A stretch of DNA of 24,006 bases from a virus. Numbering within the stretch: the stretch's first letter is position 1; the number at the start of each line of letters is the position of its first letter. The notes beneath the pieces are model-generated. The model was not told the origin of the DNA, ran no database searches, and saw nothing but the letters and a program-made list of their open reading frames with translations. This document shows, in pieces, positions 1 through 24,006 of this stretch. The DNA is taken from the UHGV virus genome UHGV-1462358. One strand, given 5' to 3'. A program made the translations under genes and the position numbers.

Positions 1-31
1 ACTCTTTCCCTACACGACGCTCTTCCGATCT
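1..31. other. Illumina TruSeq-type adapter remnant at contig start (technical artefact, not biological)
   Basis: Positions 1-31 read ACTCTTTCCCTACACGACGCTCTTCCGATCT, which matches the 3' portion of the Illumina universal adapter as I recall it. Confidence 0.85.
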
Positions 32-72
32 TTCTTGTTTTCTCATTGTTTTTGTTGAAAACATCCTCTCTC

Positions 73-132
73 CAGAAAGGAAATGCTAATCATGGAAAAC
101 GGAAGTTAACCGTTGATTGTTTCCTTTCTCTG
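73..132 (+). promoter_or_regulatory. cosB-like region with two terminase small-subunit binding elements (R2-like inverted at 73-86, R1-like at 118-132) upstream of nu1
   Basis: TGTTTCCTTTCTCTG at 118-132 and its inverted relative CAGAAAGGAAATGC at 73-86 resemble lambda R1/R2 (CGTTTCCTTTCT-type) as I recall them. They sit immediately 5' of the Nu1 start, as in lambda cosB. cosN itself is not in the window. Confidence 0.5.
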
Positions 133-152
133 TTTTGTGCCAGGAGTGAGCC

Positions 153-698
153 ATGGAGGTTAACAAAAAACGCTTATCCGAAATTTTCGGGGTGAGCGTC
201 CGAACGATTCAGAACTGGCAGGAACAAGGTATGCCGGTTGCCCGCGGTGGTGGCAAGGGTAATGAGGTTCTCTTTGAATCTGCTGCCGCAATCGAATGGT
301 ACAGTGCGCGCGATGCAGCCATAGAAAATGAAAAGTTGCGGAAGGAAGTTGAAGATCTCCGCATTGCTTCTGAGTCCGATCTTCAACCTGGCACTATTGA
401 ATATGAGCGACACCGACTTACGCGAGCTCAGGCTGACGCTCAGGAATTAAAAAATGCAAAAGAGTCCGCTGAAGTGGTGGAGACCGCATTCTGCACGTTC
501 GTGCTGTCGCGGGTAGCCGGAGAAATTGCCAGTATTCTCGATGGAATACCTCTGTCGGTTCAGCGGCGCTTCCCGGAGCTGGAGAACCGACATATTGATT
601 TCCTCAAGAAGGACATCATTAAGGCCATGAACAAAGCAGCTGCGCTGGATGAAATGATACCGGGGTTGCTGAGTGAATATATCGAACAGTCAGGTTAA
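153..698 (+). CDS. nu1: Terminase small subunit (lambda gpNu1 homolog)
   Basis: 181 aa, same length as lambda Nu1. N-terminus MEVNKKRLSEIFGVSVRTIQNWQEQGMP is near-identical to lambda Nu1 as recalled (winged HTH). ATG at 153 preceded by CAGGAG. Confidence 0.95.
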   Translation: MEVNKKRLSEIFGVSVRTIQNWQEQGMPVARGGGKGNEVLFESAAAIEWYSARDAAIENEKLRKEVEDLRIASESDLQPGTIEYERHRLTRAQADAQELKNAKESAEVVETAFCTFVLSRVAGEIASILDGIPLSVQRRFPELENRHIDFLKKDIIKAMNKAAALDEMIPGLLSEYIEQSG

Positions 699-2595
699 GG
701 GGCTGCAGCACTCTGCGCGGGCGGGGCTACGTTCGCTTTACCGGCCAGAACCGCAAACAGCGGTTGAATGGGCAGATGAGAATTACTATCTCCCGAAAGA
801 GTCTGCCTACCAGGAAGGGCGCTGGGAAACACTGCCCTTTCAGCGTGCAATTATGAATGCGATGGGCAATGACTATATCCGCGAAGTGAATGTCGTTAAA
901 TCTGCTCGTGTCGGCTACTCAAAAATGTTGCTCGGCGTTTACGCATATTTCATCCAGCATAAACAGCGTAACTCCCTAATATGGTTGCCAACCGACGGTG
1001 ACGCTGAAAACTTCATGAAGTCTCATGTCGAACCGACCATTCGTGATATTCCGACGCTGTTGGCGCTTGCTCCTTGGTACGGCAAAAAACACCGGGACAA
1101 TACGCTTAGCATGAAGCGTTTCTCAAATGGTCGTGGTTTCTGGTGCCTGGGCGGTAAGGCTGCAAAAAACTACCGTGAAAAATCCGTTGATGTGGCTGGC
1201 TACGACGAGCTTGCCGCTTTCGATGATGACATCGAGAAAGAAGGTTCTCCCACCTTTCTGGGAGATAAGCGTATTGAGGGTTCTGTATGGCCAAAATCCA
1301 TTCGCGGCTCTACACCGAAAGTCAAAGGTACGTGCCAGATAGAAAGGGCTGCTAAGGAGTCAGAACATTTTCTTCGGTTCCATGTTCCATGCCCACACTG
1401 CGGGGAAGAGCAGTATCTGAAATTTGGCGATGAAGAGACACCATTTGGCTTTAAATGGTCTCCGGGAGAACCTTCCAGCGTTTACTACCTCTGTGAACAC
1501 AATGCCTGTGTGATTAAACAACAAGAGCTGGATTTCCTTGAGGCCAGGTATATTTGTGATGAAACAGGTATCTGGACGCGAGACGGCCTTCACTGGTTTG
1601 CTTCATCCGGTACTGAAATTGAACCTCCTGACAGCGTTACATTCCACATCTGGACCGCTTACAGCCCGTTCACAACTTGGGTGCAGATCGTCAAGGACTG
1701 GATAAAAACAAAAGGTGATACGGGTAAGCGCAAAACCTTCGTTAACACGACCTTGGGCGAAACGTGGGAACCGAAAATAGGCGAACGACCCGATGCTGAA
1801 GTTTTAGCGGAGCGCAAAGAGCACTTTGAAGCGTCTGTGCCGGAGCGAGTGGCATATCTAACAGCGGGTATTGACTCCCAGCTTGACCGTTACGAAATGC
1901 GTGTATGGGGATGGGGACCGGGAGAGGAAAGCTGGCTTATCGACAAAATCATCGTTATGGGTCGTCATGATGATGAGTCGACTCTCGCTCGAGTGGATGA
2001 GGCGATCAACAGGACATATAAGCGCCAGAACGGTCTCGAAATGGTTATATCCCGCACTTGCTGGGATATTGGCGGCATTGATCCCACCATCGTCTACAAC
2101 CGCTCAAAAAAACATGGTCTGTTTCGTGTGATCCCTATAAAGGGTGCGTCGGTTTATGGAAAGCCGGTGGCGAACATGCCACGCAAGCGTAACAAGAGTG
2201 GCGTTTACCTCACTGAGGTAGGAACAGACACCGCAAAAGAGCAGATTTATAACCGTTTCACGCTGGTGGCGCAAAGAGACGAGCCGCTGGCGGGAGCGGT
2301 TCATTTCCCGAATAACCCAGAAATCTACGATCTAACCGAGGCCCAACAACTAACTGCTGAAGAGCAGGTGGAAAAATGGGTAGACGGAAAGAAAAAGATC
2401 GTCTGGGACAGCAAAAAACGACGAAATGAGGCGCTCGATTGCTTTGTTTATGCACTGGCGGCGCTTCGTATCAGCATATCCCGCTGGCAGCTAAATCTTG
2501 ATTCACTTCTGGCCAGCCTGCTGGAGGAAGAAGGCAGCCGTAACAATAACAAGACCCTGGCGGATTACGCGCGGGCATTATCTGGAGAGGAATAA
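673..2595 (+). CDS. A: Terminase large subunit (lambda gpA homolog; ATPase/nuclease)
   Basis: 640 aa versus 641 for lambda gpA. N-terminus MNISNSQV and the KSARVGYSK ATPase motif match lambda gpA as recalled. Start overlaps the 3' end of nu1 as in lambda. Confidence 0.95.
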
Positions 2596-2801
2596 TGGCA
2601 ACACAGACTGAACTGGATGCCGCGCGCGCTGCGTTACATGACCTGATGATGGGAAAGCGCGTGGCGACGGTACAGAAAGACGGTCGAAGAGTGGAATTTA
2701 CAGCCACATCAGTCAGCGATCTCAAAAAATATATTGCTGACCTTGAATCTCAGGTTGGTACCACATCACGACGCCGGGGGCCAGCAGGGTTTTACGTATG
2801 A
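2595..2801 (+). CDS. W: Head-tail joining protein (lambda gpW homolog)
   Basis: 68 aa, same as lambda gpW. The sequence ...[40 protein letters not shown]...[10 protein letters not shown] is near-identical to lambda W as recalled. ATG overlaps the A stop. Confidence 0.9.
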
Positions 2802-4390
2802 AAATACCATCTTTAGTGGGACCTGACGGGAAAACATCCCTTCGGGAATACGCGGGATATCATGGTGGTGGTGGCGGGTTTGGTGGGCAGCTGCGGGGCT
2901 GGAATCCGCCGAGTGAAAGTGCAGATGCCGCACTCCTTCCCAACTATTCTCGTGGAAATGCCCGCGCTGACGATCTGGTGCGAAATAATGGCTATGCAGC
3001 AAACGCCGTGCAGCTCCACCAGGACCACATCGTCGGGTCATTTTTCAGACTCAGTTATCGACCGAGCTGGCGCTATCTTGGCATCAATGAGGAGGATTCA
3101 CGCGCATTTTCTCGGGATGTGGAAGCCGCCTGGAATGAGTATGCCGAAGATGACTTCTGCGGGATTGATGCCGAACGCAAGCGAACGTTTACGATGATGA
3201 TTCGTGAAGGTGTAGCAATGCATGCGTTTAACGGTGAATTATGCATGCAGGCGACATGGGACAGCGATTCAACGCGTCTTTTCCGTACTCAGTTCAAAAT
3301 GGTTAGTCCGAAGCGCGTCAGTAATCCAAGCAACATCGGTGATACCCGGAACTGTCGCGCCGGGGTAAAAATCAATAATAGTGGTGCTGCGCTGGGATAT
3401 TACGTCAGCGATGACGGTTATCCTGGTTGGATGGCGCAGAACTGGACCTACATACCTCGCGAGCTCCCCGGAGGGCGCCCCTCTTTTATCCATGTCTTCG
3501 AACCGATAGAGGACGGACAGACCCGAGGAGCCAATGCGTTTTACAGCGTTATGGAGCAGATGAAAATGCTCGATACCCTGCAAAACACTCAGCTCCAGAG
3601 TGCGATAGTGAAGGCCATGTATGCTGCCACCATCGAGAGTGAGCTGGATACGCAGACGGCGATGGATTTCATTCTCGGCGCGGATAATAAAGAGCAGCAG
3701 AGCAAACTGACGGGCTGGCTCGGTGAAATGGCGTCCTATTACTCAGCTGCGCCGGTTCGCCTGGGTGGGGCAAGGGTTCCACACCTGTTGCCGGGTGATT
3801 CTCTCAACCTTCAGTCGGCGCAGGATACCGATAACGGCTACTCGACTTTTGAACAGTCACTGCTGCGCTATATTGCCGCTGGGCTGGGTGTATCGTATGA
3901 GCAGCTTTCGCGAAATTATTCTCAGATGAGTTACTCGACTGCGCGCGCAAGCGCTAACGAGTCATGGGCGTACTTCATGGGCCGTCGCAAGTTTGTGGCA
4001 TCCCGACAGGCCTGTCAGATGTTTCTTTGCTGGCTGGAAGAGGCAATTGTCCGCCGCGTGGTCACACTTCCTTCAAAAGCCAGATTCAGCTTTCAGGAAG
4101 CGAGAACAGCCTGGGGAAATGCCAACTGGATCGGCTCAGGCCGCATGGCTATTGACGGGCTGAAAGAGGTACAGGAAGCCGTCATGCTCATCGAGGCTGG
4201 TCTCAGTACGTATGAGAAAGAATGCGCCAAACGCGGTGATGATTATCAGGAGATTTTTGCCCAGCAGGTCCGGGAAACAATGGAGCGTCGTGCTGCGGGT
4301 CTGAAACCACCGGCATGGGCCGCTGCCGCTTTTGAGGCTGGACTGAAAAAATCAAACGAGGAGGAGCAAGATGGCGCACGAGCTGCGTAA
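2798..4390 (+). CDS. B: Portal protein (lambda gpB homolog)
   Basis: 530 aa. [28 protein letters not shown] and the C-terminal [42 protein letters not shown] match lambda gpB as recalled. Position after W is syntenic. Confidence 0.95.
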
Positions 4391-5714
4391 TCTTCCGCAT
4401 ATCGCCAGTATGGCCTTTAATGAGCCGCTGATGCTTGAACCCGCCTACGCGCGGGTTTTCTTTTGTGCCTTAGCTGGTCAGCTGGGCATCACCCGGCTGA
4501 CAGATACCGTCTCTGGCATCACGCTTGACGCCGGACAAATAGCCGAACCGCTGGCGCTGTTTGGTGAAGATGATGACATGGATACCCGACCATCGCGAAG
4601 CTATCAGGTGGCAAATGGCATCGCGGTCTTGCCGGCTTCCGGCACTCTGGTGAGTAAAACCCGTGCGCTGCAGCCTTATTCCGGGATGACGGGTTACAAC
4701 GGGATCATCGCTCGCCTGCAGCAGGCCATCAGTGACCCCGGCGTCGACGGCATTCTACTGGACATGGATACGCCGGGTGGCATGGTGTCCGGGGCGTTTG
4801 ACTGCGCCGACATTATTGCCCGTATGCGCGATATCAAACCCATCTGGGCGCTGGCCAATGACATGAACTGCAGTGCAGGTCAGCTTATTGCCAGTTCGGC
4901 ATCGCGACGGCTGGTCACACAAACGGCCAGAACCGGCTCCATTGGGGTCATGATGGCGCACAGTAACTATGGCGCTGCGCTCAAAACTAACGGCGTTGAG
5001 GTCACGCTGATTTACAGCGGCGATCGCAAGGTCGACGGCAACCCTTACGAAAAGCTTCCGAAAGATGTGCGTGCTGATTTCCAGACGCGTATCGATGCCA
5101 CTCGTCAGATGTTTGCCGAAAAGGTTTCCGCTTATACCGGCATGTCTGTTCAGGACGTGCTGGACACCGAAGCGGCAGTATTCTCCGGCCAGGAATCTTT
5201 GGATAACGGGCTGGCGGATGAACTTGTTAACAATACCGATGCGCTCGGCGTGATGCGCGAAGCACTCGACAGACGCAAAAAAACAACCCTTGGAGGAACT
5301 ATGCCATCACCTTCTGCATCAGCTGTGACCACTAAGCCAGTTGACCAGGCAGCAACTCAGACAACTGCATCAGCTGAACAGGCCACTACCGTTGACACGA
5401 CAATTGCTTCCGTAGCAGCCCCTGTAGATGTCAGTGCGCAGGTTACTGCAGCAGTAGCTGCAGAGAATAGTCGCATCATGGGCATCCTGAACTGCGACGA
5501 GGCTAAAGGGCGTGAGTCACAGGCGCGAGCACTGGCCGAAACGCCGGGTATGACGGTAGAGAGCGCACAGCGCATTCTGGCTGCTGCACCGCAAAGTGCC
5601 CAGACGCGTACCGATACGGCGCTGGATCGTTTGATGGAAACAGCACCCGGTGCACTCCAAGCAGGTAGCGCATCTTCTGATGCCGCTGACGATTTGTTAA
5701 ACACCCCCGTTTAA
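4371..5714 (+). CDS. C: Head maturation protease / scaffold (lambda gpC homolog)
   Basis: 447 aa. N-terminus [37 protein letters not shown] and the C-terminal AAVAAENSRIMGILNC...LLNTPV match lambda gpC as recalled. Overlaps the B 3' end. Confidence 0.9.
   Translation: MAHELRNLPHIASMAFNEPLMLEPAYARVFFCALAGQLGITRLTDTVSGITLDAGQIAEPLALFGEDDDMDTRPSRSYQVANGIAVLPASGTLVSKTRALQPYSGMTGYNGIIARLQQAISDPGVDGILLDMDTPGGMVSGAFDCADIIARMRDIKPIWALANDMNCSAGQLIASSASRRLVTQTARTGSIGVMMAHSNYGAALKTNGVEVTLIYSGDRKVDGNPYEKLPKDVRADFQTRIDATRQMFAEKVSAYTGMSVQDVLDTEAAVFSGQESLDNGLADELVNNTDALGVMREALDRRKKTTLGGTMPSPSASAVTTKPVDQAATQTTASAEQATTVDTTIASVAAPVDVSAQVTAAVAAENSRIMGILNCDEAKGRESQARALAETPGMTVESAQRILAAAPQSAQTRTDTALDRLMETAPGALQAGSASSDAADDLLNTPV
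5304..5714 (+). CDS. nu3: Nested in-frame scaffolding protein (lambda Nu3-like), translated from an internal start within C
   Basis: In-frame ATG at 5304 preceded by GGAGGA (5295-5300). Lambda encodes Nu3 in-frame within the 3' third of C. Ala/Thr/Gln-rich composition fits a scaffold. Confidence 0.5.
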   Translation, partial: PSPSASAVTTKPVDQAATQTTASAEQATTVDTTIASVAAPVDVSAQVTAAVAAENSRIMGILNCDEAKGRESQARALAETPGMTVESAQRILAAAPQSAQTRTDTALDRLMETAPGALQAGSASSDAADDLLNTPV

Positions 5715-5723
5715 GAGGCTATC

Positions 5724-6056
5724 ATGGCAATTACTGAAGTTTTCACACATAACCAGCCGCTCGGTAACAGCGACCCGGCGCACACTGCGTATGGTCCTGG
5801 CGAACTGACAGCTTCCACTCCAGCCATGACGCCGCTCATGCTGGATGCCACTTCTGGCAAGCTGGCCGTCTGGGATGGTGCTCATGCTGGCGCGGCAATG
5901 GGCATCCTGGCTGTAACCGCAGACCAGAACAGCGCGGAACTGGCATTTTACAAATCTGGCTCTTTCCGTATTGAAGATGTCCTCTGGCCATCTGCCGTCA
6001 CCGACGACAACATTAAACGTAACGCGTTCGCCGGTACTGCAATCAGCATCGTTTAA
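5724..6056 (+). CDS. D: Head decoration protein (lambda gpD homolog)
   Basis: 110 aa, same as lambda gpD. NSDPAHTA...PAMTPLMLD...[10 protein letters not shown] matches lambda D as recalled. Confidence 0.9.
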
Positions 6057-6088
6057 TCCGCATTTCTACAACCATCATCATTCATAAA

Positions 6089-6110
6089 AGCCGCCTGCGC
6101 GGCTTTTTTT
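6089..6110 (+). terminator. Rho-independent terminator-like hairpin between D and E
   Basis: AGCCGC-CTGC-GCGGCT stem-loop at 6089-6104 followed directly by TTTTTTT (6104-6110), 14 nt before the E start codon. Confidence 0.55.
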
Positions 6111-6123
6111 ACGGGAAATATCT

Positions 6124-7149
6124 ATGTCCGTTTACACCACTGCCCAGCTGCTGGCGGTCAATGAGAAGAAATTCAAATTCGATCCGCTTTTCCTGCGTAT
6201 CTTTTTCCGCGAAACCTATCCCTTCAGTACAGAGAAGGTTTACCTGTCGCAAATTCCTGGCCTGGTCAATATGGCGCTTTACGTCTCGCCGATTGTCTCC
6301 GGCAAAGTGATCCGCTCCCGTGGCGGCAGCACGTCTGAATTCACGCCGGGTTATGTGAAGCCGAAACACGAAGTTAACCCACTGATGACTCTCCGCCGCC
6401 TGCCGGATGAGGATCCGCAGAATCTCGCTGACCCGGTCTATCGCCGTCGCCGCATTATCCTTCAGAACATGAAGGATGAAGAGCTGGCGATTGCTCAGGT
6501 CGAAGAGAAACAGGCTGTTTCGGCGGTGCTCAGCGGTAAATACACCATGACCGGGGAAGCGTTCGAGCCTGTTGAAGTCGATATGGGCCGCAGCGCTGGT
6601 AACAACATTGTCCAGGCCGGTGCGGCTGCATGGTCAACCCGCGACAAAGAAACGTATGACCCGACCGATGACATTGAAGCCTACGCGCTCAACGCCAGCG
6701 GTGTGGTCAACATCATTGTGTTCGATCCGAAAGGCTGGGCGCTGTTCCGTTCCTTCAAGGCTGTTGAGAAGAAGCTGGATACGCGTCGTGGTTCTAACTC
6801 TGAGCTGGAAACTGCCGTGAAAGACCTGGGTATGGCTGTTTCATACAAGGGGATGTTTGGCGATGTGGCCATCGTGGTGTACTCCGGCCAGTACGTCGAA
6901 AACGACGTCAAAAAGAATTATCTGCCGGACCTGACAATGGTGCTGGGGAATACCCAGGCTCGTGGCCTGCGTACCTATGGCTGCATTCTTGATGCTGATG
7001 CCCAGCGCGAAGGTATCAATGCCTCGACACGCTACCCGAAAAACTGGGTGCAGTCGGGGGATCCGGCGCGCGAATTCACCATGATTCAGTCAGCTCCGCT
7101 GATGCTGCTGCCAGACCCTGACGCATTCGTCTCCGTCAAACTGGCATAA
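6124..7149 (+). CDS. E: Major capsid protein (lambda gpE homolog)
   Basis: 341 aa, same as lambda gpE. Long stretches (EKVYLSQIPGLVNMALYVSPIVSG..., DPTDDIEAYALNASGVVNIIVFDPKGWALFRSFKAV) are near-identical to lambda E as recalled. Confidence 0.95.
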   Translation: MSVYTTAQLLAVNEKKFKFDPLFLRIFFRETYPFSTEKVYLSQIPGLVNMALYVSPIVSGKVIRSRGGSTSEFTPGYVKPKHEVNPLMTLRRLPDEDPQNLADPVYRRRRIILQNMKDEELAIAQVEEKQAVSAVLSGKYTMTGEAFEPVEVDMGRSAGNNIVQAGAAAWSTRDKETYDPTDDIEAYALNASGVVNIIVFDPKGWALFRSFKAVEKKLDTRRGSNSELETAVKDLGMAVSYKGMFGDVAIVVYSGQYVENDVKKNYLPDLTMVLGNTQARGLRTYGCILDADAQREGINASTRYPKNWVQSGDPAREFTMIQSAPLMLLPDPDAFVSVKLA

Positions 7150-7194
7150 CTTCCCCCAGTGGCCCTGTCGGGCCACCTTTCTGGAGTATTTCCC

Positions 7195-7620
7195 ATGACA
7201 GAAAAAGAAAAGCTGGTCGCCCGCCTGAATGAACTTGGGACCCAGCTTAACCGCGAGGTCAGTACCAGCGGCACCATTCAGGAACTGACGATGCGTATTG
7301 CTGAGCTTGAAGAGGAACTGGATGGCAATGCCGGGTCAGTTGACGGTGAAAACGGCGTGCAGAATGCTTCCGACAGCACCGACAGCACCGACAGCACCGA
7401 CAGCACCGACAACAATGTTGCTAACGTGGCAAAAGTAAAAACGGAATCGGCCACAACGGGTGACCTGGTATCAGTAGAAACGCTGGCCACCCTGCATATT
7501 GACGCTCTGCATGCCACGCGTAACGAGCCGGTATCTATCGTAGAGCCTGGTGTGATTATCCGCGTATCTGAACAGGATGCCGACGACTTGATCGCAAAGG
7601 GGCTGGCTTTCGAAGTCTGA
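7195..7620 (+). CDS. FI: DNA-packaging/head assembly protein (lambda gpFI homolog)
   Basis: Start moved from the track's GTG at 7159 to ATG at 7195, preceded by GGAG; MTEKEKLVARLNELGTQLNREV parallels the lambda FI N-terminus. The C-terminal LATLHIDALHATRNEPV motif also matches lambda FI as recalled. Confidence 0.8.
   Translation: MTEKEKLVARLNELGTQLNREVSTSGTIQELTMRIAELEEELDGNAGSVDGENGVQNASDSTDSTDSTDSTDNNVANVAKVKTESATTGDLVSVETLATLHIDALHATRNEPVSIVEPGVIIRVSEQDADDLIAKGLAFEV
7372..7410 (+). repeat. Perfect 9-bp tandem repeat (GACAGCACC x4.3) inside FI, encoding (DST)n linker
   Basis: GACAGCACC repeated four times plus GAC, directly visible at 7372-7410. Encodes DSTDSTDSTDSTD in the acidic linker between the FI N- and C-terminal domains. 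Confidence 0.9.
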
Positions 7621-7630
7621 AGGGGGCCAC

Positions 7631-7984
7631 ATGGCTGATTTCGATAATCTCTTTGACGAGGCCATGTCGCGAGCTGATAGCGCTATCCGTGGTGTGATGG
7701 GCACAGAGGCAAAGGTGATGTCAGGCGCTTTGTCAGGTGCCACCCTGGTCGGTGTATTCGATGATCCAGAAAATATCGGATATGCCGGTGCCGGGATTCG
7801 TGTTGAAGGAACCAGCCCGACCCTGTTTGTGGAAACCGCCACTGTCAGGCAGCTGCAGCGTATGGACACGCTGACGATTAACGGTCGGCAATTCTGGGTT
7901 GAACGTATTGGTCCGGATGACTGTGGCTCCTGTCATATCTGTCTGGGTAACGGCTCTCCACCTGCATCTTCGCGTCGCCGTTAA
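7631..7984 (+). CDS. FII: Head-tail connector protein (lambda gpFII homolog)
   Basis: 117 aa, same as lambda FII. MADFDNLFD... and the C-terminal ...RRR match as recalled. Confidence 0.9.
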   Translation: MADFDNLFDEAMSRADSAIRGVMGTEAKVMSGALSGATLVGVFDDPENIGYAGAGIRVEGTSPTLFVETATVRQLQRMDTLTINGRQFWVERIGPDDCGSCHICLGNGSPPASSRRR

Positions 7985-7993
7985 GGAGCGCAT

Positions 7994-8548
7994 ATGTCCA
8001 TAAAAGGCCTTGAACAGGCCATAGAAAACCTTAACAGCATCAGCAAAACGGCTGTTCCGCGGGCATCGGCGCAGGCCGTTAACCGCGTGGCAAACCGGGC
8101 CGTCAGCCGCAGCGTGGCAGTCGTATCAAAAGATACGCGCGTACCGCGAAAACTGGTAAAGCAACGCGCCAGGGTGAAGCGTGCGACGGTCAATAGACCT
8201 CGTGCACTTATCCGGGTAAACCGGGGAAATTTACCGGCCATTAAACTCGGTACCGCAAGCGTGCGACTTTCCCGCAGAAAACGGGACAAGAAAGGGGCCA
8301 ACAGCGTTCTGCGCATAGGGCCATTTCGTTTTCCGGGCGGCTTTATCCAGCAACTTAAAAATGGTCGCTGGCATGTCATGAGGCGGACTTCAAAACCTCG
8401 TTACCCCATTGAAGTGGTCAGCATCCCGCTGGCAGCTCCATTAACTACGGCATTTAAAGAAGAACTGCCGAAGCTCATGGAGTCAGATATGCCCAAAGAG
8501 CTCCGAGCATCCCTTACCAACCAACTCAGGTTAATTCTGACACGATGA
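7994..8548 (+). CDS. Z: Tail completion protein (lambda gpZ homolog)
   Basis: 184 aa basic protein at the syntenic position between FII and U. ATG at 7994 preceded by AAGGAG. Confidence 0.8.
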   Translation: MSIKGLEQAIENLNSISKTAVPRASAQAVNRVANRAVSRSVAVVSKDTRVPRKLVKQRARVKRATVNRPRALIRVNRGNLPAIKLGTASVRLSRRKRDKKGANSVLRIGPFRFPGGFIQQLKNGRWHVMRRTSKPRYPIEVVSIPLAAPLTTAFKEELPKLMESDMPKELRASLTNQLRLILTR

Positions 8549-8943
8549 AACACAGCGATATTCGCAAGGTGATTATTGACGCGCTGGAAAGCGCGATTGG
8601 TACTGATGTCATTTATTTTGACGGCAGACCTGCAGTGCTCGAAGAGGGTGATTTTCCCGCTGTTGCCGTCTACCTGACAGATGCGGAATACACAGGGGAA
8701 GAACTGGACGCCGATAGCTGGCAGGCCATTCTGCATATCGAAGTCTTTCTTGAGGCTCAGGTACCTGATTCTGATCTGGATGACTGGATGGAGACGAGAG
8801 TGTATCCGGTTCTCGCAGAGGTTCCGGGGCTTGAATCTCTTATCACCACAATGGTTCAGCAGGGCTATGACTACCAGCGCGATGACGATATGGCGCTGTG
8901 GAGTTCTGCCGACCTGAAATATTCCATTACTTACGACATGTGA
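8545..8943 (+). CDS. U: Tail terminator protein (lambda gpU homolog)
   Basis: 132 aa versus 131 for lambda gpU. ATGA overlap with the Z stop. Syntenic position before V. Confidence 0.85.
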
Positions 8944-8950
8944 GGACCCT

Positions 8951-9688
8951 ATGGCCACACCAAACCCGCTGGCACCAACAAAAGGTGCTGGTACCACCCT
9001 CTGGGTTTACACCGGAACTGGTGATCCATACGCCAATCCGCTTTCAGACGTTGACTGGCTGCGCCTGGCAAAGATTAAAGACCTGCAGCCCGGAGAACTG
9101 ACAGCTGAATCGGAAGATGACACCTACATCGATGATGAGAATGCCGACTGGACATCAACGATGCAGGGGCAGAAATCAGCCGGTGAAACAAACCTGACGC
9201 TCGCATGGATGCCGGAGGATTCCGGTCAGCAGGACCTGGTGAACTGGTTCGATGAAGGCACCGTGAAGGGGTATAAAATCAAATATCCGAATGGTGTTGT
9301 CGATGTCTTTAAGGGCTGGGTGAGCAGTCTCGGCAAGACCATCTCGTCTAAAGAGGTCATGACCCGCACGGCAAAAATCACCAACAATGGCAAACCATCG
9401 CTGGCCGAAGACAGTGGTACCGCGCCGATTGCCGTTACGGGGATCAGCCTGGATAAATCCACGGCGGCTGTGGCTGTCGCGGCCACGACGCAACTGGTTG
9501 TTTCTGTCCTGCCAGCAAGTGCTTCAGATAAGTCTTTCCGCGTAGCCAGTTCTGATCCGTCAAAAGCAACGGTCACCGTCAGCGGCAATACCCTGACTGT
9601 TACCGGCGTGGCGGCAGGCACCGTCGAGATCATCGTAATGAGCAATGACGGTAACTTTGTGGCGATCTGCAAAGTCACTGTTTCCTGA
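8951..9688 (+). CDS. V: Major tail tube protein (lambda gpV homolog) with C-terminal Ig-like (Big_2-type) domain
   Basis: 245 aa versus 246 for lambda gpV. The C-terminal ~90 aa ([15 protein letters not shown]...[23 protein letters not shown]...) has the alternating beta-strand pattern of a bacterial Ig-like domain, as in lambda gpV. Confidence 0.95.
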
Positions 9689-9692
9689 TAAC

Positions 9693-9708
9693 CGGGGCGA
9701 AAGCCCCG
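9693..9708 (+). other. GC stem-loop with GAAA tetraloop just downstream of V (possible mRNA stabiliser or weak attenuator)
   Basis: CGGGGC-GAAA-GCCCCG at 9693-9708, 5 nt after the V stop. Only two T follow, so it is not a canonical intrinsic terminator. Confidence 0.35.
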
Positions 9709-9724
9709 TTCCCCCGGAGTAATT

Positions 9725-10147
9725 ATGTTTCTAAAGAGCGAGCTGCTTGAAAGTAACGGCAGCAGCGTCACATTGTTCCAGCTGTCGGCGCTGCAGCGTA
9801 TTGAATACCTCGAATACCTGAAACAACTTGAGGCGGTTGAAGCTGGTGATTTTCAGGCTGCCATTACCCTTACCGTGAAGAGTGGAGCATATCTGGTGGC
9901 AATGTCACTCTGGCATGGCCACGCGCTTAAAGGATCGCAGGGAGAAAACGCGGCGGCGGAAGTGGAGCAGATTCAGGATGAGGTCATGCAGACATGGCCG
10001 ACCGAACTTGTTGCCGAAGCCGAATATAAGGTGAAACTCCTGTCCGGGATGATTGCGCCGGTCACTGATGACCAGGCTGAGCCCGGTGAAGAACGTAATG
10101 AACCCGCTGAACCTGTTACTGCGGAAAAGCCCTCGCCAGTGAGCTGA
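9725..10147 (+). CDS. G: Tail assembly chaperone (lambda gpG homolog)
   Basis: 140 aa, same as lambda gpG. Acidic C-terminus. Syntenic position between V and H. Confidence 0.9.
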   Translation: MFLKSELLESNGSSVTLFQLSALQRIEYLEYLKQLEAVEAGDFQAAITLTVKSGAYLVAMSLWHGHALKGSQGENAAAEVEQIQDEVMQTWPTELVAEAEYKVKLLSGMIAPVTDDQAEPGEERNEPAEPVTAEKPSPVS

Positions 10148-10476
10148 AGTTTGCCATGAAACTGGCGCGTGAGTTCGGTCGCCCGGACTGGCGTGCCATG
10201 CTTGCTGGCATGTCCTCAACGGAATACGGCGACTGGAAAATCTTCTACCAGGACAATTACTTTCATGATGCGCAGCTGGATGCTCATTTCTCCGGTTTGC
10301 TCTACACCATCTCAACCCTGTTTTTTGCTGATCCGGAATTAACACCGGACAGTTTCAGCATCCTTTCCCCTGTATCGGAAAGCATCGACGTTGATGAGCC
10401 GGATGACGATACGCTGATGGCGAAGGCTGCAGGTATTTCAGGAGGCGTGCGCTATGGCCCAGACGGCAGTGGGTGA
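9725..10476 (+). CDS. T: Tail assembly chaperone G-T fusion made by programmed -1 ribosomal frameshift near 10123-10129 (T part ends at 10476)
   Basis: The -1 frame is open from the stop at 10108-10110 through 10476 and encodes MKLAREFGRPDWRAMLAGMSSTEYGDWKIFYQDNYFHD, matching lambda gpT as recalled. The only slippery run in the open overlap is G-GAA-AAG (10123-10129); lambda uses G-GGA-AAG. Confidence 0.65.
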
Positions 10477-12970
10477 TCTGGTCGTTAACCTTGACGTTAA
10501 CTCGACGAAATTTAACGAGCAGCTTAACTACGTCAAAAAAGAATTAAAGCAGACTGGCAGCGCGGCGAACGACGAAGCGCTACGGATCCAGCAGTCCTTT
10601 AGCCGCCAGGAGAACGCCGCGCGCAAGGCGGGTATTTCAATAGGCCAGTATAACGCAGCAATGCGTATGCTTCCGGCGCAGTTTACCGATATAGCTACGC
10701 AGCTAGCGGGCGGGCAGAACCCATGGCTGATTCTGCTTCAGCAGGGCGGTCAGGTTAAGGACTCCTTTGGCGGGATAATACCAACATTCAGGGCCTTACT
10801 GGGTACGATCTCACCGTTGATGGTCGGCATCGGTGCGCTGTCCGCCGCAACGGGTGCGCTGTTCTATGCCTGGTACCAGGGCTCATCCACACTATCTGAC
10901 TTCAACAAAACGCTGGTACTGTCGGGGAACACGGCCGGATTGACTGCCGATCGTATGTTGGCGCTGGCACGAAACGGCCAGGCAGCGGGGCTGACGTTCA
11001 ATCAGACCAGCGAAGCCCTGAGCGAGCTTATCAACGCGGGGGTGGGCGCGAGTTCGCGCTTTGATGAAATGAGCCAGGCGGTGGCGCGATTTACTGATGC
11101 CTCCGGCGTGCCGGTGGAAAAAGTCGCAGCCGCATACGGCAAGCTCACTACTGACCCTACATCAGGCCTGATCGCGATGGCTCAGCAGTTCCACAACGTT
11201 ACGGCCGAACAGATTGCCCATGTGGCACAGCTGCAGCGTGCCGGTGATGAGGCTGGCGCACTGCAGGCGGCTAATCAGGCTGCTACTGCCGGATTCAACG
11301 ATCAGACCAAGGCCATCCGCGACAATATGGGGACGATTGAGTCTTCAGCGGATTCCCTGAAGCGTGCCTTCAAGTCGATGTGGGATGCTGCACTTGATAT
11401 TGGCAGACCTGACACCGCCCAGGAGATGGTGGCAAAAGCCCAGGCCGCGTTTAAAAAGGCTGATGAAATCTGGAACCTGCGTAAAGGTGACCGATATGTC
11501 AATGATGAGGCTCGCGCCCGATTCTGGAATGACCGCGAAACGGCCAGGCTTGCGCTGGATATGGCGCAGCAGCAGGCGGGAATTGCCATGGCGAACGAAG
11601 AGAATGCATCGCGCGAAGCGGCTGCGGAATCGGATCGCCAGAAGTATGCTGCGCAGGCACAGGCAAACTATGCCAAAACGCAGACGGCACTGGAGAAATA
11701 CACGGCCAGGCAGAGCGAGCTCAACAAGGCGCTGAAAGAGGGGCGGATCCTCCAGGCTGACTACAACATCAACCTGGCTGCCGCGAAAAAAGAGTACGAA
11801 GACACCCTTAAAAAGCCGAAGAAAACACCTGCAGTCAGGACTCCTGCCGGTACCCGTGCAACCGATGCGGCCAGCGCCCAGACGATGGAGCTGGAAGCAC
11901 AGCTGCGCACCCTGCAGGAGCATAAGGGGATAAATGACACCATCAGCCAGCAGCGTCAGGAGCTGTGGCGTAAGCAGTCCCGTTTTACGGTTCTGGAAGA
12001 GGCCGCGAAGACCCGGACGCTTTCTGCCGAGGAAAAATCCCTGCTGGCCAGTAAAAGCGAGGTGCTTTCCCGTGCGGAGCTGAACGCGAAGCTCGGCGAT
12101 CAGATAGTGGCGCAGGAGCGGCTTAATCGCCTGCAGGATACGTCCCAAAAATACGTCACGCAGATCGGCGAGAAAACCCGAGCCCTGGCGGAAAGTGCTG
12201 GTATGAGCAGTCGTGCAGCACAACGCCGCAACGAGGAGGCCCAGCTTCTTCAGGGGTGGAAAAATGGTGGAGGTTCCGAAAACGATGCCGGTTATCAGAA
12301 TGAGCTGCAGGGGCTGCATGCGTATTACGCCGAGCAGGATAAGCTTCGGGGTGACTGGCAATCCGGAGCCAAATCCGCATGGGCAGATTATGTTGATTCT
12401 GCTTCTGATGCTTATGGCCAGATGAAGTCGTTTGCCAGCAGTACGTTTGATGGCATTGGGCAAAATATGGCTGACATGCTGACGCGCGGAAAGGCTGACT
12501 GGGCTGACTTCACCCGCTCCACGCTCTCCATGCTGACACAGATCCTGCTGAAACAGGCGATGGTAGGCCTGGTGGATTCAGCATCAACCGCGCTGGGATT
12601 TGCAGGTGGCGGTTATACCGGTTCAGGCGGGAAATATGAGCCAGCAGGTGTCGTTCACCGTGGTGAGTTTGTTTTCACCAAAGAGGCTACCAGCAGGATC
12701 GGCGTCGGCAATCTTTACCGGATGATGAAAGGCTATGCAACGGGAGGGTATGTCGGGGGCGGTGGTACAGGCCCGGCTGCAGCACCTTTCGGTGTCAGTG
12801 TGTATGCCCCGGTGACGGTCGAGAATGCTTCCGGTAACGCACAGCAGCAAAACGACGGAGACAGGCTGGGTAAGGCGTATCAGCAGGTGATTAACAAATC
12901 TGTCAATGATGGTATCGCTAGGGCAATCCAGCCCGGTGGGCTTATCTGGAATGCGACCAATCGCAGGTAA
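10454..12970 (+). CDS. H: Tail tape measure protein (lambda gpH homolog)
   Basis: 838 aa versus 853 for lambda gpH. Ala/Gln-rich predicted coiled-coil body and Gly-rich C-terminus. ATG at 10454 preceded by GGAGG, overlapping the T 3' end. Confidence 0.95.
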   Translation: MAQTAVGDLVVNLDVNSTKFNEQLNYVKKELKQTGSAANDEALRIQQSFSRQENAARKAGISIGQYNAAMRMLPAQFTDIATQLAGGQNPWLILLQQGGQVKDSFGGIIPTFRALLGTISPLMVGIGALSAATGALFYAWYQGSSTLSDFNKTLVLSGNTAGLTADRMLALARNGQAAGLTFNQTSEALSELINAGVGASSRFDEMSQAVARFTDASGVPVEKVAAAYGKLTTDPTSGLIAMAQQFHNVTAEQIAHVAQLQRAGDEAGALQAANQAATAGFNDQTKAIRDNMGTIESSADSLKRAFKSMWDAALDIGRPDTAQEMVAKAQAAFKKADEIWNLRKGDRYVNDEARARFWNDRETARLALDMAQQQAGIAMANEENASREAAAESDRQKYAAQAQANYAKTQTALEKYTARQSELNKALKEGRILQADYNINLAAAKKEYEDTLKKPKKTPAVRTPAGTRATDAASAQTMELEAQLRTLQEHKGINDTISQQRQELWRKQSRFTVLEEAAKTRTLSAEEKSLLASKSEVLSRAELNAKLGDQIVAQERLNRLQDTSQKYVTQIGEKTRALAESAGMSSRAAQRRNEEAQLLQGWKNGGGSENDAGYQNELQGLHAYYAEQDKLRGDWQSGAKSAWADYVDSASDAYGQMKSFASSTFDGIGQNMADMLTRGKADWADFTRSTLSMLTQILLKQAMVGLVDSASTALGFAGGGYTGSGGKYEPAGVVHRGEFVFTKEATSRIGVGNLYRMMKGYATGGYVGGGGTGPAAAPFGVSVYAPVTVENASGNAQQQNDGDRLGKAYQQVINKSVNDGIARAIQPGGLIWNATNRR

Positions 12971-12975
12971 CAGTT

Positions 12976-13323
12976 ATGACGATAGAAACATTCCCCTGGG
13001 GCATTAAGGTTTCCAGCCAGCCCACCGAGGGAAGTAAAGACATAGTCAGGAAAGTCCAGTTCGGCGACGGGTACGCACAGGTGAGCGGCTCCGGCCTGAA
13101 TGATGAGATTCGCACCTATGAATATTCCTTTTCAGGAGATCCGACTACAGCGAATGAAATCCATGCCTTCCTTCGTCGGCATAAAGTGAAGTCATTTATT
13201 TTCACTCCGCCTTTCGGCGATACCGCGCTGTGGCGTGTAGAGGCTGACACGCTCAAAAAGGTGGTTAAAAACGTAAAAGTGATAACCGTAACCGCAACGT
13301 TTGAACAGGCATTTACACCATGA
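12976..13323 (+). CDS. M: Minor tail protein (lambda gpM homolog)
   Basis: 115 aa at the syntenic position after H. Confidence 0.85.
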   Translation: MTIETFPWGIKVSSQPTEGSKDIVRKVQFGDGYAQVSGSGLNDEIRTYEYSFSGDPTTANEIHAFLRRHKVKSFIFTPPFGDTALWRVEADTLKKVVKNVKVITVTATFEQAFTP

Positions 13324-14075
13324 GTCTTAATGCTGATTATCAAAAACTTGAGCCGGGCAATGAAGTCCGGCTTTTTTCTGTCGATGGTACAGCGTTCGGT
13401 ATGTCAGATGTGCTCCGCTTCCACGCACACAATATCGCGCACACCCCGGAAGAGATTGAAGCCGCAGGCGGCGACGAGAATAAACTTCCGGCGAAGTCCA
13501 TCTGGTGGCAGGGGGAGGAGTATAAAGCCTGGCCGTGTCAGGTTGAGGGTATTGAAGCGACCACGGATGGTACCAGCCCACAGCCAAAACTGAGGGTGGC
13601 GAACCTGGACAGCTCGATCTCAGCGCTCTGTCTGGCGTATGACGATCTGCTGCAGGCGAAAGTGAGTATCCACGACACGCTGGCACAGTATCTGGACGCC
13701 AGAAATTTTCCGCAGGGCAATCCCACTGCAGACCCGTCACAGGAAAAGCTGAAGGTCTTTTATATCGATGCCAGAAGCACCGAGACGGATGAAGTTGTCG
13801 AATTTACGCTTTCCAGTCCGATGGATTTACAGGGCCAGATGATTCCGACGCGTCAGCTGCATTCGTTATGCAGCTGGTGCATCCGGAACAAGTACCGGAC
13901 CGGCGACGGCTGCGACTATGCCGGAACGCGCTATTTCGACAAAAACAATAATCCGGTTGACGATCCCTCGCTGGATGTCTGCAACGGCACGCTGACGGCC
14001 TGCAAGCTCCGGCACGGAGACAGCAACGAACTGCCGTTCGGCGGTTTCCCGGGTACATCTCTTATCAGGAGCTGA
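13320..14075 (+). CDS. L: Minor tail protein (lambda gpL homolog), probable Fe-S cluster cysteines at C-terminus
   Basis: 251 aa. ATGA overlap with the M stop. C-terminal cysteine cluster (CSWC...GDGCDY...C...C) as in lambda gpL. Confidence 0.9.
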   Translation: MSLNADYQKLEPGNEVRLFSVDGTAFGMSDVLRFHAHNIAHTPEEIEAAGGDENKLPAKSIWWQGEEYKAWPCQVEGIEATTDGTSPQPKLRVANLDSSISALCLAYDDLLQAKVSIHDTLAQYLDARNFPQGNPTADPSQEKLKVFYIDARSTETDEVVEFTLSSPMDLQGQMIPTRQLHSLCSWCIRNKYRTGDGCDYAGTRYFDKNNNPVDDPSLDVCNGTLTACKLRHGDSNELPFGGFPGTSLIRS

Positions 14076-14076
14076 T

Positions 14077-14808
14077 ATGCGTCAGAAAACCATTGATGCC
14101 ATCATGGCACACGCTGCAGCGGAATATCCGCGCGAGTGCTGCGGCGTGGTGGCACAGAAAAGCCGGGTTGAGCGCTATTTTCCCTGTCGTAATCTCGCAG
14201 CAGAGCCGACTGAACATTTTCACCTGTCCCCCGAAGATTACGCAGCGGCAGAAGACTGGGGGACGGTGGTAGCCATTGTTCACAGCCATCCTGACGCGAC
14301 GACACAGGCCAGCGAGCTTGATAAGGCGCAGTGTGATGCAACACTGCTGCCCTGGCATATTGTGAGCTGGCCAGAGGGGGATTTACGTACCATTCAGCCA
14401 CGCGGGGAGCTCCCATTGCTGGAGCGACCGTTTGTGCTTGGCCACTTCGATTGCTGGGGTCTGGTAATGAGCTATTTCCGGCAGACCCACGGTATCGAGC
14501 TCTACGATTACCGGGTGGATTATCCCTGGTGGGAAAACGACTACCCGGACAATTTCTATCAGGATTGCTGGTATGAATGCGGATTCAGGGAGTTTGACGG
14601 CCCGACTCAGGAAGGGGACCTCGTCATCATGCAGGTGCAGGCTGATAAGTGGAATCATGCCGGGATTTTACTGGAGGGTAACATGCTGCTGCACCATCTT
14701 TACGGGCATCTGAGCCAGCGAGTTCCTTATGGCGGATACTGGCAGGAGCGCACGATGAAGATCGTTCGCTATAAAGATGTAATGGCAGGTGAAACATGCA
14801 GGAAGTAA
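14077..14808 (+). CDS. K: Tail assembly protein (lambda gpK homolog) with MPN/JAMM and NlpC/P60-like motifs
   Basis: 243 aa. JAMM-type motif in IVHSHPD and Cys/His motifs (FDCWGLV, WNHAGIL) typical of the gpK family. AGGAG before the ATG at 14077. Confidence 0.9.
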   Translation: MRQKTIDAIMAHAAAEYPRECCGVVAQKSRVERYFPCRNLAAEPTEHFHLSPEDYAAAEDWGTVVAIVHSHPDATTQASELDKAQCDATLLPWHIVSWPEGDLRTIQPRGELPLLERPFVLGHFDCWGLVMSYFRQTHGIELYDYRVDYPWWENDYPDNFYQDCWYECGFREFDGPTQEGDLVIMQVQADKWNHAGILLEGNMLLHHLYGHLSQRVPYGGYWQERTMKIVRYKDVMAGETCRK

Positions 14809-15383
14809 TGACCCGCATTGAGCTTGGCGGCGTGCTCGGGAAATCATTCGGTAAAATTCACCACCGCCTGATTTCCCGTGTAAGCGAGGCGGGAGTGGCG
14901 CTCGCAAAGACTATTCCGGGCTTTGAGCAGTTTATGATTTCCAGCCAGCGCCGTGGGCTCACATACTCCGTATTTAAGGGTAAAAAAAACATCGGTGTGG
15001 ATGACCTCGGTTTCCCGGTTACCGGCGATGTTATCCGCATTGTCCCGGTAATCATCGGGAGTAAAAAAGCCGGTTTGATTCAAACTATCCTGGGCGCAGT
15101 ATTAGTGATTGCATCGATCTGGATGCCAGGTCTGAGTATAGCTGCCAGCAATATGATGTTTGCTGCTGGTGCGTCCATAACGCTGGGGGGGGTAGTTCAG
15201 ATGATATCCCCTCAGGCTACAGGGCTGGCCAGCAAACAGAGCTCAGATAACCGCGCCTCATACGCGTTCGGCGGAGTCACAAATACCGCCGCACAGGGTT
15301 ACCCGGTTCCGCTCCTGTACGGCCGCCGGAGAATCGGCGGGGCAATTATTTCTGCCGGAATTTATGTCGAAGATCAGCAGTAG
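14796..15383 (+). CDS. I: Tail assembly protein (lambda gpI homolog)
   Basis: 195 aa. Hydrophobic Gly/Ala-rich central segment and C-terminal PLLYGRRRIGG motif resembling lambda gpI (PVLYGEMRVG). Overlaps the K 3' end. Confidence 0.85.
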   Translation: MQEVMTRIELGGVLGKSFGKIHHRLISRVSEAGVALAKTIPGFEQFMISSQRRGLTYSVFKGKKNIGVDDLGFPVTGDVIRIVPVIIGSKKAGLIQTILGAVLVIASIWMPGLSIAASNMMFAAGASITLGGVVQMISPQATGLASKQSSDNRASYAFGGVTNTAAQGYPVPLLYGRRRIGGAIISAGIYVEDQQ

Positions 15384-15400
15384 TTAACAAACCTTTTTAC

Positions 15401-15426
15401 AAGCCACCTTCGGGTGGCTTTTTTTA
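15401..15426 (+). terminator. Intrinsic terminator/attenuator between I and J
   Basis: AAGCCACC-TTCG-GGTGGCTT perfect 8-bp stem with UUCG tetraloop (15401-15420) followed by TTTTTT (15420-15425), 11 nt before the J ATG. Confidence 0.7.
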
Positions 15427-15436
15427 TGGGCGCGAT

Positions 15437-18400
15437 ATGGCTAAAACAATTACCGGACGAAAAGGCGGGAGCTCCAGTTCCCGAACTCCCACCGAACAGC
15501 CTGATGATCTGCAATCTGTAGCGAAGGCAAAGATCCTCGTTGCGCTTGGGGAAGGGGAGTTTGCTGGACAGCTCACCGGGAAGGATATCTACCTGGACGG
15601 AACGGCGCTGGAGAACGCCGACGGCTCCCAAAACTTCAGCGGCGTTACGTGGGAATTTCGTCCGGGGACTCAGGCACAAAAATATATTCAGGGTATCCCC
15701 GGCACCGAAAATGAAATCAGCGTGGGCACCGAAGTGTCAAGCACCACCGGCTGGACACATACCTTTACCAACACGCAACTGTCAGCCGTTCGCCTGCGCC
15801 TCAAGTGGCCATCGCTTTTTAAACAGGAGGATGATGGCGATCTGGTTGGCTATTCAATTAACTACGCTATTGATCTGCAGACCGATGGCGGCACCTGGCA
15901 GACGGTACTTAATACCAGCGTAACCGGCAAGACAACTTCCGGCTACGAACGCAGCCATCGCATTGACCTACCGCAGGCAGGCAGCACATGGACGGTGCGC
16001 CTGCGTAAGCTAACGGCGGATGCCAACAGCGCGAAAATTGGTGACACGATGACGCTGCAGAGCTATACAGAGGTCATTGACGCCAAACTGCGTTATCCAA
16101 ATACCGCGCTGCTGTACATCGAATTCGACTCAAGCCAGTTTAACGGCTCTATCCCGCAAATATCCTGCGAACCGCGAGGGCGTGTAATCCGCGTTCCGGA
16201 TACGTATGACCCGGAGACCCGCACCTATAGCGGCACATGGACGGGGGCGTTTAAGTGGGCGTGGACGGATAATCCAGCCTGGATTTTTTACGATCTGGTG
16301 GTGAGCGACCGCTTTGGGCTGGGCAATCGCCTGACGGCGGCCAATATTGATAAATGGACGCTTTACCAGGTCGCGCAATATTGCGATCAGCCGGTTCCTG
16401 ATGGTAAAGGCGGTAGCGGCACTGAGCCTCGCTATACCTGCAACGTGTATGTGCAGGAGAGGAATGACGCCTATACCGTGTTACGAGATTTTGCGGCGAT
16501 ATTCCGGGGCATGACTTACTGGGGTGGCGATCAAATCGTTGCGCTGGCGGATATGCCCCGCGATGTGGATTACAGCTACACGCGTGCAAACGTGGTTAAT
16601 GGGCGCTTTACCTATTCGGGCAGCACCACGAAAACCCGCTATACCACAGCACTGGTTTCCTGGTCCGATCCGGGTAATGCCTACGCGGATGCGATGGAGC
16701 CTGTATTTGAGCAGGATCTCGTTGCTCGCTTTGGCACAAATCAGCTCGAAATGACAGCCATTGGTTGTACCAGACAGTCAGAAGCGAACCGAAAGGGGCG
16801 CTGGGGTATTCTCACCAACAACAAGGATCGCGTTGTTTCGTTCGATGTCGGGCTGGACGGAAACATACCGCAGCCTGGCTATATCATCGCTGTGGCAGAC
16901 GAGCTGCTTTCCGGAAAGGTTATGGGCGGACGCATCAGCGCCGTTAATGGTCGCGTTATCAAACTTGACCGTGTAGCTGATGCGGCAGCAGGTGATCGCC
17001 TTATCCTCAACCTTCCCTCCGGAGCGTCACAGAGCAGGACAATTCAGGCGGTTAACGGGGAATCGGTCACAGTCACCACCGCATACAGTGAGACGCCGCA
17101 GGCCGAAGCTGTCTGGGTGGTTGAGTCAAACGAACTGTACGCACAGCAGTACCGTGTTGTGAGCGTCACTGATAACGATGATGGCACTTTCACCATTACC
17201 GGTGCATGGCACGATCCGGATAAATATGCCCGAATCGATACCGGAGCCATTATTGACCAGCGGCCGGTGAGCGTGATCCCGCCGGGCAATCAGTCACCGC
17301 CAGACAACATCGTAATCAGTTCGTTTTCGGTGGTGCAGCAGAATATCAGCGTCGAAACCATGCGCGTGAGCTGGGACCAGGCGCAGAATGCTATCGCCTA
17401 TGAAGCGCAATGGCGCCGCAACGACGGGAACTGGGTTAACGTGCCGCGCAGTTCCACCACGTCATTCGACGTTCCTGGGATTTATGCCGGGCGCTATCTG
17501 GTACGTGTACGCGCCATCAATGCCGCAGAAATTTCATCCGGGTGGGGATATTCGGAAGAGAAAACGCTGACGGGTAAAGTGGGCAATCCGCCGAAACCGG
17601 TCGGCTTCATCGCTTCCGATAATGTGGTATTCGGTATCGAGCTGAGCTGGGGATTCCCGGCGAACACCGACGACACGCTGAAGACGGAAATTCAGTACAG
17701 TCTGACTGGGACGGAAGACGATGCGATGCTGCTGGCAGACGTACCCTATCCGCAGCGCAAGTATCAGCAGATGGGCCTAAAGGCTGGGCAAATTTTCTGG
17801 TACCGCGCGCAGCTGGTGGACCGCAGCGGAAACGAATCAGGGTATACAGACTTTGTGCGCGGGCAGGCCAGCATCGATGTATCCGATATCACCGATGCAA
17901 TCCTGGAGGATATGAAAGAGTCGGAAACGTTCAAAGACCTGATCGAGAACGCGGTAGACAGCAATGAAAAAATTGCTGGTATGGCTGACGACATTAAACA
18001 GGCCAACGACGAACTGGCGCAACAGGCGCAGGATATCGCCAAAAACGCCCAGGATATCGGGAAGGTTCAGACCAGCGTTACAAACCTGTCGAGCACGGTC
18101 GGAGATGTGTCTTCTTCTCTGAGCAAGCTTGAGCAGACAGTGGCGACGGCTGATACCGCGCTGGGCCAGCGCATCGATAACATCAGCGTGTCTGTGGACG
18201 GTATGACGGGAGGAGTGAAGAACTCTGCCATCGCGATTATTCAGGGCAACCTGGCGCAGGTGGCGGCGCGCAAAACGCTGTCTGCATCCGTCGCCGGTAA
18301 CAGCGCGCAGCTGGACCGCATTGATGAGGTGATCGTCAACGAGAAAGAGGCAACGGCGCGTTCGCTGCTGAGTTTGCAGACTAACGTGAACGGCAACAAG

Positions 18401-18982
18401 GCATCTATCAACAGCCTGAACCAGACGTTCTCCGATTACCAGCAGGCCACGGCCACGCAGATAAACGGGATCACAGCGACCGTCAACGGACACACATCAG
18501 CCATTACCACTAACGCTCAGGCCATAGCGAACGTTAACGGTGATCTGAAGGCGATGTACAGCATCAAGGTTGGTGTCTCCAGCAATGGTCAGTATTACGC
18601 CGCAGGGATGGGGATCGGCGTGGAGAATACGCCGTCCGGCATGCAGTCACAGGTCATCTTCCTGGCTGACCGCTTCGCCGTCACCACGGCAGCAGGTAAC
18701 AGCGTGGCTTTGCCGTTTGTGATCCAGAACGGGCAGACATTCATCCGGGCCAGTTTCATCCAGGACGGCACTATCAGCAACGCAAAGATTGGTAATTTTA
18801 TCCAGTCGAACAATTATGTTGCTGGTTCTGCTGGCTGGAAGCTTGATAAAGGGGGGACGTTTGAGAACTACGGTTCGACTGCTGGTGAGGGAGCCATGAA
18901 ACTGACAAATCAGACGATCAGCGTCAAAGATGGCAGTAATGTTCTTAGGGTGCAGGTTGGCCGATTAACGGGAGTATTCTGA
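15437..18982 (+). CDS. J: Central tail fibre / host specificity protein (lambda gpJ homolog)
   Basis: 1181 aa versus 1132 for lambda J. Conserved blocks (TEVIDAKLRYPNTALLYIEFDS, YSGTWTGAFKWAWTDNPAWIFYDL, YQVAQYCDQPVPDGKGGSGTEPRYTCNVY) match lambda J as recalled. The C-terminal ~150 aa differ from lambda. Confidence 0.95.
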   Translation: MAKTITGRKGGSSSSRTPTEQPDDLQSVAKAKILVALGEGEFAGQLTGKDIYLDGTALENADGSQNFSGVTWEFRPGTQAQKYIQGIPGTENEISVGTEVSSTTGWTHTFTNTQLSAVRLRLKWPSLFKQEDDGDLVGYSINYAIDLQTDGGTWQTVLNTSVTGKTTSGYERSHRIDLPQAGSTWTVRLRKLTADANSAKIGDTMTLQSYTEVIDAKLRYPNTALLYIEFDSSQFNGSIPQISCEPRGRVIRVPDTYDPETRTYSGTWTGAFKWAWTDNPAWIFYDLVVSDRFGLGNRLTAANIDKWTLYQVAQYCDQPVPDGKGGSGTEPRYTCNVYVQERNDAYTVLRDFAAIFRGMTYWGGDQIVALADMPRDVDYSYTRANVVNGRFTYSGSTTKTRYTTALVSWSDPGNAYADAMEPVFEQDLVARFGTNQLEMTAIGCTRQSEANRKGRWGILTNNKDRVVSFDVGLDGNIPQPGYIIAVADELLSGKVMGGRISAVNGRVIKLDRVADAAAGDRLILNLPSGASQSRTIQAVNGESVTVTTAYSETPQAEAVWVVESNELYAQQYRVVSVTDNDDGTFTITGAWHDPDKYARIDTGAIIDQRPVSVIPPGNQSPPDNIVISSFSVVQQNISVETMRVSWDQAQNAIAYEAQWRRNDGNWVNVPRSSTTSFDVPGIYAGRYLVRVRAINAAEISSGWGYSEEKTLTGKVGNPPKPVGFIASDNVVFGIELSWGFPANTDDTLKTEIQYSLTGTEDDAMLLADVPYPQRKYQQMGLKAGQIFWYRAQLVDRSGNESGYTDFVRGQASIDVSDITDAILEDMKESETFKDLIENAVDSNEKIAGMADDIKQANDELAQQAQDIAKNAQDIGKVQTSVTNLSSTVGDVSSSLSKLEQTVATADTALGQRIDNISVSVDGMTGGVKNSAIAIIQGNLAQVAARKTLSASVAGNSAQLDRIDEVIVNEKEATARSLLSLQTNVNGNKASINSLNQTFSDYQQATATQINGITATVNGHTSAITTNAQAIANVNGDLKAMYSIKVGVSSNGQYYAAGMGIGVENTPSGMQSQVIFLADRFAVTTAAGNSVALPFVIQNGQTFIRASFIQDGTISNAKIGNFIQSNNYVAGSAGWKLDKGGTFENYGSTAGEGAMKLTNQTISVKDGSNVLRVQVGRLTGVF

Positions 18983-18983
18983 A

Positions 18984-19286
18984 ATGGCTTATGGAATACA
19001 GACCTGGGATGCTTCAGGAAAACCCAACAACTATGGCATCAAACCCGTTTCCGTCGTTGGGCGAATACAGCTGGCTGCCGGGCAAACCTCCGGCAGCTGG
19101 TCTTTTACGGTGCCCTCAGGAATGAAAGTTGGTTTTGTTCTTTCACTTGATGAAGGAGGTAACAGCGTAGGGCGGCGCATTGTCGCGTCAGGGAGCACAA
19201 TAACCGTAAGCGCTGCATCTTCTGTAGGTCTGGGTAATTATCCGGCCTCAAAGTGTGAAGTGGTCGTTTTCATGGAGAAAGCATAA
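18984..19286 (+). CDS. Hypothetical protein, translationally coupled to J (function unknown)
   Basis: 100-aa ORF with ATG 1 nt after the J stop and GGGAG 9 nt upstream. Shares a G-x3-W-D-A-x-G-K motif with the next ORF. Confidence 0.6.
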   Translation: MAYGIQTWDASGKPNNYGIKPVSVVGRIQLAAGQTSGSWSFTVPSGMKVGFVLSLDEGGNSVGRRIVASGSTITVSAASSVGLGNYPASKCEVVVFMEKA

Positions 19287-19960
19287 TGGCCGAATTTGGC
19301 GCGATGATATTAATGGACAACGGGAACCCATTTGTAACGCCCCAGTCAACGCCTTTTTGTCTTTACGGCAAGTACACTTTCAACTCCTCTGCTAATGGCA
19401 GTTCGCAGCAGGTTGCTCAGAATATTGCATTAAATGCTGACTACCCTGTGATGGTATTTATCAGGACCACAAATACCGCCCAGCCCACGCCAGTAATATC
19501 TTACCGGAACGGAGGAAATGTATATGTCGCGGGGGTTAATCCCTATAACAAGAGCTTCACGTTAACCGCATATATATTTGCCATATTTCCCCAGACGTTA
19601 CCGAAATGGGGGATGGCCATCTGGGATGCGGCAGGAAAGCTGGTGCTCACTAATGAGTCCCGGGTGTTGTCCGACCTACAGACAATTGGAACGCCTGGCG
19701 CAAACGGAGGGATAAATATCGATCAGACACTTAGCGGGCCATGGGCTGTTGCACCTGCACAGCTTGGCCAAAGCATCGTTGTGAATAACTCAACCCAGCC
19801 TCCGACAATCTACACCATTAATGCTTATTCGGCGTGCAGGTTTGACGGGGCCAATACGAGGATAAACGCAGGGGGGACCTCCACTGGCACAGGCTCTCCG
19901 GTAGGGGTAACGAATACTGGAATTTCCTTAACCGCGATAAATACAGCGGCCTATGACTGA
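19286..19960 (+). CDS. Hypothetical protein containing two tandem copies of the domain found in the preceding ORF
   Basis: 224 aa. Start overlaps the previous stop (TAATG). Motif copies at the N-terminus (GAMILMDNGNP) and mid-protein (GMAIWDAAGK) match YGIQTWDASGKP of the upstream ORF. Confidence 0.6.
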   Translation: MAEFGAMILMDNGNPFVTPQSTPFCLYGKYTFNSSANGSSQQVAQNIALNADYPVMVFIRTTNTAQPTPVISYRNGGNVYVAGVNPYNKSFTLTAYIFAIFPQTLPKWGMAIWDAAGKLVLTNESRVLSDLQTIGTPGANGGINIDQTLSGPWAVAPAQLGQSIVVNNSTQPPTIYTINAYSACRFDGANTRINAGGTSTGTGSPVGVTNTGISLTAINTAAYD

Positions 19961-20000
19961 TTGATCGTTTTGGGCGATCAATAACTGATAATTGATCTAT
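19961..20000 (+). promoter_or_regulatory. Inverted-repeat, GATC-rich putative operator/promoter region upstream of the lipoprotein moron
   Basis: TTGATCG-N7-CGATCAA (19961-19981) and an AT-rich ATAATTGAT-N7-ATCAATTAT repeat just downstream. Three GATC sites lie within about 35 bp. Confidence 0.3.
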
Positions 20001-20071
20001 CAAATCAATTATACCCACCTCTTTCATGTTGGTATTGTCTAAGTTCATGAATACCTCTGGATATCATCAAA

Positions 20072-20305
20072 ATGATTAAGCTTCTTATCGGTATGGCTTG
20101 CGCTGCCATGCTTTCAGGTTGCGCTGGTGTACTTGAGAAACAGGAACCGATTTGCAGCGGCACGGCATATATGGGTGGCCATGAGAATACCGTTATGATT
20201 TACGCCGTTCGAAAGCAAAACAACCAGACGCAATACCGGGCCGGATATCCCTTTAACTGGCGCTGGGTAAGTGCGAACACATTCACAAGCACGACATGTA
20301 AATAA
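20072..20305 (+). CDS. Small outer-membrane lipoprotein moron; putative Cor/Llp-like superinfection-exclusion protein
   Basis: 77 aa. Signal peptide MIKLLIGMACAAMLSGC with lipobox L-S-G-C. Located 3' of the receptor-binding genes and flanked by its own terminator. The Cor/Llp assignment rests on size, lipobox and position only. Confidence 0.6.
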   Translation: MIKLLIGMACAAMLSGCAGVLEKQEPICSGTAYMGGHENTVMIYAVRKQNNQTQYRAGYPFNWRWVSANTFTSTTCK

Positions 20306-20325
20306 CTCATGACTTTCAATGCAAA

Positions 20326-20347
20326 CCTCGCCTCGGCGGGGTTTTTT
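20326..20347 (+). terminator. Intrinsic terminator after the lipoprotein gene
   Basis: GC-rich hairpin (CCTCGCC/GGCGGGG arms) followed by TTTTTT at 20342-20347, 21 nt after the stop at 20305. Confidence 0.6.
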
Positions 20348-20363
20348 ATTGCCTGGAGAAAAT

Positions 20364-21473
20364 ATGCTTTATAACACAGGAACTATCTCTATTAACGGAA
20401 ATACCGCAACCGGATCCGGTACAAACTGGACTGCACCGGCCAGCCAGGTTCGCGCTGGCCAGACGATTATTGTCATGTCTAACCCGGTTCAGATGTTCCA
20501 GATTTCATCCGTGAATAGCGCCACGTCAATGACGGTAACGCCTGCTGCATCACCGGCGCTGAGCGGCCAGAAGTACGGCATTCTGGTATCAGACAATATC
20601 TCGGTTGATGGGCTGGCGCTGGCCATGTCGCAGCTTATCAAGGAGTATGACGAGAATATTGGTGCGTGGGAGACGTTCGCCACAACCTCAGCCAACCAGA
20701 ACATTACCGTTACGATCAATGGCACCAGTTTATCAATCCCGGCTCTTGGGAAATTACTGCAGAAGGGGAGCAACGGAGCTTTGCCGGTTAATCAAGGTGG
20801 TACCGGCGCAACGAATGCCGCAGACGCTCGCACAAACCTTGGTTTAGGAAGTAGTGCGACAAAGGATGTCGGAACTGCGGCAGGGAATGTTATGCAGGTG
20901 GGAGCTTTTGGGGTTGGTGCTGCTCTCCAAAATAAGCCCACAGATGCCAGTTCATCCTTCATCAGTGATGCTGCTGGCAATACTCTGTGGGCTCCTGCGA
21001 ATGGCTGTGGGTTTCAGAGTTCCTACACCGAGCAGCGAATTGCGCAGCTGTGGATTACTTACGGTGGTGCGATATTCAGCCGTTTTCTAACAACCACTGA
21101 TGACCCTCAAACACCAAAATCATCAGTGCCGTGGGCGCAGCTGCAGTCTGCAGGTACATCGGACATAAATTTCAAGAAGGTTACTGGAGAACTTAATTTA
21201 GAAGTGTCTCTGGCCAACATCGTGGCAATGGATTTTAAGACCTTCTACTACCTTGCTGATGAAGAGAAAACGATACGCCGAGGTGTTGTTGCTCAGGAAC
21301 TGGAAAAGATAGATCCGCAATATGTTCACTCGGCTGAGGAGTCGGGGAAAATGACCCTAGACCTCAATCCTCTGGTGCTCGATGCGCTGGCGGCAATCAA
21401 AGAGCTGGCAATCCGCGTCAGCGCATTAGAGGGCGACGCTAAATCTCCGGCTTCTGGCTCATCCGCTGGTTAA
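20364..21473 (+). CDS. Side tail fibre protein: constant N-terminal part (to ~20840) fused to the variable part currently in the expressed orientation; C-terminal intramolecular chaperone-like (peptidase S74-type) domain
   Basis: ATG at 20364 with GGAGA RBS; the track's 20319 start runs through the terminator hairpin. GGTGATNAADARTNLGLGSSAT hinge motif is typical of phage tail fibres. C-terminal ...FKTFYYLADEE..GVVAQELEKIDPQYV...LVLDALAAIKELAIRVSALE fits the self-cleaving chaperone domain pattern. Confidence 0.75.
   Translation: MLYNTGTISINGNTATGSGTNWTAPASQVRAGQTIIVMSNPVQMFQISSVNSATSMTVTPAASPALSGQKYGILVSDNISVDGLALAMSQLIKEYDENIGAWETFATTSANQNITVTINGTSLSIPALGKLLQKGSNGALPVNQGGTGATNAADARTNLGLGSSATKDVGTAAGNVMQVGAFGVGAALQNKPTDASSSFISDAAGNTLWAPANGCGFQSSYTEQRIAQLWITYGGAIFSRFLTTTDDPQTPKSSVPWAQLQSAGTSDINFKKVTGELNLEVSLANIVAMDFKTFYYLADEEKTIRRGVVAQELEKIDPQYVHSAEESGKMTLDLNPLVLDALAAIKELAIRVSALEGDAKSPASGSSAG
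20827..20852. repeat. Left recombination site (gix/hix-like 26-bp site) of the invertible segment
   Basis: CTCGCACAAACC-TT-GGTTTAGGAAGT: dyad-symmetric AAACC-NN-GGTTT centre, as in hix/gix sites as recalled. Inner half matches the inner half of the right site at 10 of 12 positions. Confidence 0.6.
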
Positions 21474-22228
21474 ACAGTGAATCTGCGGGCATATCCAAGC
21501 GAACATCGATCCAGCTGTTCGCCGGTACGTCCATCGGTTCACCTTTGGTTTTGATGATTTCACCTTCATCGCTCAGGATGTATTTGCGTTTATACAGACG
21601 GATAGTCAGCCCACCGCTATCGGTTTGCTCTGCCTCAACTACACCCAGTTCCCCCATGCCGCCAGGGTCCATTGGGGGAAGTAACTGCCATCCCTCAGAC
21701 GCCAGGCCTGCCGAACCTGTGAGAACATAAACGCCGACATCAAGCCGTGAAATAGTAATGCCCTCAGCCTCGGCATTCGCCGCACCGCAGCCGCACCAGG
21801 TAAAACCATCCTCCGCTATATCAGCACGCTGGCACTCATCCTTGCTCGTTACAATTCGTGCCACGGGGGAGGCAGCTTTGATAGTGCCGTCACTGGCTTT
21901 TGTCGTATTAGCTGTATGGTAAAATTCATACCATTTACCTGCTGTTCCGCCTATAACCTGGCTAAACATTTTTCTCCCGACAGGCCCACTTAGCCAGCAC
22001 TCAAAGGTGCCGTAATTTGGGCTTCGGTTCATCCAGACACCGTAGCCCGCATCATTAGTTGGCAGGCCGTTGCCGGAACCAGAGGCAATGTTATAAAAGC
22101 CATTTAATCTCGCGTTTTCGTAACGGTTTTGTTCGGCAGGGGCAACAACACCCAAGCCCAAATCCCCTACAGAAAGTATATCGCCAGATGAGCTGTACGC
22201 GTTCCTTGTAGCGCTGCTTCCCAAACCA
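20840..22228. mobile_element. About 1.4 kb invertible DNA segment (Mu G / P1 C / e14 P-type) carrying two convergent alternative tail-fibre C-terminal coding regions
   Basis: Bounded by inverted gix-like sites with identical TT core dinucleotides in inverted orientation. Both cores fall at codon positions 2-3 in the respective reading frames. A Gin/Pin-family invertase gene lies immediately adjacent. Confidence 0.6.
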
Positions 22229-22229
22229 A
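21439..22229 (-). CDS. Alternative tail-fibre C-terminal segment (currently in non-expressed orientation; no start codon of its own within the segment)
   Basis: Minus-strand ORF encoding ...NVGLGSSATRNAYSS..., sharing the (N)xGLGSSAT junction motif with the + strand fibre. It overlaps the + fibre 3' end convergently by 35 bp. The track's GTG start at 22272 lies outside the segment and is probably fortuitous. Confidence 0.6.
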
Positions 22230-22241
22230 CGTTTAATAGAT
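22216..22241. repeat. Right recombination site (gix/hix-like) of the invertible segment
   Basis: GCTTCCCAAACC-AA-CGTTTAATAGAT on the + strand. Its reverse complement ATCTATTAAACG-TT-GGTTTGGGAAGC aligns with the left site. Confidence 0.55.
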
Positions 22242-22305
22242 TGCCACGGGCCGGCCTGGCCGATAACTTCACCTGATTTTTTTGCAGAATTTATTGGGTG
22301 AAAAA

Positions 22306-22861
22306 TATGCAAATTGGCTATGTCAGAGTGTCAACAAATGACCAAAATACAGATCTCCAGCGCCAATCTCTCGAACGCGCAGGATGTGAACAGGTTTTTG
22401 AAGAAAAAATGAGCGGGACGGTAGCGAACCGGCCAGCGCTCAAAAAGCTTCTGCGGACTCTGAATGCGGGCGATACACTGGTGGTGTGGAAACTAGATCG
22501 CCTCGGGCGAAGCATGCGAAATTTAGTGCTGCTGGTGGACGAACTCCGACAGCGGGGCATTCACTTTAAGAGCCTCACGGACAGCATTGATACATCAAGT
22601 CCAATGGGGCGTTTTATATTTCACATCATGTCAGCGCTGGCGGAAATGGAAAGAGAGTTAATCGTCGAACGCACCCGGGCTGGATTAGCGGCGGCGCGGG
22701 AAAAAGGGCGAATAGGTGGCAGACGTCCAAAATTAACTCCCGAGCAATGGGCACAGGCTGGGAGATTAATATTAAACGGCGTGGATAGAAAACAAGTGGC
22801 AATAATTTATGATGTCGCTGTATGCACGCTTTATAAAAAATTTCCGGTGGGACAGGCTTAA
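22306..22861 (+). CDS. Serine recombinase, DNA invertase (Gin/Hin/Pin/Cin family)
   Basis: MQIGYVRVSTNDQNTDLQR... with catalytic Ser in the VRVSTNDQ motif. TLVVWKLDRLGRS, SLTDSIDTSSPMGRF and the C-terminal HTH (KQVAIIYDVAVCTLYKKFP) are near-identical to Gin/Hin as recalled. ATG at 22306 preferred over the track's GTG at 22298. Confidence 0.9.
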
Positions 22862-22903
22862 ATGATTGAAGGGCAGCTGCTAGATGGGCTGCCCGTCAAA
22901 GTA

Positions 22904-23167
22904 TTATCCATTCTGCCGTACAGTTGGAAATTCAGACGTCAGCCACATGTCAGATTCATCAAACATTTCCTCCAGCATACGGTTCAGCTTTTCCCGATCA
23001 CTTTTGCTGGCATCACTATTTAAGCCGTTCGCCTGCATCGGCTTTACCTTCACTTCGGCATCAGGAAAAATCTGGTGCACCCGCTTCGTTAGTTCAGCCA
23101 GGATGATCTCTCTGGCCCCTTGGAGCCCCTCAACATTTCGCTTGTCATAAACCAGTTCAACAAACAT
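22904..23167 (-). CDS. DinI-family protein (SOS-inducible, RecA-modulating)
   Basis: Internal ATG at 23167 with GAGAGGA RBS gives an 88-aa product. The C-terminal LEEMFDESDMWL resembles the DinI C-terminus (...WESADDWF). A LexA box lies 57 nt upstream. The track's 160-aa version starts beyond the promoter and is rejected. Confidence 0.7.
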   Translation of the reverse strand: MFVELVYDKRNVEGLQGAREIILAELTKRVHQIFPDAEVKVKPMQANGLNSDASKSDREKLNRMLEEMFDESDMWLTSEFPTVRQNG

Positions 23168-23223
23168 ACGGATCCTCTCATAAGTGAAAATTGCCTGTGC
23201 TTGATCTGTTTTCATAAAAATAC

Positions 23224-23243
23224 TACTGTATATACATACAGTC
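23224..23243. promoter_or_regulatory. LexA operator (SOS box) in the divergent promoter region
   Basis: TACTGTATATACATACAGTC matches the CTGT-N8-ACAG consensus (TACTGTATATATATACAGTA) at 18 of 20 positions. A candidate -35 TTGACT overlaps it on the minus strand. Confidence 0.8.
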
Positions 23244-23266
23244 AATAAGCAAGTGAGGGTGCGTTC

Positions 23267-23506
23267 ATGCCTCGTCAACCGGATATTCGTGCTGCTTTTA
23301 TTGCGGCCATACAGCAAAACCCGAAGGGCTATCTCTGCCTGCATACAGACAGATTCATCGCTGAACTGCAGGAGAGGCACTGGCATTTCAGCCAGGCAGA
23401 TGCAAATTCATGGATCGAACGATACCAGCCAGACTTCGCCGATAAGACGACAAACGGAAGTGAGAACCGATACTGGATCCTGCGTAACATGGGGAGGGTT
23501 TTCTAA
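23267..23506 (+). CDS. Hypothetical protein (79 aa), first gene of LexA-box-proximal operon
   Basis: ATG at 23267 with GAGGG 7 nt upstream. Stop overlaps the next start (TAATG). No family recognised. Confidence 0.5.
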   Translation: MPRQPDIRAAFIAAIQQNPKGYLCLHTDRFIAELQERHWHFSQADANSWIERYQPDFADKTTNGSENRYWILRNMGRVF

Positions 23507-23826
23507 TGGGGTTTCCATCGCCAGCCATGGATTACCAGGAGCAGCGCATGACAATAGATGTTATCTGCGGTGTAGATAACAACTGCCGGGTTATTGAAAC
23601 TTCATGCGGCTGGGCCGTTATAAACGTCAGTCTTAAGCCAGAAGGAGGGGATACGTTGCTGGTTAGCATGGACGGGAGAAACCAGTTCGTGAAGCTAATG
23701 GGCCACGCGCTGATCACTCAAGATGGTGAAGCGATAGAAGGGGAAGCTTTGAATGACGTAACGGTACACGGCGTTCTTACACATACACTTAACCAAGTTA
23801 AAGACGATAAATCGCCTGTAATGTAG
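23506..23826 (+). CDS. Hypothetical protein (106 aa), second gene of the operon
   Basis: Translationally coupled to the upstream ORF. Followed by a terminator at 23892-23920. No family recognised; alternative internal starts are possible. Confidence 0.45.
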   Translation: MGFPSPAMDYQEQRMTIDVICGVDNNCRVIETSCGWAVINVSLKPEGGDTLLVSMDGRNQFVKLMGHALITQDGEAIEGEALNDVTVHGVLTHTLNQVKDDKSPVM

Positions 23827-23891
23827 CGTGTAAATGTCGGGAGTTATTCCCCCATTTTTCCCCAATGATTCCCCGTACAAATTTCAAACAT

Positions 23892-23920
23892 AAAAAAACC
23901 AGCCGTAAGAGGCTGGTTTT
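23892..23920. terminator. Bidirectional intrinsic terminator between the two-gene operon and the tRNA
   Basis: CCAGCC-GTAAGA-GGCTGG hairpin (23899-23916) flanked by A7 on the 5' side and T4 on the 3' side. It reads as a terminator on both strands. Confidence 0.7.
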
Positions 23921-23931
23921 CAATGTGTTTT

Positions 23932-24006
23932 TGGTCGGCACGAGAGGATTTGAACCTCCGACCCCCGACACCCCATGACGGTGCGCTACCAGGCTGCGCT
24001 ACGTGC
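23932..24006 (-). tRNA. tRNA-Pro (anticodon GGG), 5'-truncated by the window edge
   Basis: Reverse complement reads GCACGTAGCGCAGCCTGGTAGCGCACCGTCATGGGGTGTCGGGGGTCGGAGGTTCAAATCCTCTCGTGCCGACCA. It has D-arm, anticodon loop AUGGGGU (GGG), T-arm GGTTCAAATCC and 3' CCA, and matches E. coli proL as recalled apart from 2 missing 5' nt. Confidence 0.85.

Follow-up and report, generated by a model that had tools for sequence, protein, structure and literature searches.

The G and T genes of this phage very probably form a lambda/N15-type pair of tail assembly chaperone genes with a programmed −1 ribosomal frameshift site, which would be the slippery heptamer G_GAA_AAG in the short overlap between the two reading frames. 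The window (the whole stretch of viral DNA analysed, 24,006 nucleotides of UHGV virus genome UHGV-1462358) carries this overlap between genes for the tail tube and tape measure proteins (Table 1). The site is already known: it is the same as that of phage N15, where it has been annotated since the N15 genome was deposited. Its pattern of conservation among homologous phages and prophages indicates selection acting on the nucleotide sequence of the heptamer.

Organization and earlier annotation of the G-T pair

The gene order in this part of the window is V-G-T-H, as in lambda, with a second, overlapping open reading frame (ORF) in the −1 frame. The G product matches Phage_TAC_2 (PF06894), the Pfam family of lambda gpG, over its full length (E 6.5e-52), and is 46% identical to lambda gpG in an end-to-end alignment in which PAEPVTAEKPSPVS stands opposite PAEPVSAGKCSTVS. 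The −1 ORF matches Phage_tail_T (PF06223) with an E-value of about 4e-13 (4.2e-13), and T is 63% identical to lambda T. The counterpart of the upstream tail tube gene in the mEp237 record is the major tail protein V, and the tape measure gene downstream shares 23 nt with the end of T. The sequence features by which a lambda-type G/GT pair is recognized were found here, namely the gene order, homology to gpG and gpT, a conserved slippery site in phase and a T frame devoid of a conserved start yet under selection from the slip site onward.

Table 1 Features of the tail gene region in the window
Feature	Position	Strand	Evidence
Major tail tube protein gene, lambda V-like, C-terminal Ig-like domain	8951..9688	+	Pfam Phage_TTP_12 E 3e-69, Big_2 E 2.5e-21
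Gene G, tail assembly chaperone (very probable), 140 aa, 0-frame product	9725..10147	+	Pfam PF06894 Phage_TAC_2
TGA stop in the −1 (T) frame; upstream limit of the possible shift region	10108..10110	+	
Slippery heptamer G_GAA_AAG (putative shift site)	10123..10129	+	N15 and LLS annotations; conserved in homologues
T part of the predicted GT fusion, −1 frame, 115 codons starting ALASELKFAMKLAREF..., stop 10474-10476	10129..10476	+	
Predicted branched RNA hairpin, 75 nt, possible frameshift stimulator	10135..10209	+	Folding
Tape measure protein gene, lambda H-like	10454..12970	+	Pfam TMP_2 E 5e-71, Tape_meas_lam_C E 8e-23

Translation of both frames ends the G ORF in ...PVTAEKPSPVS, with the stop at 10145-10147, and leaves the −1 frame open for 122 codons past the TGA, up to 10476. 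The overlap comprises 12 sense codons of G plus the G stop, and reads GAA CCT GTT ACT GCG GAA AAG CCC TCG CCA GTG AGC TGA in the 0 frame. Within it, the heptamer lies on the codons GCG GAA AAG, which puts the glutamate codon GAA in the P site and the lysine codon AAG in the A site. When every codon of the overlap was checked, the AAG at 10127-10129 was the sole one to keep its first two pairs on its −1 codon, and an in-phase scan of the identical mEp237 copy returned GGAAAAG as the sole overlap heptamer with a YYY triplet.

The original prediction, made from the sequence of this phage, had confined the shift to the stretch past this TGA, named the heptamer as the only slippery run there and set it one base apart from the G_GGA_AAG of lambda. 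Translation of both frames agrees with the first of these claims and the codon-by-codon check with the second, and the one-base difference was likewise borne out. The expected junction peptide needed correction, as it had been given two lysines (...TAEK/K). The codon that follows a slip on AAG is GCC (10129-10131), hence the junction would read ...TAEK-ALASELKFAMK with a single lysine, in a predicted GT protein of 135 + 115 = 250 amino acids.

Closely related phages share this arrangement. The window as a whole is a mosaic of the mEp237/N15/HK225 group, and its G-T DNA is 100% identical to that of mEp237 and Phi06_2987, 92% to N15 and 91% to HK225. Genes 14/15 of N15 and their counterparts in mEp237, HK225, phi80 and LLS have the same gene order and carry GGAAAAG at the same codon. 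In N15, HK225 and mEp237 a TGA in the identical place also precedes the open −1 frame, whereas the overlap is longer in phi80 and LLS; compared with the N15 group, the locus studied here shows no substantive difference. The N15 record (GenBank AF064539) holds a misc_feature, "slippery sequence for -1 translational frameshift", which corresponds to 10123-10129 of the window and has the identical seven bases, and the record of phage LLS (PQ299149) contains a joined CDS with the note "minus-one programmed translational frameshift site GGAAAAG". In the records of mEp237 and HK225 the T CDS is drawn from an internal ATG, and the frameshift appears in names or notes alone. At another locus (L166, NZ_CP026399.1 16804-17118), equivalent to 10156-10470 of the window, RefSeq/PGAP calls T a pseudogene from the internal ATG, with the wording 'incomplete; partial in the middle of a contig; missing C-terminus'.

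In the searchable literature we found no paper that discusses the GGAAAAG frameshift heptamer or tail frameshifting in N15 or phi80, and no frameshift product of any GGAAAAG-type phage, this one included. The paper on phi80 tail-assembly interference (Tai) contains nothing on G/GT.

Two neighbouring features were also observed. Between the V stop and the G start, at 9692-9709, lies a GC-rich stem-loop with a GAAA loop (CGGGGC GAAA GCCCCG), followed by no T run; the N15 record lists it as a putative rho-independent terminator and the HK225 record as a stem_loop. This element might reduce expression of G, T and H relative to V. Further upstream, after the major capsid gene, a 153-aa ORF (7159-7620) contains a tandem DSTDSTDSTDSTD repeat in its translation, and its product looks like a head accessory protein with a variable-length repeat.

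Conservation of the heptamer among homologues

Three sources supplied homologous loci, namely annotated phages, bacterial genomes (one per species) and IMG/VR viral contigs, and the G/T overlap was placed by script. An in-phase NNNAAAR heptamer is present in this overlap at 165 of the 166 loci so placed, the exception being degenerate; heptamer positions 4-6 were used to find the site, and their invariance is partly by construction. The loci yielded 118 distinct 127-nt regions, a sample biased toward relatives of the window. GGAAAAG accounts for 102 of these regions. The lambda-type GGGAAAG follows with five, GGTAAAG with four, GGCAAAA and GGGAAAA with two each, and AAAAAAG, AAAAAAA and AGAAAAG with one each.

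The original prediction had proposed comparison with homologous prophages, and the comparison made here with phages and prophages recovers the same heptamer at the homologous place in those 102 regions. GGAAAAG is thus not unusual for this family: in this sample, drawn around the relatives of the window, it is the majority form and GGGAAAG the minority. It is spread over the Enterobacterales, with examples in Escherichia, Shigella, Salmonella (Fels-1), Citrobacter, Enterobacter, Kluyvera, Klebsiella, Kosakonia, Phytobacter, Rahnella and Providencia, and among independently sequenced phages in N15, HK225, mEp237, phi80, LLS, mEp043, Flotzy and Fels-1.

Constraint on the heptamer is visible at positions where the G protein would allow change. 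The codon that precedes it encodes Ala, Leu, Pro, Val or Thr, and its final base, heptamer position 1, is G in all 102 GGAAAAG regions and in 115 of the 118 regions when all heptamer types are counted. The lysine codon is AAG, not AAA, in 113 of the 118 regions; AAA is the generally preferred lysine codon. Entropy at the synonymous positions 1 and 7 is 0.17 and 0.25 bits, as against 1.3-1.9 bits at upstream G-frame third positions. Position 3 takes A, G, T or C within the family, so that on these alignments the family consensus would be close to G_GNA_AAR, with position 3 free.

As a bare string, GGAAAAG is present in 6 copies in the window, with 3.4 expected; judged from sequence comparison, it stands above chance in phase, position and conservation, and not as a bare string. 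Two further copies of G_GAA_AAG lie in phase in plus-strand genes, at 13742-13748 (gene L) and 21302-21308, where the −1 reading closes after 14 and 9 codons. The heptamer alone is probably tolerated, being weak or harmless outside its context.

Among the rarer types, GGTAAAG, GGCAAAA, AAAAAAA and AGAAAAG come from loci of Pantoea (L077-L080), Kluyvera and Ewingella (L074/L076) and Oceanimonas (L085), and from L111. The lambda-type heptamer and overlap were also seen on a set of short contigs, many near 1x coverage (L029-L041, L045, L059, L063, L084), labelled Neobacillus, Oceanobacillus, Pseudomonas, Kitasatospora, Shewanella, Paenibacillus, Enterococcus and others. These contigs are most likely lambda DNA contamination or spike-in, which inflates raw GGGAAAG counts.

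Probable slippage, expected efficiency and predicted RNA structure

In lambda, the tape measure protein is the binding partner of G, recruitment of the tube protein falls to the T domain, and the ratio is near 30:1 (PMC5009743). By homology, most ribosomes on the transcript studied here would read G to its stop and release the 140-aa chaperone, and a small fraction would slip by −1 on G_GAA_AAG with tRNA-Glu in the P site and tRNA-Lys in the A site. The lysine tRNA would re-pair from AAG to AAA, its better-bound codon. The glutamate tRNA would re-pair from GAA to GGA, keeping the first (G-C) and third (A-S) pairs and exchanging the middle A-U for G.U. Reading would then continue in the −1 frame from GCC at 10129 to 10476 and give the 250-aa G-T fusion, of which the G part would bind the tape measure protein and the T part recruit the tail tube protein. 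The G:GT ratio would be set by the frequency of the slip.

The decoding apparatus of E. coli suits such a shift. Its single tRNA-Lys, with anticodon UUU carrying mnm5s2U34, decodes both AAG and AAA (PMC5009743), and A_AAG far outdoes all other tetramers in its tendency to shift in this host because tRNA-Lys pairs better with AAA than with AAG (PMC4066793). The anticodons concerned are CUS for tRNA-Glu and UUS for tRNA-Lys, where S is mnm5s2U (PMC6787027 Suppl. Table 3). Measured against the strict X_XXY_YYZ form, positions 4-6 (10126-10128) are AAA as the A site of that form has it, whereas positions 1-3 are G, G and A and leave a G.U middle pair after the shift. The original prediction had treated this middle-position change from GAA to GGA as a mismatch. 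The change itself was confirmed; it is not a clash, as the G comes to lie opposite U35 in a G.U wobble between two unchanged pairs. The re-pairing in the P site is near-cognate, and "G_GA" is a known intermediate between hexamer and full heptamer sites (Atkins et al. review, PMC5009743).

We infer that the two tRNAs slip in tandem rather than tRNA-Lys alone, since the near-invariant G at synonymous position 1 argues for a role of the P-site tRNA. As position 3 varies among A, G, T and C in the family, the P site does not strictly need to re-pair at its middle position. The alternative, which would yield the same protein, is that tRNA-Lys slips by itself on A_AAG, as at the hexamer-type sites of IS1222 (G_CGA_AAG) and Bacillus cdd (A_CGA_AAG). 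A_AAG alone does support a −1 shift in E. coli (PMC4066793, PMC5009743), the dnaX variants A_GAA_AAG, A_ACA_AAG and A_AUA_AAG still reach 20-29% (PMC6787027), and the P-site codons GTA and GCA of the Pantoea, Kluyvera and Ewingella loci cannot re-pair at position 2. However, position 1 is kept as G in 115 of the 118 regions while the residue it belongs to changes among five amino acids, which fits selection for first-position re-pairing in the P site, and tetramers that lack a stimulator hardly rise over background in E. coli (PMC4066793). We consider slippage of tRNA-Lys alone unlikely, with an appreciable share of the probability left to it.

With tandem slippage as the preferred reading, the efficiency of the site can be estimated from measured heptamers. 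For dnaX in vivo, Tsuchihashi and Brown obtained 81% with the wild-type A_AAA_AAG, 57% with G_GGA_AAG, 20% with A_GAA_AAG, 22% with A_ACA_AAG and 29% with A_AUA_AAG (PMC6787027 Suppl. Table 3). The A_GAA_AAG mutant shares the A-site codon, tRNA-Lys and the P-site GAA with the present site and differs in having A rather than G at position 1, where it pairs worse; G_GAA_AAG has one mismatch fewer because position 1 stays G-C. By this analogy, G_GAA_AAG would work at between about one third of the efficiency of the lambda-type heptamer and an equal level in the same context, which suggests a value within a few-fold of the ~4% of lambda. The dnaX signal differs from the present one in that a strong SD-like element lies on its 5' side and a stem-loop on its 3' side.

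The comparison with lambda (G_GGA_AAG, about 4%) can be made codon by codon, as PAEPVTAEK here aligns with PAEPVSAGK there. Both sites share the A-site change from AAG to AAA. In the P site, lambda has the glycine codon GGA, whose re-pairing alters the wobble pair from A to G at a cost to tRNA-Gly of 3.8 kJ/mol (PMC6787027 Suppl. Table 3); the site studied here has the glutamate codon GAA, which avoids this cost and takes a middle G.U pair. Both slipping tRNAs at the present site, Glu and Lys, carry mnm5s2U34 according to the same anticodon data (PMC6787027). The two bases 3' of the heptamer are CC, as against UG in lambda, and a 3' CC is the most shift-prone context reported for A_AAA_AAG (PMC5009743). 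More distant parallels are IS1222 and Bacillus cdd, which likewise combine a non-canonical P-site codon with a slippery A-site codon (PMC5009743) in other genes and hosts, and the 'G_GA' sites of insect flaviviruses, umbraviruses, dianthoviruses and mesoniviruses (class in PMC5009743), which are read by eukaryotic ribosomes and have strong 3' structures.

Slippage may be helped by the 3' CC context or by a predicted hairpin that starts 5 nt 3' of the heptamer and has an outer helix formed between 10135-10144 and 10200-10209. Folding of the 100 nt that follow the heptamer gives a minimum free energy (MFE) of −46.4 kcal/mol, with a z-score of −4.26 against dinucleotide shuffles; under synonymous-codon resampling with the T protein kept, the z-score of the hairpin is −2.8. 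N15, HK225, lambda, VT1-Sakai and one prophage each of Entomohabitans and Buttiauxella have the same architecture as their MFE fold, and at least 8 of the 10 outer-helix pairs form in 68 of 94 distinct sequences. One pair covaries among the relatives, lambda included: it joins the first position of a Ser/Gly codon to the third position of an Ala codon 68 nt away, and among the 70 sequences with at least 7 of 10 outer-helix pairs it is A-U 57 times and G-C 13 times; intermediates are absent, and a neighbour-joining tree places three joint changes.

Other measures point the opposite way. Among 154 coding windows from the local genes, the region comes only 5th by the same z-score. Applied to 33 diverse homologues, RNAalifold returned virtually no consensus structure (−1.4 kcal/mol), the pair counts for the fold of the window were 69.0% as against 66.6% in shuffles, with slid controls similar on some measures, and the 48-nt segment just after the site showed no stability beyond shuffles (z −0.5). 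Sharma et al. had found the hairpin of the gpG cluster no more structured than its surroundings and judged it not relevant. These folding results are no more than suggestive of the branched hairpin as a frameshift stimulator in this phage; a family-wide stimulator is not claimed, given the lack of an RNAalifold consensus and pair counts barely above those of shuffles. An Rfam scan of 9900-10500 returned chance-level matches only, below gathering scores, and no SD-like sequence was seen by reading the 17 nt upstream of the heptamer. The idea that downstream stability compensates for the non-canonical heptamer was rejected as inconsistent, with z-scores of +1.8 and +0.1 at the GGAAAAG loci of Providencia and Buttiauxella.

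A more far-reaching reading would make G_GNA_AAG the real consensus and lambda the exception, with the weak P-site pairing of GGAAAAG offset by the 3' CC and by the branched hairpin 5 nt downstream as a hitherto undescribed stimulator. Both slipping tRNAs carry mnm5s2U34, and 2-thiolation by the host (TusA/MnmA) would in that case affect the G:GT ratio doubly, more strongly than in lambda. We regard this reading as distinctly doubtful.

The start of T and its consequences

Across the alignment, the variable columns shift at the heptamer from G-frame to T-frame third positions, though the G frame runs five codons further. Invariant T-frame residues, E5, L6 and F8, set in immediately behind the heptamer and precede the ATG at 10156. 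Together with the conserved synonymous sites, this switch of frame and these residues show that ribosomes read the T frame from the heptamer on.

This bears on whether T could be made alone from the ATG at 10156, with no need of a frameshift. Such an ATG is present, and the mEp237, HK225 and PGAP records begin the T CDS at it. However, it is poorly conserved: its first base is A in only 48 of the 118 regions, and the codon is CTG in phi80, LLS, mEp043, lambda and VT1-Sakai. No Shine-Dalgarno-like sequence was seen upstream of it on reading the sequence, conservation of the T frame reaches past it up to the heptamer, and the T of lambda is made only as the GT fusion (PMC5009743). An independently made T is thus highly improbable, and its initiation at this ATG is excluded as the main explanation.

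The sequencing error raised by the original prediction, with the A at 10125 standing for the third G of a true GGGAAAG, fits the single-base difference from lambda, as would a recent mutation of GGGAAAG or RNA polymerase slippage on the A run. These readings keep a practically negligible probability. Many genera and several phages sequenced independently of one another share GGAAAAG, in 102 distinct sequences, with hardly any variation at positions 1 and 7 and with the frame switch at the heptamer; a run of four A is, moreover, far below the lengths known for transcriptional slippage. The preferred reading therefore remains that of a genuine G_GAA_AAG shift site.

Our understanding of the mechanism is unchanged by these results; their bearing is on annotation and on the phage itself. 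Annotation pipelines still miss the site, as in the truncated pseudogene called by PGAP, and several phage records use the internal ATG. Strict X_XXY_YYZ motif searches (Sharma et al. 2014) would miss what is the commonest form among the sampled relatives. The G:GT ratio is thought to be critical for the right tail length, and the heptamer and its efficiency would thus affect phage fitness as well as genome annotation.

Follow-up and report, generated by a model that had tools for sequence, protein, structure and literature searches.

A putative Rho-independent terminator upstream of tail gene J as the probable boundary of an accessory-gene slot in lambda/N15/HK97-type late operons

The I-J hairpin and its operon

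The window, which is the whole 24,006-nucleotide stretch of viral DNA analyzed here (UHGV virus genome UHGV-1462358), covers the head and tail genes of a lambda/N15-like prophage, which form its late operon and are all on the plus strand. The gene order is Nu1/terminase, portal, D, E, tail tube, tape measure, M, L, K, I and J, and on the 3’ side of J come a lom-like gene, cor and the tail-fibre genes. The genes from Nu1 to J and the tail-fibre gene share one strand and the Q region lies outside of the window; in the related prophage of E. coli ECCRA-119 the Q, holin and lysozyme genes are located upstream of the head and tail genes on the same strand. The stretch of ECCRA-119 that is identical to gene I of the window is annotated as a "tail assembly protein". 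The features of the window and the two annotated counterparts discussed below are listed in Table 1.

Table 1. Features of the I-J junction, the neighboring genes, the other hairpins of the operon and annotated counterparts in N15 and HK97.
Feature	Position	Strand	Basis or remark
Tail assembly gene I (195 aa)	14796-15383	+	phrog_32, E 2.5e-73
I stop codon TAG	15381-15383	+	sequence
I-J gap (53 bp)	15384-15436	+	sequence
Empty accessory-gene (moron) slot, 17-nt spacer	15384-15400	+	homology breakpoints in relatives
Terminator stem, 5’ arm AAGCCACC	15401-15408	+	sequence, independent scan, RNAfold
Loop TTCG (UUCG tetraloop), closed by a C-G pair	15409-15412	+	
Terminator stem, 3’ arm GGTGGCTT	15413-15420	+	sequence, scan, RNAfold, covariation
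U-tract, 7 consecutive T's	15419-15425	+	first two T's pair with A15401-02
J ribosome-binding region ATGGGCGCGAT, abuts the U-tract	15426-15436	+	inferred from position
J start ATG	15437	+	sequence
Central tail fibre/host specificity gene J (1181 aa)	15437-18982	+	phrog_31, phrog_2589, E 0
D-E gap terminator AAAAGCCGC-CTGC-GCGGCTTTT and 7-T run	6086-6110	+	13 nt upstream of the ATG of E (major capsid gene) at 6124
Post-E hairpin GTGGCCC-TGTC-GGGCCAC	7159-7176	+	no proper U-tract
Post-V hairpin CGGGGC-GAAA-GCCCCG	9693-9708	+	no proper U-tract
cor moron	20072-20305	+	phrog_1119
Post-cor terminator hairpin and T-run	20323-20347	+	then GGAG and the tail-fibre ATG at 20364
N15 stem_loop, "putative rho-indep. 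transcription terminator"	15307-15330		between genes 20 (I) and 21 (J); AF064539
HK97 "terminator, putative"	15107-15129		downstream of morons 22/23; AF069529

The preliminary description of this DNA placed a perfect 8-bp stem with a UUCG loop and a U-run in the 53-bp gap between I and J, and both its coordinates and its wording are correct. The hairpin has eight perfect pairs, five of which are G-C, and a 4-nt loop, and an independent scan returned the same site. It is located in non-coding DNA, 17 nt past the I stop codon and 16 nt ahead of the J ATG, and the J reading frame has no start codon earlier than 15437. The base that follows the U-tract, at position 15426, is an A. In its 57-nt gap context the RNAfold energy is -15.9 kcal/mol (z = -2.15 versus shuffles). 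On the minus strand the stem is followed by GTAAAAAGG and there is no T-run; therefore, the hairpin is a one-way signal for the plus strand. Strict terminator criteria (8 Watson-Crick pairs, at least 5 G-C, a loop of 3-6 and at least 6 T in 8) identify three sites on both strands of the 24-kb window, compared with a mean of 0.005 per dinucleotide shuffle. The site thus described combines a G+C-rich stem, a short loop, a U-tract on the operon strand and a non-coding position, and it is the structure rather than the sequence that is conserved among relatives. By its anatomy, conservation and covariation, the element is predicted to be a genuine Rho-independent terminator. A literature search did not find published RNA 3’-end mapping of the I-J junction.

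Two other identities for the hairpin were considered and rejected. An Rfam scan of positions 15100-15800 with a permissive E-value returned no family that reaches its gathering threshold. The best match is MicA with 22.7 bits against a threshold of 41, and since all matches are below threshold and centred on the terminator hairpin, an identity as a small RNA or leader was rejected. The 25-mer of the hairpin occurs once in the window, even with 3 mismatches allowed, and the other intergenic hairpins have unrelated stems; a REP-like dispersed intercistronic palindrome was rejected on these grounds.

Besides the I-J hairpin, the operon has at least two more such terminators, one after D and one after cor. 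A homologue of the D-E terminator is annotated in N15 at 5980-6004 and is also present in the D-E gap of lambda, and a homologue of the post-cor terminator is annotated in N15 at 20021-20045. The mechanically predicted start of the tail-fibre ORF at 20319 is probably too early, because the post-cor hairpin, the GGAG and the in-frame ATG at 20364 lie beyond it; the PHROG matches start only from residue 15. The hairpins after E and V are without a U-tract and therefore cannot be terminators; they look more like mRNA-stabilizing stem-loops that follow genes for abundant proteins. The N15 record has terminators annotated at all five of these places (after D, E, V, I and cor). A stable hairpin is found in every plus-strand operon gap longer than 15 nt, with the exception of the gap upstream of cor, and these hairpins are about 13-19 nt from the next start codon.

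The window also has structures elsewhere. A terminator-like hairpin with 9 pairs and a T-rich stretch after it is found at 13350-13373, within the coding start of gene L, and could be a product of chance. At the 3’ end of the window there is a two-way hairpin, flanked on each strand by T-rich sequence (23895-23920), and a tRNA-Pro(GGG) gene on the minus strand (23932-24006), which runs off the window end. In the region from 23895 to 24006, prophage and host DNA probably meet at a tRNA attachment site.

Conservation of the hairpin and cargo at the I-J junction

The preliminary description proposed a comparison of the I-J junction in related prophages. For this comparison, 240 loci were retrieved from IMG/VR with the N-terminal 200 aa of three J proteins as queries, one per clade, namely the J of the window, the J of lambda and the J of Aeromonas phage pAEv1818. 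The lambda-type J is about 31% identical to the J of the window and the pAEv1818 type about 51%. A terminator-like hairpin is present no more than 80 nt upstream of J in 238 of the 239 usable loci, compared with 23 of 1200 control windows inside J, and it has been kept with compensatory changes. The inner 5-bp stem has 14 distinct forms among homologous hairpins, which include CCACC/GGTGG, CCGCC/GGCGG, GGTGC/GCACC, CCAGC/GCTGG, CCCGC/GCGGG, CTGCC/GGCAG and GCCGC/GCGGC. No part of the hairpin varies more than the loop, which is nevertheless UNCG in 182 of 238 cases. Among 45 non-redundant sequences, 85% of cells are paired, six of the eight pairs have changed on both sides and 33 cells are compensatory; these pairing and covariation counts are underestimates, because some hairpins are one column out of register in the MAFFT alignment (A1). 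The covariation score is 0.297 versus 0.150 in shuffles, none of which reaches 0.297 (0 of 500), and register-slid controls do not exceed 0.125.

The T-run columns of the same alignment are invariant or nearly so. An uninterrupted T-run of 6-8 is found in the clade of the window and in 75 of the 78 hairpins of the pAEv1818 clade, and the ATGG(G/A) after the T-run is nearly invariant in all three J clades. The U-tract of the lambda clade is interrupted (UUUUGUCAUUU), suggesting that its hairpin is a weaker terminator. The pattern of substitutions indicates selection for the structure of the hairpin and U-tract in all three J clades, and the earlier call of a canonical intrinsic terminator is upheld, as far as structure is concerned, by this conservation and covariation. 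In ten named relatives the hairpin is located about 16 nt ahead of the J ATG and is followed by T6-8 and then by ATGGGCGC(A/G)AT. This hairpin-to-J layout is unchanged whether the I-J gap of these relatives is about 52 nt or 317-698 nt.

The hairpin is absent from Morganella phage IME1369_02, a close relative with a 32-nt I-J gap, and from one of the 79 loci of the third clade; therefore, it is dispensable. In Enterobacter phage ST22, SECphi4 and Burkholderia phage phi644-2, I overlaps J and the hairpin is missing, and in Serratia phage Scapp the true J start appears to be directly after I. The "gap" after the I homologue of Scapp (NC_070875, locus L094, about 860-982) encodes a J-like N-terminus (KGGGGS...AKAKVL...), and the annotated GTG start of its J homologue is probably too far downstream. 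The T1-like Klebsiella phage vB_Kpn_K50_evo26 (locus L098, 769-846) has the hairpin GGCCCGC-CTTGC-GCGGGC with a T6 run right after its I homologue, and a TATAAT-like hexamer between this hairpin and J. The I-J junction of this phage may be a terminator-promoter pair.

The junction also has a second, variable component. In HK225, HK97, HK022 and mEp506, homology to the window ends at 15379-15383 and restarts at 15401/15402, and 317-698 nt of cargo separate the two points. Most loci have an I-J gap of about 50-70 nt; in approximately 43 of 238 (about 18%) it spans 200-1050 nt and includes ORFs. The cargo is of at least 10 unrelated types, and several of the encoded N-termini are signal-peptide or lipoprotein-like. 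These types include an 88-aa protein, a 238-aa UPF0257 protein with a signal peptide, lipoprotein-like proteins of 112 aa and 185 aa, forward genes of 189 aa and 279 aa, reverse genes of 210 aa and 129 aa, and HK022-type pairs of a forward and a reverse gene. The G+C content of the cargo is 39-45%, compared with 51-55% in the flanks. Genes 22/23 of HK97 and genes 22/23 (srb) of HK022 are annotated as encoding moron products. An apparent cargo of 1057 nt in locus L146 was excluded, since it consists of a J copy, duplicated or truncated, that includes an ambiguous base, and is an assembly artefact.

The accessory genes, although of many unrelated kinds, always lie past the I stop codon and ahead of the first stem base. 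Because the cargo always ends at this base, the hairpin is the fixed right-hand boundary of the cargo slot. In HK97 and in three further loci (L027, L107 and L200), no plus-strand site past the cargo ORF other than the J-proximal hairpin is terminator-like and has a continuous T-run. The homology breakpoints indicate that the hairpin is resident, that cargo is gained and lost upstream of it and that the slot is empty in the window. The layout after cor in the window is the same as the I-J layout with the slot filled.

The I and J homologues of Pseudomonas phage YMC11/02/R656 (locus L092, 191-645) have a forward and a reverse small gene between them, which is the layout of genes 22/23 in HK97 and of genes 22/srb in HK022. 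This phage suggests that the use of the I-J slot by accessory genes extends well beyond the enterobacterial phages.

The concept of the moron reportedly originates with Juhala et al. in 2000. A moron is defined as having its own promoter and its own terminator and as being expressed from the repressed prophage (PMC3594210). In the window there is no extra gene, since the 17-nt spacer is all that separates I from the hairpin, and the hairpin stands alone; a 3’ terminator after a cargo gene is found in HK97, L027, L107 and L200. A consensus scan finds no promoter-like sites on the plus strand of the window between 13340 and 22786, and promoter scans of four cargo-bearing loci give counts no higher than those of shuffles. 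Because neither the window nor these four loci are above background, the "own promoter" part of the moron model is unconfirmed.

The window is also related to the ECCRA-119 prophage (L090, NZ_CP029242), to which it is about 89% identical, in a mosaic pattern, over 119-17852. Perfect or near-perfect tracts are found at approximately 7319-8700, 9719-10118 and 14845-15831. A 100% match over 601 nt raised the possibility that the window is this prophage; the identity of about 89% in the full comparison makes it a different one. The J protein is 1181 aa in the window and 1060 aa in ECCRA-119, and the ECCRA-119 prophage is at a different locus (ompW-tonB-yciI). On the basis of these alignments the pair reads as a clear case of patchwise recombination among tail genes.

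Possible roles of the hairpin

The reading favored here, with a probability of roughly 60%, is that the I-J element is a genuine Rho-independent terminator, that it belongs to a conserved block consisting of hairpin, U-tract, J ribosome-binding site and J, and that it bounds a moron slot in lambda/N15/HK97-type late operons. Lambdoid late operons depend on antitermination by Q (PMC2629481), and Q-loaded RNA polymerase reads through standard hairpin-plus-U-tract terminators and blocks the formation of the terminator hairpin (PMC9388147). An ordinary, non-antiterminated RNA polymerase would stop at the I-J hairpin, including any that initiates at the promoter of a moron or, in the repressed prophage, at a stray promoter. 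The transcripts stopped in this way would end just before the J ribosome-binding site, so that J and the genes beyond would not be entered. In lytic growth the Q-modified polymerase of the late operon would ignore the I-J terminator and J would be made. After read-through, the RNA hairpin may also shield the upstream message from 3’ exonucleases. About 80% of the loci have no cargo, yet the hairpin is kept under selection; therefore, it must have some function besides terminating the slot. What a prophage without cargo would gain from insulating J is not obvious. Also weighing against the favored reading are the promoter scans at background level, the interrupted U-tract of the lambda clade, the relatives in which the hairpin is missing and the location of the Q region outside of the window.

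A smaller share of the probability goes to the idea that the hairpins after D, I and cor are kept for a second job that is not termination, which could be the stabilization or processing of the 20-kb late mRNA together with a U-rich translation enhancer, or service as capture points for accessory genes. If true, this would account for the compensatory substitutions that maintain the hairpin in approximately 80% of genomes despite an empty slot and a Q polymerase that would ignore it. A role of the hairpin after transcription, in the lytic cycle once Q-modified polymerase has read through, is likewise considerably less likely than the favored reading. The hairpin in the late mRNA would protect the upstream message from 3’-to-5’ exonucleases and/or keep the U-tract and the J ribosome-binding site clear of long-range base pairs, the U-tract would be an enhancer bound by ribosomal protein S1, and the terminator shape would be incidental or a second use. 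The stable hairpins in the operon gaps, which include the two without a U-tract after the abundant E and V, are consistent with such a role, as are their short distance to the next start codon (about 13-19 nt) and the selection on the hairpin in the cargo-less loci. Two of the three clades show almost no variation in the uninterrupted U6-8, a hallmark of termination that exonuclease protection does not need, and some phages do without any I-J spacer; both points argue against this role. A chance palindrome without a function has almost no probability left. Loose terminator-like patterns are common by chance (23 found versus 16.2 expected in 16 kb), but this explanation is refuted by the 0.005 strict sites per shuffled window, by the presence of the hairpin in all usable loci except one and by the compensatory substitutions.

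The preliminary description offered two functions for the hairpin that can be weighed against the favored terminator reading. According to one, J is needed at a far lower copy number than the upstream tail proteins and partial termination could set its dosage. Some late-operon polymerases would then stop at the hairpin even in lytic growth, leaving less J mRNA than upstream tail-gene mRNA. A strong canonical terminator immediately upstream of the J ribosome-binding site and the conserved position of the hairpin fit this proposal. Antitermination by Q need not be 100% efficient at every site, which also speaks for it, and a small residual termination under Q is possible. The same type of terminator is located directly upstream of E in the window, N15 and lambda, however, and E, the major capsid protein, is the late protein required in the largest quantity. 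Also counting against a dosage function are the overlap of I with J in ST22, SECphi4 and phi644-2, the hairpin-less 32-nt gap of IME1369_02 and the blocking of standard terminator hairpins by Q-loaded polymerase (PMC9388147). The lambda tail tip contains 3 gpJ, 3 gpI, 3 gpL and 6 gpM (PMC11101478); therefore, J needs no step down relative to its upstream neighbors, and the supposed difference in copy number does not hold for these neighbors, with gpI and gpJ both at three. The control of J dosage by partial termination is thus improbable. The other proposal was that the hairpin marks a recombination joint where a different J/host-range module was gained, and such an exchange of modules at the hairpin is very unlikely. 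The proposal gains from the fact that the first base of the stem is the exact homology breakpoint in cargo-bearing relatives and that the I-J junction is a hotspot of gene gain and loss. The perfect-identity tract with the ECCRA-119 prophage at 14845-15831 crosses the hairpin, however, and the divergence of J from that prophage starts only after about 16100. HK75, mEp234, N15 and mEp237 align without a break from within or before I, over the hairpin and into J, and in HK97, HK022 and mEp506 homology to I (from 14951) and to the hairpin plus J flanks the insert. The homology of the relatives runs over the hairpin into the first 400-700 nt or so of J. The C-terminal part of gpI threads through the hub domains of gpJ (PMC11101478), which fits a joint inheritance of the 3’ end of I and the 5’ end of J rather than their separation. 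Since homology is uninterrupted from I over the hairpin into J, J modules are not exchanged at the hairpin. What stands of the proposal is that the hairpin is the right-hand edge of a hypervariable cargo slot.

The favored terminator reading has practical use in annotation, because accessory genes can be expected in the I-J gap, in a slot that runs from the I stop codon to the hairpin; therefore, prophage genes found there are good candidates for lysogenic conversion or phage exclusion. Terminators within the operons of lambda/N15/HK97-type phages should also not be taken for operon ends.

Comparison with known phage systems

A megablast of the I-J region against phage genomes gives matches to HK225 (93%), mEp237 (85%), N15 (82%) and the HK97/HK022/HK75/mEp group. 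In GenBank, N15, HK97, HK75, HK225 and mEp234 carry a (putative) rho-independent terminator annotation on the homologous hairpin, and the megablast match table has a terminator feature at the homologous site of mEpX1. The N15 stem_loop is at the same position as the hairpin of the window and shares the stem core GCCACC/GGTGGC, the T7 run and the ATGGGCGC that follows. The slot of N15 is empty too, with a 51-nt gap, and its annotated series of terminators after D, E, V, I and cor is mirrored in the window. The two differ in the loop (TCCG in N15, TTCG in the window) and in the length of the stem (7 bp versus 8), and their I-J regions are about 82-84% identical. In HK97, HK75, HK225 and mEp234 the same hairpin adjoins the J ribosome-binding site on its upstream side and forms the 3’ end of the slot. 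In HK97, HK022, HK225 and mEp506 the slot holds a forward gene, a reverse gene or both, whereas the window has a 17-nt spacer.

The I-J hairpin of lambda is located at about 15463-15482 of NC_001416 and is followed by TTTATGG and the J start, and its stem is two compensatory pair changes away from that of the window. It is unannotated in this RefSeq record. The lambda locus differs from the window in the first 200 aa of J, which are about 31% identical, and in its interrupted U-tract (UUUUGUCAUUU), so that the terminator is probably weaker. Other published work was found to have no bearing on the I-J gap. The prophage small RNAs of Tree et al. 2014 concern a moron site at pR’, and neither the study of Tai tail-assembly interference nor that of the Salmonella prophage transcriptome is relevant to the gap.

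The pR’-tR’ system is similar in that a standard hairpin-plus-U-tract terminator lies inside a termination-resistant transcription unit (PMC9388147; PMC2629481). It differs because tR’ is a regulated decision point next to a promoter, whereas the I-J terminator is at least 15 kb downstream and has no known regulatory role. P22-like phages have a variable accessory-gene slot just 5’ of the tailspike gene (PMC2629481). As at the I-J junction, that slot is directly upstream of the gene for the receptor-binding protein and at the distal end of the late operon; the virion type and the genes are different. The I-J terminator itself is an already known and ordinary feature of lambda/N15/HK97-type genomes.

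Follow-up and report, generated by a model that had tools for sequence, protein, structure and literature searches.

What recognizes the host receptor at the tail tip of this phage, and is it the C-terminus of its J protein? The question arises from the 24,006-nt stretch of viral DNA analyzed here (hereafter, the window), in which a preliminary description had singled out the distal end of J (nt 18500-18982, corresponding to aa 1022-1181). According to that description, the N-terminal and central parts of J closely match the lambda protein, the last ~150 residues do not resemble the lambda C-terminus, and a receptor-specificity module had been exchanged, in keeping with an exclusion-like lipoprotein encoded downstream. 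Here we trace the relatives of J, of its C-terminus and of the genes that follow it.

J belongs to the HK022/HK97 type

The J translation ends in ...KLTNQTISVKDGSNVLRVQVGRLTGVF, and the terminal sequence quoted earlier is indeed found there, the reading frame closing with ...LRVQVGRLTGVF (Table 1). Full-length alignment with HK022 J yielded 95.3% amino acid identity, reaching 100% over the last 70 residues, with 87.5% identity at the nucleotide level, while HK97 J was 94.4% identical up to aa 1143. As judged from these alignments, J in the window is an HK022-type protein whose nearest kin are HK022 and HK97, not lambda. A Pfam search located FNIII-A_GpJ at aa 90-216, Phage-tail_3 at aa 341-503 and Phage_Tail_Tip at aa 1022-1156. 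Solved relatives identifiable by sequence are T1 gp33 (9l9p), the F2-pyocin fibre (25vf) and lambda J (8iyk). The same J protein, identical residue for residue, occurs in about 38 blocks of public assemblies, where its source label is E. coli "host specificity protein J".

The proposed close match of the remainder of J to lambda was not borne out. BLASTP aligned the two proteins over aa 11-859 with only 32% identity, 50-aa blocks ranged from 18% to 58% identity, and blastn returned no match to lambda DNA. Genes of lambda type do occur upstream, at window positions 673-9688, and encode a GpA terminase, a lambda-family portal, an S49 protease, capsid protein E and a gpV-like tube protein with Big_2. 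By gene content, the window is the late region of a mosaic prophage, in which lambda-type head and tube genes are followed by a tail tip of the HK022/HK97/N15 type, and this mosaicism may explain why a lambda-like J had been expected.

Table 1. Positions of J, its distal segments and the downstream features in the window
Feature	Position	Strand	Description
Gene J	15437..18982	+	1181 aa; central tail fibre/tip attachment protein, HK022/HK97 type; from ORF and translation
Phage_Tail_Tip domain of J (aa 1022-1156)	18500..18904	+	Pfam PF09327, E 4e-49; bulk of the region singled out
Near-identical tract with HK022 and phi80	18734..19512	+	J aa ~1100-1181, whole 100-aa gene, 224-aa gene up to codon ~75
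FhuA-type C-terminal tail of J (aa 1141-1181, TFENYGS...LRVQVGRLTGVF)	18857..18979	+	41 aa; proposed dock for downstream proteins
100-aa gene	18984..19286	+	phi80 gp22/N15 gp22/T1 gp32 family; phrog_557, E 2.4e-36; small beta-sandwich, probable tip accessory component
224-aa gene	19286..19960	+	phi80 gp23/N15 gp23/T1 gp31 family; phrog_425, E 8.8e-81; proposed FhuA-binding receptor-binding protein (RBP)
cor	20072..20305	+	superinfection-exclusion lipoprotein, 77 aa; phrog_1119, E 2.6e-34; lipobox LSGC
Terminator-like hairpin	20323..20344	+	3' of cor; right end of cassette, before the side-fibre gene

The terminal domain of lambda J is missing from the window protein

In lambda J, Pfam assigns Ig_GpJ_C (PF12421) to residues 1001-1132 (E 4.5e-74). 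This family had no match in window J, nor in its last 68 aa at E <= 10, and to this extent the reported dissimilarity of the C-termini stands. It does not extend to most of the residues concerned, because aa 1022-1156 make up Phage_Tail_Tip, a domain that lambda J has too, at 845-972, just ahead of its receptor domain. Indeed, BLASTP aligned window residues 1039-1109 to lambda residues 861-931 with 35% identity over 72 aa (E 2e-11 with a 181-aa query and 8.8e-10 with the whole of J). In the alignment, window J terminates ~130 residues short of the lambda end, and its stop lies ~25 residues past the tail-tip domain. The ~130-aa terminal domain of lambda is missing from window J, not swapped for a domain of similar size.

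Overall, the two proteins share FNIII-A_GpJ, Phage-tail_3 and Phage_Tail_Tip, and are homologous in their N-terminal two thirds. Only lambda J carries a fused C-terminal Ig_GpJ_C receptor domain, whereas only window J has ~190 additional residues between aa ~830 and ~1020, ahead of the tail-tip domain. This additional stretch gave weak matches to the helical Pfam families BLOC1_2 and ATG17_like, which suggests a coiled coil. Because of this insert, a global MAFFT alignment of both J proteins misplaced the lambda tail-tip domain, and local BLASTP and Pfam matches were used instead. The two loci also differ downstream of J, where lambda has lom and the window two small genes and cor.

A recombination joint within J delimits an exchanged block

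Comparison with HK022 uncovered a tract with a single mismatch in 779 nt (18734-19512), set in a J gene that elsewhere diverges by ~13% (11-17% of bases per 100-nt bin). Against this background, such a tract is not attributable to chance and points to recent transfer of a block; together with the E-values of the lambda comparison, it also places the difference from lambda far beyond chance. Identity to phi80 is complete over nt 18755-19426 (672 nt) and amounts to 94% over 18512-20810, while the N-terminal ~1000 aa of phi80 J are only ~54-59% identical to those of the window, so that this phage shares only the distal cassette with it. For N15 J, in turn, identity amounts to 90% across aa 1-800, drops to 22-36% in the stretches beyond and recovers to 75% over the final 70 residues. 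The recently transferred block, as these alignments delimit it, begins within the tail-tip domain (aa ~1100) and continues into the downstream genes.

HK97 provides the complementary view. Its J (gp24) is co-linear with the window up to nt 18851 (aa ~1138-1143), and homology returns at 20363 in stf, which has the same start downstream. Between these points, HK97 has a ~155-aa fused C-terminal extension of J after GWKLNKAG and no further genes, whereas the window has the 41-aa tail followed by the 100-aa gene, the 224-aa gene and cor, none of which is present in HK97. The receptor of HK97 is LamB. Its J extension, tested as a diverged Ig_GpJ_C, gave no Pfam match at E <= 10.

These comparisons support the earlier notion of an exchanged receptor-specificity module, with two amendments: the unit extends past J, and its joint is visible against HK97, phi80 and N15, not against lambda. 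The exchanged unit appears to comprise the last ~40-80 aa of J, the 100-aa gene, the 224-aa gene and cor.

The genes downstream of J form a known FhuA-type cassette

The three genes that follow J have ready counterparts. Phi80 gp22 and the HK022 counterpart match the 100-aa protein in full (100% identity). Homologs of the 224-aa protein are 97% (phi80 gp23), 86% (HK022), 64% (N15), 56% (T1) and 38% (ES18) identical to it. The exclusion-like lipoprotein noted previously is Cor (identity 90% to the HK022 and 79% to the phi80 protein), and has a hydrophobic N-terminus followed by Cys17. All of phi80, N15, ES18, T1 and HK022 have J, ~100 aa, ~212-229 aa and cor in this order. In HK022, J (gp24) is followed by two ORFs and Cor (gp27) as in the window, although the small ORFs after J are unannotated in the HK022 RefSeq record. 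Differences between both phages lie in the DNA outside the near-identical tract, where identity is only 87.5%, in the RBP-like protein, which in HK022 has 212 instead of 224 aa and a divergent C-terminal third (nt 19700-19900, ~51% identical), and in the head genes, which are of lambda type in the window's phage. The phi80 locus (gp21, i.e., J, gp22, gp23 and cor) matches the window in order and spacing, including a terminator annotated after cor at the place equivalent to the hairpin.

Only 1 nt separates the J stop from the 100-aa gene, which overlaps the 224-aa gene by 1 nt, with both on the J strand. A single gene erroneously split, or joined by a frameshift, into J and the 100-aa ORF was considered and rejected, as the same stop-start layout is kept in phi80, N15, ES18, HK022 and T1; a terminator annotated between the two genes in T1 also contradicts it. 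In phi80, a cor promoter is annotated downstream of gp22/gp23; a simple scan of 18700-20500 in the window found no sigma-70-like promoter.

PMC13164509, citing Wietzorrek 2006, describes phi80, N15, ES18, T1 and HK022 as all FhuA-dependent, and close relatives that do not use FhuA as lacking the cassette. By homology, the end of J, the 100-aa gene, the 224-aa gene and cor of the window are this known FhuA-type cassette, which is not new in kind, and the identity of its components with those of phi80 and HK022 predicts FhuA as the receptor of the prophage. A functional likeness is offered by T5, in which the detachable tip protein pb5 binds FhuA and the periplasmic-face lipoprotein Llp blocks it for superinfection exclusion (PMC9586334).

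J ends in a short tail common to FhuA phages

The J proteins of the window, HK022, phi80, N15, ES18 and T1 have the same alignment end point and share the tail motif TFENYGS..GEGAMK.TN.T.SV.D....LRVQ.G..TG(VF), while HK97 and lambda J run ~130 residues beyond that point. Over the last 70 aa, identity to the window is 100% in HK022, 100% in phi80, 75% in N15, 51% in ES18 and 74% in T1; over the preceding 90 aa, the corresponding values are 98, 91, 36, 38 and 32%. In these alignments, conservation among FhuA phages is thus far higher in the J tail than in the 90 aa ahead of it. The J proteins of HK97 and of the LptD-type phage Oekolampad diverge immediately after a GWKLxKxG joint, written GW(K/R).xK.G when Oekolampad is included. 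In the cryo-EM structure of T1, J is unresolved past residue 820 (PMC11945409).

Such covariation with receptor type could mean that the J C-terminus is itself the receptor-binding domain, swapped here for an FhuA-specific version, and that the small proteins are unneeded for binding. The last 70 aa of window J are identical to those of FhuA phages, genome-wide receptor screens flagged the C-terminal tip of GpJ as specificity-associated (bioRxiv 10.64898/2026.04.02.716166), with the classifier of that 2026 preprint picking GpJ C-terminal k-mers as FhuA-predictive, and J itself carries specificity in lambda and in phages of the TolC and NupG types. We nonetheless consider this reading unlikely. 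The ~25 residues beyond the tail-tip domain, or the 41 aa of the allele-specific tail, are too short for a globular domain like the 132-aa Ig_GpJ_C of lambda; the two downstream genes always go with an FhuA-type tail; and the 224-aa protein has a fold like that of a proven detachable RBP, as described below. The C-terminus of J is probably not the receptor-binding region, but the end of a conserved tail-tip fibre plus a short tail.

Predicted fold and conserved N-termini suggest a place for the small proteins at the tail tip

Homolog alignments of 54 and 43 sequences were built for the two small proteins, and both structures were predicted. The predicted 224-aa structure resembles the LptD-type RBP of Oekolampad, an experimentally proven receptor-binding protein of the tail tip that has a gene of its own; the cryo-EM structure of the LptD-type RBP has been published (PMC12685063). 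No sequence homology accompanied this likeness when the 224-aa family was compared with the Oekolampad RBP, bas18_0025, by hhalign with the 54-sequence profile (probability 0.1%, E 0.46). Their common ancestry is therefore unproven, and the two families are treated as unrelated in a 2026 preprint. Searching PDB sequences with the 100-aa and 224-aa proteins gave no useful match.

The Oekolampad (Bas18) locus likewise encodes a J-like protein, a detachable RBP (bas18_0025) and an exclusion lipoprotein (bas18_0026). It differs from that of the window in its receptor, LptD, in the location of the RBP and lipoprotein genes on the opposite strand, in having no 100-aa gene, and in its J tail, which departs from that of the window after GWRIWKGG. 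A PDB chain named "J-like tail tip protein gp24" (23gd_D) has 1148 residues, which is the length of the Oekolampad J-like protein bas18_0024 (L014 3182-6628), and a structure of the Oekolampad tip may therefore exist. The sequence of the Oekolampad RBP is present only in 9rpt, 9rpw and 9rqi, so 23gd is probably without the RBP on J; no paper describing 23gd was found.

In both small proteins, conservation peaks over the N-terminal ~25 residues, where the monomer models show their lowest pLDDT, a combination expected of segments that fold on binding. On the strength of these models, the N-terminal parts are candidate docking segments. The motif WG.xxWDaxGk occurs both N-terminally in the 100-aa protein and at residues 106-119 of its 224-aa neighbor (hhalign, 14 columns, probability 64%, E 6.4e-5), and a looser resemblance to it was seen by eye at the 224-aa N-terminus. 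Its recurrence suggests a common docking element. The N-termini of the 224-aa protein and the Oekolampad RBP also look alike by eye. A tandem duplication of the 100-aa fold as the origin of the 224-aa protein was discarded, the 14-column motif being all that hhalign returned and insufficient for such a claim. As a tentative proposal, which we hold to be possible without quite calling it probable, the FhuA-type 224-aa protein and the LptD-type Oekolampad RBP would form one structural superfamily of detachable tip RBPs that dock on allele-specific J tails via conserved N-termini disordered when alone.

A different function has been put forward for these proteins. Under it, the 100-aa and 224-aa proteins would be host membrane or exclusion factors that work with Cor, with receptor binding located elsewhere. 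Their database names point in this direction, and PMC13164509, reporting no structural matches for the two proteins, proposed a role related to superinfection exclusion instead. We rate this possibility as slightly less likely than receptor binding by J itself. Neither protein has a signal peptide, a lipobox or a hydrophobic segment, their maximum 19-aa Kyte-Doolittle hydropathy being 1.27 and 0.84 vs 1.83 for Cor, and homologs show low computed membrane affinity (PMC12309495). The arrangement of the genes argues in the same sense: both are packed against J on its strand, the annotated phi80 cor promoter lies downstream of both, and the two small genes remain with J even in T1 and ES18, whose cor lies on the other strand. 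The match of the 224-aa fold to a tip RBP also speaks against an exclusion factor. Finally, we deem it very improbable that FhuA is bound by the 100-aa protein, acting as a split-off counterpart of the lambda Ig-like C-terminal domain, with the 224-aa protein serving as assembly chaperone or adaptor.

Proposed organization of the tail tip

We regard it as quite probable that the distal end of J belongs to an HK022-type protein within the known FhuA-specificity cassette and operates as follows. J would form a trimeric central fibre, whose Phage_Tail_Tip domain ends in the 41-residue FhuA-allele tail at the place where lambda has a fused Ig-like LamB-binding domain. This tail would dock the 224-aa protein, made from its own gene, and probably the 100-aa protein as well; binding of the outer-membrane transporter FhuA would be the task of the 224-aa protein. 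Cor, produced in lysogens or infected cells, would block FhuA against further phages with that specificity. Since the J tail must fit its partners, all of them would be inherited and exchanged as one block, and exchange of this kind would explain why a J that is otherwise ~13% diverged contains a tract nearly identical to HK022 and phi80. From the combined analysis we infer the contact with FhuA of a 224-aa protein seated on the J tail, the role of the 100-aa protein and the use of FhuA by this prophage.

The proposed mechanism agrees with the concept of an "RBP locus downstream of gpJ" from the BASEL study (PMC8594841) and with the 2026 receptor screens; alleles of this locus have been linked to FhuA, BtuB, LptD and YncD (PMC8594841; bioRxiv 10.64898/2026.04.02.716166). 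It also agrees with AlphaFold-Multimer models of Dhillonvirus homologs, which seat a "hand-like" protein on the J tip (PMC12309495).

The side fibre varies beside a constant cassette

The side-fibre gene that follows the hairpin showed variation of its own. Its distal segment is invertible, as window positions 21086-22234 are reversed in an otherwise 99.9% identical contig (L008). Crossover sites of 29 bp, AAACCTTGGTTTAGGAAGTAGTGCGACAA and AAACGTTGGTTTGGGAAGCAGCGCTACAA, lie at ~20834-20862 and, inverted, at ~22206-22234. In the window, Peptidase_S74 is found on the expressed fibre end and Phage_tail_C_2 on the silent one (21439-22272, minus strand); the two are swapped in L008. A Resolvase/HTH_7 invertase gene is located after the invertible segment, at 22298-22861. 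In two further contigs (L009 and L011), an identical J and cassette precede other distal fibre modules past the same joint (window ~20850-20880), consisting of Collar plus Caudo_TAP or Gp53-like_C plus Caudo_TAP. Differing modules beside an identical cassette indicate that the fibre tip is exchanged independently of the FhuA cassette. The side-fibre ORF was called from 20319, whereas homology to HK97 stf and the gene call in L008 begin at ~20363/20364; given these starts and the position of the hairpin after cor, the true start is probably 20364.

At the right end, a tRNA-Pro(GGG) gene (23932-24006, minus strand) is cut by the end of the window, and a DinI-like ORF (22904-23386, minus strand) lies just inside it. 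All complete E. coli genomes that were searched matched the right part of the window, most of them with 90-95% identity. Our guess is that the border between prophage and chromosome is near the tRNA gene.

Implications for annotation and receptor specificity

For annotation, these results mean that J in the window should not be described as lambda-like with an exchanged LamB domain, nor the two genes after it as encoding membrane proteins. Identity of the components with those of phi80 and HK022 makes the receptor predictable as FhuA. The only addition to the known system is a small one, namely the fold link between the 224-aa protein and a solved LptD-type binder, which lends modest support to the RBP reading of a family whose role is disputed in publications of 2025-2026. 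As the near-identical tract shows, phages that are otherwise diverged exchange the J tail and its partner genes as a unit, which is the practical one to transplant for re-targeting. If the superfamily reading is true, a joint swap of the J tail and the RBP could serve to re-engineer specificity.

Follow-up and report, generated by a model that had tools for sequence, protein, structure and literature searches.

Two genes downstream of J in a phi80-type phage genome belong to a known FhuA cassette and probably serve receptor binding

Two small genes follow the tail-tip gene J in the virus genome UHGV-1462358, and the locus raises the question of what their products do: whether they act with J at the tail tip in recognizing the host, and whether they are repeated copies of a single domain. 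The window, by which we mean the whole 24,006-nucleotide stretch that was analysed, runs from terminase through the tape-measure protein to homologues of M, L, K, I, and J in the order of a lambdoid late operon, and it comes from the late part of the genome of a phi80-type lambdoid phage or prophage. Phages that depend on FhuA (T1, phi80, N15, ES18, and many T1-like isolates) have long served as models and often contaminate laboratory cultures.

Layout and identity of the locus

The two open reading frames are confirmed by the open reading frame listing, and the sequence shows the tight coupling to J that the first-pass annotation had described. The TGA of J (18980-18982) is followed after one base by the ATG of ORF1 at 18984, and the TAA of ORF1 overlaps the ATG of ORF2 (TAATG, 19284-19288). 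Shine-Dalgarno-like sequences precede both genes (GGGAG at 18970-18974 and GGAG at 19274-19277). The features of the locus are as follows.

18845-18982, plus strand: C-terminal ~45 residues of J (tail-tip fibre), cassette-specific according to the J alignment; the 5' boundary is approximate
18984-19286, plus strand: ORF1, homologue of phi80 gp22, 100 aa, small beta-sandwich
18990-19022, plus strand: N-terminal hairpin of ORF1, YGIQTWDASGK, residues 3-13, shared with ORF2 residues 107-118
19286-19960, plus strand: ORF2, homologue of phi80 gp23, 224 aa, two beta-sandwich domains
19295-19330, plus strand: degenerate N-terminal hairpin of ORF2, FGAMILMDNGNP, residues 4-15, recognized by family conservation
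19604-19639, plus strand: inter-domain hairpin of ORF2, KWGMAIWDAAGK, residues 107-118, an exact copy of the motif
20072-20305, plus strand: cor, FhuA-directed superinfection-exclusion lipoprotein and third gene of the cassette (NCBIfam lamb_exclu_cor, NF047972, E=6.4e-40; phrog_1119)
20323-20344, plus strand: hairpin followed by a T run, resembling an intrinsic terminator, just after cor, closing the J-gp22-gp23-cor unit

The scan reveals no terminator-like site between J and the end of cor, and phi80 records annotate a terminator at the place equivalent to 20323-20344. The phi80 record FN582354 also annotates a promoter of its own for cor; a promoter scan of the window does not recover it, and the point rests on the phi80 annotation. 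The side tail fibre gene of the window lies downstream at 20319-21473.

The first-pass annotation assigned neither protein to a known family; both are catalogued, as gp22 and gp23 of phi80 and N15 and as PHROG families 557 and 425. Over its 977 bp, the region shares 99.7% DNA identity with phi80 (positions 20210-21186) and 99.8% with 'Phi06_2987 S', and the ORF1 protein is 100% identical to phi80 gp22. The profile phrog_557 matches ORF1 over nearly its full length (E=2.4e-36, residues 1-99 on profile positions 1-100), and phrog_425 matches ORF2 over residues 1-224 of 224 (E=8.8e-81). The phi80 records describe gp22 (100 aa) and gp23 (224 aa) as 'similar to N15 gp22/gp23'. Gene lengths, order, overlaps, the position after J, and the presence of cor are all the same in the window as for gp22/gp23 of phi80, gp22/gp23 of N15, and gp30/gp31 of ES18. 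The phi80 reference differs from the window outside these genes: the window is without the morF moron before J and has another side tail fibre/invertase region. The locus is an already known, catalogued cassette in a phi80-type genome and not a new system; ORF1 and ORF2 are called gp22 and gp23 below.

Searches of Pfam and NCBIfam give no family above threshold for either protein, and the gp23 alignment, used as a profile against PDB sequences, returns nothing even at E<=10. A Tailspike_C match (E=0.015) and a match to the C-terminal part of the Sf6 tailspike (E=0.13) are judged not significant. The earlier analogy with lambda lom/stf extends to map position downstream of J only; neither protein matches an Ail/Lom or tail-fibre family in Pfam, and a relation to lambda lom is rejected, similarity being absent. 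The proteins of Mu, SPP1, and Pam3 that bear the same gp numbers in the literature are unrelated.

Distribution, receptor use, and the tip of J

Homologues of gp23 occur in 350 phage records and those of gp22 in 346 (tblastn). The two form a near-obligate pair, in every case immediately behind J, with almost identical taxon distributions (Escherichia 178, Klebsiella 111, and others). The synteny check finds the order of J, a ~100-aa gene, and a ~220-aa gene in phi80, N15, ES18, Sushi, and the Dhillonvirus PaulFeyerabend. Usually cor adjoins the pair, and a Cor homologue stands beside it in PaulFeyerabend; the Klebsiella phage Sushi (Webervirus) has both genes, with no cor annotated at the locus. 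In a search of 1.84 billion representatives, the gp22 profile HMM yields 78 matches at E<=0.001. Confident gp22 relatives are nearly all standalone proteins of ~100 aa, and this exhaustive search contains no natural gp22-gp23 fusion. One apparent J-gp22 'fusion' (P0375) looks like a read-through or a sequencing artefact on a fragment. Matches of the gp22 profile in giant repetitive proteins fall on generic Ig-like repeats (Kre9_KNH, Big) and are discarded.

The presence of gp22 and gp23 tracks the use of FhuA. Among carriers of the pair, PaulFeyerabend and KarlBarth are listed with FhuA in BASEL table S5, and JLBYU37, JLBYU41, and JLBYU60 are FhuA-dependent according to PMC10373560. The study PMC13164509, which discusses the locus as the 'cor cassette', finds the full cassette (Cor and both upstream proteins) in 10 BASEL phages, all 10 of them FhuA users, and, citing Wietzorrek et al. 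2006, reports the same cassette in T1, HK022, N15, ES18, and phi80, again all FhuA users. Maffei et al. 2021 (PMC8594841) matched alleles of the locus following gpJ to receptors and called these bona fide receptor-binding protein (RBP) loci. The window has the traits of such a locus: a position directly after J, a cognate exclusion lipoprotein (cor), and an allele that tracks FhuA.

Two sister Dhillonviruses, PaulFeyerabend (Bas15, FhuA) and Oekolampad (Bas18, LptD), differ exactly at the slot after J and so present a swap of the cassette in nature. Between J and the lateral fibre gene, Bas15 carries a gp22-like protein (100 aa), a gp23-like protein (223 aa), and a Cor homologue; in Bas18 the same slot is filled by a 321-aa protein, which matches Pfam DUF6453 at E=2.1e-121, together with another lipoprotein. 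We compared the J proteins per 100-column block of one alignment, up to column 1200. The J proteins of Bas15 and Bas18 are 90-100% identical to column 1100, 77% identical over columns 1101-1200, and 20% identical over the last ~49 columns. The J of the window shows the reverse against the J proteins of Bas15, ES18, and Sushi, with 2-56% identity over the body and 59-61% in the last ~49 columns. From these alignments, the exchangeable module seems to have its start within J, ~45 residues from the C-terminus. Pfam places FNIII-A_GpJ, Phage-tail_3, and Phage_Tail_Tip domains in J, the last at residues 1022-1156, and the tip lies beyond most of it. Co-variation of the tip with the cassette is as expected if the tip docks gp22 and gp23. 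A 2026 preprint (bioRxiv 10.64898/2026.04.02.716166) likewise describes the C-terminal tips of J as receptor-specific. The last ~45 residues of J, gp22, gp23, and Cor make up a mobile 'FhuA cassette' of many siphophages.

The components of this cassette are conserved to different degrees. Identity to the proteins of Klebsiella phages is ~54% for gp22, 32% for gp23, and 59% for the J tip. The conservation of gp22 is uniform along its length; in gp23, residues 11-30 and 91-160 are conserved and residues 31-90 and 161-210 are variable. This pattern would fit a gp22 that faces the phage and a gp23 whose variable parts face the host. In addition, the near-identical DNA match to HK106-type phages breaks at about residue 149 of gp23, which suggests recombination within the gp23 gene.

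A shared hairpin and a lectin-like fold

The first-pass annotation had read the two genes as three copies of one ~100-aa domain, with ORF2 a tandem duplication of ORF1 and the motif G-x3-W-D-A-x-G-K at the start of each copy. The motif is exact at two of the three places, ORF1 residues 4-13 (GIQTWDASGK) and ORF2 residues 109-118 (GMAIWDAAGK). At the N-terminus of ORF2 it is degenerate (GAMILMDNGN), with nothing kept but the two glycines, G5 and G13, and a hydrophobic residue at the position of the tryptophan. The two exact copies give a BLASTP E-value of 0.015. In profile-profile alignments built on 120 homologues for ORF1 and 111 for ORF2, ORF1 residues 2-13 match ORF2 residues 107-118 with E=5e-5 to 9e-5 and an HHalign probability of 60-67%. 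The whole domains do not follow suit: ORF1 against ORF2(1-105) gives E=0.036, and ORF2(1-105) against ORF2(106-224) gives E=0.083, both with an HHalign probability below 2%. Sequence comparison therefore does not demonstrate a tandem duplication. What stands of the three-copy description is a similar hairpin opening each segment and shared lectin-like top folds; the statistically shared part is the 12-residue motif only.

The hairpin residues are among the most conserved positions in each of the two families. The ORF1 family has G4 and W8 without exception and G12 in nearly all members, and the motif is kept in the distant homologues P0436 and P0419. In the ORF2 family, G5, G109, and W113 are invariant, and I8, N12, G13, N14, and P15 are nearly invariant.

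The AlphaFold2 model of gp22 (pLDDT 82.9) is an all-beta seven-strand sandwich with strands that include residues 23-30, 37-40, 47-54, 62-69, 72-77, and 91-99; its N-terminal 20 residues have pLDDT values of 58-66. The model of gp23 (pLDDT 89.5, pTM 0.86) is likewise all-beta, with its strands in two halves, the first of which has strands at 25-33, 40-48, 55-62, 69-75, 78-85, and 92-99. By reading of the strand positions, the predicted layout of gp22 resembles that of the first half of gp23. The PDB chains 9rpt_C, 3wmp_A, and 2ccv_A are among the top matches of both models, and therefore gp22 and gp23 match the same small lectin-like sandwich. Two of these are H-type lectins (SLL-2, PDB 3WMP; Helix pomatia agglutinin, PDB 2CCV). 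A Foldseek search of BFVD with gp22 gives only weak hits, to small phage proteins that are uncharacterised (the best at E=9e-4, TM ~0.55); proteins of a length like that of gp23 appear only at E ~0.15, in a search that is no test of domain identity. Three copies of one domain are plausible at the level of the predicted fold and unproven.

In the gp23 model, the N-terminal hairpin has a pLDDT of 72-80, and the internal hairpin (strands 111-113 and 119-122) lies in a block with a pLDDT of ~87-90. Low confidence for the two N-terminal hairpins, whose presumed partners are on other chains, and higher confidence for the internal copy, which lies next to its presumed partner in one chain, would fit, without proving, a role of the hairpin as a docking joint.

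Both proteins are without a signal peptide, a lipobox, or a hydrophobic or transmembrane segment. The N-termini read MAYGIQTWDAS (ORF1) and MAEFGAMILMDNG (ORF2), the maximal Kyte-Doolittle means over 19 residues are 1.27 and 0.84, respectively, and neither protein matches a membrane-protein family in Pfam or NCBIfam.

Receptor binding and the alternatives

A tip-associated role in host interaction with co-expression alongside J, as had been proposed for both genes, is supported by synteny, by the co-variation of the J tip, and by the fold match of gp23 to a solved siphophage RBP. That protein is the RBP of Oekolampad (Bas18)/Rtp44 (DUF6453, PF20051; PDB 9RPT chain C), which shares its fold with the gp23 model and occupies the same slot. 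The LptD-type RBP, solved in PMC12685063, inserts into its receptor. The two types differ in that the Oekolampad/Rtp44 RBP is a single chain encoded on the opposite strand and binds LptD, and the FhuA type is always split in two genes.

We infer that gp23 is probably the FhuA binder, held non-covalently on the cassette-specific tip of J, with gp22 as a conserved adaptor. Translational coupling to J would ensure that gp22 and gp23 are made alongside the tail proteins, and both would attach non-covalently to the C-terminal tip of the J trimer. As a single well-conserved sandwich, gp22 would bridge the J tip and gp23, and the variable regions of gp23 (31-90 and 161-210) would contact the extracellular face of FhuA. 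The opening beta-hairpin of each unit (G-h-x-h-x-D/N-x-x-G) may dock on the preceding unit, in which case the J tip, gp22, and gp23 would be linked non-covalently into a chain of three lectin-like domains. That chain would be the equivalent of the 321-aa DUF6453 RBP in the same slot of LptD-using phages. Cor, separately expressed, would block FhuA in cells that are infected or lysogenic. Two parts of this scheme, the docking as a daisy chain and the adaptor function of gp22, we infer purely by reasoning.

A literature search for direct experiments on gp22 and gp23 yields no data on virion presence or FhuA binding for the family. In the T1 cryo-EM study, the map does not extend to residues 821-1172 of J, its distal part, and no protein of this locus is reported. 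The ES18 record gives gp30 and gp31 as 'function unknown' and notes that the neighbouring gp33 is present in virions.

In a related arrangement, gp23 would be the virion RBP, and gp22 would serve as a non-structural chaperone during assembly, folding or attaching gp23 without staying in the particle. The small size of gp22, its place beside the RBP gene, and its constant pairing with it agree with such a role, as does the ES18 record of gp30, which is without the note 'present in virion' that gp33 has. Nevertheless, we regard a chaperone as unlikely. In its model gp22 has the lectin-like sandwich and the hairpin of the RBP domains, and its conservation tracks the J tip. Moreover, the gp22 gene precedes that of gp23, a position that corresponds to the first domain in the single-chain DUF6453 RBP. 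The genes of known fibre chaperones such as lambda Tfa and T4 gp38 usually follow the fibre gene.

Alternatively, the C-terminal tip of J itself could bind FhuA, with gp22 and gp23 as auxiliary lectin-like proteins that, for example, bind LPS core sugars and orient the tip. The tip is cassette-specific, H-type lectins are among the top folds of both proteins, and in PMC10373560 the J-like protein is regarded as the RBP and LPS is reported to affect FhuA-dependent infection. However, the tip comprises only ~45 residues and is fairly conserved (59-63%) across E. coli, Salmonella, and Klebsiella phages, and gp23 is the fast-evolving component. In addition, the Oekolampad protein of homologous fold is the receptor-inserting component (PMC12685063), and the 2026 preprint gives AlphaFold3 models of a locus-encoded protein on FhuA. 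Receptor binding by the J tip is, on this evidence, quite improbable.

It is least credible, and indeed very improbable, that gp22 and gp23 are membrane-located partners of Cor in superinfection exclusion, as proposed by the 2026 KanT1 paper (PMC13164509), which found no structural matches, and as PHROG and RefSeq labels and the adjacency of the genes to cor in many FhuA phages would have it: both proteins are without a signal peptide, a lipobox, or a hydrophobic stretch, Sushi keeps both genes with no cor annotated at the locus and Klebsiella accounts for 111 carrier records, coupling ties the genes to the late gene J whereas cor has a separate promoter in the phi80 record, the fold of gp23 is that of a solved RBP, and the J tip co-varies with the cassette.

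Recent papers are split. Two call the locus receptor-binding, including the 2026 preprint (bioRxiv 10.64898/2026.04.02.716166), which confirms the RBP locus across T1-like siphophages and presents an AlphaFold3 model of an RBP with FhuA, and one, having obtained no structural match, suggests exclusion. The receptor-binding reading is favoured by the agreement in fold between gp23 and the solved LptD-binding protein, together with the sharp boundary in J. The additions made here are modest: the structural link between gp23 and 9RPT, the boundary of the cassette within J, and the hairpin and three-domain parallel with DUF6453.

In T5, the gene for pb5 lies away from the tail operon according to the T5 literature. 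The T5 system is otherwise comparable in design: T5 likewise has a separate FhuA-binding RBP (pb5) on the end of the central fibre and a periplasmic lipoprotein that blocks FhuA (Llp; PMC9586334). Unlike gp23, pb5 has 585 residues (PMC7291167), and none of the searches run gives similarity of gp22 or gp23 to pb5.

The lengths (100+224 aa against 321 aa), the shared slot, and the fold match lead us to consider gp22 and gp23 a three-domain homologue, split over two genes, of the DUF6453 RBP with its single chain, a relationship that we put forward tentatively, as a possibility somewhat short of an even chance. The N-terminus of the Oekolampad RBP, GAGILIDYNDGRP, resembles that of gp23, with a profile E-value of 0.013 for the N-terminal half of ORF2 against the first Oekolampad domain that is not significant. 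Hairpin-like stretches are visible by eye near residues 121 (GLLVANSTDFTAIS) and 214 (GITMTNNQNQVTFST) of the Oekolampad RBP. When ORF1, each half of ORF2, and each third of the Oekolampad RBP are taken as six ~100-aa segments, every one can be read as opening with a consensus G-h-x-h-x-D/N-x-x-G-x-h-x-h-S/T. Profile-profile comparison of the six segments gives one significant pair out of 15; the best pair across the two families is gp23(1-105) with residues 119-213 of the Oekolampad RBP (E=0.0055, probability below 7%). Pfam reports no match to PF20051 (DUF6453) in either ORF at E<=1, and HHalign against the DUF6453 family gives E=0.016 for ORF2 and E=0.033 for ORF1, with probabilities below 3%.

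Were the split relationship true, the FhuA-type and LptD-type RBPs, which have been described as 'unrelated', would be one superfamily of tandem lectin-like sandwiches, and a daisy chain of the J tip, gp22, and gp23 with exchangeable joints could be used to retarget phages. The compact exchangeable module formed by the last ~45 residues of J, gp22, gp23, and cor could serve to predict or re-engineer receptor specificity.

Divergence within gp23 in HK and mEp phages

Phages HK106, HK446, mEpX1, mEpX2, and mEp234 match the 977-bp gp22–gp23 region of the window at 97% identity, but the match ends at nucleotide 749 of that region, which corresponds approximately to gp23 residue 149, and the distal part of gp23 is divergent beyond it. 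The gp23 copy of these phages is 212 aa (636 nt) in length, with an overall identity of 81%. Because the match stops within the gene and is followed by divergence, the alignment points to a recombination breakpoint inside gp23, the putative receptor-binding protein encoded at 19286-19960 in the window.

Relation to phi80 and other occurrences of the gp22/gp23 pair

The gap between genes I and J (window 15383-15437) is only about 53 bp. In phi80, the lipoprotein moron morF is annotated between I and J, whereas it is absent from the window. In addition, J is 1181 aa in the window, compared with 1159 or 1192 aa in two phi80 annotations. Therefore, the window is a relative of phi80 and not phi80 itself.

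The gp22/gp23 pair also follows J in Klebsiella phage Sushi (Webervirus; locus L005, 4187-5160), where no cor is annotated downstream of the pair in the record. Klebsiella phages account for 111 of the records that carry gp22/gp23. One database protein, the 139-aa metagenomic P0375, joins the C-terminus of J to the start of gp22 (…RLTGCSDMAYGIQTWD…). Rather than a real J–gp22 fusion, this is most likely an artefact of a short contig, in which the stop codon of J was read through or wrongly sequenced.

Side tail fibre region

The side tail fibre region (window 20319-22861) looks like a Pin/Gin-type invertible switch, with the features listed below.

Features of the side tail fibre region (window coordinates)
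20319-21473, plus strand, fibre gene with a Peptidase_S74 chaperone domain
roughly 20835-20865 and 22205-22235, two copies of an inverted ~30-bp stretch
21439-22272, minus strand, alternative fibre C-terminal ORF (Pfam Phage_tail_C_2, E=1e-31)
22298-22861, serine invertase-like ORF, next after the alternative fibre ORF

The ~30-bp stretch (AAAC-TTGGTTT-GGAAG-AG-GC-ACAA) is near-identical in the two fibre ORFs and lies in inverted orientation; one strand encodes NLGLGSSAT, the other NVGLGSSAT. The stretch is probably the crossover site. The equivalent fibre region of reference phi80 holds only a pseudogene fragment, plus pinL.

The side tail fibre gene is listed as beginning with the ATG at 20319, an assignment that makes it overlap the hairpin of the cor terminator (20323-20344). 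The true start is probably an internal ATG at about 20364 (MLYNTGTISING...).

Follow-up and report, generated by a model that had tools for sequence, protein, structure and literature searches.

The open reading frame at positions 20072-20305 of the 24,006-nucleotide stretch of viral DNA analysed here (the window) is, with a probability of about 90%, the gene of the phage exclusion lipoprotein Cor, identity and FhuA-directed exclusion being taken jointly. The gene, its position and its function are already known: they are textbook matter for phages of the phi80/N15/HK022 type, and the protein is named automatically by the NCBI pipeline. The preliminary description had proposed the frame as a candidate Cor/Llp-type superinfection exclusion lipoprotein; this can now be narrowed to Cor itself, given the NCBIfam (NF047972) and PHROG (1119) assignments, the 79-90% identity to the phi80 and HK022 proteins, and the occupation of the same genomic slot. 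The window corresponds to the late arm of a lambdoid prophage (head and tail), with the terminase genes at its left end, and the features that bear on cor are the following.

15437-18982, + strand: J, the central tail fibre/host specificity protein, 1181 aa, 95% identical to HK022 J; the receptor it binds is the one that Cor would be expected to block.
18984-19286, + strand: J-linked gene, 100 aa, homologue of N15 gp22 (phrog_557, E = 2.4e-36).
19286-19960, + strand: J-linked gene, 224 aa, homologue of N15 gp23 (phrog_425, E = 8.8e-81).
19960-19982: inverted repeat 1, ATTGATCG-N7-CGATCAAT, with a GATC in each arm, its first base being the third of the gp23-like stop codon.
19988-20012: inverted repeat 2, ATAATTGAT-N7-ATCAATTAT, with a third GATC and 9-nt arms that are 100% complementary.
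20030-20038, + strand: candidate extended -10 element for cor, TGgTATTGT, proposed from a weight-matrix scan and from conservation.
20072-20122, + strand: lipoprotein signal peptide (residues 1-16) and lipobox LSGC, with Cys17 encoded at 20120-20122, by sequence reading.
20072-20305, + strand, stop codon included: cor, encoding the phage exclusion lipoprotein Cor of 77 aa with its signal peptide (NF047972, phrog_1119, identity to the HK022 and phi80 proteins, NCBI name).
20323-20350, + strand: intrinsic terminator, a stem-loop at 20323-20344 with 9 pairs (5 of them G-C) and a 4-nt loop, then a T-run, TTTTTTAT.
20364-21473, + strand: side tail fibre (tail-fibre PHROGs with E down to 1e-80; Peptidase_S74 at aa 266-321).
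22298-22861: serine invertase of the Pin/Gin/Hin type.

As for the family assignment, the frame scores 135 bits against the equivalog NF047972 (lamb_exclu_cor; cutoff 31 bits, E = 6.4e-40), its residues 1-76 aligning with profile positions 1-76 of 78, and residues 1-77 match PHROG 1119, "Cor superinfection exclusion protein", with E = 2.6e-34. The amino acid identity is 90% to HK022 Cor, 79% to phi80 Cor and 61% to N15 Cor; homology to Cor had been named as a check in the preliminary description, and these values supply it. The Pfam search found no Cor model and gave only a sub-threshold match, mainly to the signal peptide (DUF4223, E = 0.064), while the PADLOC anti-phage defence models matched neither cor nor the two genes upstream of it. 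Relatives of the protein were found in 230 phage records, the majority of them annotated as Cor or superinfection exclusion; they are spread over HK/mEp lambdoid phages, N15, SSU5, Aeromonas and Erwinia phages and T1-like virulent phages, and IMG/VR holds 443 further ones. At the DNA level, the 387-bp region that holds cor has 100% identity with the unannotated lambdoid contig KM389287.1, and some 30 HK/mEp phages match it with about 90% identity. The identical protein is listed in NCBI as "phage exclusion lipoprotein Cor [Escherichia coli]", on 159 contigs, and in E. coli UPEC85 it is annotated cor (WP_016240125.1).

Seven Cor proteins from phages of four host genera (E. coli, Aeromonas, Erwinia and Salmonella) were aligned, and the residues C28, C76, Y55, A57, G58, F61, W63, W65 and V66 of the mature domain are invariant among them; all are found in the window protein, which thus carries both the cysteine pair and the YRAGYPFNWRWV block that are conserved features of Cor. 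By each sequence and context criterion tested, the protein is a member of the Cor family. A weak match of SSU5 Cor (E = 2.9e-4) at 15276-15398 spans the stop codon of a tail assembly gene and was treated as chance.

Regarding the signal, the protein begins MIKLLIGMACAAMLSGCAGV; the N-terminus of the frame reads MIKLLIGMACAAMLSGC followed by AGV, and the signal itself reads MIKLLIGMACAAMLSG followed by C. K3 places a positive charge in the n-region, ahead of a hydrophobic core, and the lipobox L14-S15-G16-C17 (20111-20122) fits the [LVI][ASTVI][GAS]C consensus on direct reading; Cys17 is invariant in the seven aligned proteins from four host genera. By this consensus reading it is a type II (lipoprotein) signal peptide, and the earlier claim of a 77-aa frame with an LSGC lipobox and Cys17 is borne out by the sequence. 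Residue +2 of the mature protein is Ala, therefore the Asp that acts as inner-membrane retention signal is absent.

The genomic position of cor also agrees with the preliminary description, which had set it between the J-linked genes (18984-19286 and 19286-19960, on the left) and the side fibre (20364-21473, on the right). The gene order is J, gp22-like, gp23-like, cor, terminator, side fibre and then the invertase; the part from J to the fibre is the same in phi80, N15, HK022 and HK140, and phi80 too has a Pin-type invertase downstream of cor. In lambda, cor is missing and lom stands between J and stf. HK022, mEp235/mEp234/mEpX1 and the HK-series phages share with the window the terminator, the start of the downstream fibre, J and the gp22/gp23 neighbours. 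phi80 and N15 carry the founding members of the family, which confer lysogenic conversion to T1/phi80 resistance through FhuA, and have family and gene order in common with the window, with N15 differing in being a linear plasmid prophage. Cor-like genes of T1-like phages (Drexlerviridae) and of other virulent coliphages belong to the same family and are annotated as superinfection exclusion, but they are far more divergent, with only 29-46% full-length identity, and differ from the window cor in genomic context and in phage life style.

The two J-linked genes (18984-19960) bear the PHROG labels "outer membrane protein" and "membrane associated protein", and they constantly accompany this type of J and cor. 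Against Pfam and NCBIfam they matched no family, with only a sub-threshold hit to Tailspike_C (E = 0.015); a tail-tip role of these gp22/gp23-like genes seems to be undescribed.

The preliminary description had further called the gene a self-contained moron ending in an intrinsic terminator, and this is borne out in part. For the terminator the evidence is unambiguous: the 20323-20344 stem-loop folds with -16.1 kcal/mol (z = -3.4 versus shuffles), a terminator is annotated at the equivalent place in phi80 and HK140, and in Aeromonas and Erwinia phages a G+C-rich hairpin of different sequence, also with a T-run, follows cor. Of the features expected of a moron, both the own terminator and a patchy occurrence at the position (lambda has no cor there) were found. 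The promoter, instead, is a conserved sequence candidate. A stricter two-hexamer scan found no canonical sigma-70 promoter, and the weight-matrix scan pointed instead to the extended -10 element TGgTATTGT, which clearly outscored every other site upstream of cor and ranks within the first 16 of about 120,000 + strand positions. The 80 cor loci taken from IMG/VR comprise 38 distinct upstream variants; every one of these carries TGnTAnnnT, 40-42 nt ahead of the ATG, and the motif varies at non-critical positions only. It is present as well in phi80, HK022, HK140, the strongly diverged N15 and the Aeromonas phage pAEv1818. The upstream region of N15 has diverged to the point of keeping only TGnTATTGT and one GATC. 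On this conservation, TGgTATTGT at 20030-20038 is the probable promoter of cor.

As for the receptor, the J protein of the window has 95% identity with HK022 J (1179 aa aligned) and 58% with phi80 J as a whole, and its last ~150 aa are identical, bar two substitutions, to those of both phages; the C-terminal 250 aa have 47% identity with the C-terminus of N15 gp21. The preliminary description had noted that J, ending in ...LRVQVGRLTGVF, is unlike lambda J in its C-terminus and that the receptor was probably not LamB. Comparison of the last 250 aa of the two proteins agrees with the former point, no significant similarity being found (E = 0.6), and the latter can be sharpened: FhuA is the stated receptor of T1, T5, phi80, N15 and HK022 (PMC9311878), and because the J C-terminus is that of phi80 and HK022, which use FhuA, we infer that the phage receptor is FhuA and not LamB. 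By these likenesses, the prophage would belong with the lambdoid phages of the HK022/phi80 type, which carry cor and depend on FhuA; according to Hernandez-Sanchez 2008, as cited in PMC11893012, faecal collections of lambdoid phages are dominated by phages that are cor-positive and FhuA-dependent.

The activity of Cor is described for the closest relatives. In the account that PMC3594210 gives of Uc-Mass 2004, lysogens of HK022, N15 and phi80 are protected by Cor against FhuA-dependent phages through inactivation of the receptor, and Cor of the same phages lowers ferrichrome uptake and protects from colicin M; the FhuA-dependent exclusion phenotype (T1/phi80/T5 and colicin M resistance) is known for Cor of HK022, N15, phi80 and mEp167 (PMC3594210; PMC9311878). 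The near-identity of the mature domain to that of HK022 Cor argues for the same FhuA-dependent exclusion by the window protein.

How Cor works at the molecular level "has not yet been elucidated" (bioRxiv 10.64898/2026.03.26.714494), and the mechanism outlined here draws on the homologues, on established lipoprotein biology and on the T5 lipoprotein Llp. In the lysogen, transcription would most likely start at the weak extended -10 element, about 42 nt upstream of the ATG, and stop at the terminator; Cor would in that case be produced at a time when the late tail genes on either side are off. After export, the precursor would receive its lipid on Cys17 and be cut by signal peptidase II, as in other lipoproteins and as its homologues suggest. 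The mature domain of about 60 residues, presumably a small beta-barrel with a probable Cys28-Cys76 disulphide, would then inactivate FhuA, a TonB-dependent transporter, and FhuA-dependent phages (the window phage, phi80, HK022, N15, T1 and T5) would be barred from the lysogen at the cost of less ferrichrome uptake. By analogy with Llp, Cor may bind the periplasmic face of FhuA and allosterically close the extracellular loops that form the phage-binding site. Overall, we infer the sorting and the FhuA-binding steps, and that the latter is Llp-like is rated somewhat more probable than otherwise.

Llp is a lytic conversion lipoprotein whose structure has been determined with FhuA (PDB 8A60) and alone (7QJF); in the complex, it binds from the periplasmic side and the extracellular loops fold inward allosterically (PMC9586334). 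Cor has been proposed to act like Llp, and an intramolecular disulphide is common to both (PMC9586334; bioRxiv 10.64898/2026.03.26.714494). A single-sequence AlphaFold model of the window Cor, made without an alignment, has five strands and a pLDDT above 90 for residues 28-77, and of all PDB representatives the one that it matches best in structure is Llp in complex with FhuA. The Foldseek search discriminated less well: in it, Llp ranked only 44th-48th, with E of about 0.3-0.4, behind Tudor/SH3-like barrels, and nevertheless had the best target-normalised TM-score, 0.61. The model has the small beta-barrel lipoprotein domain that is the fold of Llp. Regarding the sequence, neither phmmer with the window protein nor hmmsearch with a profile of seven Cor sequences matched Llp among all PDB chains (8A60_B and 7QJF included) up to E = 10, and these searches linked Cor by sequence to no solved structure at all. 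At the sequence level Cor is therefore outside the Llp family, and the likeness is at the level of the fold.

Three other explanations of the gene were weighed against the reading as a FhuA-directed, lysogen-expressed Cor. That the frame encodes a small lipoprotein with another role (lambda has such morons, for serum resistance or virulence, in Bor and Lom) and merely resembles Cor, is extremely improbable: the virulence-associated lom of lambda at the equivalent post-J position and the sub-threshold matches to DUF4223 and to TraV (E = 7e-4, below its cutoff) speak for it, but these matches span mainly the signal peptide (residues 2-29 and 2-57), whereas the equivalog match is full-length and 100 bits over the cutoff, and the mature part scarcely differs from HK022 Cor. 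Another reading is that cor is a silent passenger that is transcribed only with the late tail operon in lytic growth, shielding infected cells and progeny as T5 Llp does and not the lysogen. The scan without a canonical sigma-70 promoter, the position of cor directly downstream of late genes on the same strand and its presence in lytic T1-like phages too are in keeping with such a passenger; it is nonetheless very unlikely, as the extended -10 is kept at a fixed distance across divergent upstream sequences, the cor intergenic region is AT-rich (37.5% G+C), and a dedicated terminator separates cor from the fibre gene. In addition, protection of HK022, N15 and phi80 lysogens has been reported (PMC3594210), and the HK022 record annotates cor as "moron gene product".

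The main rival concerns the mechanism and derives from Arguijo-Hernandez 2018, in the form summarised in PMC9311878: Cor would need, or act via, other outer-membrane proteins (OmpA, OmpC, OmpF or others), for instance in a complex that masks FhuA or disturbs its surroundings. The statement that the mechanism is not elucidated (bioRxiv 10.64898/2026.03.26.714494) leaves room for it, as does the lack of any Cor-Llp sequence similarity in the searches described above. It is nevertheless considered unlikely, since the top PDB structural match of the Cor model is Llp in its complex with FhuA, Cor and Llp have the cysteine pair in common (PMC9586334), and ferrichrome uptake and colicin M sensitivity are lost with Cor (PMC3594210) as they are with Llp (PMC9586334). 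Direct, Llp-like inactivation of FhuA by Cor is hence the preferred reading.

If the prophage is of the FhuA-dependent, cor-positive type, its lysogens are predicted to resist T1, T5, phi80 and related phages as well as colicin M, with ferrichrome uptake somewhat impaired. This matters little beyond correct annotation, being relevant to host-range prediction in phage therapy and to laboratory phage contamination. What the analysis adds to the known gene is the fold search, which on a predicted model places Cor closest to T5 Llp in its FhuA complex, along with the conserved extended -10 element and the conserved GATC repeat upstream, for which no published explanation was found.

As for this upstream region, described earlier as rich in inverted repeats and GATC, the two repeats (19960-19982 and 19988-20012) and three GATC sites are indeed there. 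Inverted repeat 2 overlaps the expected -35/UP position of the candidate promoter and has one arm mismatch in phi80 and one in HK022. The GATC sites, at 19963, 19976 and 19994, fall within 35 bp, and this is the sole 45-bp stretch of the 24-kb window with at least three of them. About 0.27 such clusters per window are expected by chance, making the enrichment a modest, roughly four-fold one; furthermore, one repeat contributes two of the three sites, one per arm, so that these are not independent, and HK022-type phages do not have two of the three. The idea that the cluster is a statistical anomaly was accordingly rejected.

Inverted repeat 1 is kept in 33 of the 38 upstream variants from the 80 IMG/VR loci, and in two of the variants the arms are 10 bp long; between these two, a change in one arm is matched by the complementary change in the other (GTT/AAC versus GCT/AGC). 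In the cor loci of Erwinia phages there is a GATC-bearing repeat, TTCGATCG-N3-CGATCGAA, with variable loops, and in an Aeromonas phage GATCGTT-GCA-AACGATC precedes cor; arm sequence and loop thus vary among the E. coli, Erwinia and Aeromonas phage lineages. No GATC repeat is present in a second class of cor paralogues, which lie in another genomic context. In HK022 and the HK022-type phages, the left arm of repeat 1 was lost via a 4-bp deletion, yet HK022 Cor is reported to be functional, which argues that repeat 1 is not essential for expression.

Regarding the role of the repeat, FhuA is Fur-regulated, and as the upstream repeat resembles GATAAT-type boxes, regulation of cor by Fur was an attractive idea; it was rejected, given that upstream of cor no site agrees with the 19-bp Fur consensus at more than 12 of 19 positions, a score that other parts of the window reach as well. 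A significant RNA structure was rejected as well, folding of 19945-20075 giving z = -0.75. The GATC repeat might be an undescribed regulatory element, either a switch sensitive to Dam methylation/SeqA or an operator for a host regulator, a proposal that is speculative and rather doubtful; if true, it would tie Cor production to the replication state or to envelope/iron conditions. Another possibility is an RNA hairpin by which the late gp23 message is terminated or stabilised.

By sequence comparison, the window cor is a mosaic, or recombinant, allele. The upstream region (19961-20071) is 97% identical in DNA to phi80 and 78% to HK022, whereas the mature-domain codons (20120-20305) are only 80% identical to phi80 and 99.5% to HK022, and the 3' UTR with the terminator (20306-20347) is 76% and 98% identical, respectively. 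The signal-peptide codons (20072-20119) are near to neither, with 75% identity to phi80 and 69% to HK022, which suggests that the mosaic junction is inside the signal-peptide region; the residues of this peptide are unlike those of both phages, the lipobox being nonetheless intact. Compared with HK022, then, the window protein is 90% identical, with a different signal peptide and a phi80-type upstream region, and its mature part is HK022 Cor with one substitution, E25K.

The chromosome of E. coli UPEC85 carries the identical cor allele (100% over 387 bp) in a different prophage, beside yciI-tonB, where the fibre gene downstream of cor differs from that of the window; the cor cassette therefore moves between prophages. 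Three IMG/VR contigs (3300014524_000019, 3300013644_000001 and 2571042784_000003) have two cor-family genes about 11-12 kb apart, the second of which is ~69% identical to the window Cor and has a different upstream context. This hints that such phages perhaps exclude via two receptors or two Cor specificities. A second cor paralogue was searched for in the window and none was found, so the window has one cor only.

Finally, the region to the right of cor holds further observations. On the opposite strand, a 277-aa frame with a Phage_tail_C_2 domain (22272-21439) converges with the side fibre gene, and the motif N(L/V)GLGSSAT is common to both fibre frames; an inverted pair, AAACCTTGGTTTAGGAAG / AAACGTTGGTTTGGGAAG, near 20835-20852 and 22217-22234 resembles recombination sites. 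Together with the invertase, 20364-22861 appears to be an invertible tail-fibre switch, in which inversion of about 1.4 kb would exchange the C-terminus of the fibre. At this position phi80 has the invertase and otherwise only pseudogene remnants. At the right end, a tRNA-Pro(GGG) on the minus strand (23932-24006) runs past the end of the window and probably marks the prophage-chromosome junction. Small frames lie between the invertase and the tRNA (22862-23930); one of them (22904-23386, minus strand) looks DinI-like by eye in its C-terminal half. A "DinI family protein" is annotated in E. coli sequences that match this part of the window, and the corresponding position in phi80 is occupied by dinL.

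Follow-up and report, generated by a model that had tools for sequence, protein, structure and literature searches.

A probable Pin/Gin-family DNA inversion switch acting on the side tail fibre of a phi80/lambda-like Escherichia coli prophage

The locus studied here raises the question whether the 3' part of a tail-fibre gene, flanked by two short inverted sites and followed by an invertase gene, is exchanged by site-specific inversion so that one N-terminus is fused to either of two tips. The window (the whole stretch of 24,006 nucleotides analysed, virus genome UHGV-1462358) belongs to a phi80/lambda-like (siphovirus) prophage of E. coli, inserted at tRNA-Pro(GGG), which looks complete and has a full head and tail module. 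From the sequence comparisons described below, we consider it very probable that the side tail-fibre gene holds a site-specific inversion switch of the Pin/Gin family which is active. The switch type is well known, being the classical Pin/Gin DNA inversion by which a tail-fibre tip is swapped. The arrangement is not new either, as it is already present in phage LLS (PQ299149) and phage mEpX1, and cassettes without a chaperone gene are a minor variation on a known theme.

As assembled, the side tail-fibre gene (20364..21473, + strand) encodes 369 aa, a constant N-terminus followed by an S74-type tip, according to the list of open reading frames, tail-fibre PHROGs and PDB anchor matches. A ribosome-binding site (GGAGA) is located 7 nt upstream of the ATG at 20364, and residues 3-97 match the anchor domains of phage depolymerases and fibres in the PDB. 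The constant part (20364..20840, + strand) comprises residues 1-159 from this ATG, and its end at ...NAADARTNL (GGTGATNAADARTNL) had been placed at about residue 158 in the preliminary description. It lies outside the invertible segment, is collinear in both orientation isomers and is 83-95% identical in phi80-like phages and prophages. There is a strong terminator after cor, upstream of the fibre gene, which suggests late, antiterminated expression of the fibre rather than expression in the lysogen.

The invertible segment (20841..22227, 1387 bp between the cores) consists wholly of two convergent cassettes, whose 3' ends overlap by 35 bp (21439-21473). Cassette 1 (20841..21473, + strand), which is expressed here, is a tip with a Peptidase_S74 intramolecular chaperone domain at its end (PF13884, E=1.3e-8, residues 266-321 of the 369-aa fibre) and has a PDB match to the C-terminus of pb1, the L-shaped fibre of T5 (8hqz). 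In S74 fibres, a Ser...Lys motif opens the domain, and autocleavage releases the domain once the trimer has folded. The motif SDINFK starts at residue 266 of the fibre (about nt 21159), a putative Ser/Lys dyad, and the S74 domain may be autocleaved. Cassette 2 (21439..22227, - strand), which is silent here, encodes a 262-aa tip with a Phage_tail_C_2 domain (PF25670, E=1e-31) and can be aligned over its full length with the fibre of phage SU10 (PDB 7z47_D, residues 537-785). Tail-fibre PHROGs match both cassette 2 and the 369-aa fibre, and no specific NCBIfam name was obtained for the two fibres. Both cassettes, including the minus-strand frame, for which a lack of fibre homologues would have weakened the proposal, are bona fide tail-fibre tips by Pfam, PDB and PHROGs. 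The absence of a tfa/U-like chaperone gene from the segment, as proposed earlier, also holds: the two overlapping cassettes occupy all 1387 bp, and no Tfa family was found in Pfam or PHROGs among the open reading frames in or near the segment. The loci of relatives that were examined likewise have no tail-fibre assembly chaperone gene, while in Mu and e14 each cassette carries its own (U/U', tfaP/tfaE).

The two 26-bp inverted sites of the preliminary description proved to lie exactly where it had put them. The left, pixL-like site is at 20827-20852 on the + strand (CTCGCACAAACCTTGGTTTAGGAAGT; CTCGCAC AAACC TT GGTTT AGGAAGT, core TT at 20839-20840), and the right, pixR-like site is at 22216-22241 on the - strand (reverse complement ATCTATTAAACGTTGGTTTGGGAAGC; ATCTATT AAACG TT GGTTT GGGAAGC, core AA on the + strand at 22228-22229). 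Both have imperfect 12-bp half-sites around the same non-palindromic 2-bp core TT. They agree at 18/26 positions; over the central 21-mer the count is 18/21, and with the comparison carried on into the segment it is 27/35. A repeat search with an 8-nt seed missed the pair because the longest exact in-register run between the arms is 7 bp, and direct comparison was used instead. With up to 3 mismatches, the 21-mer occurs at exactly two places in the 24-kb window, in inverted orientation, and in the shuffled-sequence control that had been called for, 0 of 100 dinucleotide shuffles gave any match. A looser pattern (AAACNNNNGTTT) also occurs only at these two places in the 24 kb, against 0.4 expected. 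The window has two crossover sites and no more, as searched over its 24 kb. The pair is far beyond chance and is pix-like: the left and right sites match the real e14 pixL and pixR at 19/26 each, with the central AAACCTTGGTTT and AAACGTTGGTTTGGGA in common, and match Mu gix at 12-14/26. Moreover, the central AAAC(C/G)TTGGTTT matches the real pix and cix sites (MG1655, P1); the sites, labelled gix/hix-like earlier, are of the pix/gix type. In the + fibre frame and in the minus-strand frame alike, the cores occupy codon positions 2-3, as had been claimed, and they lie within a conserved ...ARTNLGLG... motif. The same motif occurs in phage HK639 without an invertase, and the sequence of the left site is thus partly maintained by coding constraint.

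The gene directly downstream (22307..22861, + strand) encodes a serine DNA invertase of 184 aa with an N-terminal catalytic domain, a nucleophile Ser10 in YVRVSTNDQ and a C-terminal HTH_7 domain (Pfam Resolvase, E=2e-49, and HTH_7). The Gin/Hin-like enzyme expected here is a homologue of Gin/Cin/Pin, with identities of 74% to Gin, 76% to Cin, 79% to PinE and 96% to Fin of phage LLS. Its residues 1-182, including YVRVSTNDQ, align with the Gin structures 3uj3 (E=3.5e-86) and 4m6f, and only sub-threshold recombinase families were found for it in NCBIfam. Invertases of the Din family depend on Fis and negative supercoiling, can complement one another, and use a recombinational enhancer with two Fis sites within the 5' part of the invertase gene. 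A candidate enhancer in the window gene (22328..22391, + strand) contains the Fis-like 15-mers GTGTCAACAAATGAC (22328-22342) and GCGCAGGATGTGAAC (22377-22391), 49 bp apart centre to centre. Both are nearly invariant across gin, cin, pin, fin and the window gene, and these 15-mers are enriched in codons that all five genes share unchanged (5/8 vs 10/103, Fisher p=0.001). A simple scan for the Fis motif gave ambiguous pairs. These sequence features may mark a recombinational enhancer at this position; the dependence of the switch on Fis and the enhancer, as well as its rate, we infer.

Evidence that the segment inverts comes from other assemblies. Inversion of 20841-22227 in silico preserved the frame and turned the 369-aa product of the present orientation into a 421-aa fibre, so that the constant N-terminus can be joined in frame to either C-terminus, as in Mu G, P1 C and e14 P, where it likewise lies outside the segment. 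In a protein-level search, the predicted 421-aa fusion was found in nature as an exact match (100% identity, 100% coverage) on at least 7 public contigs from E. coli assemblies. The inverted orientation, which the preliminary description had suggested looking for, is present with unchanged flanks at four loci in other E. coli assemblies (L011-L014). With one of them, GCA_032526265.1 (L011), the inverted window forms a gap-free alignment of 9643 bp that has a single mismatch (99.99% identity), which means that both orientations are natural and that the breakpoints lie inside the sites. The window as it stands is 100% identical to contig CAXJPI010000001.1 of GCA_964043915.1 across the 6643 bp that were compared. 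Because the half-sites differ, the exchange can be confined to TTGGTTT at 20839-20845, the centre of the site. Among exact-match contigs the two orientations are about equally common (at least 10 for the present one, by the exact 369-aa protein, vs at least 7 for the inverted one), these variants coming from different assemblies (draft and Logan). The recombinant left junction that the inversion predicts was looked for as an exact pattern and had no match in viral_contigs or genome_contigs; the latter has one genome per species, and this null result therefore says little. None of the complete E. coli genomes in the RefSeq set has the locus of the window at 80% coverage or more. Two metagenome contigs (L015 and L017) were considered as both orientations in one sample and rejected, as their C_2 cassette is joined to another constant region (86.6% identical); they represent chimeric assemblies or a second phage and were left out of the evidence.

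The mechanism that we propose builds on what is directly established: the sites and reading frames, the homology of the invertase, the occurrence of the segment in both orientations and a crossover confined to the site centre. The invertase would bind both 26-bp sites and cut at the 2-bp cores (TT/AA), and subunit rotation would invert the 1387 bp between them. With the cores at codon positions 2-3 of ...ARTNLGLG..., either tip would be fused in frame to the 159-residue N-terminus. The present orientation would give the 369-aa fibre, whose tip has its own, putatively self-cleaving S74 chaperone domain, and the flipped one the 421-aa fibre with the Phage_tail_C_2 tip. A lysogen population may then release virions with two alternative side fibres. 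The two tips may bind different receptors, and by analogy with known systems the switch would change host range (or adsorption).

The inversion might have been made not by the invertase but by general homologous recombination (RecA) acting on short inverted repeats, given that the arms share 27/35 bp. RecA needs identity far longer than 7 bp, and the longest in-register exact run here is far below this need. The exchange took place at the centre of a pix-type site, a cognate invertase adjoins the segment, and precise half-site exchange recurred at three sites in relatives, one of them with a degenerate outer half (AAAGG), so that we give this explanation almost no weight. Inversion by the invertase could still be a past event that made both isomers, with the switch now inactive in the window genome. 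Pin systems of cryptic prophages are often assumed to be inactive, and decay is seen in relatives: the silent cassette of mEpX1 is truncated, and at one locus (L021) both the invertase and the boundary of the cassette are altered. On the other hand, the window has an intact invertase gene with Ser10 kept, intact sites and two intact cassettes. A single substitution in 9.6 kb separates the isomers, which indicates a very recent inversion, and the near-equal counts of the two orientations also argue for a working switch; a fossil is very unlikely.

A slightly larger, though still small, probability belongs to the view that the phenotype of the lysogen, and not the host range of the virion, is selected, in that one isoform made in the lysogen may block the adsorption of other phages. 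The precedent is StfE2 of e14: inversion of the e14 P segment by PinQ, PinR or PinE gives a fibre fusion that blocks T2 adsorption (PMC12529663). The sites of the window are almost the same as pix, and it is plausible that resident Pin enzymes act on them too. The complete-looking prophage with its full head and tail module, and the late expression suggested by the terminator, speak against this view.

Among the known systems, the e14 P segment of E. coli K-12 is closest in its invertase (PinE) and its sites. It shares the TT core, the imperfect AAACG outer half at the invertase-proximal site and the order of constant part, segment and invertase, with the 5' end of the invertase gene adjoining the right site. 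However, the e14 cassettes each have a tfa gene (tfaP, tfaE) whereas those of the window are single ORF fragments without tfa, and the e14 element is defective. In the Mu G segment, constant Sc is likewise fused to alternative Sv via crossover sites inside the coding frame, and gin is just downstream of the right site. But the Mu core is TC/GA, its 3-kb segment includes the chaperone genes U and U', and Mu is a myovirus with a baseplate fibre, unlike the side fibre of this siphovirus. The P1 C segment shares the cix centre AAACCTTGGTTT, but cin flanks the segment on the opposite side, where its 3' end adjoins cix, and the P1 cassettes include tfa-type genes. The lambdoid phages LLS and mEpX1 share the architecture of the window: cor is followed by stf, whose tip is of the Phage_tail_C_2 or S74 type, then by a convergent silent cassette and the invertase, and there is no tfa. 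The LLS record is annotated with IR-L/IR-R and "invertase Fin". In contrast to the window, both have a TC core, other cassette alleles and the opposite expressed state (C_2 tip expressed), mEpX1 has a mosaic invertase besides its truncated cassette, and orientation isomers are not reported for either. This type of arrangement was commented on in a 2025 paper (PMC12315714).

The relatives of the window suggest how such loci may change. The Min system of p15B (cited in PMC12315714) is a plasmid multiple-inversion system. Relatives with three crossover sites in permuted arrangements (L003-L007) resemble a small Min-type system, although the window itself has two sites only. In the three-cassette relatives (E. 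coli H5/H6 vs LR536430), cassettes are permuted and inverted, the inner half-site travels with each cassette and the three outer half-sites stay fixed in place. At every locus examined, the core does not vary from site to site. It is TT in the window lineage, in e14 and in P1, but TC in Mu, LLS, mEpX1, Phi06_2987 and Enterobacter prophages. A wider reading, which we offer as speculative and rather unlikely, is that phi80/lambda-like siphoviruses of Enterobacteriaceae have a distinct, widespread class of invertible side-fibre switches with chaperone-gene-free plug-in tips (self-chaperoning S74, Phage_tail_C_2), whose cassettes the invertase itself adds, deletes and permutes. The window would then have arisen by site-specific deletion from a form with three cassettes, such as Phi06_2987. 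A joint change of core at both sites (from TC to TT, in a lineage with 99.5% identity in the segment and downstream of it) would re-tune the set of resident Pin/Gin enzymes able to act on the switch.

Finally, the natural orientation isomers confirm a classical Pin/Gin switch on the side tail fibres of a lambdoid siphophage, where such a switch had until now been suggested only by the gene order of phage LLS. In the annotation of related genomes, minus-strand fragments named 'tail fiber domain-containing protein' beside such invertases should be regarded as silent cassettes, not as pseudogenes. Inversion switches can operate without a separate assembly chaperone gene for their tips, which makes these tips compact, exchangeable receptor-binding modules of practical interest for the engineering of phage host range.

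The locus adds another member to the classical Pin/Gin/Cin family, in which tail-fibre segments are invertible. Its enzyme and sites are closest to those of e14 Pin, and its architecture to that of the phages LLS and mEpX1. The left crossover site (20827-20852, + strand; CTCGCACAAACCTTGGTTTAGGAAGT) has its TT core at 20839-20840, and the right one (22216-22241, read as the reverse complement; ATCTATTAAACGTTGGTTTGGGAAGC) shows its core as AA on the + strand at 22228-22229. The two sites are identical at 18 of 26 positions, at 18/21 in the central 21-mer and at 27/35 when extended into the segment. With up to three mismatches allowed, the left 21-mer had only two matches in the 24-kb window, inverted relative to each other, and none of 100 dinucleotide-preserving shuffles matched it, so that the inverted pair is better than expected by chance. 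The loose pattern AAACNNNNGTTT fell in the same two places only in the window (0.4 expected). The cores occupy codon positions 2-3 in both the + fibre frame and the minus-strand open reading frame. The preliminary description had thus placed the sites and their cores correctly.

ATG 20364, with a GGAGA ribosome-binding site upstream, is the most likely start of the fibre gene; the alternative ATG 20319 falls within a terminator hairpin. A strong intrinsic-terminator-like hairpin (20323-20344) is found 20 nt before the start codon, between the fibre gene and the Cor superinfection-exclusion lipoprotein gene (20072-20305, +) just 5' of it. Because such a hairpin precedes the start, fibre expression probably needs antiterminated late transcription. 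The constant part (+ strand) comprises residues 1-159, ending in ...GGTGATNAADARTNL; its existence had been recognized before, with a length of about 158. Cassette 1 (+ strand, up to 21473) ends in a Peptidase_S74 domain (Pfam, E=1.3e-8) that spans residues 266-321 and begins with SDINFK; the cassette matches the T5 L-shaped fibre at the C-terminus of the latter, which is self-cleaving. Cassette 2 (- strand, 22227 down to 21439) is of the Phage_tail_C_2 type (E=1e-31), and its full length aligns to residues 537-785 of the fibre of phage SU10 (PDB 7z47_D). Both alternative tips, including the one on the minus strand, therefore have homologues in fibre families. Together the cassettes occupy the entire 1387-bp segment, and their convergent 3' ends share 35 bp (21439-21473), which encode the last 11 codons of each on opposite strands.

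In-silico inversion of 20841-22227 gave an uninterrupted 421-aa fibre, in which the constant part is joined to the C_2 tip. A search with this product among NCBI E. coli assemblies and Logan/ENA contigs recovered exact 421-aa proteins (100% identity and coverage), on at least seven contigs, and the proposal that inversion would fuse the constant part in frame to either tip was thereby confirmed. The E. coli assembly GCA_032526265.1 aligned to the inverted window over 9643 bp with one mismatch and no gaps; its alignment to the window as given broke into three blocks, the middle one reversed. The window's own orientation was found on at least ten contigs, and GCA_964043915.1 was 100% identical to it across the 6643 bp compared (17364-24006). 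Thus, both orientations of essentially the same prophage occur in nature, and these natural isomers support a functional switch. On going from one isomer to the other, the inner halves GGTTT-AGGAAGT and GGTTT-GGGAAGC trade positions, with the outer half-sites, CTCGCAC-AAACC and ATCTATT-AAACG, unmoved, so the exchange is confined to TTGGTTT (20839-20845), which includes the site centre. RecA-mediated exchange between the arms is disfavoured, since their longest common exact run is only 7 bp. In two ENA metagenome contigs (L015, 4840-5342; L017, 4630-5132), the window's C_2 cassette is joined through the right site to a different constant region, in reverse complement orientation and 86.6% identical; either the assembly is chimeric across the cassette that is shared, or the sample holds a second related phage.

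The serine invertase gene (22307-22861, +) starts 65 bp past the right site, directly downstream of the segment as had been described, and encodes Resolvase and HTH_7 domains with Ser10 in YVRVSTNDQ. The protein matched Gin crystal structures with E=3.5e-86 and is 74% identical to Gin, 76% to Cin, 79% to e14 PinE and 96% to 'Fin' of phage LLS. It is known that the recombinational enhancer lies within the invertase gene for Gin, Cin and Hin. Two Fis-like 15-mers of the window gene (22328-22342, GTGTCAACAAATGAC; 22377-22391, GCGCAGGATGTGAAC), 49 bp apart within its first 90 nt, are almost invariant among gin, cin, pin, fin and the window gene. When only codons with an amino acid invariant across these five genes were counted, identical codons amounted to 5/8 in the 15-mer stretches versus 10/103 elsewhere (Fisher p=0.001), and to 7/20 in codons 1-30 versus 8/91 in the rest (p=0.006). 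Mosaic invertases were also found in mEpX1 (L002, 4618-5166) and in the loci L005 and L007 (5392-5940 in each): over their first ~195 nt and the right site, DNA identity to the window is 88-98%. In the invertases of mEpX1, H6 and LR536430, the first ~65 codons are nearly as in the window (98% in mEpX1), whereas the other two thirds are only 45% identical in protein sequence, as measured for mEpX1. Since the 5' codons are conserved while the remainder has diverged, the 5' end of the gene and the right site seem to travel together. The recombination breakpoint lies directly past the putative enhancer region. The conserved 15-mers, the excess of identical codons and the conserved 5' end all fit a candidate enhancer inside the window invertase gene.

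The genes between the invertase and the att end, namely a DinI-family gene (22904-23167, -), a 79-aa gene of unknown function (23267-23506, +) and a UmuD-like 106-aa gene (23506-23826, +), form a small SOS-related accessory cluster. A bidirectional terminator-like hairpin (23894-23921) precedes a tRNA-Pro(GGG) gene (23932-24006, -) that continues beyond the right end of the window, and in GCA_032526265.1 the next genes are yejM-, yejL- and yejK-like, then rplY. From this tRNA gene and these downstream genes, proL seems to be the tRNA locus that the prophage occupies; the window covers the right arm of the prophage, from terminase to attR.

We compared the sites with those taken directly from the Mu, P1 and E. 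coli K-12 e14 sequences. The e14 pix sites are the closest, each window site matching at 19/26 with the same TT core, and the imperfect AAACG outer half of the invertase-proximal site is the same in both. The core of Mu gix is TC, and its agreement with the window sites is 12-14/26. The gene order of constant part, segment and invertase, with the 5' end of the latter at the right site, is as in Mu and e14. The sole real difference from the textbook systems is that Mu and e14 have U/tfa chaperone genes in each cassette, whereas the window cassettes do not: in Pfam and PHROGs, no ORF in or near the segment matched the Tfa/U tail-fibre assembly families, as the preliminary description had noted for the segment. 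In this family every cassette is of the S74 or Phage_tail_C_2 type, and no tfa gene stands behind any of them. In phage HK639, whose C_2-type fibre gene is fixed, both tfa and invertase genes are absent from the neighbourhood, so the C_2-type tip apparently needs no adjacent chaperone gene. This fibre gene holds a solo pix/gix-like sequence (CTCGCAC AAACC TC GGTTT GGGAAGT; L022, 4464-4489). Its retention without an invertase shows that the left-site sequence is maintained partly through coding for the conserved ARTNLGLG motif.

The constant part is 83-95% identical in phi80-like phages and prophages. The same layout is present in phage LLS, where IR-L, IR-R and a 'serine-type DNA invertase Fin' are annotated and whose authors deemed tail-fiber tip switching likely, as in Mu and P1. 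It recurs in mEpX1, where the tip in expressed position is of the C_2 type, and many Enterobacter hormaechei prophages hold the same C_2 and S74 pair plus an invertase. In one Enterobacter prophage (L021, 5235-6501), the called invertase product has 259 aa (vs 185 aa) and the silent S74 cassette, at 140 aa, is shortened, which suggests that the right site was rearranged or frameshifted. Moreover, three cassettes with three sites occur in Phi06_2987 S (L003, 3606-5823) and in several E. coli prophages; the outer half of their internal site, GGTGAAT-AAAGG, is degenerate. The order is constant part/A, internal site/S74, B2/invertase in E. coli H5/H6 (L005/L006) and constant part/S74, B2/internal site, A/invertase in LR536430 (L007; compared over 3006-5326), the segments being 99.7-99.9% identical. 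Two successive site inversions connect these arrangements. The three-cassette relatives act like a multiple-inversion (Min-like) system of small size. Phi06_2987 S less the cassette between the first two directly repeated sites is equal to the window, whose two-site form may be either the expected product of site-specific deletion or the ancestral form.

One core is common to all sites within every locus: TC in LLS, mEpX1, Phi06_2987, H5/H6, LR536430, MB06232, the Enterobacter prophages and Mu, and TT in the window lineage, e14 and P1. The window and Phi06_2987 S are 99.5% identical over the segment, yet their cores differ at both window sites, being TC at all three sites of the latter (L003, 3618-3619, 4424-4425 and 5810-5811). 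This concerted core change fits the matched-core requirement and also what has been described for Cin as 'localized conversion' of crossover sequences.

Follow-up and report, generated by a model that had tools for sequence, protein, structure and literature searches.

The DNA analysed here (24,006 nucleotides of UHGV virus genome UHGV-1462358, hereafter the window) holds part of a phi80/HK022-like lambdoid prophage that adjoins tRNA-Pro(GGG) and is the host element of an inversion switch in the side tail fibre gene, a chaperone-gene-free variant of a well-known type. Inside a single invertible segment lie two convergent, alternative fibre C-termini, of which the expressed one ends in a Peptidase_S74 intramolecular chaperone and the silent one in a domain of another family, PF25670 (Phage_tail_C_2). 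In our reading of the locus, which we hold as a whole to be probable, a Gin/Pin-type switch alternates a self-contained tip ending in S74 with a tip whose PF25670 domain would be retained in the mature fibre.

The fibre locus is placed by its open reading frames (ORFs) and by Pfam and PHROG assignments at the late-operon end of the lambdoid prophage. The gene for the host-specificity protein J (15437-18982) is followed by two small conserved genes (phrog_557, 18984-19286; phrog_425, 19286-19960), the gene for the Cor exclusion lipoprotein (20072-20305), the side tail fibre gene on the + strand (from 20319 or 20364 to 21473), a convergent minus-strand ORF that encodes the silent fibre end (21439-22272) and a + strand serine invertase gene (from 22298 or 22307 to 22861), downstream of which are found DinI, a phrog_3893 gene, a UmuD-like gene and, at the window edge, tRNA-Pro(GGG). 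The same order (J, two small genes, cor, fibre, alternative end or ends, invertase) is common to phi80, the HK022-like mEpX1 and phage LLS. A 5.1-Mb contig of assembly GCA_964043915.1 (L010) matches the window at 100% identity throughout positions 19900-23500.

The two crossover sites are each 26 bp long: the left one (20827-20852) reads CTCGCAC-AAACC-TT-GGTTT-AGGAAGT and the right one (22216-22241) GCTTCCC-AAACC-AA-CGTTT-AATAGAT, and the central AA of the right site (22228-22229) complements the central TT of the left (20839-20840). Their cores (AAACC-TT-GGTTT at 20834 and AAACC-AA-CGTTT at 22223) resemble the gix/cix/hix consensus, and the longest inverted repeat of the region (20834-20862 and 22206-22234, 83% complementary) is found at the same place. 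The left site, whose equivalent is annotated as IR-L in phage LLS, lies within codons for ...A-R-T-N-L-G-L-G-S-S-A-T..., and the minus-strand ORF has ...N-V-G-L-G-S-S-A-T... where it crosses the right site. The invertible segment so delimited (20840-22228, 1389 bp) contains the two convergent fibre C-termini and nothing else; by the ORF coordinates the 3' ends of the two modules overlap in antisense by 35 nt (21439-21473), the last 11 codons of each lying on opposite strands of the same DNA, and such a convergent overlap is also present in four of the loci compared (L003, L005, L007 and L010). Beside the segment, on the + strand (22307-22861), is encoded a Gin/Pin/Cin-family serine DNA invertase of 184 aa (Pfam Resolvase and HTH_7; PHROG DNA invertase, E 1e-89), for which the longest ORF begins at a GTG (22298) and public contigs call the 184-aa form (ATG 22307). 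Its alignment with Mu Gin (3uj3, E 3.8e-86) extends over the full length, the YVRVxTNDQ stretch included, and it has both the catalytic Ser (in an R-V-S-T motif) and the C-terminal HTH; the crystallised Gin chain 3uj3 itself reads Ala at the catalytic Ser position. We propose that this invertase would recombine the two sites, situated in the codons of the conserved ...ARTNLGLGSSAT... stretch, and that the 1389-bp flip would put one or the other of two distal modules in frame behind the 175 constant N-terminal residues.

The product of such a flip is encoded in nature. In-silico inversion of 20840-22228 generates a 436-aa ORF that agrees in every residue with P0005, a natural E. coli protein; a second natural protein (P0003) is the same sequence read from an inner ATG, on contigs in which this prophage occupies the same chromosomal position. 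In one such comparison (L007) the interval 20834-22234 is inverted at 99.86% identity, both flanks being collinear (99.5-99.6%), and the breakpoints of this natural inversion fall inside the inverted repeat. As L010 is identical to the window in the same orientation and L007 has the opposite one, both states of this element exist in nature. Two further contigs (L011 and L012), considered as mixed orientations in one sample, were dropped, given that the second 'constant' copy is just 86.6% identical to the first; more likely the assembly has joined two related prophages with the cassette pair in common.

In its present state the side tail fibre (20364-21473, + strand) matches tail-fibre PHROGs with E-values down to 1e-80. 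The longest ORF (20319-21473) gives 384 aa, the frame in which residues are numbered here, and translation probably begins at the ATG at 20364 (369 aa); an identical 369-aa protein is called in public assemblies. The constant N-terminal part (20364-20839), common to both isoforms (it is identical in P0003 and P0005, which represent the other isoform), includes an N-terminal domain resembling the N-termini of Klebsiella phage depolymerases (PDB matches 7lzj and 7vz3, aa 17-112) and is 73-90% identical in 27 of 28 species-representative loci, the remaining one (Franconibacter) being 64% identical. In the expressed isoform the alignment assigns aa 175-280 (20841-21158) to the variable linker and the receptor-binding tip, a part that, by analogy with known S74 fibres, is predicted to form the distal extremity of the mature fibre once the chain is cut between Thr280 and Ser281; relatives bear the NCBI name 'pyocin knob domain-containing S74 family peptidase'.

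An earlier note on this DNA, made from its letters, had proposed that the expressed fibre ends in a self-cleaving chaperone of the S74 type that the silent variant does not obviously possess, and had quoted C-terminal peptides of both, which are present in the sequence. The profile search that it suggested bears out this contrast: PF13884 (Peptidase_S74) matches the C-terminus of the + variant and not that of the minus variant. The match in the + fibre is far above chance (aa 281-336, nt 21159-21326, E 1.1e-8, positions 1-57 of the 58 in the profile, 35.7 bits where the gathering score is 22), and the whole domain (21159-21470, + strand, 104 aa, 11.2 kDa) comprises the last 104 residues, that is the extreme C-terminus, of a protein assigned to tail-fibre PHROGs. 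Its start reads T-S281-D-I-N-F-K286, with the nucleophile Ser (codon 21159-21161) and, five residues on, the general-base Lys (codon 21174-21176); none of Ser, Asp and Lys varies among 37 aligned homologues (down to 38% identity). The interval that the note had given for the domain (21200-21473) includes most of it, but starts 41 nt downstream of its beginning at 21159 and misses the catalytic Ser and Lys. The C-terminal chaperone that the DT57C L-shaped tail fibre carries (8hqz_d, 'GTSGIEYKK') lines up in register with the S74 region, and the stretch after the Pfam match, LVLDALAAIKELAIRVSALE, aligns with the DT57C fibre as far as its end.

T5 pb1 has the same Ser-to-Lys spacing and likewise a Thr before the Ser: its scissile bond joins Thr1263 to Ser1264, and its general base, Lys1269, lies five residues on (PMC4690869). 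The expressed module (module A) consists of a short linker, a tip of ~90 residues and the S74 intramolecular chaperone, which, by analogy with K1F endosialidase and T5 pb1, would drive trimerisation and, once the trimer has folded, cut itself off between Thr280 and Ser281 by means of Ser281 and Lys286. The predicted products (computed masses) are a mature fibre of 27.0 kDa (from Met16) and a released fragment of 11.2 kDa. The Thr-Ser-Asp-x3-Lys context (with the cut after Thr) and the position at the extreme C-terminus of a fibre are shared with K1F endosialidase, T5 pb1 and DT57C; in contrast to these, S74 is carried here on a very short tip (~90 residues) rather than on a long beta-helix, lies in switchable DNA, and its cleavage is a prediction.

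The silent alternative module occupies 21442-22229 of the minus strand (from the ORF list and the in-silico inversion). Once it is inverted, translation enters it at the Leu/Gly codons of the crossover, and the resulting fibre has 436 aa, or 421 aa if the inner ATG is used; the natural full-length proteins P0003 and P0005 are 100% identical to it over the module. The minus ORF (21439-22272) has no Pfam match to S74, even at E<=1, and a local S74 HMM (37 homologues, all filters off) found nothing significant among 41 PF25670-type sequences (best E 3.7, negative scores). In place of S74, Pfam assigns PF25670 at aa 122-263 of this ORF (21484-21909, minus strand; E 1e-31, 110.2 bits against a cut-off of 27, whole profile covered), and the earlier remark that this variant has no obvious S74 is therefore upheld. 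NCBIfam has no family for either fibre module.

PF25670 is a very widespread fibre and tailspike end with an invariant junction motif: an exhaustive HMMER scan retrieved 688 cluster representatives (E<=1e-3), and tblastn found 244 phage records with a PF25670-type C-terminus on their fibres, among them phi80, T1, HK639, HK140, mEp237 and SU10, as well as Klebsiella, Acinetobacter, Providencia, Proteus and Pseudomonas phages. With T1, phi80, HK639, SU10 gp12 and Acinetobacter/Klebsiella tailspikes the silent module shares the NTT..G...ASP.xR junction and the W-I-D-x-R-L-x-M-P end. In phi80, T1 and HK639 the domain ends fibres that are non-invertible, whereas here it lies in an invertible segment, and in SU10 it ends a proximal fibre protein (gp12, the proximal long-fibre subunit) and not a distal tip. 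SU10 gp12 is also the sole PDB entry with a PF25670 sequence, of which just the 90 N-terminal residues are built.

The structure prediction that the earlier note had envisaged for trimeric C-terminal regions gave, in the form in which it was carried out (a monomer, not a trimer), a different, all-beta fold for PF25670. An AF2 model of the whole minus ORF from a shallow alignment of 41 close homologues was unusable (pLDDT 54); a third homologue search with a diverse profile gave close Enterobacter relatives only and left the diversity unchanged. The PF25670 domain alone, modelled from 22 diverse sequences, reached a pLDDT of 83.4 and a pTM of 0.77; the prediction is of a compact globule, beta for the most part and unlike the helical S74, with a confident fold for the monomer. 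Foldseek found no significant match for this model in the PDB (best E 0.14), and in BFVD the fold was found at the C-termini of T1-type fibres and of Klebsiella/Acinetobacter fibres and capsule tailspikes (APK116, KpS110); no S74 structure appeared in either match list. From the monomer prediction and these weak fold matches we infer that PF25670 is most likely a globular end retained in the mature fibre, where it could act as a folding or registration nucleus, as a binding surface, or as both.

It is accordingly plausible, as had been surmised in the earlier note, that the two modules fold by different mechanisms: cassette A would carry a cis chaperone that removes itself, and cassette B (linker, tip and PF25670 domain) would fold free of any chaperone around a C-terminal domain that is kept, while the two tips may differ in receptor specificity. 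Between the major tail protein and the end of the prophage, none of the ORFs scanned with Pfam and PHROG matched a Tfa-type chaperone family, and no chaperone gene is annotated downstream of the PF25670 fibres in phi80, T1 and HK639. Since neither module brings a Tfa-type chaperone gene, each cassette is self-contained. The alternative that fares best is that module B depends on a chaperone in trans, either the gp22/gp23-like genes at 18984-19960 or a host factor, so that the contrast between the modules would be one of cis versus trans. Many fibres need Tfa-type or gp57-type helpers, and the two small genes are always found between J and cor in this phage group; yet they are also present in phages with an S74-ended fibre, they match no chaperone family in Pfam or PHROG, a 6.5-kb stretch of T1 has no annotated homologue of them though the T1 fibre ends in PF25670, and the domain is confidently modelled as a globule that would stand alone. 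We regard such a dependence as unlikely.

Still less probable, in our opinion, is the interpretation of PF25670 as a second self-cleaving C-terminal chaperone, cut at S-D-G-T-I-K as S74 is at S-D-I-N-F-K, which would provide both tips with the same chemistry. The case for it is built on the junction: the PF25670 match (from aa 122) starts a few residues before S127-D128-x3-K132, the S-D-x3-K motif is invariant in 41 close homologues and preserved in cassettes otherwise just ~30% identical, and hhalign of the variant-specific parts (probability 68%, E 4.9e-5) places S-D-G-T-I-K in register with S-D-I-N-F-K, in a match between the two modules that covers the tip. Across the family, however, the putative dyad is less constant. 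Of 132 sequences that each represent a cluster at 50% identity, 63% have the Ser and 76% the Lys, and the two residues show a negative association (odds ratio 0.12, p 1e-4); phi80 and T1 read S-N-G-F-I-K and SU10 gp12 reads V-N-G-F-I-K; and the residues that are invariant or nearly so in PF25670 (N-T-T, G, A-S-P and R) do not include the dyad. The predicted all-beta fold likewise differs from the helical S74 chaperone. On the family survey, the phi80, T1 and SU10 sequences and the predicted fold we have thus rejected self-cleavage of PF25670 as the main reading. A broader version, in which PF25670 is a second class of C-terminal folding module that has its junction in common with S74, descends with it from one linker-knob-S-D-x3-K ancestor and, in the enterobacterial lambdoid subfamily, is likewise cut off once the fibre is assembled, appears to us just as doubtful; if it were true, the switch would alternate two unlike chaperones, each of which removes itself, and phi80- and T1-type fibres would have mature tips shorter than annotated. 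That the minus module might be a decaying relic of a switch as dead as that of phi80 (which keeps pinL beside a pseudogene fragment of a fibre cassette, just as mEpX1 has only truncated PF25670 remnants on its minus strand), and the contrast between the ends hence void of functional meaning, is scarcely credible for a locus that has an intact ORF for the minus module, two intact crossover sites and a full-length invertase, and whose exact inverted product is encoded by other E. coli isolates with the same prophage.

We return to the preferred reading, an alternation of an S74-ended with a PF25670-ended tip, and to how common this pairing is. Loci were drawn from related phages and E. coli, together with 28 species-representative loci with the fibre constant domain (genomes of Enterobacter, Buttiauxella, Citrobacter, Pseudocitrobacter, Dryocola and Franconibacter); cassette types were assigned by Pfam and local HMMs, and a locus was counted if it had an invertase and at least two cassettes (n=18). 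S74 and PF25670 are mixed in 13 of the 18 (the window, LLS, Phi06_2987 S, MB06232, ABWA45, LR536430, L017, L018, L023, L024, L028, L033 and L041), one has S74 only (L025), three have PF25670 only (L034, L039 and mEpX1), and in the last (L038) the expressed end has no assigned type. The mixture is thus the commonest arrangement in this phi80/HK022-like fibre family, and the suggestion of the earlier note that two differently folding modules would be unusual for an invertible fibre cassette is not supported for it, although the locus does depart from the Mu and P1 design. The non-invertible fibres of the family end in S74 or PF25670 as well. Phage Phi06_2987 S and E. coli ABWA45 both have the window's own cassette pair plus a third cassette, and ABWA45 expresses the PF25670 end. 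An apparent 'third type' of fibre end in eight loci proved to be an artefact of the narrow local S74 HMM, which had missed divergent S74: of seven such ends compared with Pfam, five were S74 and two (L032 and L038) had no family. An S-D-x-R-V-K motif can be seen by eye in L032.

In Mu and P1 a tail-fibre-assembly gene (U/U') follows each alternative fibre end inside the invertible DNA. The present locus resembles the Mu G (Gin), P1 C (Cin), e14 P (Pin) and p15B Min systems in that a Gin-family invertase is encoded beside the segment, in that the 26-bp sites with an AAACC-NN-GGTTT core lie inside the fibre ORF, and in that a constant N-terminus is joined to alternative C-termini; its relatives with three or four cassettes are reminiscent of the p15B shufflon. 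It differs from Mu and P1 in that the segment comprises two fibre ends only, their 3' ends overlapping by 35 nt, with no Tfa gene inside, in that folding help is either fused (S74) or absent (PF25670), and in that the phage is a lambdoid siphovirus and the gene a side tail fibre. In a survey of programmed inversions, 'Tail fiber assembly protein' was enriched among neighbouring genes (PMC9881135). Phage LLS has the same pair in the opposite state (PF25670 expressed, S74 silent), with PF25670 domains just ~30% identical to those of the window; its description reports two opposed fibre genes and an invertase, and infers a switching of tips 'similar to Mu and P1' (PMC12315714). An experimental precedent is offered by the fibre shufflon of Enterobacter phage FR-phi, for which gin-dependent switching among three fibre isoforms, one of which alone infects the test host, was described in 2026 (PMC13418256); the shufflon governs host infectivity, and its likeness to the present locus lies in the gin-dependent switching. 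Neither of these two papers mentions the chaperone content of the cassettes (PMC12315714, PMC13418256), and a literature search, in which subscription journals were mostly outside the scope and which is thus weak evidence, found no work linking S74 or intramolecular chaperones to invertases or invertible DNA.

Taken together, these observations suggest that cassettes can do without a chaperone gene, and that two solutions to this end stand side by side in one 1.4-kb segment: a fused S74 that would remove itself, and a globular end that would be retained. The PF25670 junction is to us the most interesting loose end. Self-contained tips of this kind would be handy parts for phage engineering, in the retargeting of lambdoid side fibres. 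Moreover, each tip is a minimal, portable unit, and this portability may explain the free exchange of tips among Escherichia, Enterobacter, Lelliottia, Buttiauxella and Citrobacter prophages.

Close relatives of the window show a shufflon-like organization, with three or four cassettes (phage Phi06_2987 S, L003, 3001-5835; loci L004, L005, L006 and L041). As the S74 (intramolecular chaperone) and PF25670 (Phage_tail_C_2) cassette pair of the window matches the last two cassettes of Phi06_2987 S at 99.5% identity, whereas the constant fibre part shares only 93% identity with it, the window looks, on this sequence comparison, like a two-cassette version of such a system (one that may have arisen either by deletion between directly oriented sites or through the cassette and invertase block having been gained independently). 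Furthermore, we observed that in a number of S74-type fibres (P0133, P0139 and P0172-P0178 in alignment A2) the variable part opens with a linker typical of PF25670 cassettes (...SSATRNAYSSSGDMLSVGD...), which points to chimeric cassettes, generated when secondary recombination took place a short way downstream of the crossover.

Among the 28 species-representative contigs, nine (L020, L021, L022, L026, L027, L030, L035, L037 and L042) stop no more than a few hundred bases beyond the constant fibre part, either at the crossover site itself or shortly after it, which suggests that assemblies break at this position due to mixed orientations or repeated cassettes. Two public ENA contigs (L011, 3590-5930; L012, 2791-5131) encode a forward fibre ending in S74 that is succeeded, in reverse orientation, by a full-length PF25670 fibre, cor (exclusion lipoprotein) and J (host-specificity protein). 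The two constant regions of these contigs share only 86.6% identity; judging by their sequences, they are probably assembly joins of two related prophages that have the same cassette pair in common.

The two convergent fibre modules overlap at their 3' ends by 35 nt (window 21439-21473), the last 11 codons of each being antisense to the other, and this overlap is also kept in relatives with the same cassette pair. The longest open reading frames probably over-extend both the fibre (window 20319-20364) and the invertase (22298-22307) genes; the most likely starts are ATG 20364 (MLYNTG...) for the former and ATG 22307 (MQIGYVRVST...) for the latter, both of which match the starts in homologues and public gene calls. 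The N-terminal domain of the fibre (aa 17-112, window 20367-20654) is similar to the N-terminal regions of Klebsiella phage capsule depolymerases with solved structures (7lzj, 7vz3 and 7vyv; E about 1e-11), and is presumably a tail-attachment adaptor common to both.

An alignment of 132 representatives revealed a near-invariant N-T-T..G...A-S-P-(I/V)-x-R motif at the start of PF25670 (window 21865-21915, minus strand), a stretch over which the AF2 monomer model has low confidence. In enterobacterial lambdoid fibres this motif encompasses S-D-G-T-(L/I)-K, which mimics the S74 cleavage motif. If an assembly factor acts in trans, the only candidates for it in the vicinity are two conserved genes of unassigned function located between J and cor (window 18984-19960; phrog_557 'outer membrane protein' and phrog_425 'membrane associated protein'), which accompany the fibre family of the window in phi80, mEpX1 and E. 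coli prophages.

In phage T1 (L015, 1366-3537), the local profile built for the constant fibre part finds its match inside a distinct 151-aa 'tail fibers protein' ORF, which directly precedes the 538-aa fibre ending in PF25670. Downstream of its own PF25670-ending fibre, phi80 (L014, 3881-4667) retains a pinL invertase together with short inverted repeats and a fragment, now a pseudogene, of a 'tail collar' fibre cassette; the phi80 locus is a decayed form of the same switch, of which the window carries an intact copy.

Follow-up and report, generated by a model that had tools for sequence, protein, structure and literature searches.

Systems close to the locus analysed here are known from P1 and from IncI-type plasmids. 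In the P1 record a LexA site is annotated between lxr and humD, and the HumD protein is described as one that functionally complements E. coli UmuD'. In P1 humD, as well as in N15 gp26 and the UmuD gene of HK639, the LexA box lies 26–37 nt upstream of the gene. The impCAB operon of the plasmids codes for a DinI-like protein (ImpC), a UmuD-like protein (ImpA), and a UmuC-like protein (ImpB). Its LexA box TACTGTATATACATACAGCA has a heterology index of 1.60, and the impCAB proteins are up 9- to 21-fold when the SOS response is on (PMC12211044).

Here we analyse 24,006 nucleotides of viral DNA (UHGV virus genome UHGV-1462358; the whole stretch is referred to as the window) in which a predicted LexA box lies between a dinI-like gene and two small plus-strand genes, ORF1 and ORF2 (Table 1). 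A preliminary description, made from the sequence alone, had proposed a near-consensus SOS box between a minus-strand dinI-like gene starting at 23167 and a pair of coupled small reading frames with a TAATG overlap, located at a prophage end and followed by a terminator just before the tRNA. Our analysis confirms this layout in all these points. We suggest, with a probability of about 0.62, that the locus is a LexA-repressed bidirectional SOS accessory cassette in which the UmuD'-like ORF2 protein would act via host UmuC/RecA* and the ORF1 protein would be a protein-binding accessory.

Table 1. Features of the cassette and its surroundings, in window coordinates.
Feature	Position	Strand	Basis
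dinI-like gene, 87 aa	22904..23167	minus	Pfam PF06183 DinI
Rightward promoter (putative)	23201..23229	plus	inferred from conservation
Leftward (dinI) sigma-70 promoter (predicted)	23217..23245	minus	promoter scan, 9/12 matches
LexA (SOS) box TACTGTATATACATACAGTC (predicted)	23224..23243	no strand	18/20 to consensus
ORF1, 79 aa, winged-helix protein (PHROG 3893)	23267..23506	plus	real coding gene, predicted fold
ORF2, 106 aa, compact UmuD'/HumD-like (PHROG 3469)	23506..23826	plus	PHROG match, fold model
Bidirectional hairpin terminator, between ORF2 and tRNA	23895..23920	both strands	terminator scan
tRNA-Pro(GGG)	23932..24006 (prediction runs to 24008, cut by window end)	minus	ARAGORN

The box TACTGTATATACATACAGTC is identical to TACTG(TA)5CAGTA at 18 of 20 positions. 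The pattern CTGT-N8-ACAG occurs at a single site in the 24 kb, with 0.31 sites expected by chance, and the 20-mer, with up to three mismatches allowed, was recovered in none of 100 shuffles. In some 110 related loci the position and the arms of the box are kept. It stands 41 nt upstream of the ORF1 start in roughly 70 of 80 viral loci, with fixed arms and a variable central spacer, and it is present in most of 32 species-level loci. As this last sample was taken from a narrower alignment, closer relatives are over-represented in it. Where dinI is linked, the box ends with CAGTC followed by AA, which reads TTGACTG on the opposite strand; in loci without dinI it ends with CAGTA or CAGTT. In addition, the 16-bp core of the predicted box is identical to the core of the impCAB box.

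The box is embedded in two divergent promoters, in agreement with the earlier proposal that it is common to the dinI-like gene and the divergent coupled operon. The leftward promoter has a −35 element TTGACT (23245–23240) and a −10 element TATTTT (23222–23217) separated by a 17-nt spacer, and the −35 element and the spacer are occupied by the box. In the putative rightward promoter the −35 element TTGATC (23201–23206) is followed after a 17-nt spacer by the −10 element TACTGT (23224–23229), which is at the same time the left arm of the box. As this promoter falls below the threshold of a generic scan, it is proposed from conservation: 32 of 36 distinct loci have a TTGATC/TTGACN hexamer 17–18 nt upstream of the box, with a variable spacer sequence, and in these loci it scores at least 4/6 compared with a background mean of 1.2.

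Judged by its sequence, the product of the leftward gene is a DinI-family protein. Residues 16–76 of 87 match Pfam PF06183 (DinI) with an E-value of 4e-22 and 78.6 bits (cut-off 24.2), the protein matches PHROG 189 'RecA filament binding protein DinI', and the 87-aa form is labelled 'DinI family protein' by RefSeq in E. coli ABWA45. A Shine–Dalgarno sequence GAGAGGA is found just upstream of the start codon, and the gene ends 42 nt from an invertase gene with nothing downstream of it. In the species-level sample dinI is present in a minority of loci only, and thus we regard it as a neighbour and not as a core part of the cassette.

At its other end the cassette borders the attachment site, where it is probably a 'moron' of a lambdoid prophage of the HK97-like type. 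Matches of phage genomes to the window extend as far as 23977 (query position 1178), a point within the 3' part of the tRNA, and of this part, to about 23977, phage attP has a second copy. In the related phage Eeyore the integrase comes next after the matching region. The tRNA part is matched in all 5,426 complete E. coli genomes. The hairpin terminator sits on the phage side of the attachment site and has, in a scan of both strands, its longer T-run, a 7-T tail, in the minus-strand version, so that it would be no less suited to the tRNA than to the operon.

The preliminary description had found no family for either of the two small proteins. This does not hold for ORF2, which matches PHROG 3469 ('UmuD-like protein') over 106 of 106 positions with an E-value of 1e-47 and which has, in its model, the UmuD'/LexA S24 fold together with a HumD-specific tail. 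The gene is preceded by a Shine–Dalgarno sequence GGGGAGGG at 23491–23498. Its family profile matches UmuD/UmuD' in the PDB (8gmt, 1umu) with an E-value of 2e-6, and residues 2–98 align to residues 25–138 of UmuD/UmuD', so that the alignment begins at Gly25 and reaches almost to the C-terminus. The N-terminus MGFPSPAMDYQEQR is the GFPSPAxDY arm, which begins at the equivalent of UmuD Gly25 and in which G2–A7, D9, and Y10 are invariant across UmuD, HumD, and ORF2. A variant from Phytobacter lacks the arm. The tail DDxPV[MIL] is common to ORF2, mEp390 gp26, and the HK140, P1, N15, and HK639 proteins and is absent in E. coli UmuD. An AlphaFold2 model of moderate confidence (pLDDT 75) keeps all seven beta-strands, and the LexA C-terminal domain and UmuD' are its best Foldseek matches (TM 0.58–0.64, probability 1.00), with 8gmt, the structure of UmuD with a RecA filament, among the fold matches.

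The catalytic Ser60/Lys97 dyad is not retained in the profile alignment of ORF2. The loop with the GDSM motif around Ser60 is deleted, about 20 core residues are lost, and the column equivalent to Lys97 is occupied by K, R, or I. Once cleavage is done the dyad is dispensable for UmuD' function. ORF2, which is acidic (median pI 4.3), has no match in Pfam and does not reach the Peptidase_S24 threshold; the NCBIfam HumD model gives 33.6 bits for residues 1–22 only, below its cut-off of 120. HK140 gp28 and P1 HumD both pass Pfam S24. Taken together, there is strong support that ORF2 descends from the HumD lineage of phages and is a pre-truncated homologue of UmuD' that has lost catalysis.

For ORF1 the earlier statement stands, as the protein belongs to no known family; it is the only truly uncharacterised protein of the cassette. 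The structure prediction that had been proposed as a check gives a confident winged-helix fold with the topology a1-b1-a2-a3-b2-b3 and structural similarity to winged-helix proteins. The gene has a Shine–Dalgarno sequence GAGGG at 23255–23259, and the protein is slightly basic overall (median pI 8.8). In the ORF1 family neither the recognition helix (helix 3, mean net charge −0.36) nor the wing (mean net charge −1.5) is basic. Recombination directionality factors are small winged-helix proteins encoded near attP, and an excisionase was therefore considered for ORF1. This candidate was set aside: an excisionase or AlpA is already encoded beside int in the carrier phages, the family has no basic helix or wing, and the gene is present on plasmids. 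A role as an ImpC-type leader gene was likewise rejected, as ImpC is DinI-like (PMC12211044) and ORF1 has no DinI match in Pfam.

In the 32 species-level loci, with their bias toward closer relatives, every intact 79-aa ORF1 is followed by an overlapping gene of the compact or HumD type or by its remnant, the ORF1 stop overlapping the next start. ORF1 is retained at loci in which ORF2 has been truncated or replaced, and it occurs alone in HK225 and in prophage remnants. ORF2-type genes alone are found in P22-like phages, with a box of their own 38–40 nt upstream. Near-identical ORF1 proteins occur with UmuD' cores that differ widely (27–30% identical), and given this divergence and the persistence of ORF1 without an intact ORF2, a specific complex of both proteins is not required by the data. 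Apparent fusions of ORF1 with UmuD' (P0134, P0157, P0132) probably reflect frameshifts in the gene calls of draft assemblies and were not used as Rosetta-stone evidence. A validated probe detected no UmuC-like gene in 128 loci.

The pair is not restricted to phages. ORF1 is found in 1,041 plasmid records, mostly conjugative and including IncX3 plasmids, and the pair of ORF1 and UmuD' is present on IncX3 and IncFIB conjugative plasmids. In the 947 conjugative plasmid records with ORF1 homologues, IncX3 again included, a UmuD'-type gene is always present and a phage repressor is absent. On IncX3 plasmids the 'umuD' next to ORF1 has been used as no more than a map landmark, and the LexA box there has an insertion in its left arm.

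The arrangement of the box suggests how the cassette could be controlled. One LexA dimer site overlaps the −35 element and the spacer of the leftward and the −10 element of the rightward promoter. Thus, both promoters would be silent in the lysogen and would be switched on at the same time once LexA is cleaved under the action of RecA*. The DinI-family protein would then modulate the RecA filament. The UmuD'-like ORF2 protein would, as P1 HumD, need no RecA-mediated cleavage and would come without a polymerase gene of its own; most likely it dimerises and acts through host UmuC and/or RecA*. The induced phage or host would in this way gain, or tune, an immediate translesion synthesis or damage tolerance under control of the element. 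For ORF1 we suggest a protein-binding accessory role in the same pathway as the most likely function, comparable to DdrR with UmuDAb or GIL01 gp7 with LexA, because neither its recognition helix nor its wing is basic and because a UmuD'-type gene is coupled to it in nearly all cases. More tentatively, and at odds well below even, ORF1 might represent a family not described so far, in which small winged-helix proteins are dedicated to the orphan, pre-truncated UmuD' homologues of mobile elements, both proteins jointly forming a two-component SOS effector which reprograms host Pol V (UmuC), RecA*, or LexA-family cleavage. The carriers would in this case be HK97-like, lambdoid, and other temperate phages as well as IncX3/IncF conjugative plasmids.

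The same features of ORF2 could also be read in the opposite sense. Having lost about 20 core residues including the Ser60 loop, ORF2 may not bind UmuC and could, possibly together with ORF1, be a decoy or inhibitor and not a Pol V cofactor. An uncleavable S24 domain with a UmuD' arm would then occupy RecA* or dead-end host UmuD/UmuD'/UmuC, and mutagenesis or RecA* coprotease activity would be damped during induction in concert with DinI. The failure of ORF2 to reach the curated S24 and HumD thresholds, the annotation of the adjoining DinI gene as RecA filament binding protein, the UmuD–RecA filament structure 8gmt among the fold matches, and the lack of a cognate polymerase gene are all consistent with such a role. 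Nevertheless, we consider it unlikely, as P1 HumD, of the characterised proteins the one closest to ORF2, is annotated as complementing UmuD' and as ORF2 keeps the N-terminal arm and all seven beta-strands. Less probable still is that ORF1 is an SOS-induced antirepressor or regulator which triggers prophage induction, like Tum of 186, GfoA/GftA of Gifsy, or AntC of N15, with ORF2 as a passenger. ORF1 is small, predicted to be LexA-controlled, and located outside the immunity region and beside a dinI homologue, a setting known from the Gifsy antirepressors (PMC3121763); in addition, its fold is that of a winged helix, and it persists where ORF2 is lost. However, helix 3 and the wing are net negative, and the ORF1 profile showed no similarity to the one antirepressor compared, the GfoA candidate, which is the Gifsy-1 ORF between dinI and the irsA homologue (hhalign probability 0.1%). 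In Gifsy-2 of LT2 the dinI homologue is truncated. The repressors of two carriers speak against the antirepressor as well: gp37 of mEp390 consists of HTH_3 and Peptidase_S24, and gp49 of HK140 is annotated as similar to HK620 cI, so that no antirepressor is needed in those phages. The repressor gene of the window's own prophage lies outside the window. Moreover, on the conjugative plasmids ORF1 accompanies a UmuD'-type gene where there is no phage repressor to act upon.

The preliminary description had favoured a toxin–antitoxin, abortive-infection, or lysogenic-conversion module. Two translationally coupled small reading frames at a prophage end and on plasmids would fit a defence module of this kind switched by DNA damage, and some type I and type II toxin–antitoxin loci are LexA-regulated. 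Our results do not support this view, to which we give hardly any weight. PADLOC returned no credible match (best E-value 0.027, 11 bits), the Pfam search revealed no toxin or antitoxin domains, and ORF2 is a protein with the UmuD' fold but without catalytic residues. In addition, both single-gene states exist, ORF2-type genes in P22-like phages and ORF1 in HK225 and in remnants, which an obligate pair of toxin and antidote should not tolerate. The locus instead corresponds to the known pattern of LexA-controlled DinI/UmuD cassettes.

LexA-controlled UmuD'/DinI cassettes on mobile elements affect tolerance and mutation under DNA-damaging stress, including quinolone antibiotics. Two aspects of the locus go beyond the textbook picture. 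One is a widespread minimised UmuD' which has kept the arm and dropped the catalytic loop and which helps to define the parts of UmuD' that stay under selection when self-cleavage is not needed. The other is a 79-aa winged-helix protein, so far unstudied, whose gene is coupled to orphan UmuD' genes in phages and plasmids, among them the IncX3 backbone which spreads blaNDM. An ORF1 that modulates Pol V or RecA* would add a new factor to stress-induced mutagenesis, encoded on elements of clinical importance; otherwise the locus would be an ordinary SOS accessory cassette. Should ORF1 indeed define a family of UmuD' partners, the major carbapenemase plasmids would carry a previously unrecognised accessory factor of SOS mutagenesis.

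Among the known systems, P1 resembles the locus in several points. Like P1 humD, and also N15 gp26 and the HK639 UmuD gene, ORF2 is a mobile-element gene for a pre-truncated UmuD' which starts at the Gly25 equivalent with MGFPSPAxDY, ends with the tail DDCPV[ILM], and has no umuC partner gene. In P1, too, the LexA box lies just upstream and is common to two divergent genes. However, HumD has 129 aa as compared to 106 aa in ORF2, the identity is only about 30%, and ORF2, unlike HumD, has no linker after the arm, lacks the Ser60 loop, and stays below the curated HumD and S24 thresholds. Unlike in P1, a 79-aa winged-helix gene is placed between the box and the UmuD'-like gene, and the divergent partner is dinI and not lxr.

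The Gifsy dinI–antirepressor–irsA operons likewise have a LexA box before a dinI homologue, in the stretch from the tail-fibre genes to the end of the prophage (PMC3121763). There the antirepressor follows downstream of dinI, whereas in the window nothing comes after dinI and ORF1 is unrelated to the GfoA candidate. By analogy, ORF1 may be compared with DdrR of the Acinetobacter DdrR–UmuDAb pair and with gp7 of GIL01, which acts with LexA, as in these cases a small lineage-restricted protein of the DNA-damage response stands beside or acts on a protein of the LexA/UmuD fold (PMC11332147). In contrast to ORF1, which is co-transcribed with a partner that has no DNA-binding domain, DdrR is transcribed divergently from umuDAb and is a corepressor on DNA. 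Finally, the impCAB operon resembles the window in having DinI- and UmuD-family genes under one LexA box with the same 16-bp core CTGTATATACATACAG (PMC12211044). It differs in being a single co-directional operon with a full-length ImpA that needs cleavage and with the polymerase subunit ImpB, whereas the cassette of the window has a divergent dinI, a pre-truncated and compact UmuD homologue, no polymerase gene, and an ORF1 that is not DinI-like. With these differences, the cassette follows the known pattern of LexA-controlled mobile-element cassettes with DinI- and UmuD-family genes, as represented by lxr–humD of P1 and the plasmid operon impCAB (PMC12211044).

The control region between the dinI-like gene and the two coupled small genes is organized around one LexA box. 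The preliminary description had proposed that a strong near-consensus SOS box is common to a dinI-like gene and a divergent gene pair, and this proposal was borne out by the sequence. In the 24 kb window the motif CTGT-N8-ACAG occurs nowhere but in the box (see the table), with 0.31 sites expected by chance; the 20-mer of the box was not found with up to three mismatches in 100 shuffles, and the box is bracketed or overlapped by promoter elements of both strands. The dinI-like gene, which is preceded by the ribosome-binding site GAGAGGA, clearly belongs to the DinI family, and the small genes indeed overlap, each with a good Shine–Dalgarno sequence.

Features of the LexA-controlled end region and its surroundings
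Feature	Position	Strand	Remarks
dinI-like gene, 87 aa	22904–23167	minus	Pfam PF06183, 78.6 bits (cut-off 24.2)
dinI promoter	−35 TTGACT 23245–23240; −10 TATTTT 23222–23217	minus	17-nt spacer; brackets LexA box
Putative ORF1 promoter	−35 TTGATC 23201–23206	plus	−10 is the left box arm TACTGT, 17 nt downstream
LexA box TACTGTATATACATACAGTC	23224–23243		18/20 match to the E. coli LexA consensus
ORF1, 79 aa	23267–23506	plus	stop/start overlap with ORF2, TAATG
ORF2, 106 aa	23506–23826	plus	PHROG 3469 “UmuD-like protein”, full length, E 1e-47
Hairpin terminator	23895–23920		ahead of tRNA-Pro(GGG)
tRNA-Pro(GGG)	from 23932	minus	

The left arm of the box retains A2 and T6 of a −10 hexamer. In 32 of 36 distinct loci a TTGATC/TTGACN hexamer is found 17–18 nt 5′ of the box; this conserved rightward −35 element scores at least 4/6 compared to a background mean of 1.2, and the spacer sequence drifts. 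The box is present in most loci of our species-level sample (32 loci, one genome per species), and in about 70 of 80 viral loci it lies 41 nt 5′ of the ORF1 start, the CTGT and ACAG arms being kept and the centre being variable. When dinI is the neighbor, the box ends in CAGTC+AA, which reads TTGACTG and thus contains the dinI −35 element on the opposite strand; loci without dinI have CAGTA or CAGTT. The lone “non-consensus” C at position 20 is therefore explained by this double use. By these comparative criteria the box appears to be functional and to be a single site for both promoters. The LexA box of the plasmid genes impCAB has an identical 16-bp core; its heterology index is 1.60, and in an SOS-constitutive strain ImpA is increased 9-fold and ImpC 21-fold (PMC12211044). 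In four IMG/VR loci (L007, L047, L061, L068) dinI and ORF1 are separated by an insert of about 1.3 kb, and there is no LexA box within 200 nt of ORF1; the insert may be an IS uncoupling ORF1 and ORF2 from LexA control.

It had been stated that neither small protein matches a recognized family. This is refuted for ORF2, which can be placed with UmuD′ and HumD by its PHROG match, a profile alignment and a predicted S24-like fold. When 37 members of the family are combined in a profile and compared with E. coli UmuD/UmuD′ (PDB 8gmt, 1umu; E 2e-6), the alignment begins at Gly25 of UmuD and extends to its residue 138, with the GDSM loop of Ser60 deleted. The AlphaFold2 model (pLDDT 75) keeps seven strands and is most similar in Foldseek to the LexA C-terminal domain and UmuD′ (TM 0.58–0.64). 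A Pfam scan yielded no S24 match, and the NCBIfam HumD model matches the first 22 residues only (33.6 bits, cut-off 120). In the alignment the MGFPSPAxDY arm is invariant in ORF2, HK140 gp28, P1 HumD, N15 gp26 and HK639 UmuD, and a C-terminal DDxPV[MIL] tail is shared by ORF2 and the phage HumD-type proteins and is missing in E. coli UmuD. Arm and tail thus place ORF2 in the phage HumD lineage, in a form about 23 residues shorter. As the column equivalent to Lys97 varies in the family, ORF2 is not a peptidase. With a validated probe, no UmuC-like gene was detected within 2.5–3 kb in 128 of 128 loci; these are orphan UmuD′ genes, and any action that they may have on Pol V must rely on host factors. 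In Phytobacter ursingii (L122) ORF1 is followed by a 93-aa ORF2-type protein without the GFPSPA arm (start MQTLDSICG…) that retains the core motif ITEDGEAIEGEAL; this natural variant could help to test the role of the arm.

For ORF1 the earlier statement holds with regard to Pfam and NCBIfam, and its match to PHROG 3893 comes without an assigned function. When 1.84 billion representatives were searched exhaustively, only 88 clusters came up, mostly of about 79 aa. Several annotated records miss the gene: in the RefSeq record of phage mEp390 (20749–20985) a 42-aa ORF is called on the opposite strand, and in phage Eeyore (2811–3293) dinI is called as a 160-aa ORF running through the LexA box and ORF1. 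Among 59 distinct alleles, substitutions at codon positions 1, 2 and 3 number 228, 156 and 865, codon changes are synonymous in 736 and nonsynonymous in 336 cases, and the bias follows the frame in shifted controls. Judged from the sequences, ORF1 is a real gene despite the missing annotations, and modeling indicates that it is a winged-helix protein.

In the species-level loci an intact 79-aa ORF1 leads into a UmuD′-type gene every time, with the overlap TGATG, TAATG or TAGTG. Most partners are of the compact type of ORF2; a small number are HumD-type (129 or 123 aa), and remnants occur as well. In Cronobacter phage phiES15, with an ORF1 of 31% identity (hhalign probability 99.8%), a perfect-arm box 40 nt upstream and an ORF2-type partner are found, and dinI is missing. 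This genomic linkage is the strongest evidence that ORF1 travels with UmuD′-type genes. It is not absolute. ORF1 alleles 94–97% identical to that of the window occur with either partner type, and the two types share just 27–30% identity; ORF2-type genes are also found by themselves; and in HK225 and in loci with a downstream flagellin gene ORF1 persists although ORF2 has shrunk to a remnant or given way to other sequence. Six such loci (L014, L020, L041, L051, L054, L067) have an ORF2 remnant of about 19 codons (MGLVSPTTDYVEHRI…*, locus positions ~3240–3300), and some 260 nt beyond it the flagellin gene begins (3503 onward); the arrangement resembles the end of a decayed prophage next to a flagellin locus. 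ORF1 of a “Geobacteraceae” MAG (L097, 97% identical) and of a “Bacillota” MAG (L119, 68%) has the same box and partner gene; both are probably mis-binned enterobacterial prophage contigs. As dinI is the divergent neighbor in only a minority of species-level loci, the conserved core is box, ORF1 and UmuD′-like gene, with dinI as an add-on in the lineage of the window.

ORF1 homologues (∼38% identical) are also found in 1041 plasmid records, 947 of them conjugative. On one IncX3 and one IncFIB plasmid a HumD-type “umuD” begins 2–3 nt after the end of the 79-aa gene; in the IncX3 papers this “umuD” serves solely as a landmark beside ISKox3 and IS26. In both plasmids, pHNAH507-1 (IncX3, L094) and pSa44-CIP (IncFIB, L095), the LexA box has lost its left arm to an insertion, which may free the pair from LexA control. 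The same inserted end (…GGGAAGACC) lies about 30–45 nt 5′ of the ORF1 homologue at 3001, with the box remnant …ATACAG; ISKox3 is annotated as a neighboring element on pHNAH507-1.

The proposed location at a prophage edge is confirmed, as matches to the phages Phi06_2987, Eeyore and Flotzy extend to position 23977 within the tRNA and in Eeyore the integrase comes next. The region is thus the end at which an HK97-like or lambdoid prophage carries its attachment site. The terminator placed just before the tRNA does exist; its long T-run is on the minus strand, so that the hairpin serves termination of the tRNA at least as well as that of the operon. Elsewhere in the window are the genes from terminase to tail and a tail-fibre invertase (22298–22861, Hin/Gin-type, Pfam Resolvase and HTH_7). 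The latter adjoins two opposed tail-fibre C-terminal ORFs (20319–21473, plus; 21439–22272, minus) flanked by a 17-nt inverted repeat (20699–20715 and 22118–22134, 88% complementary), and the segment between the repeats is probably an invertible host-range segment. Of 5426 complete E. coli genomes all match the tRNA part, but just 14 cover 80% or more of the 1.2-kb end (22800–24006), and named homologues of ORF1 and ORF2 in protein searches are mostly from Enterobacter; the module therefore appears to be commoner in Enterobacter than in E. coli.

Occlusion of two divergent promoters by one LexA site is strongly supported, so that DNA damage would co-induce DinI and the ORF1/UmuD′-like pair. In the most likely mechanism ORF2 would be made already “processed” and without its own polymerase partner, and its targets would be UmuC of the host, RecA* or both, in line with reports on P1 HumD. 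The element would gain its own control of translesion synthesis or damage tolerance at induction, and DinI, annotated as RecA filament binding protein, would modulate the same axis. ORF1 would be a protein-binding accessory in this pathway, comparable to the small partners of S24-family proteins, DdrR with UmuDAb and GIL01 gp7 with LexA (PMC11332147). A serious variant of this reading is that the compact ORF2, whose core is incomplete, might not activate Pol V but instead titrate RecA*, UmuD or UmuC.

The toxin–antitoxin, abortive-infection or defence module favored in the preliminary description finds no counterpart in PADLOC or Pfam, and it is at odds with the predicted UmuD′ fold of ORF2 without catalytic residues and with the natural occurrence of each gene without the other. 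The context also resembles the Gifsy LexA–dinI–antirepressor operons (PMC3121763), which would make ORF1 an antirepressor of the Tum, GfoA, AntC type. However, in difference to Gifsy nothing follows dinI here, no relation was found between ORF1 and the GfoA candidate of Gifsy-1, the repressors of carrier phages are of the cleavable type (mEp390 gp37, HTH_3 and Peptidase_S24; HK140 gp49, HK620-cI-like), and ORF1 is present on conjugative plasmids which lack a phage repressor.

We prefer a LexA-controlled UmuD′-like module. As a whole such a system is ordinary, with ORF1 as one widespread and easily testable member: LexA-controlled HumD and DinI genes of phages and plasmids are known and the ORF2 family is already labeled “UmuD-like” in PHROGs. 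In the literature and libraries searched we found no description of the compact ORF2 architecture, nor of the ORF1 family and of how tightly it is coupled to orphan UmuD′ genes of phages and plasmids. The humD genes of P1, N15 and HK639 have LexA boxes 26–37 nt upstream, and in P22-like phages solitary ORF2-type genes beside the small terminase gene have boxes 38–40 nt upstream. In the P1 record a LexA site is marked “in the regulatory region of lxr and humD”, and of HumD it is said that it “functionally complements E. coli UmuD′”; lxr–humD of P1 is the direct precedent for the LexA-controlled UmuD′-like gene of the window.

Follow-up and report, generated by a model that had tools for sequence, protein, structure and literature searches.

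Positions 23827-24006 of the window, as we call the whole 24,006-nt stretch of DNA that was analysed, very probably constitute the attR site (P arm, core and B', in that order) of a lambdoid prophage integrated site-specifically in the E. coli tRNA gene proL. Insertion of this type is ordinary Campbell integration, standard for temperate phages that target tRNA genes, and proL is already a published prophage site, listed among those of STEC O121:H19 (PMC8767318). What is mildly new here is the evidence from a secondary attachment site for a minimal palindromic core, together with a possible tI/sib-like terminator in the P arm. The features of the junction are the following:

23506-23826, plus strand: last phage ORF before the attachment site, 106 aa, 'UmuD-like', phrog_3469 (ORF list; PHROG match, E = 1e-47)
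23827-23927: P arm (phage DNA), with candidate arm-type sites and a phage-borne terminator
23895-23920, minus strand: predicted phage-borne intrinsic terminator with stem CCAGCC/GGCTGG (consensus scan, folding)
23928-23977: common core, 50 bp, identical in attP, attB, attL and attR (four-way alignments A1, A2, A3 and A6)
23932-24008, minus strand: tRNA-Pro, anticodon GGG, proL, running 2 nt past the window end at 24006 (ARAGORN; Rfam)

The window covers the late half of a lambdoid prophage with a head-tail module of the lambda/N15 type: terminase, portal, capsid, tail, tape measure and J genes are followed by a tail-fibre segment with a Pin-type invertase, then by DinI and two small ORFs. In the head-tail module, identity to phages mEp237, HK225 and Phi06_2987 S is 94-95%, and the best whole-window match among complete E. 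coli genomes is mosaic, at 93-95% identity. The last 1.2 kb (22800-24006) is 99.8% identical to E. coli SZQ1. Upstream of the ORF at 23506-23826 lie DinI, the Pin-type invertase and the tail-fibre genes, and in phage Flotzy the 106-aa 'UmuD-like' gene directly adjoins attP. Since the window holds one junction, the left end of the prophage was studied in relatives that share its right-end module, and the left end of the window's own prophage probably resembles that of these closest relatives.

The tail-fibre region itself is variable. When window positions 20319-22861 were compared with four related genomes (L005, L006, L007 and L008, at 14900-17900), the J protein was identical and the tail-fibre C-terminal and assembly genes, which adjoin a Pin/Hin-type invertase, varied in content and orientation. 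In the window two features belong to this segment:

21439-22272, opposite strand: tail-fibre fragment, 277 aa
22298-22861: Pin/Hin-type invertase, 187 aa

The tail-fibre segment beside the invertase looks like an invertible host-range segment; a search for inverted (crossover) repeats flanking it in the window returned none at the thresholds chosen.

At the right edge of the window ARAGORN and Rfam agree on the minus-strand tRNA-Pro(GGG) that had been called in the initial annotation, with its CCA end (23932-23934) pointing into the prophage. The Rfam match (44.9 bits, E = 3.9e-8) is 5'-truncated, 2 nt of the acceptor stem lying beyond the window. The gene can be named because in SZQ1, and in the contigs found by exact-protein look-up to encode an identical J protein, yejM, yejL, yejK and rplY come after the tRNA; in E. 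coli proL lies between yejM and yejO. Within the window, the gene does not differ from MG1655 proL at any shared base.

We then asked where phage DNA gives way to host DNA. In SZQ1, an exact 50-bp direct repeat (L001 530-579 and L001 47335-47384) flanks a 47-kb prophage located between yejO and proL, with the integrase at the yejO end. In the repeat, 4 T from beyond the tRNA adjoin its 46-nt 3' half, which runs from the CCA end through the last base of the anticodon-stem 5' strand, next to the anticodon loop. This is the repeated tRNA 3' segment that had been proposed as a check on the annotation, and its presence at both ends of the SZQ1 prophage bears out the suggestion that the att core overlaps the tRNA 3' end; ten further genomes have both junction types. 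The displaced copy in SZQ1 adjoins yejO, the native proL terminator and a lambda-type integrase gene, and the left junction is E. coli-like from yejO across the native terminator and the 50-bp block before phage DNA begins. The uninfected locus, the other check proposed, is available in MG1655, where proL is uninterrupted: it agrees with the left junction of SZQ1 toward yejO and with the window toward the tRNA 5' end. When the window, the SZQ1 junctions and MG1655 were aligned, the switch between phage and host fell exactly at the edges of the 50-bp block, the window being phage-like up to 23927 and identical to the proL 5' half from 23978.

The fourth configuration, attP, came from phage records. 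A composite of window positions 23506-23977 and SZQ1 positions 580-1300 is contiguous and 100% identical in the GenBank record of Escherichia phage Phi06_2987 S. The P arm (23827-23927), which differs from the E. coli proL 3' flank, is 100% identical in Phi06_2987 S and about 96% identical in phages Flotzy and Eeyore. In the latter two the same attP lies immediately next to the integrase gene, in the order DinI, 79-aa ORF, 106-aa ORF, P arm, terminator, tRNA 3' half, P' arm, integrase, and three IMG/VR contigs (L028, L030 and L031) also carry attP in contiguous form. In Flotzy, Phi06_2987 S and the IMG/VR contigs, attP has the 46-nt tRNA 3' half only, which continues into TCACTGCG... with no tRNA 5' half. 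Thus all four att configurations of the Campbell model were observed across the window and its relatives. The initial annotation held that the junction could not be pinpointed; it can be, because attP is contiguous in the records of Phi06_2987 S, Flotzy and Eeyore and in the IMG/VR contigs. The SZQ1 repeat, the contiguous attP and the MG1655 empty site place phage DNA left of 23928, host DNA right of 23977 and the shared core between (23928-23977), so that within proL bases 23932-23977 are supplied by the phage and 23978-24006 by the host. The relatives also show what the Islander database looks for in a tRNA-borne element: an intact tRNA at one end, a co-oriented cognate 3' fragment at the other, an integrase between tRNA and fragment, an empty site, and a contiguous attP in the free element.

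Two other readings were weighed. According to one, proL is a mere neighbouring host gene and the prophage ends by the terminator (about 23827-23894), which would make the terminator and the spacer host DNA. The window terminator does resemble the native proL terminator in its position and in its A-run/T-run architecture. However, its stem (CCAGCC/GGCTGG) and spacer (CAATGTG) differ from those at uninfected E. coli loci, phage and viral records show it joined without a break to the P' arm, and the native version, with stem CCAACC/GGTTGG, is found in place in MG1655 and displaced to the opposite prophage end in SZQ1. We regard this reading as highly improbable, and with it fall both the annotated end of the accessory region at the terminator and the option that the tRNA is simply the next host gene: the terminator and spacer are phage DNA, a diverged copy of the proL 3' flank, and phage-derived sequence reaches 23977. 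Even less credible is that the window shows a complete phage-encoded tRNA-Pro gene instead of a hybrid. Many phages encode tRNAs, and the one here is complete as far as the window extends; yet the attP sites described above have only the 3' half, which is not what a phage-encoded tRNA would look like, and the 5' half is flanked by yejM in all relatives.

The terminator had been annotated as bidirectional and 12 nt from the tRNA. A consensus scan did call the hairpin at 23895-23920 on both strands, with 10-11 pairs and a loop of 6, so this part stands; the distance from the stem to the tRNA 3' end is in fact 10-11 nt, and the plus-strand tail has only 4 U. Folded in the tRNA sense, the hairpin reaches -19.6 kcal/mol (z = -6.4) with a 7-U tail, and on the plus strand -20.6 kcal/mol (z = -5.7) with the 4-U tail. 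Because of this difference in the U tails, the hairpin is predicted to terminate tRNA transcripts much better than those of the phage genes, behind whose last ORF it forms the weaker plus-strand version. In the tRNA sense it has the GC-rich stem and the U-run just downstream of a transcription unit that are expected of an intrinsic terminator.

The native proL terminators of Enterobacter-type hosts carry the same CCAGCC/GGCTGG stem as the phage (displaced flanks in L024, L029, L032 and, from Enterobacter wuhouensis, L033), and the phage copy of the proL 3' flank may descend from the locus of another, Enterobacter-type host. We had considered the change from CCAACC to CCAGCC to be a compensatory adaptation of the phage terminator, and dropped this as the sole reading since Enterobacter-type native terminators already have the CCAGCC/GGCTGG stem. 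The same four loci, all from non-E. coli hosts, have an attL junction of the same kind (alignment A6, columns 100-160).

We next looked at the integrase. Two representatives were used, one for the family to which the window belongs and one for a second proL-targeting family:

L001 2145-3326: integrase of SZQ1, 393 aa
L012 4178-5356: integrase of CFS3313

The 393-aa integrase has a lambda Arm-DNA-binding domain (PF09003, 28.1 bits, cut-off 22) and a catalytic domain (PF00589, 28.4 bits, cut-off 27.1), and aligns over its full length with the lambda Int structures (1z1b, E = 3.8e-14), including the HxxR/HEIRAL motif. A C-terminal Tyr lies in the sequence ...AKSTKIYTQNH and would be the nucleophile. 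The protein thus combines the arm-binding domain, the catalytic domain and the RHR-Y residues of a lambda-type heterobivalent tyrosine integrase. In the CFS3313 family the arms are about 85% and the integrase 76% identical to those of the window family.

The P arm contains three tandem direct repeats in 11-bp phase:

23844-23853, plus strand: TTATTCCCCC
23855-23864, plus strand: TTTTTCCCCA
23866-23875, plus strand: TGATTCCCCG

These TTCCCC repeats are candidate arm-type sites for the N-terminal domain of the integrase. The pattern TKWTTCCCC has only three matches in the 24-kb window, all of them the P-arm repeats; because it was derived from these very sites, post hoc, comparing its count with shuffled sequences is no independent test. 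A fourth copy lies in the P' arm (L001 701-710) at a mirror distance of about 125 bp from the loop, and the positions of the repeats are kept in the ~85% identical attP sites of the CFS3313 family and in Salmonella Gifsy-2. A strict consensus search for an IHF site gave no match, and a relaxed search gave one, CATCAATGGGTTA, in the P' arm. An exact 9-mer common to the P and P' arms, TGTCGGGAG, which resembles the anticodon stem, was dismissed, as such a match between arms this long is about as likely as not to arise by chance.

Between the core and the arm-type repeat, all P' arms share a strictly conserved block, TGCAAACAGTGCATTTTTTGCAAAA (L001 640-665; A6 columns 270-300). Within the block is the inverted repeat TGCAAA...TTTGCA, and an accessory factor (such as Xis, Fis or IHF) may bind there. 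Farther along in SZQ1, between the attachment site and the integrase (L001 877-1766), lie genes for an HTH protein of the XRE type and an ImmA/IrrE metallopeptidase. The pair is also present in Phi06_2987 S (L004) and absent from Flotzy (L003), and CFS3313 has other cargo at this position.

The initial annotation had placed the tRNA at the tail-fibre end of the prophage, distal to int, and this arrangement holds: the integrase is at the opposite end from the tRNA in every related lysogen examined. On the tRNA-sense strand, attP reads int, P' arm, tRNA 3' fragment, terminator, and accessory and tail-fibre genes. With the lambda module order and a co-oriented fragment, the intact tRNA falls at the tail-fibre end and the displaced fragment beside int, so the int-distal tRNA is no anomaly and is a plain consequence of module order. 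Lambda shares this order, its int being transcribed toward attP with the tail-fibre and accessory region across it, and lambda Int is homologous to the integrase of the window family over the full length, arm-binding domain included. As in lambda, both arms have repeated candidate arm sites, the P' arm has an IHF-like site, and the hairpin occupies the position equivalent to tI/sib, beyond attP and downstream of int. The two systems differ in their target, a tRNA gene here and the gal-bio intergenic attB in lambda, and in the identity block, 50 bp against 15 bp; the distribution of the candidate arm sites also looks inverted here (three in P, one seen in P').

An int-distal tRNA has a precedent in K-12. 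CP4-6 starts inside thrW, at position 28, and its intF lies 34 kb off at the far end. The tRNA is a different one; intF is transcribed away from the end near which it lies, with its 5' end facing att, whereas here it is the 3' end of int; and CP4-6, a decayed remnant, has no head-tail module. Conversely, islands of the P4/CP4-57 type (the gtrIC element of Shigella flexneri 1c, and islands in S. boydii and EAEC 042) use the same tRNA-Pro target at yejM/yejO (PMC4924310). Their 414-aa integrase belongs to another subfamily and is encoded 210 bp downstream of the intact tRNA (PMC4924310); in the window family that position, where a P4-type element would have its integrase directly downstream of the intact tRNA, is taken by the terminator, the P arm and the accessory and tail-fibre genes. 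Note that tRNA-proximal integrases dominate surveys restricted to integrases next to tRNA genes (PMC2951348).

Where in the 50-bp block the strands are exchanged was approached from the end of the identity and from a lysogen at a secondary site. The proposed recombination site is composed as follows:

23965-23981: proposed core recombination site (end of the identity block and ECONIH5 junctions)
23965-23969: CCGAC, left part of the proposed site
23970-23976: ACCCCAT, the anticodon loop, putative 7-bp overlap
23977-23981: GACGG, host-type right half-site, where attP has GTCAC

The identity block stops exactly at the anticodon stem, giving the extent, from loop to tRNA 3' end, of the class A (anticodon-loop) sublocation of Williams and Islander, and attP retains GAC-ACCCCAT-GTC, a 3-bp inverted repeat flanking the 7-nt loop.

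In E. coli ECONIH5 (NZ_CP026202.1; L011 4060-4240 and L014 41090-41300) a prophage lies between ppx and pdeF, an insertion present in 1 of 5426 complete E. coli genomes. Its integrase-side arm is 99.4% identical to the arms found at proL in other strains. The empty site in MG1655 (L013 2655-2700) is a shared terminator hairpin, GCGGGCCGAC GAGAAAT GTCGGCCCGC, with the core CCGAC-GAGAAAT-GTCGG, and the prophage is inserted in the loop of this hairpin. The ECONIH5 attL reads ...GGGCCGAC GAGAAAT GTCACTGCG... (junction CCGAC-GAGAAAT-GTCACTG) and the attR ...CCCCCGAC ACCCCAT GTCGGCCCGC... (junction CCGAC-ACCCCAT-GTCGGCC), so that in this single genome the switch between phage and host is confined to the 5-base stretch ATGTC, where the 7-nt spacer ends. 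Flanking the spacer, the partners have CCGAC and GTC in common, one to each side. At ppx/pdeF the prophage appears to have used a secondary attachment site resembling the anticodon stem-loop.

These junctions suggest strand exchange at the edge of the anticodon loop (23970-23977). They also bear on the alternative that the exchange takes place in the T-loop or at the tRNA 3' end and that the longer identity block is only passive homology. Such sublocations are often used by integrases of different subfamilies (1836 islands in Islander class J; PMC4383910), and the primary-site junctions alone cannot place the exchange inside a 50-bp block that is identical throughout. On the other side, the identity ends right at the anticodon stem, where the GAC...GTC inverted repeat of attP flanks the loop, and exchange in the T-loop would require the same 35 bp at the secondary site, which the MG1655 site lacks. 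Because the ECONIH5 attR has the whole phage core up to ACCCCAT and the attL has none of it, the junctions exclude T-loop or 3'-end exchange at this site, and we consider the alternative very unlikely in general. The evidence fits the anticodon-centred class of tRNA sites, to which the attP of 2083 of the 3919 tRNA islands in the Islander database belongs (PMC4383910). As at class A sites (PMC4383910), the tRNA is regenerated, the displaced 3' fragment is in direct orientation and the anticodon stem provides symmetric flanks around a 7-nt loop; nothing essential differs, the position of the integrase by the displaced fragment being the less familiar orientation.

Taken with exchange at the anticodon loop, the data are best explained by the following course of integration. 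The attP consists of the 46-nt tRNA 3' half, 4 T and a diverged proL 3' flank with its own terminator. Encoded across attP, with transcription running toward attP and parallel to the tRNA fragment, the lambda-type heterobivalent tyrosine integrase would exchange strands at the anticodon stem-loop, CCGAC - 7-bp loop - GAC/GTC. The host 5' half (23978 onward) would be joined to the phage 3' half and proL regenerated unchanged, now terminated by the phage hairpin at 23895-23920. The host 3' half and the native terminator would be moved about 45-49 kb away, beside yejO and the integrase end, and the left end of the window's prophage, beside yejO, is expected to read ...CCAACCGTAA(G/A)GGTTGG...TTTTTGGTCGGCACGAGAGGATTTGAACCTCCGACCCCCGACACCCCATG, then TCACTGCG....

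The P-arm terminator could have an additional function. Before integration it is downstream of int, some 200 nt away on the far side of attP, and by analogy with lambda tI/sib it could act as a retroregulator of int; if so, integration would separate it from int. The combined proposal, in which Int reads little beyond a short palindrome around a 7-bp spacer, CCGAC-N7-GTC, and adopts terminator hairpins as secondary sites, as in the one ppx/pdeF lysogen, and the P-arm terminator has a second role, is speculative and in our view rather unlikely as a whole.

The comparison fixes the prophage boundary within a few bases and assigns the terminator to the phage. The attB/attP pair of this proL-targeting family of lambda-type integrases could serve to delimit prophages or as an integration tool, and the proL site is conserved across Enterobacteriaceae. 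An attL-type junction is present in 116 of 5426 complete E. coli genomes (11 of the window subtype and about 105 of a related subtype), so about 2% of them bear such a junction. The window-type attR at proL was found in 12 genomes, 11 of which have both junctions, 45-49 kb apart.

In EC2641 (L036 7200-7700, NZ_JALDNN010000001.1), a prophage at proL is without its left half and without the displaced tRNA fragment. There napB has been joined to part of a phage DNA methyltransferase gene, and napC, ccm, narP, yejO, attL and int are gone, leaving a locked-in remnant. The prophage of the window could be truncated in the same way.

Parts of the attP module were also seen in prophages that integrate elsewhere. 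Prophages at ssrA with another integrase, in E. coli strains 1500 and FEX669 (L016 2570-2730 and L015; whole prophage in L017), keep the P-arm repeats, the phage terminator, the tRNA-Pro 3' half and GTCACT, followed by unrelated DNA; judged from this arrangement, the copy is a relic half-attP left by module exchange. A degenerate version of the attP module also lies downstream of sseI in Salmonella Gifsy-2 (NC_010393.1, about 44170-44410; L018 1960-2200), a phage that integrates at a site other than proL: the TTCCCC-type repeats number three, the terminator reads CAGCC/GGCTG, and the tRNA-Pro 3' part has lost about 7 nt.
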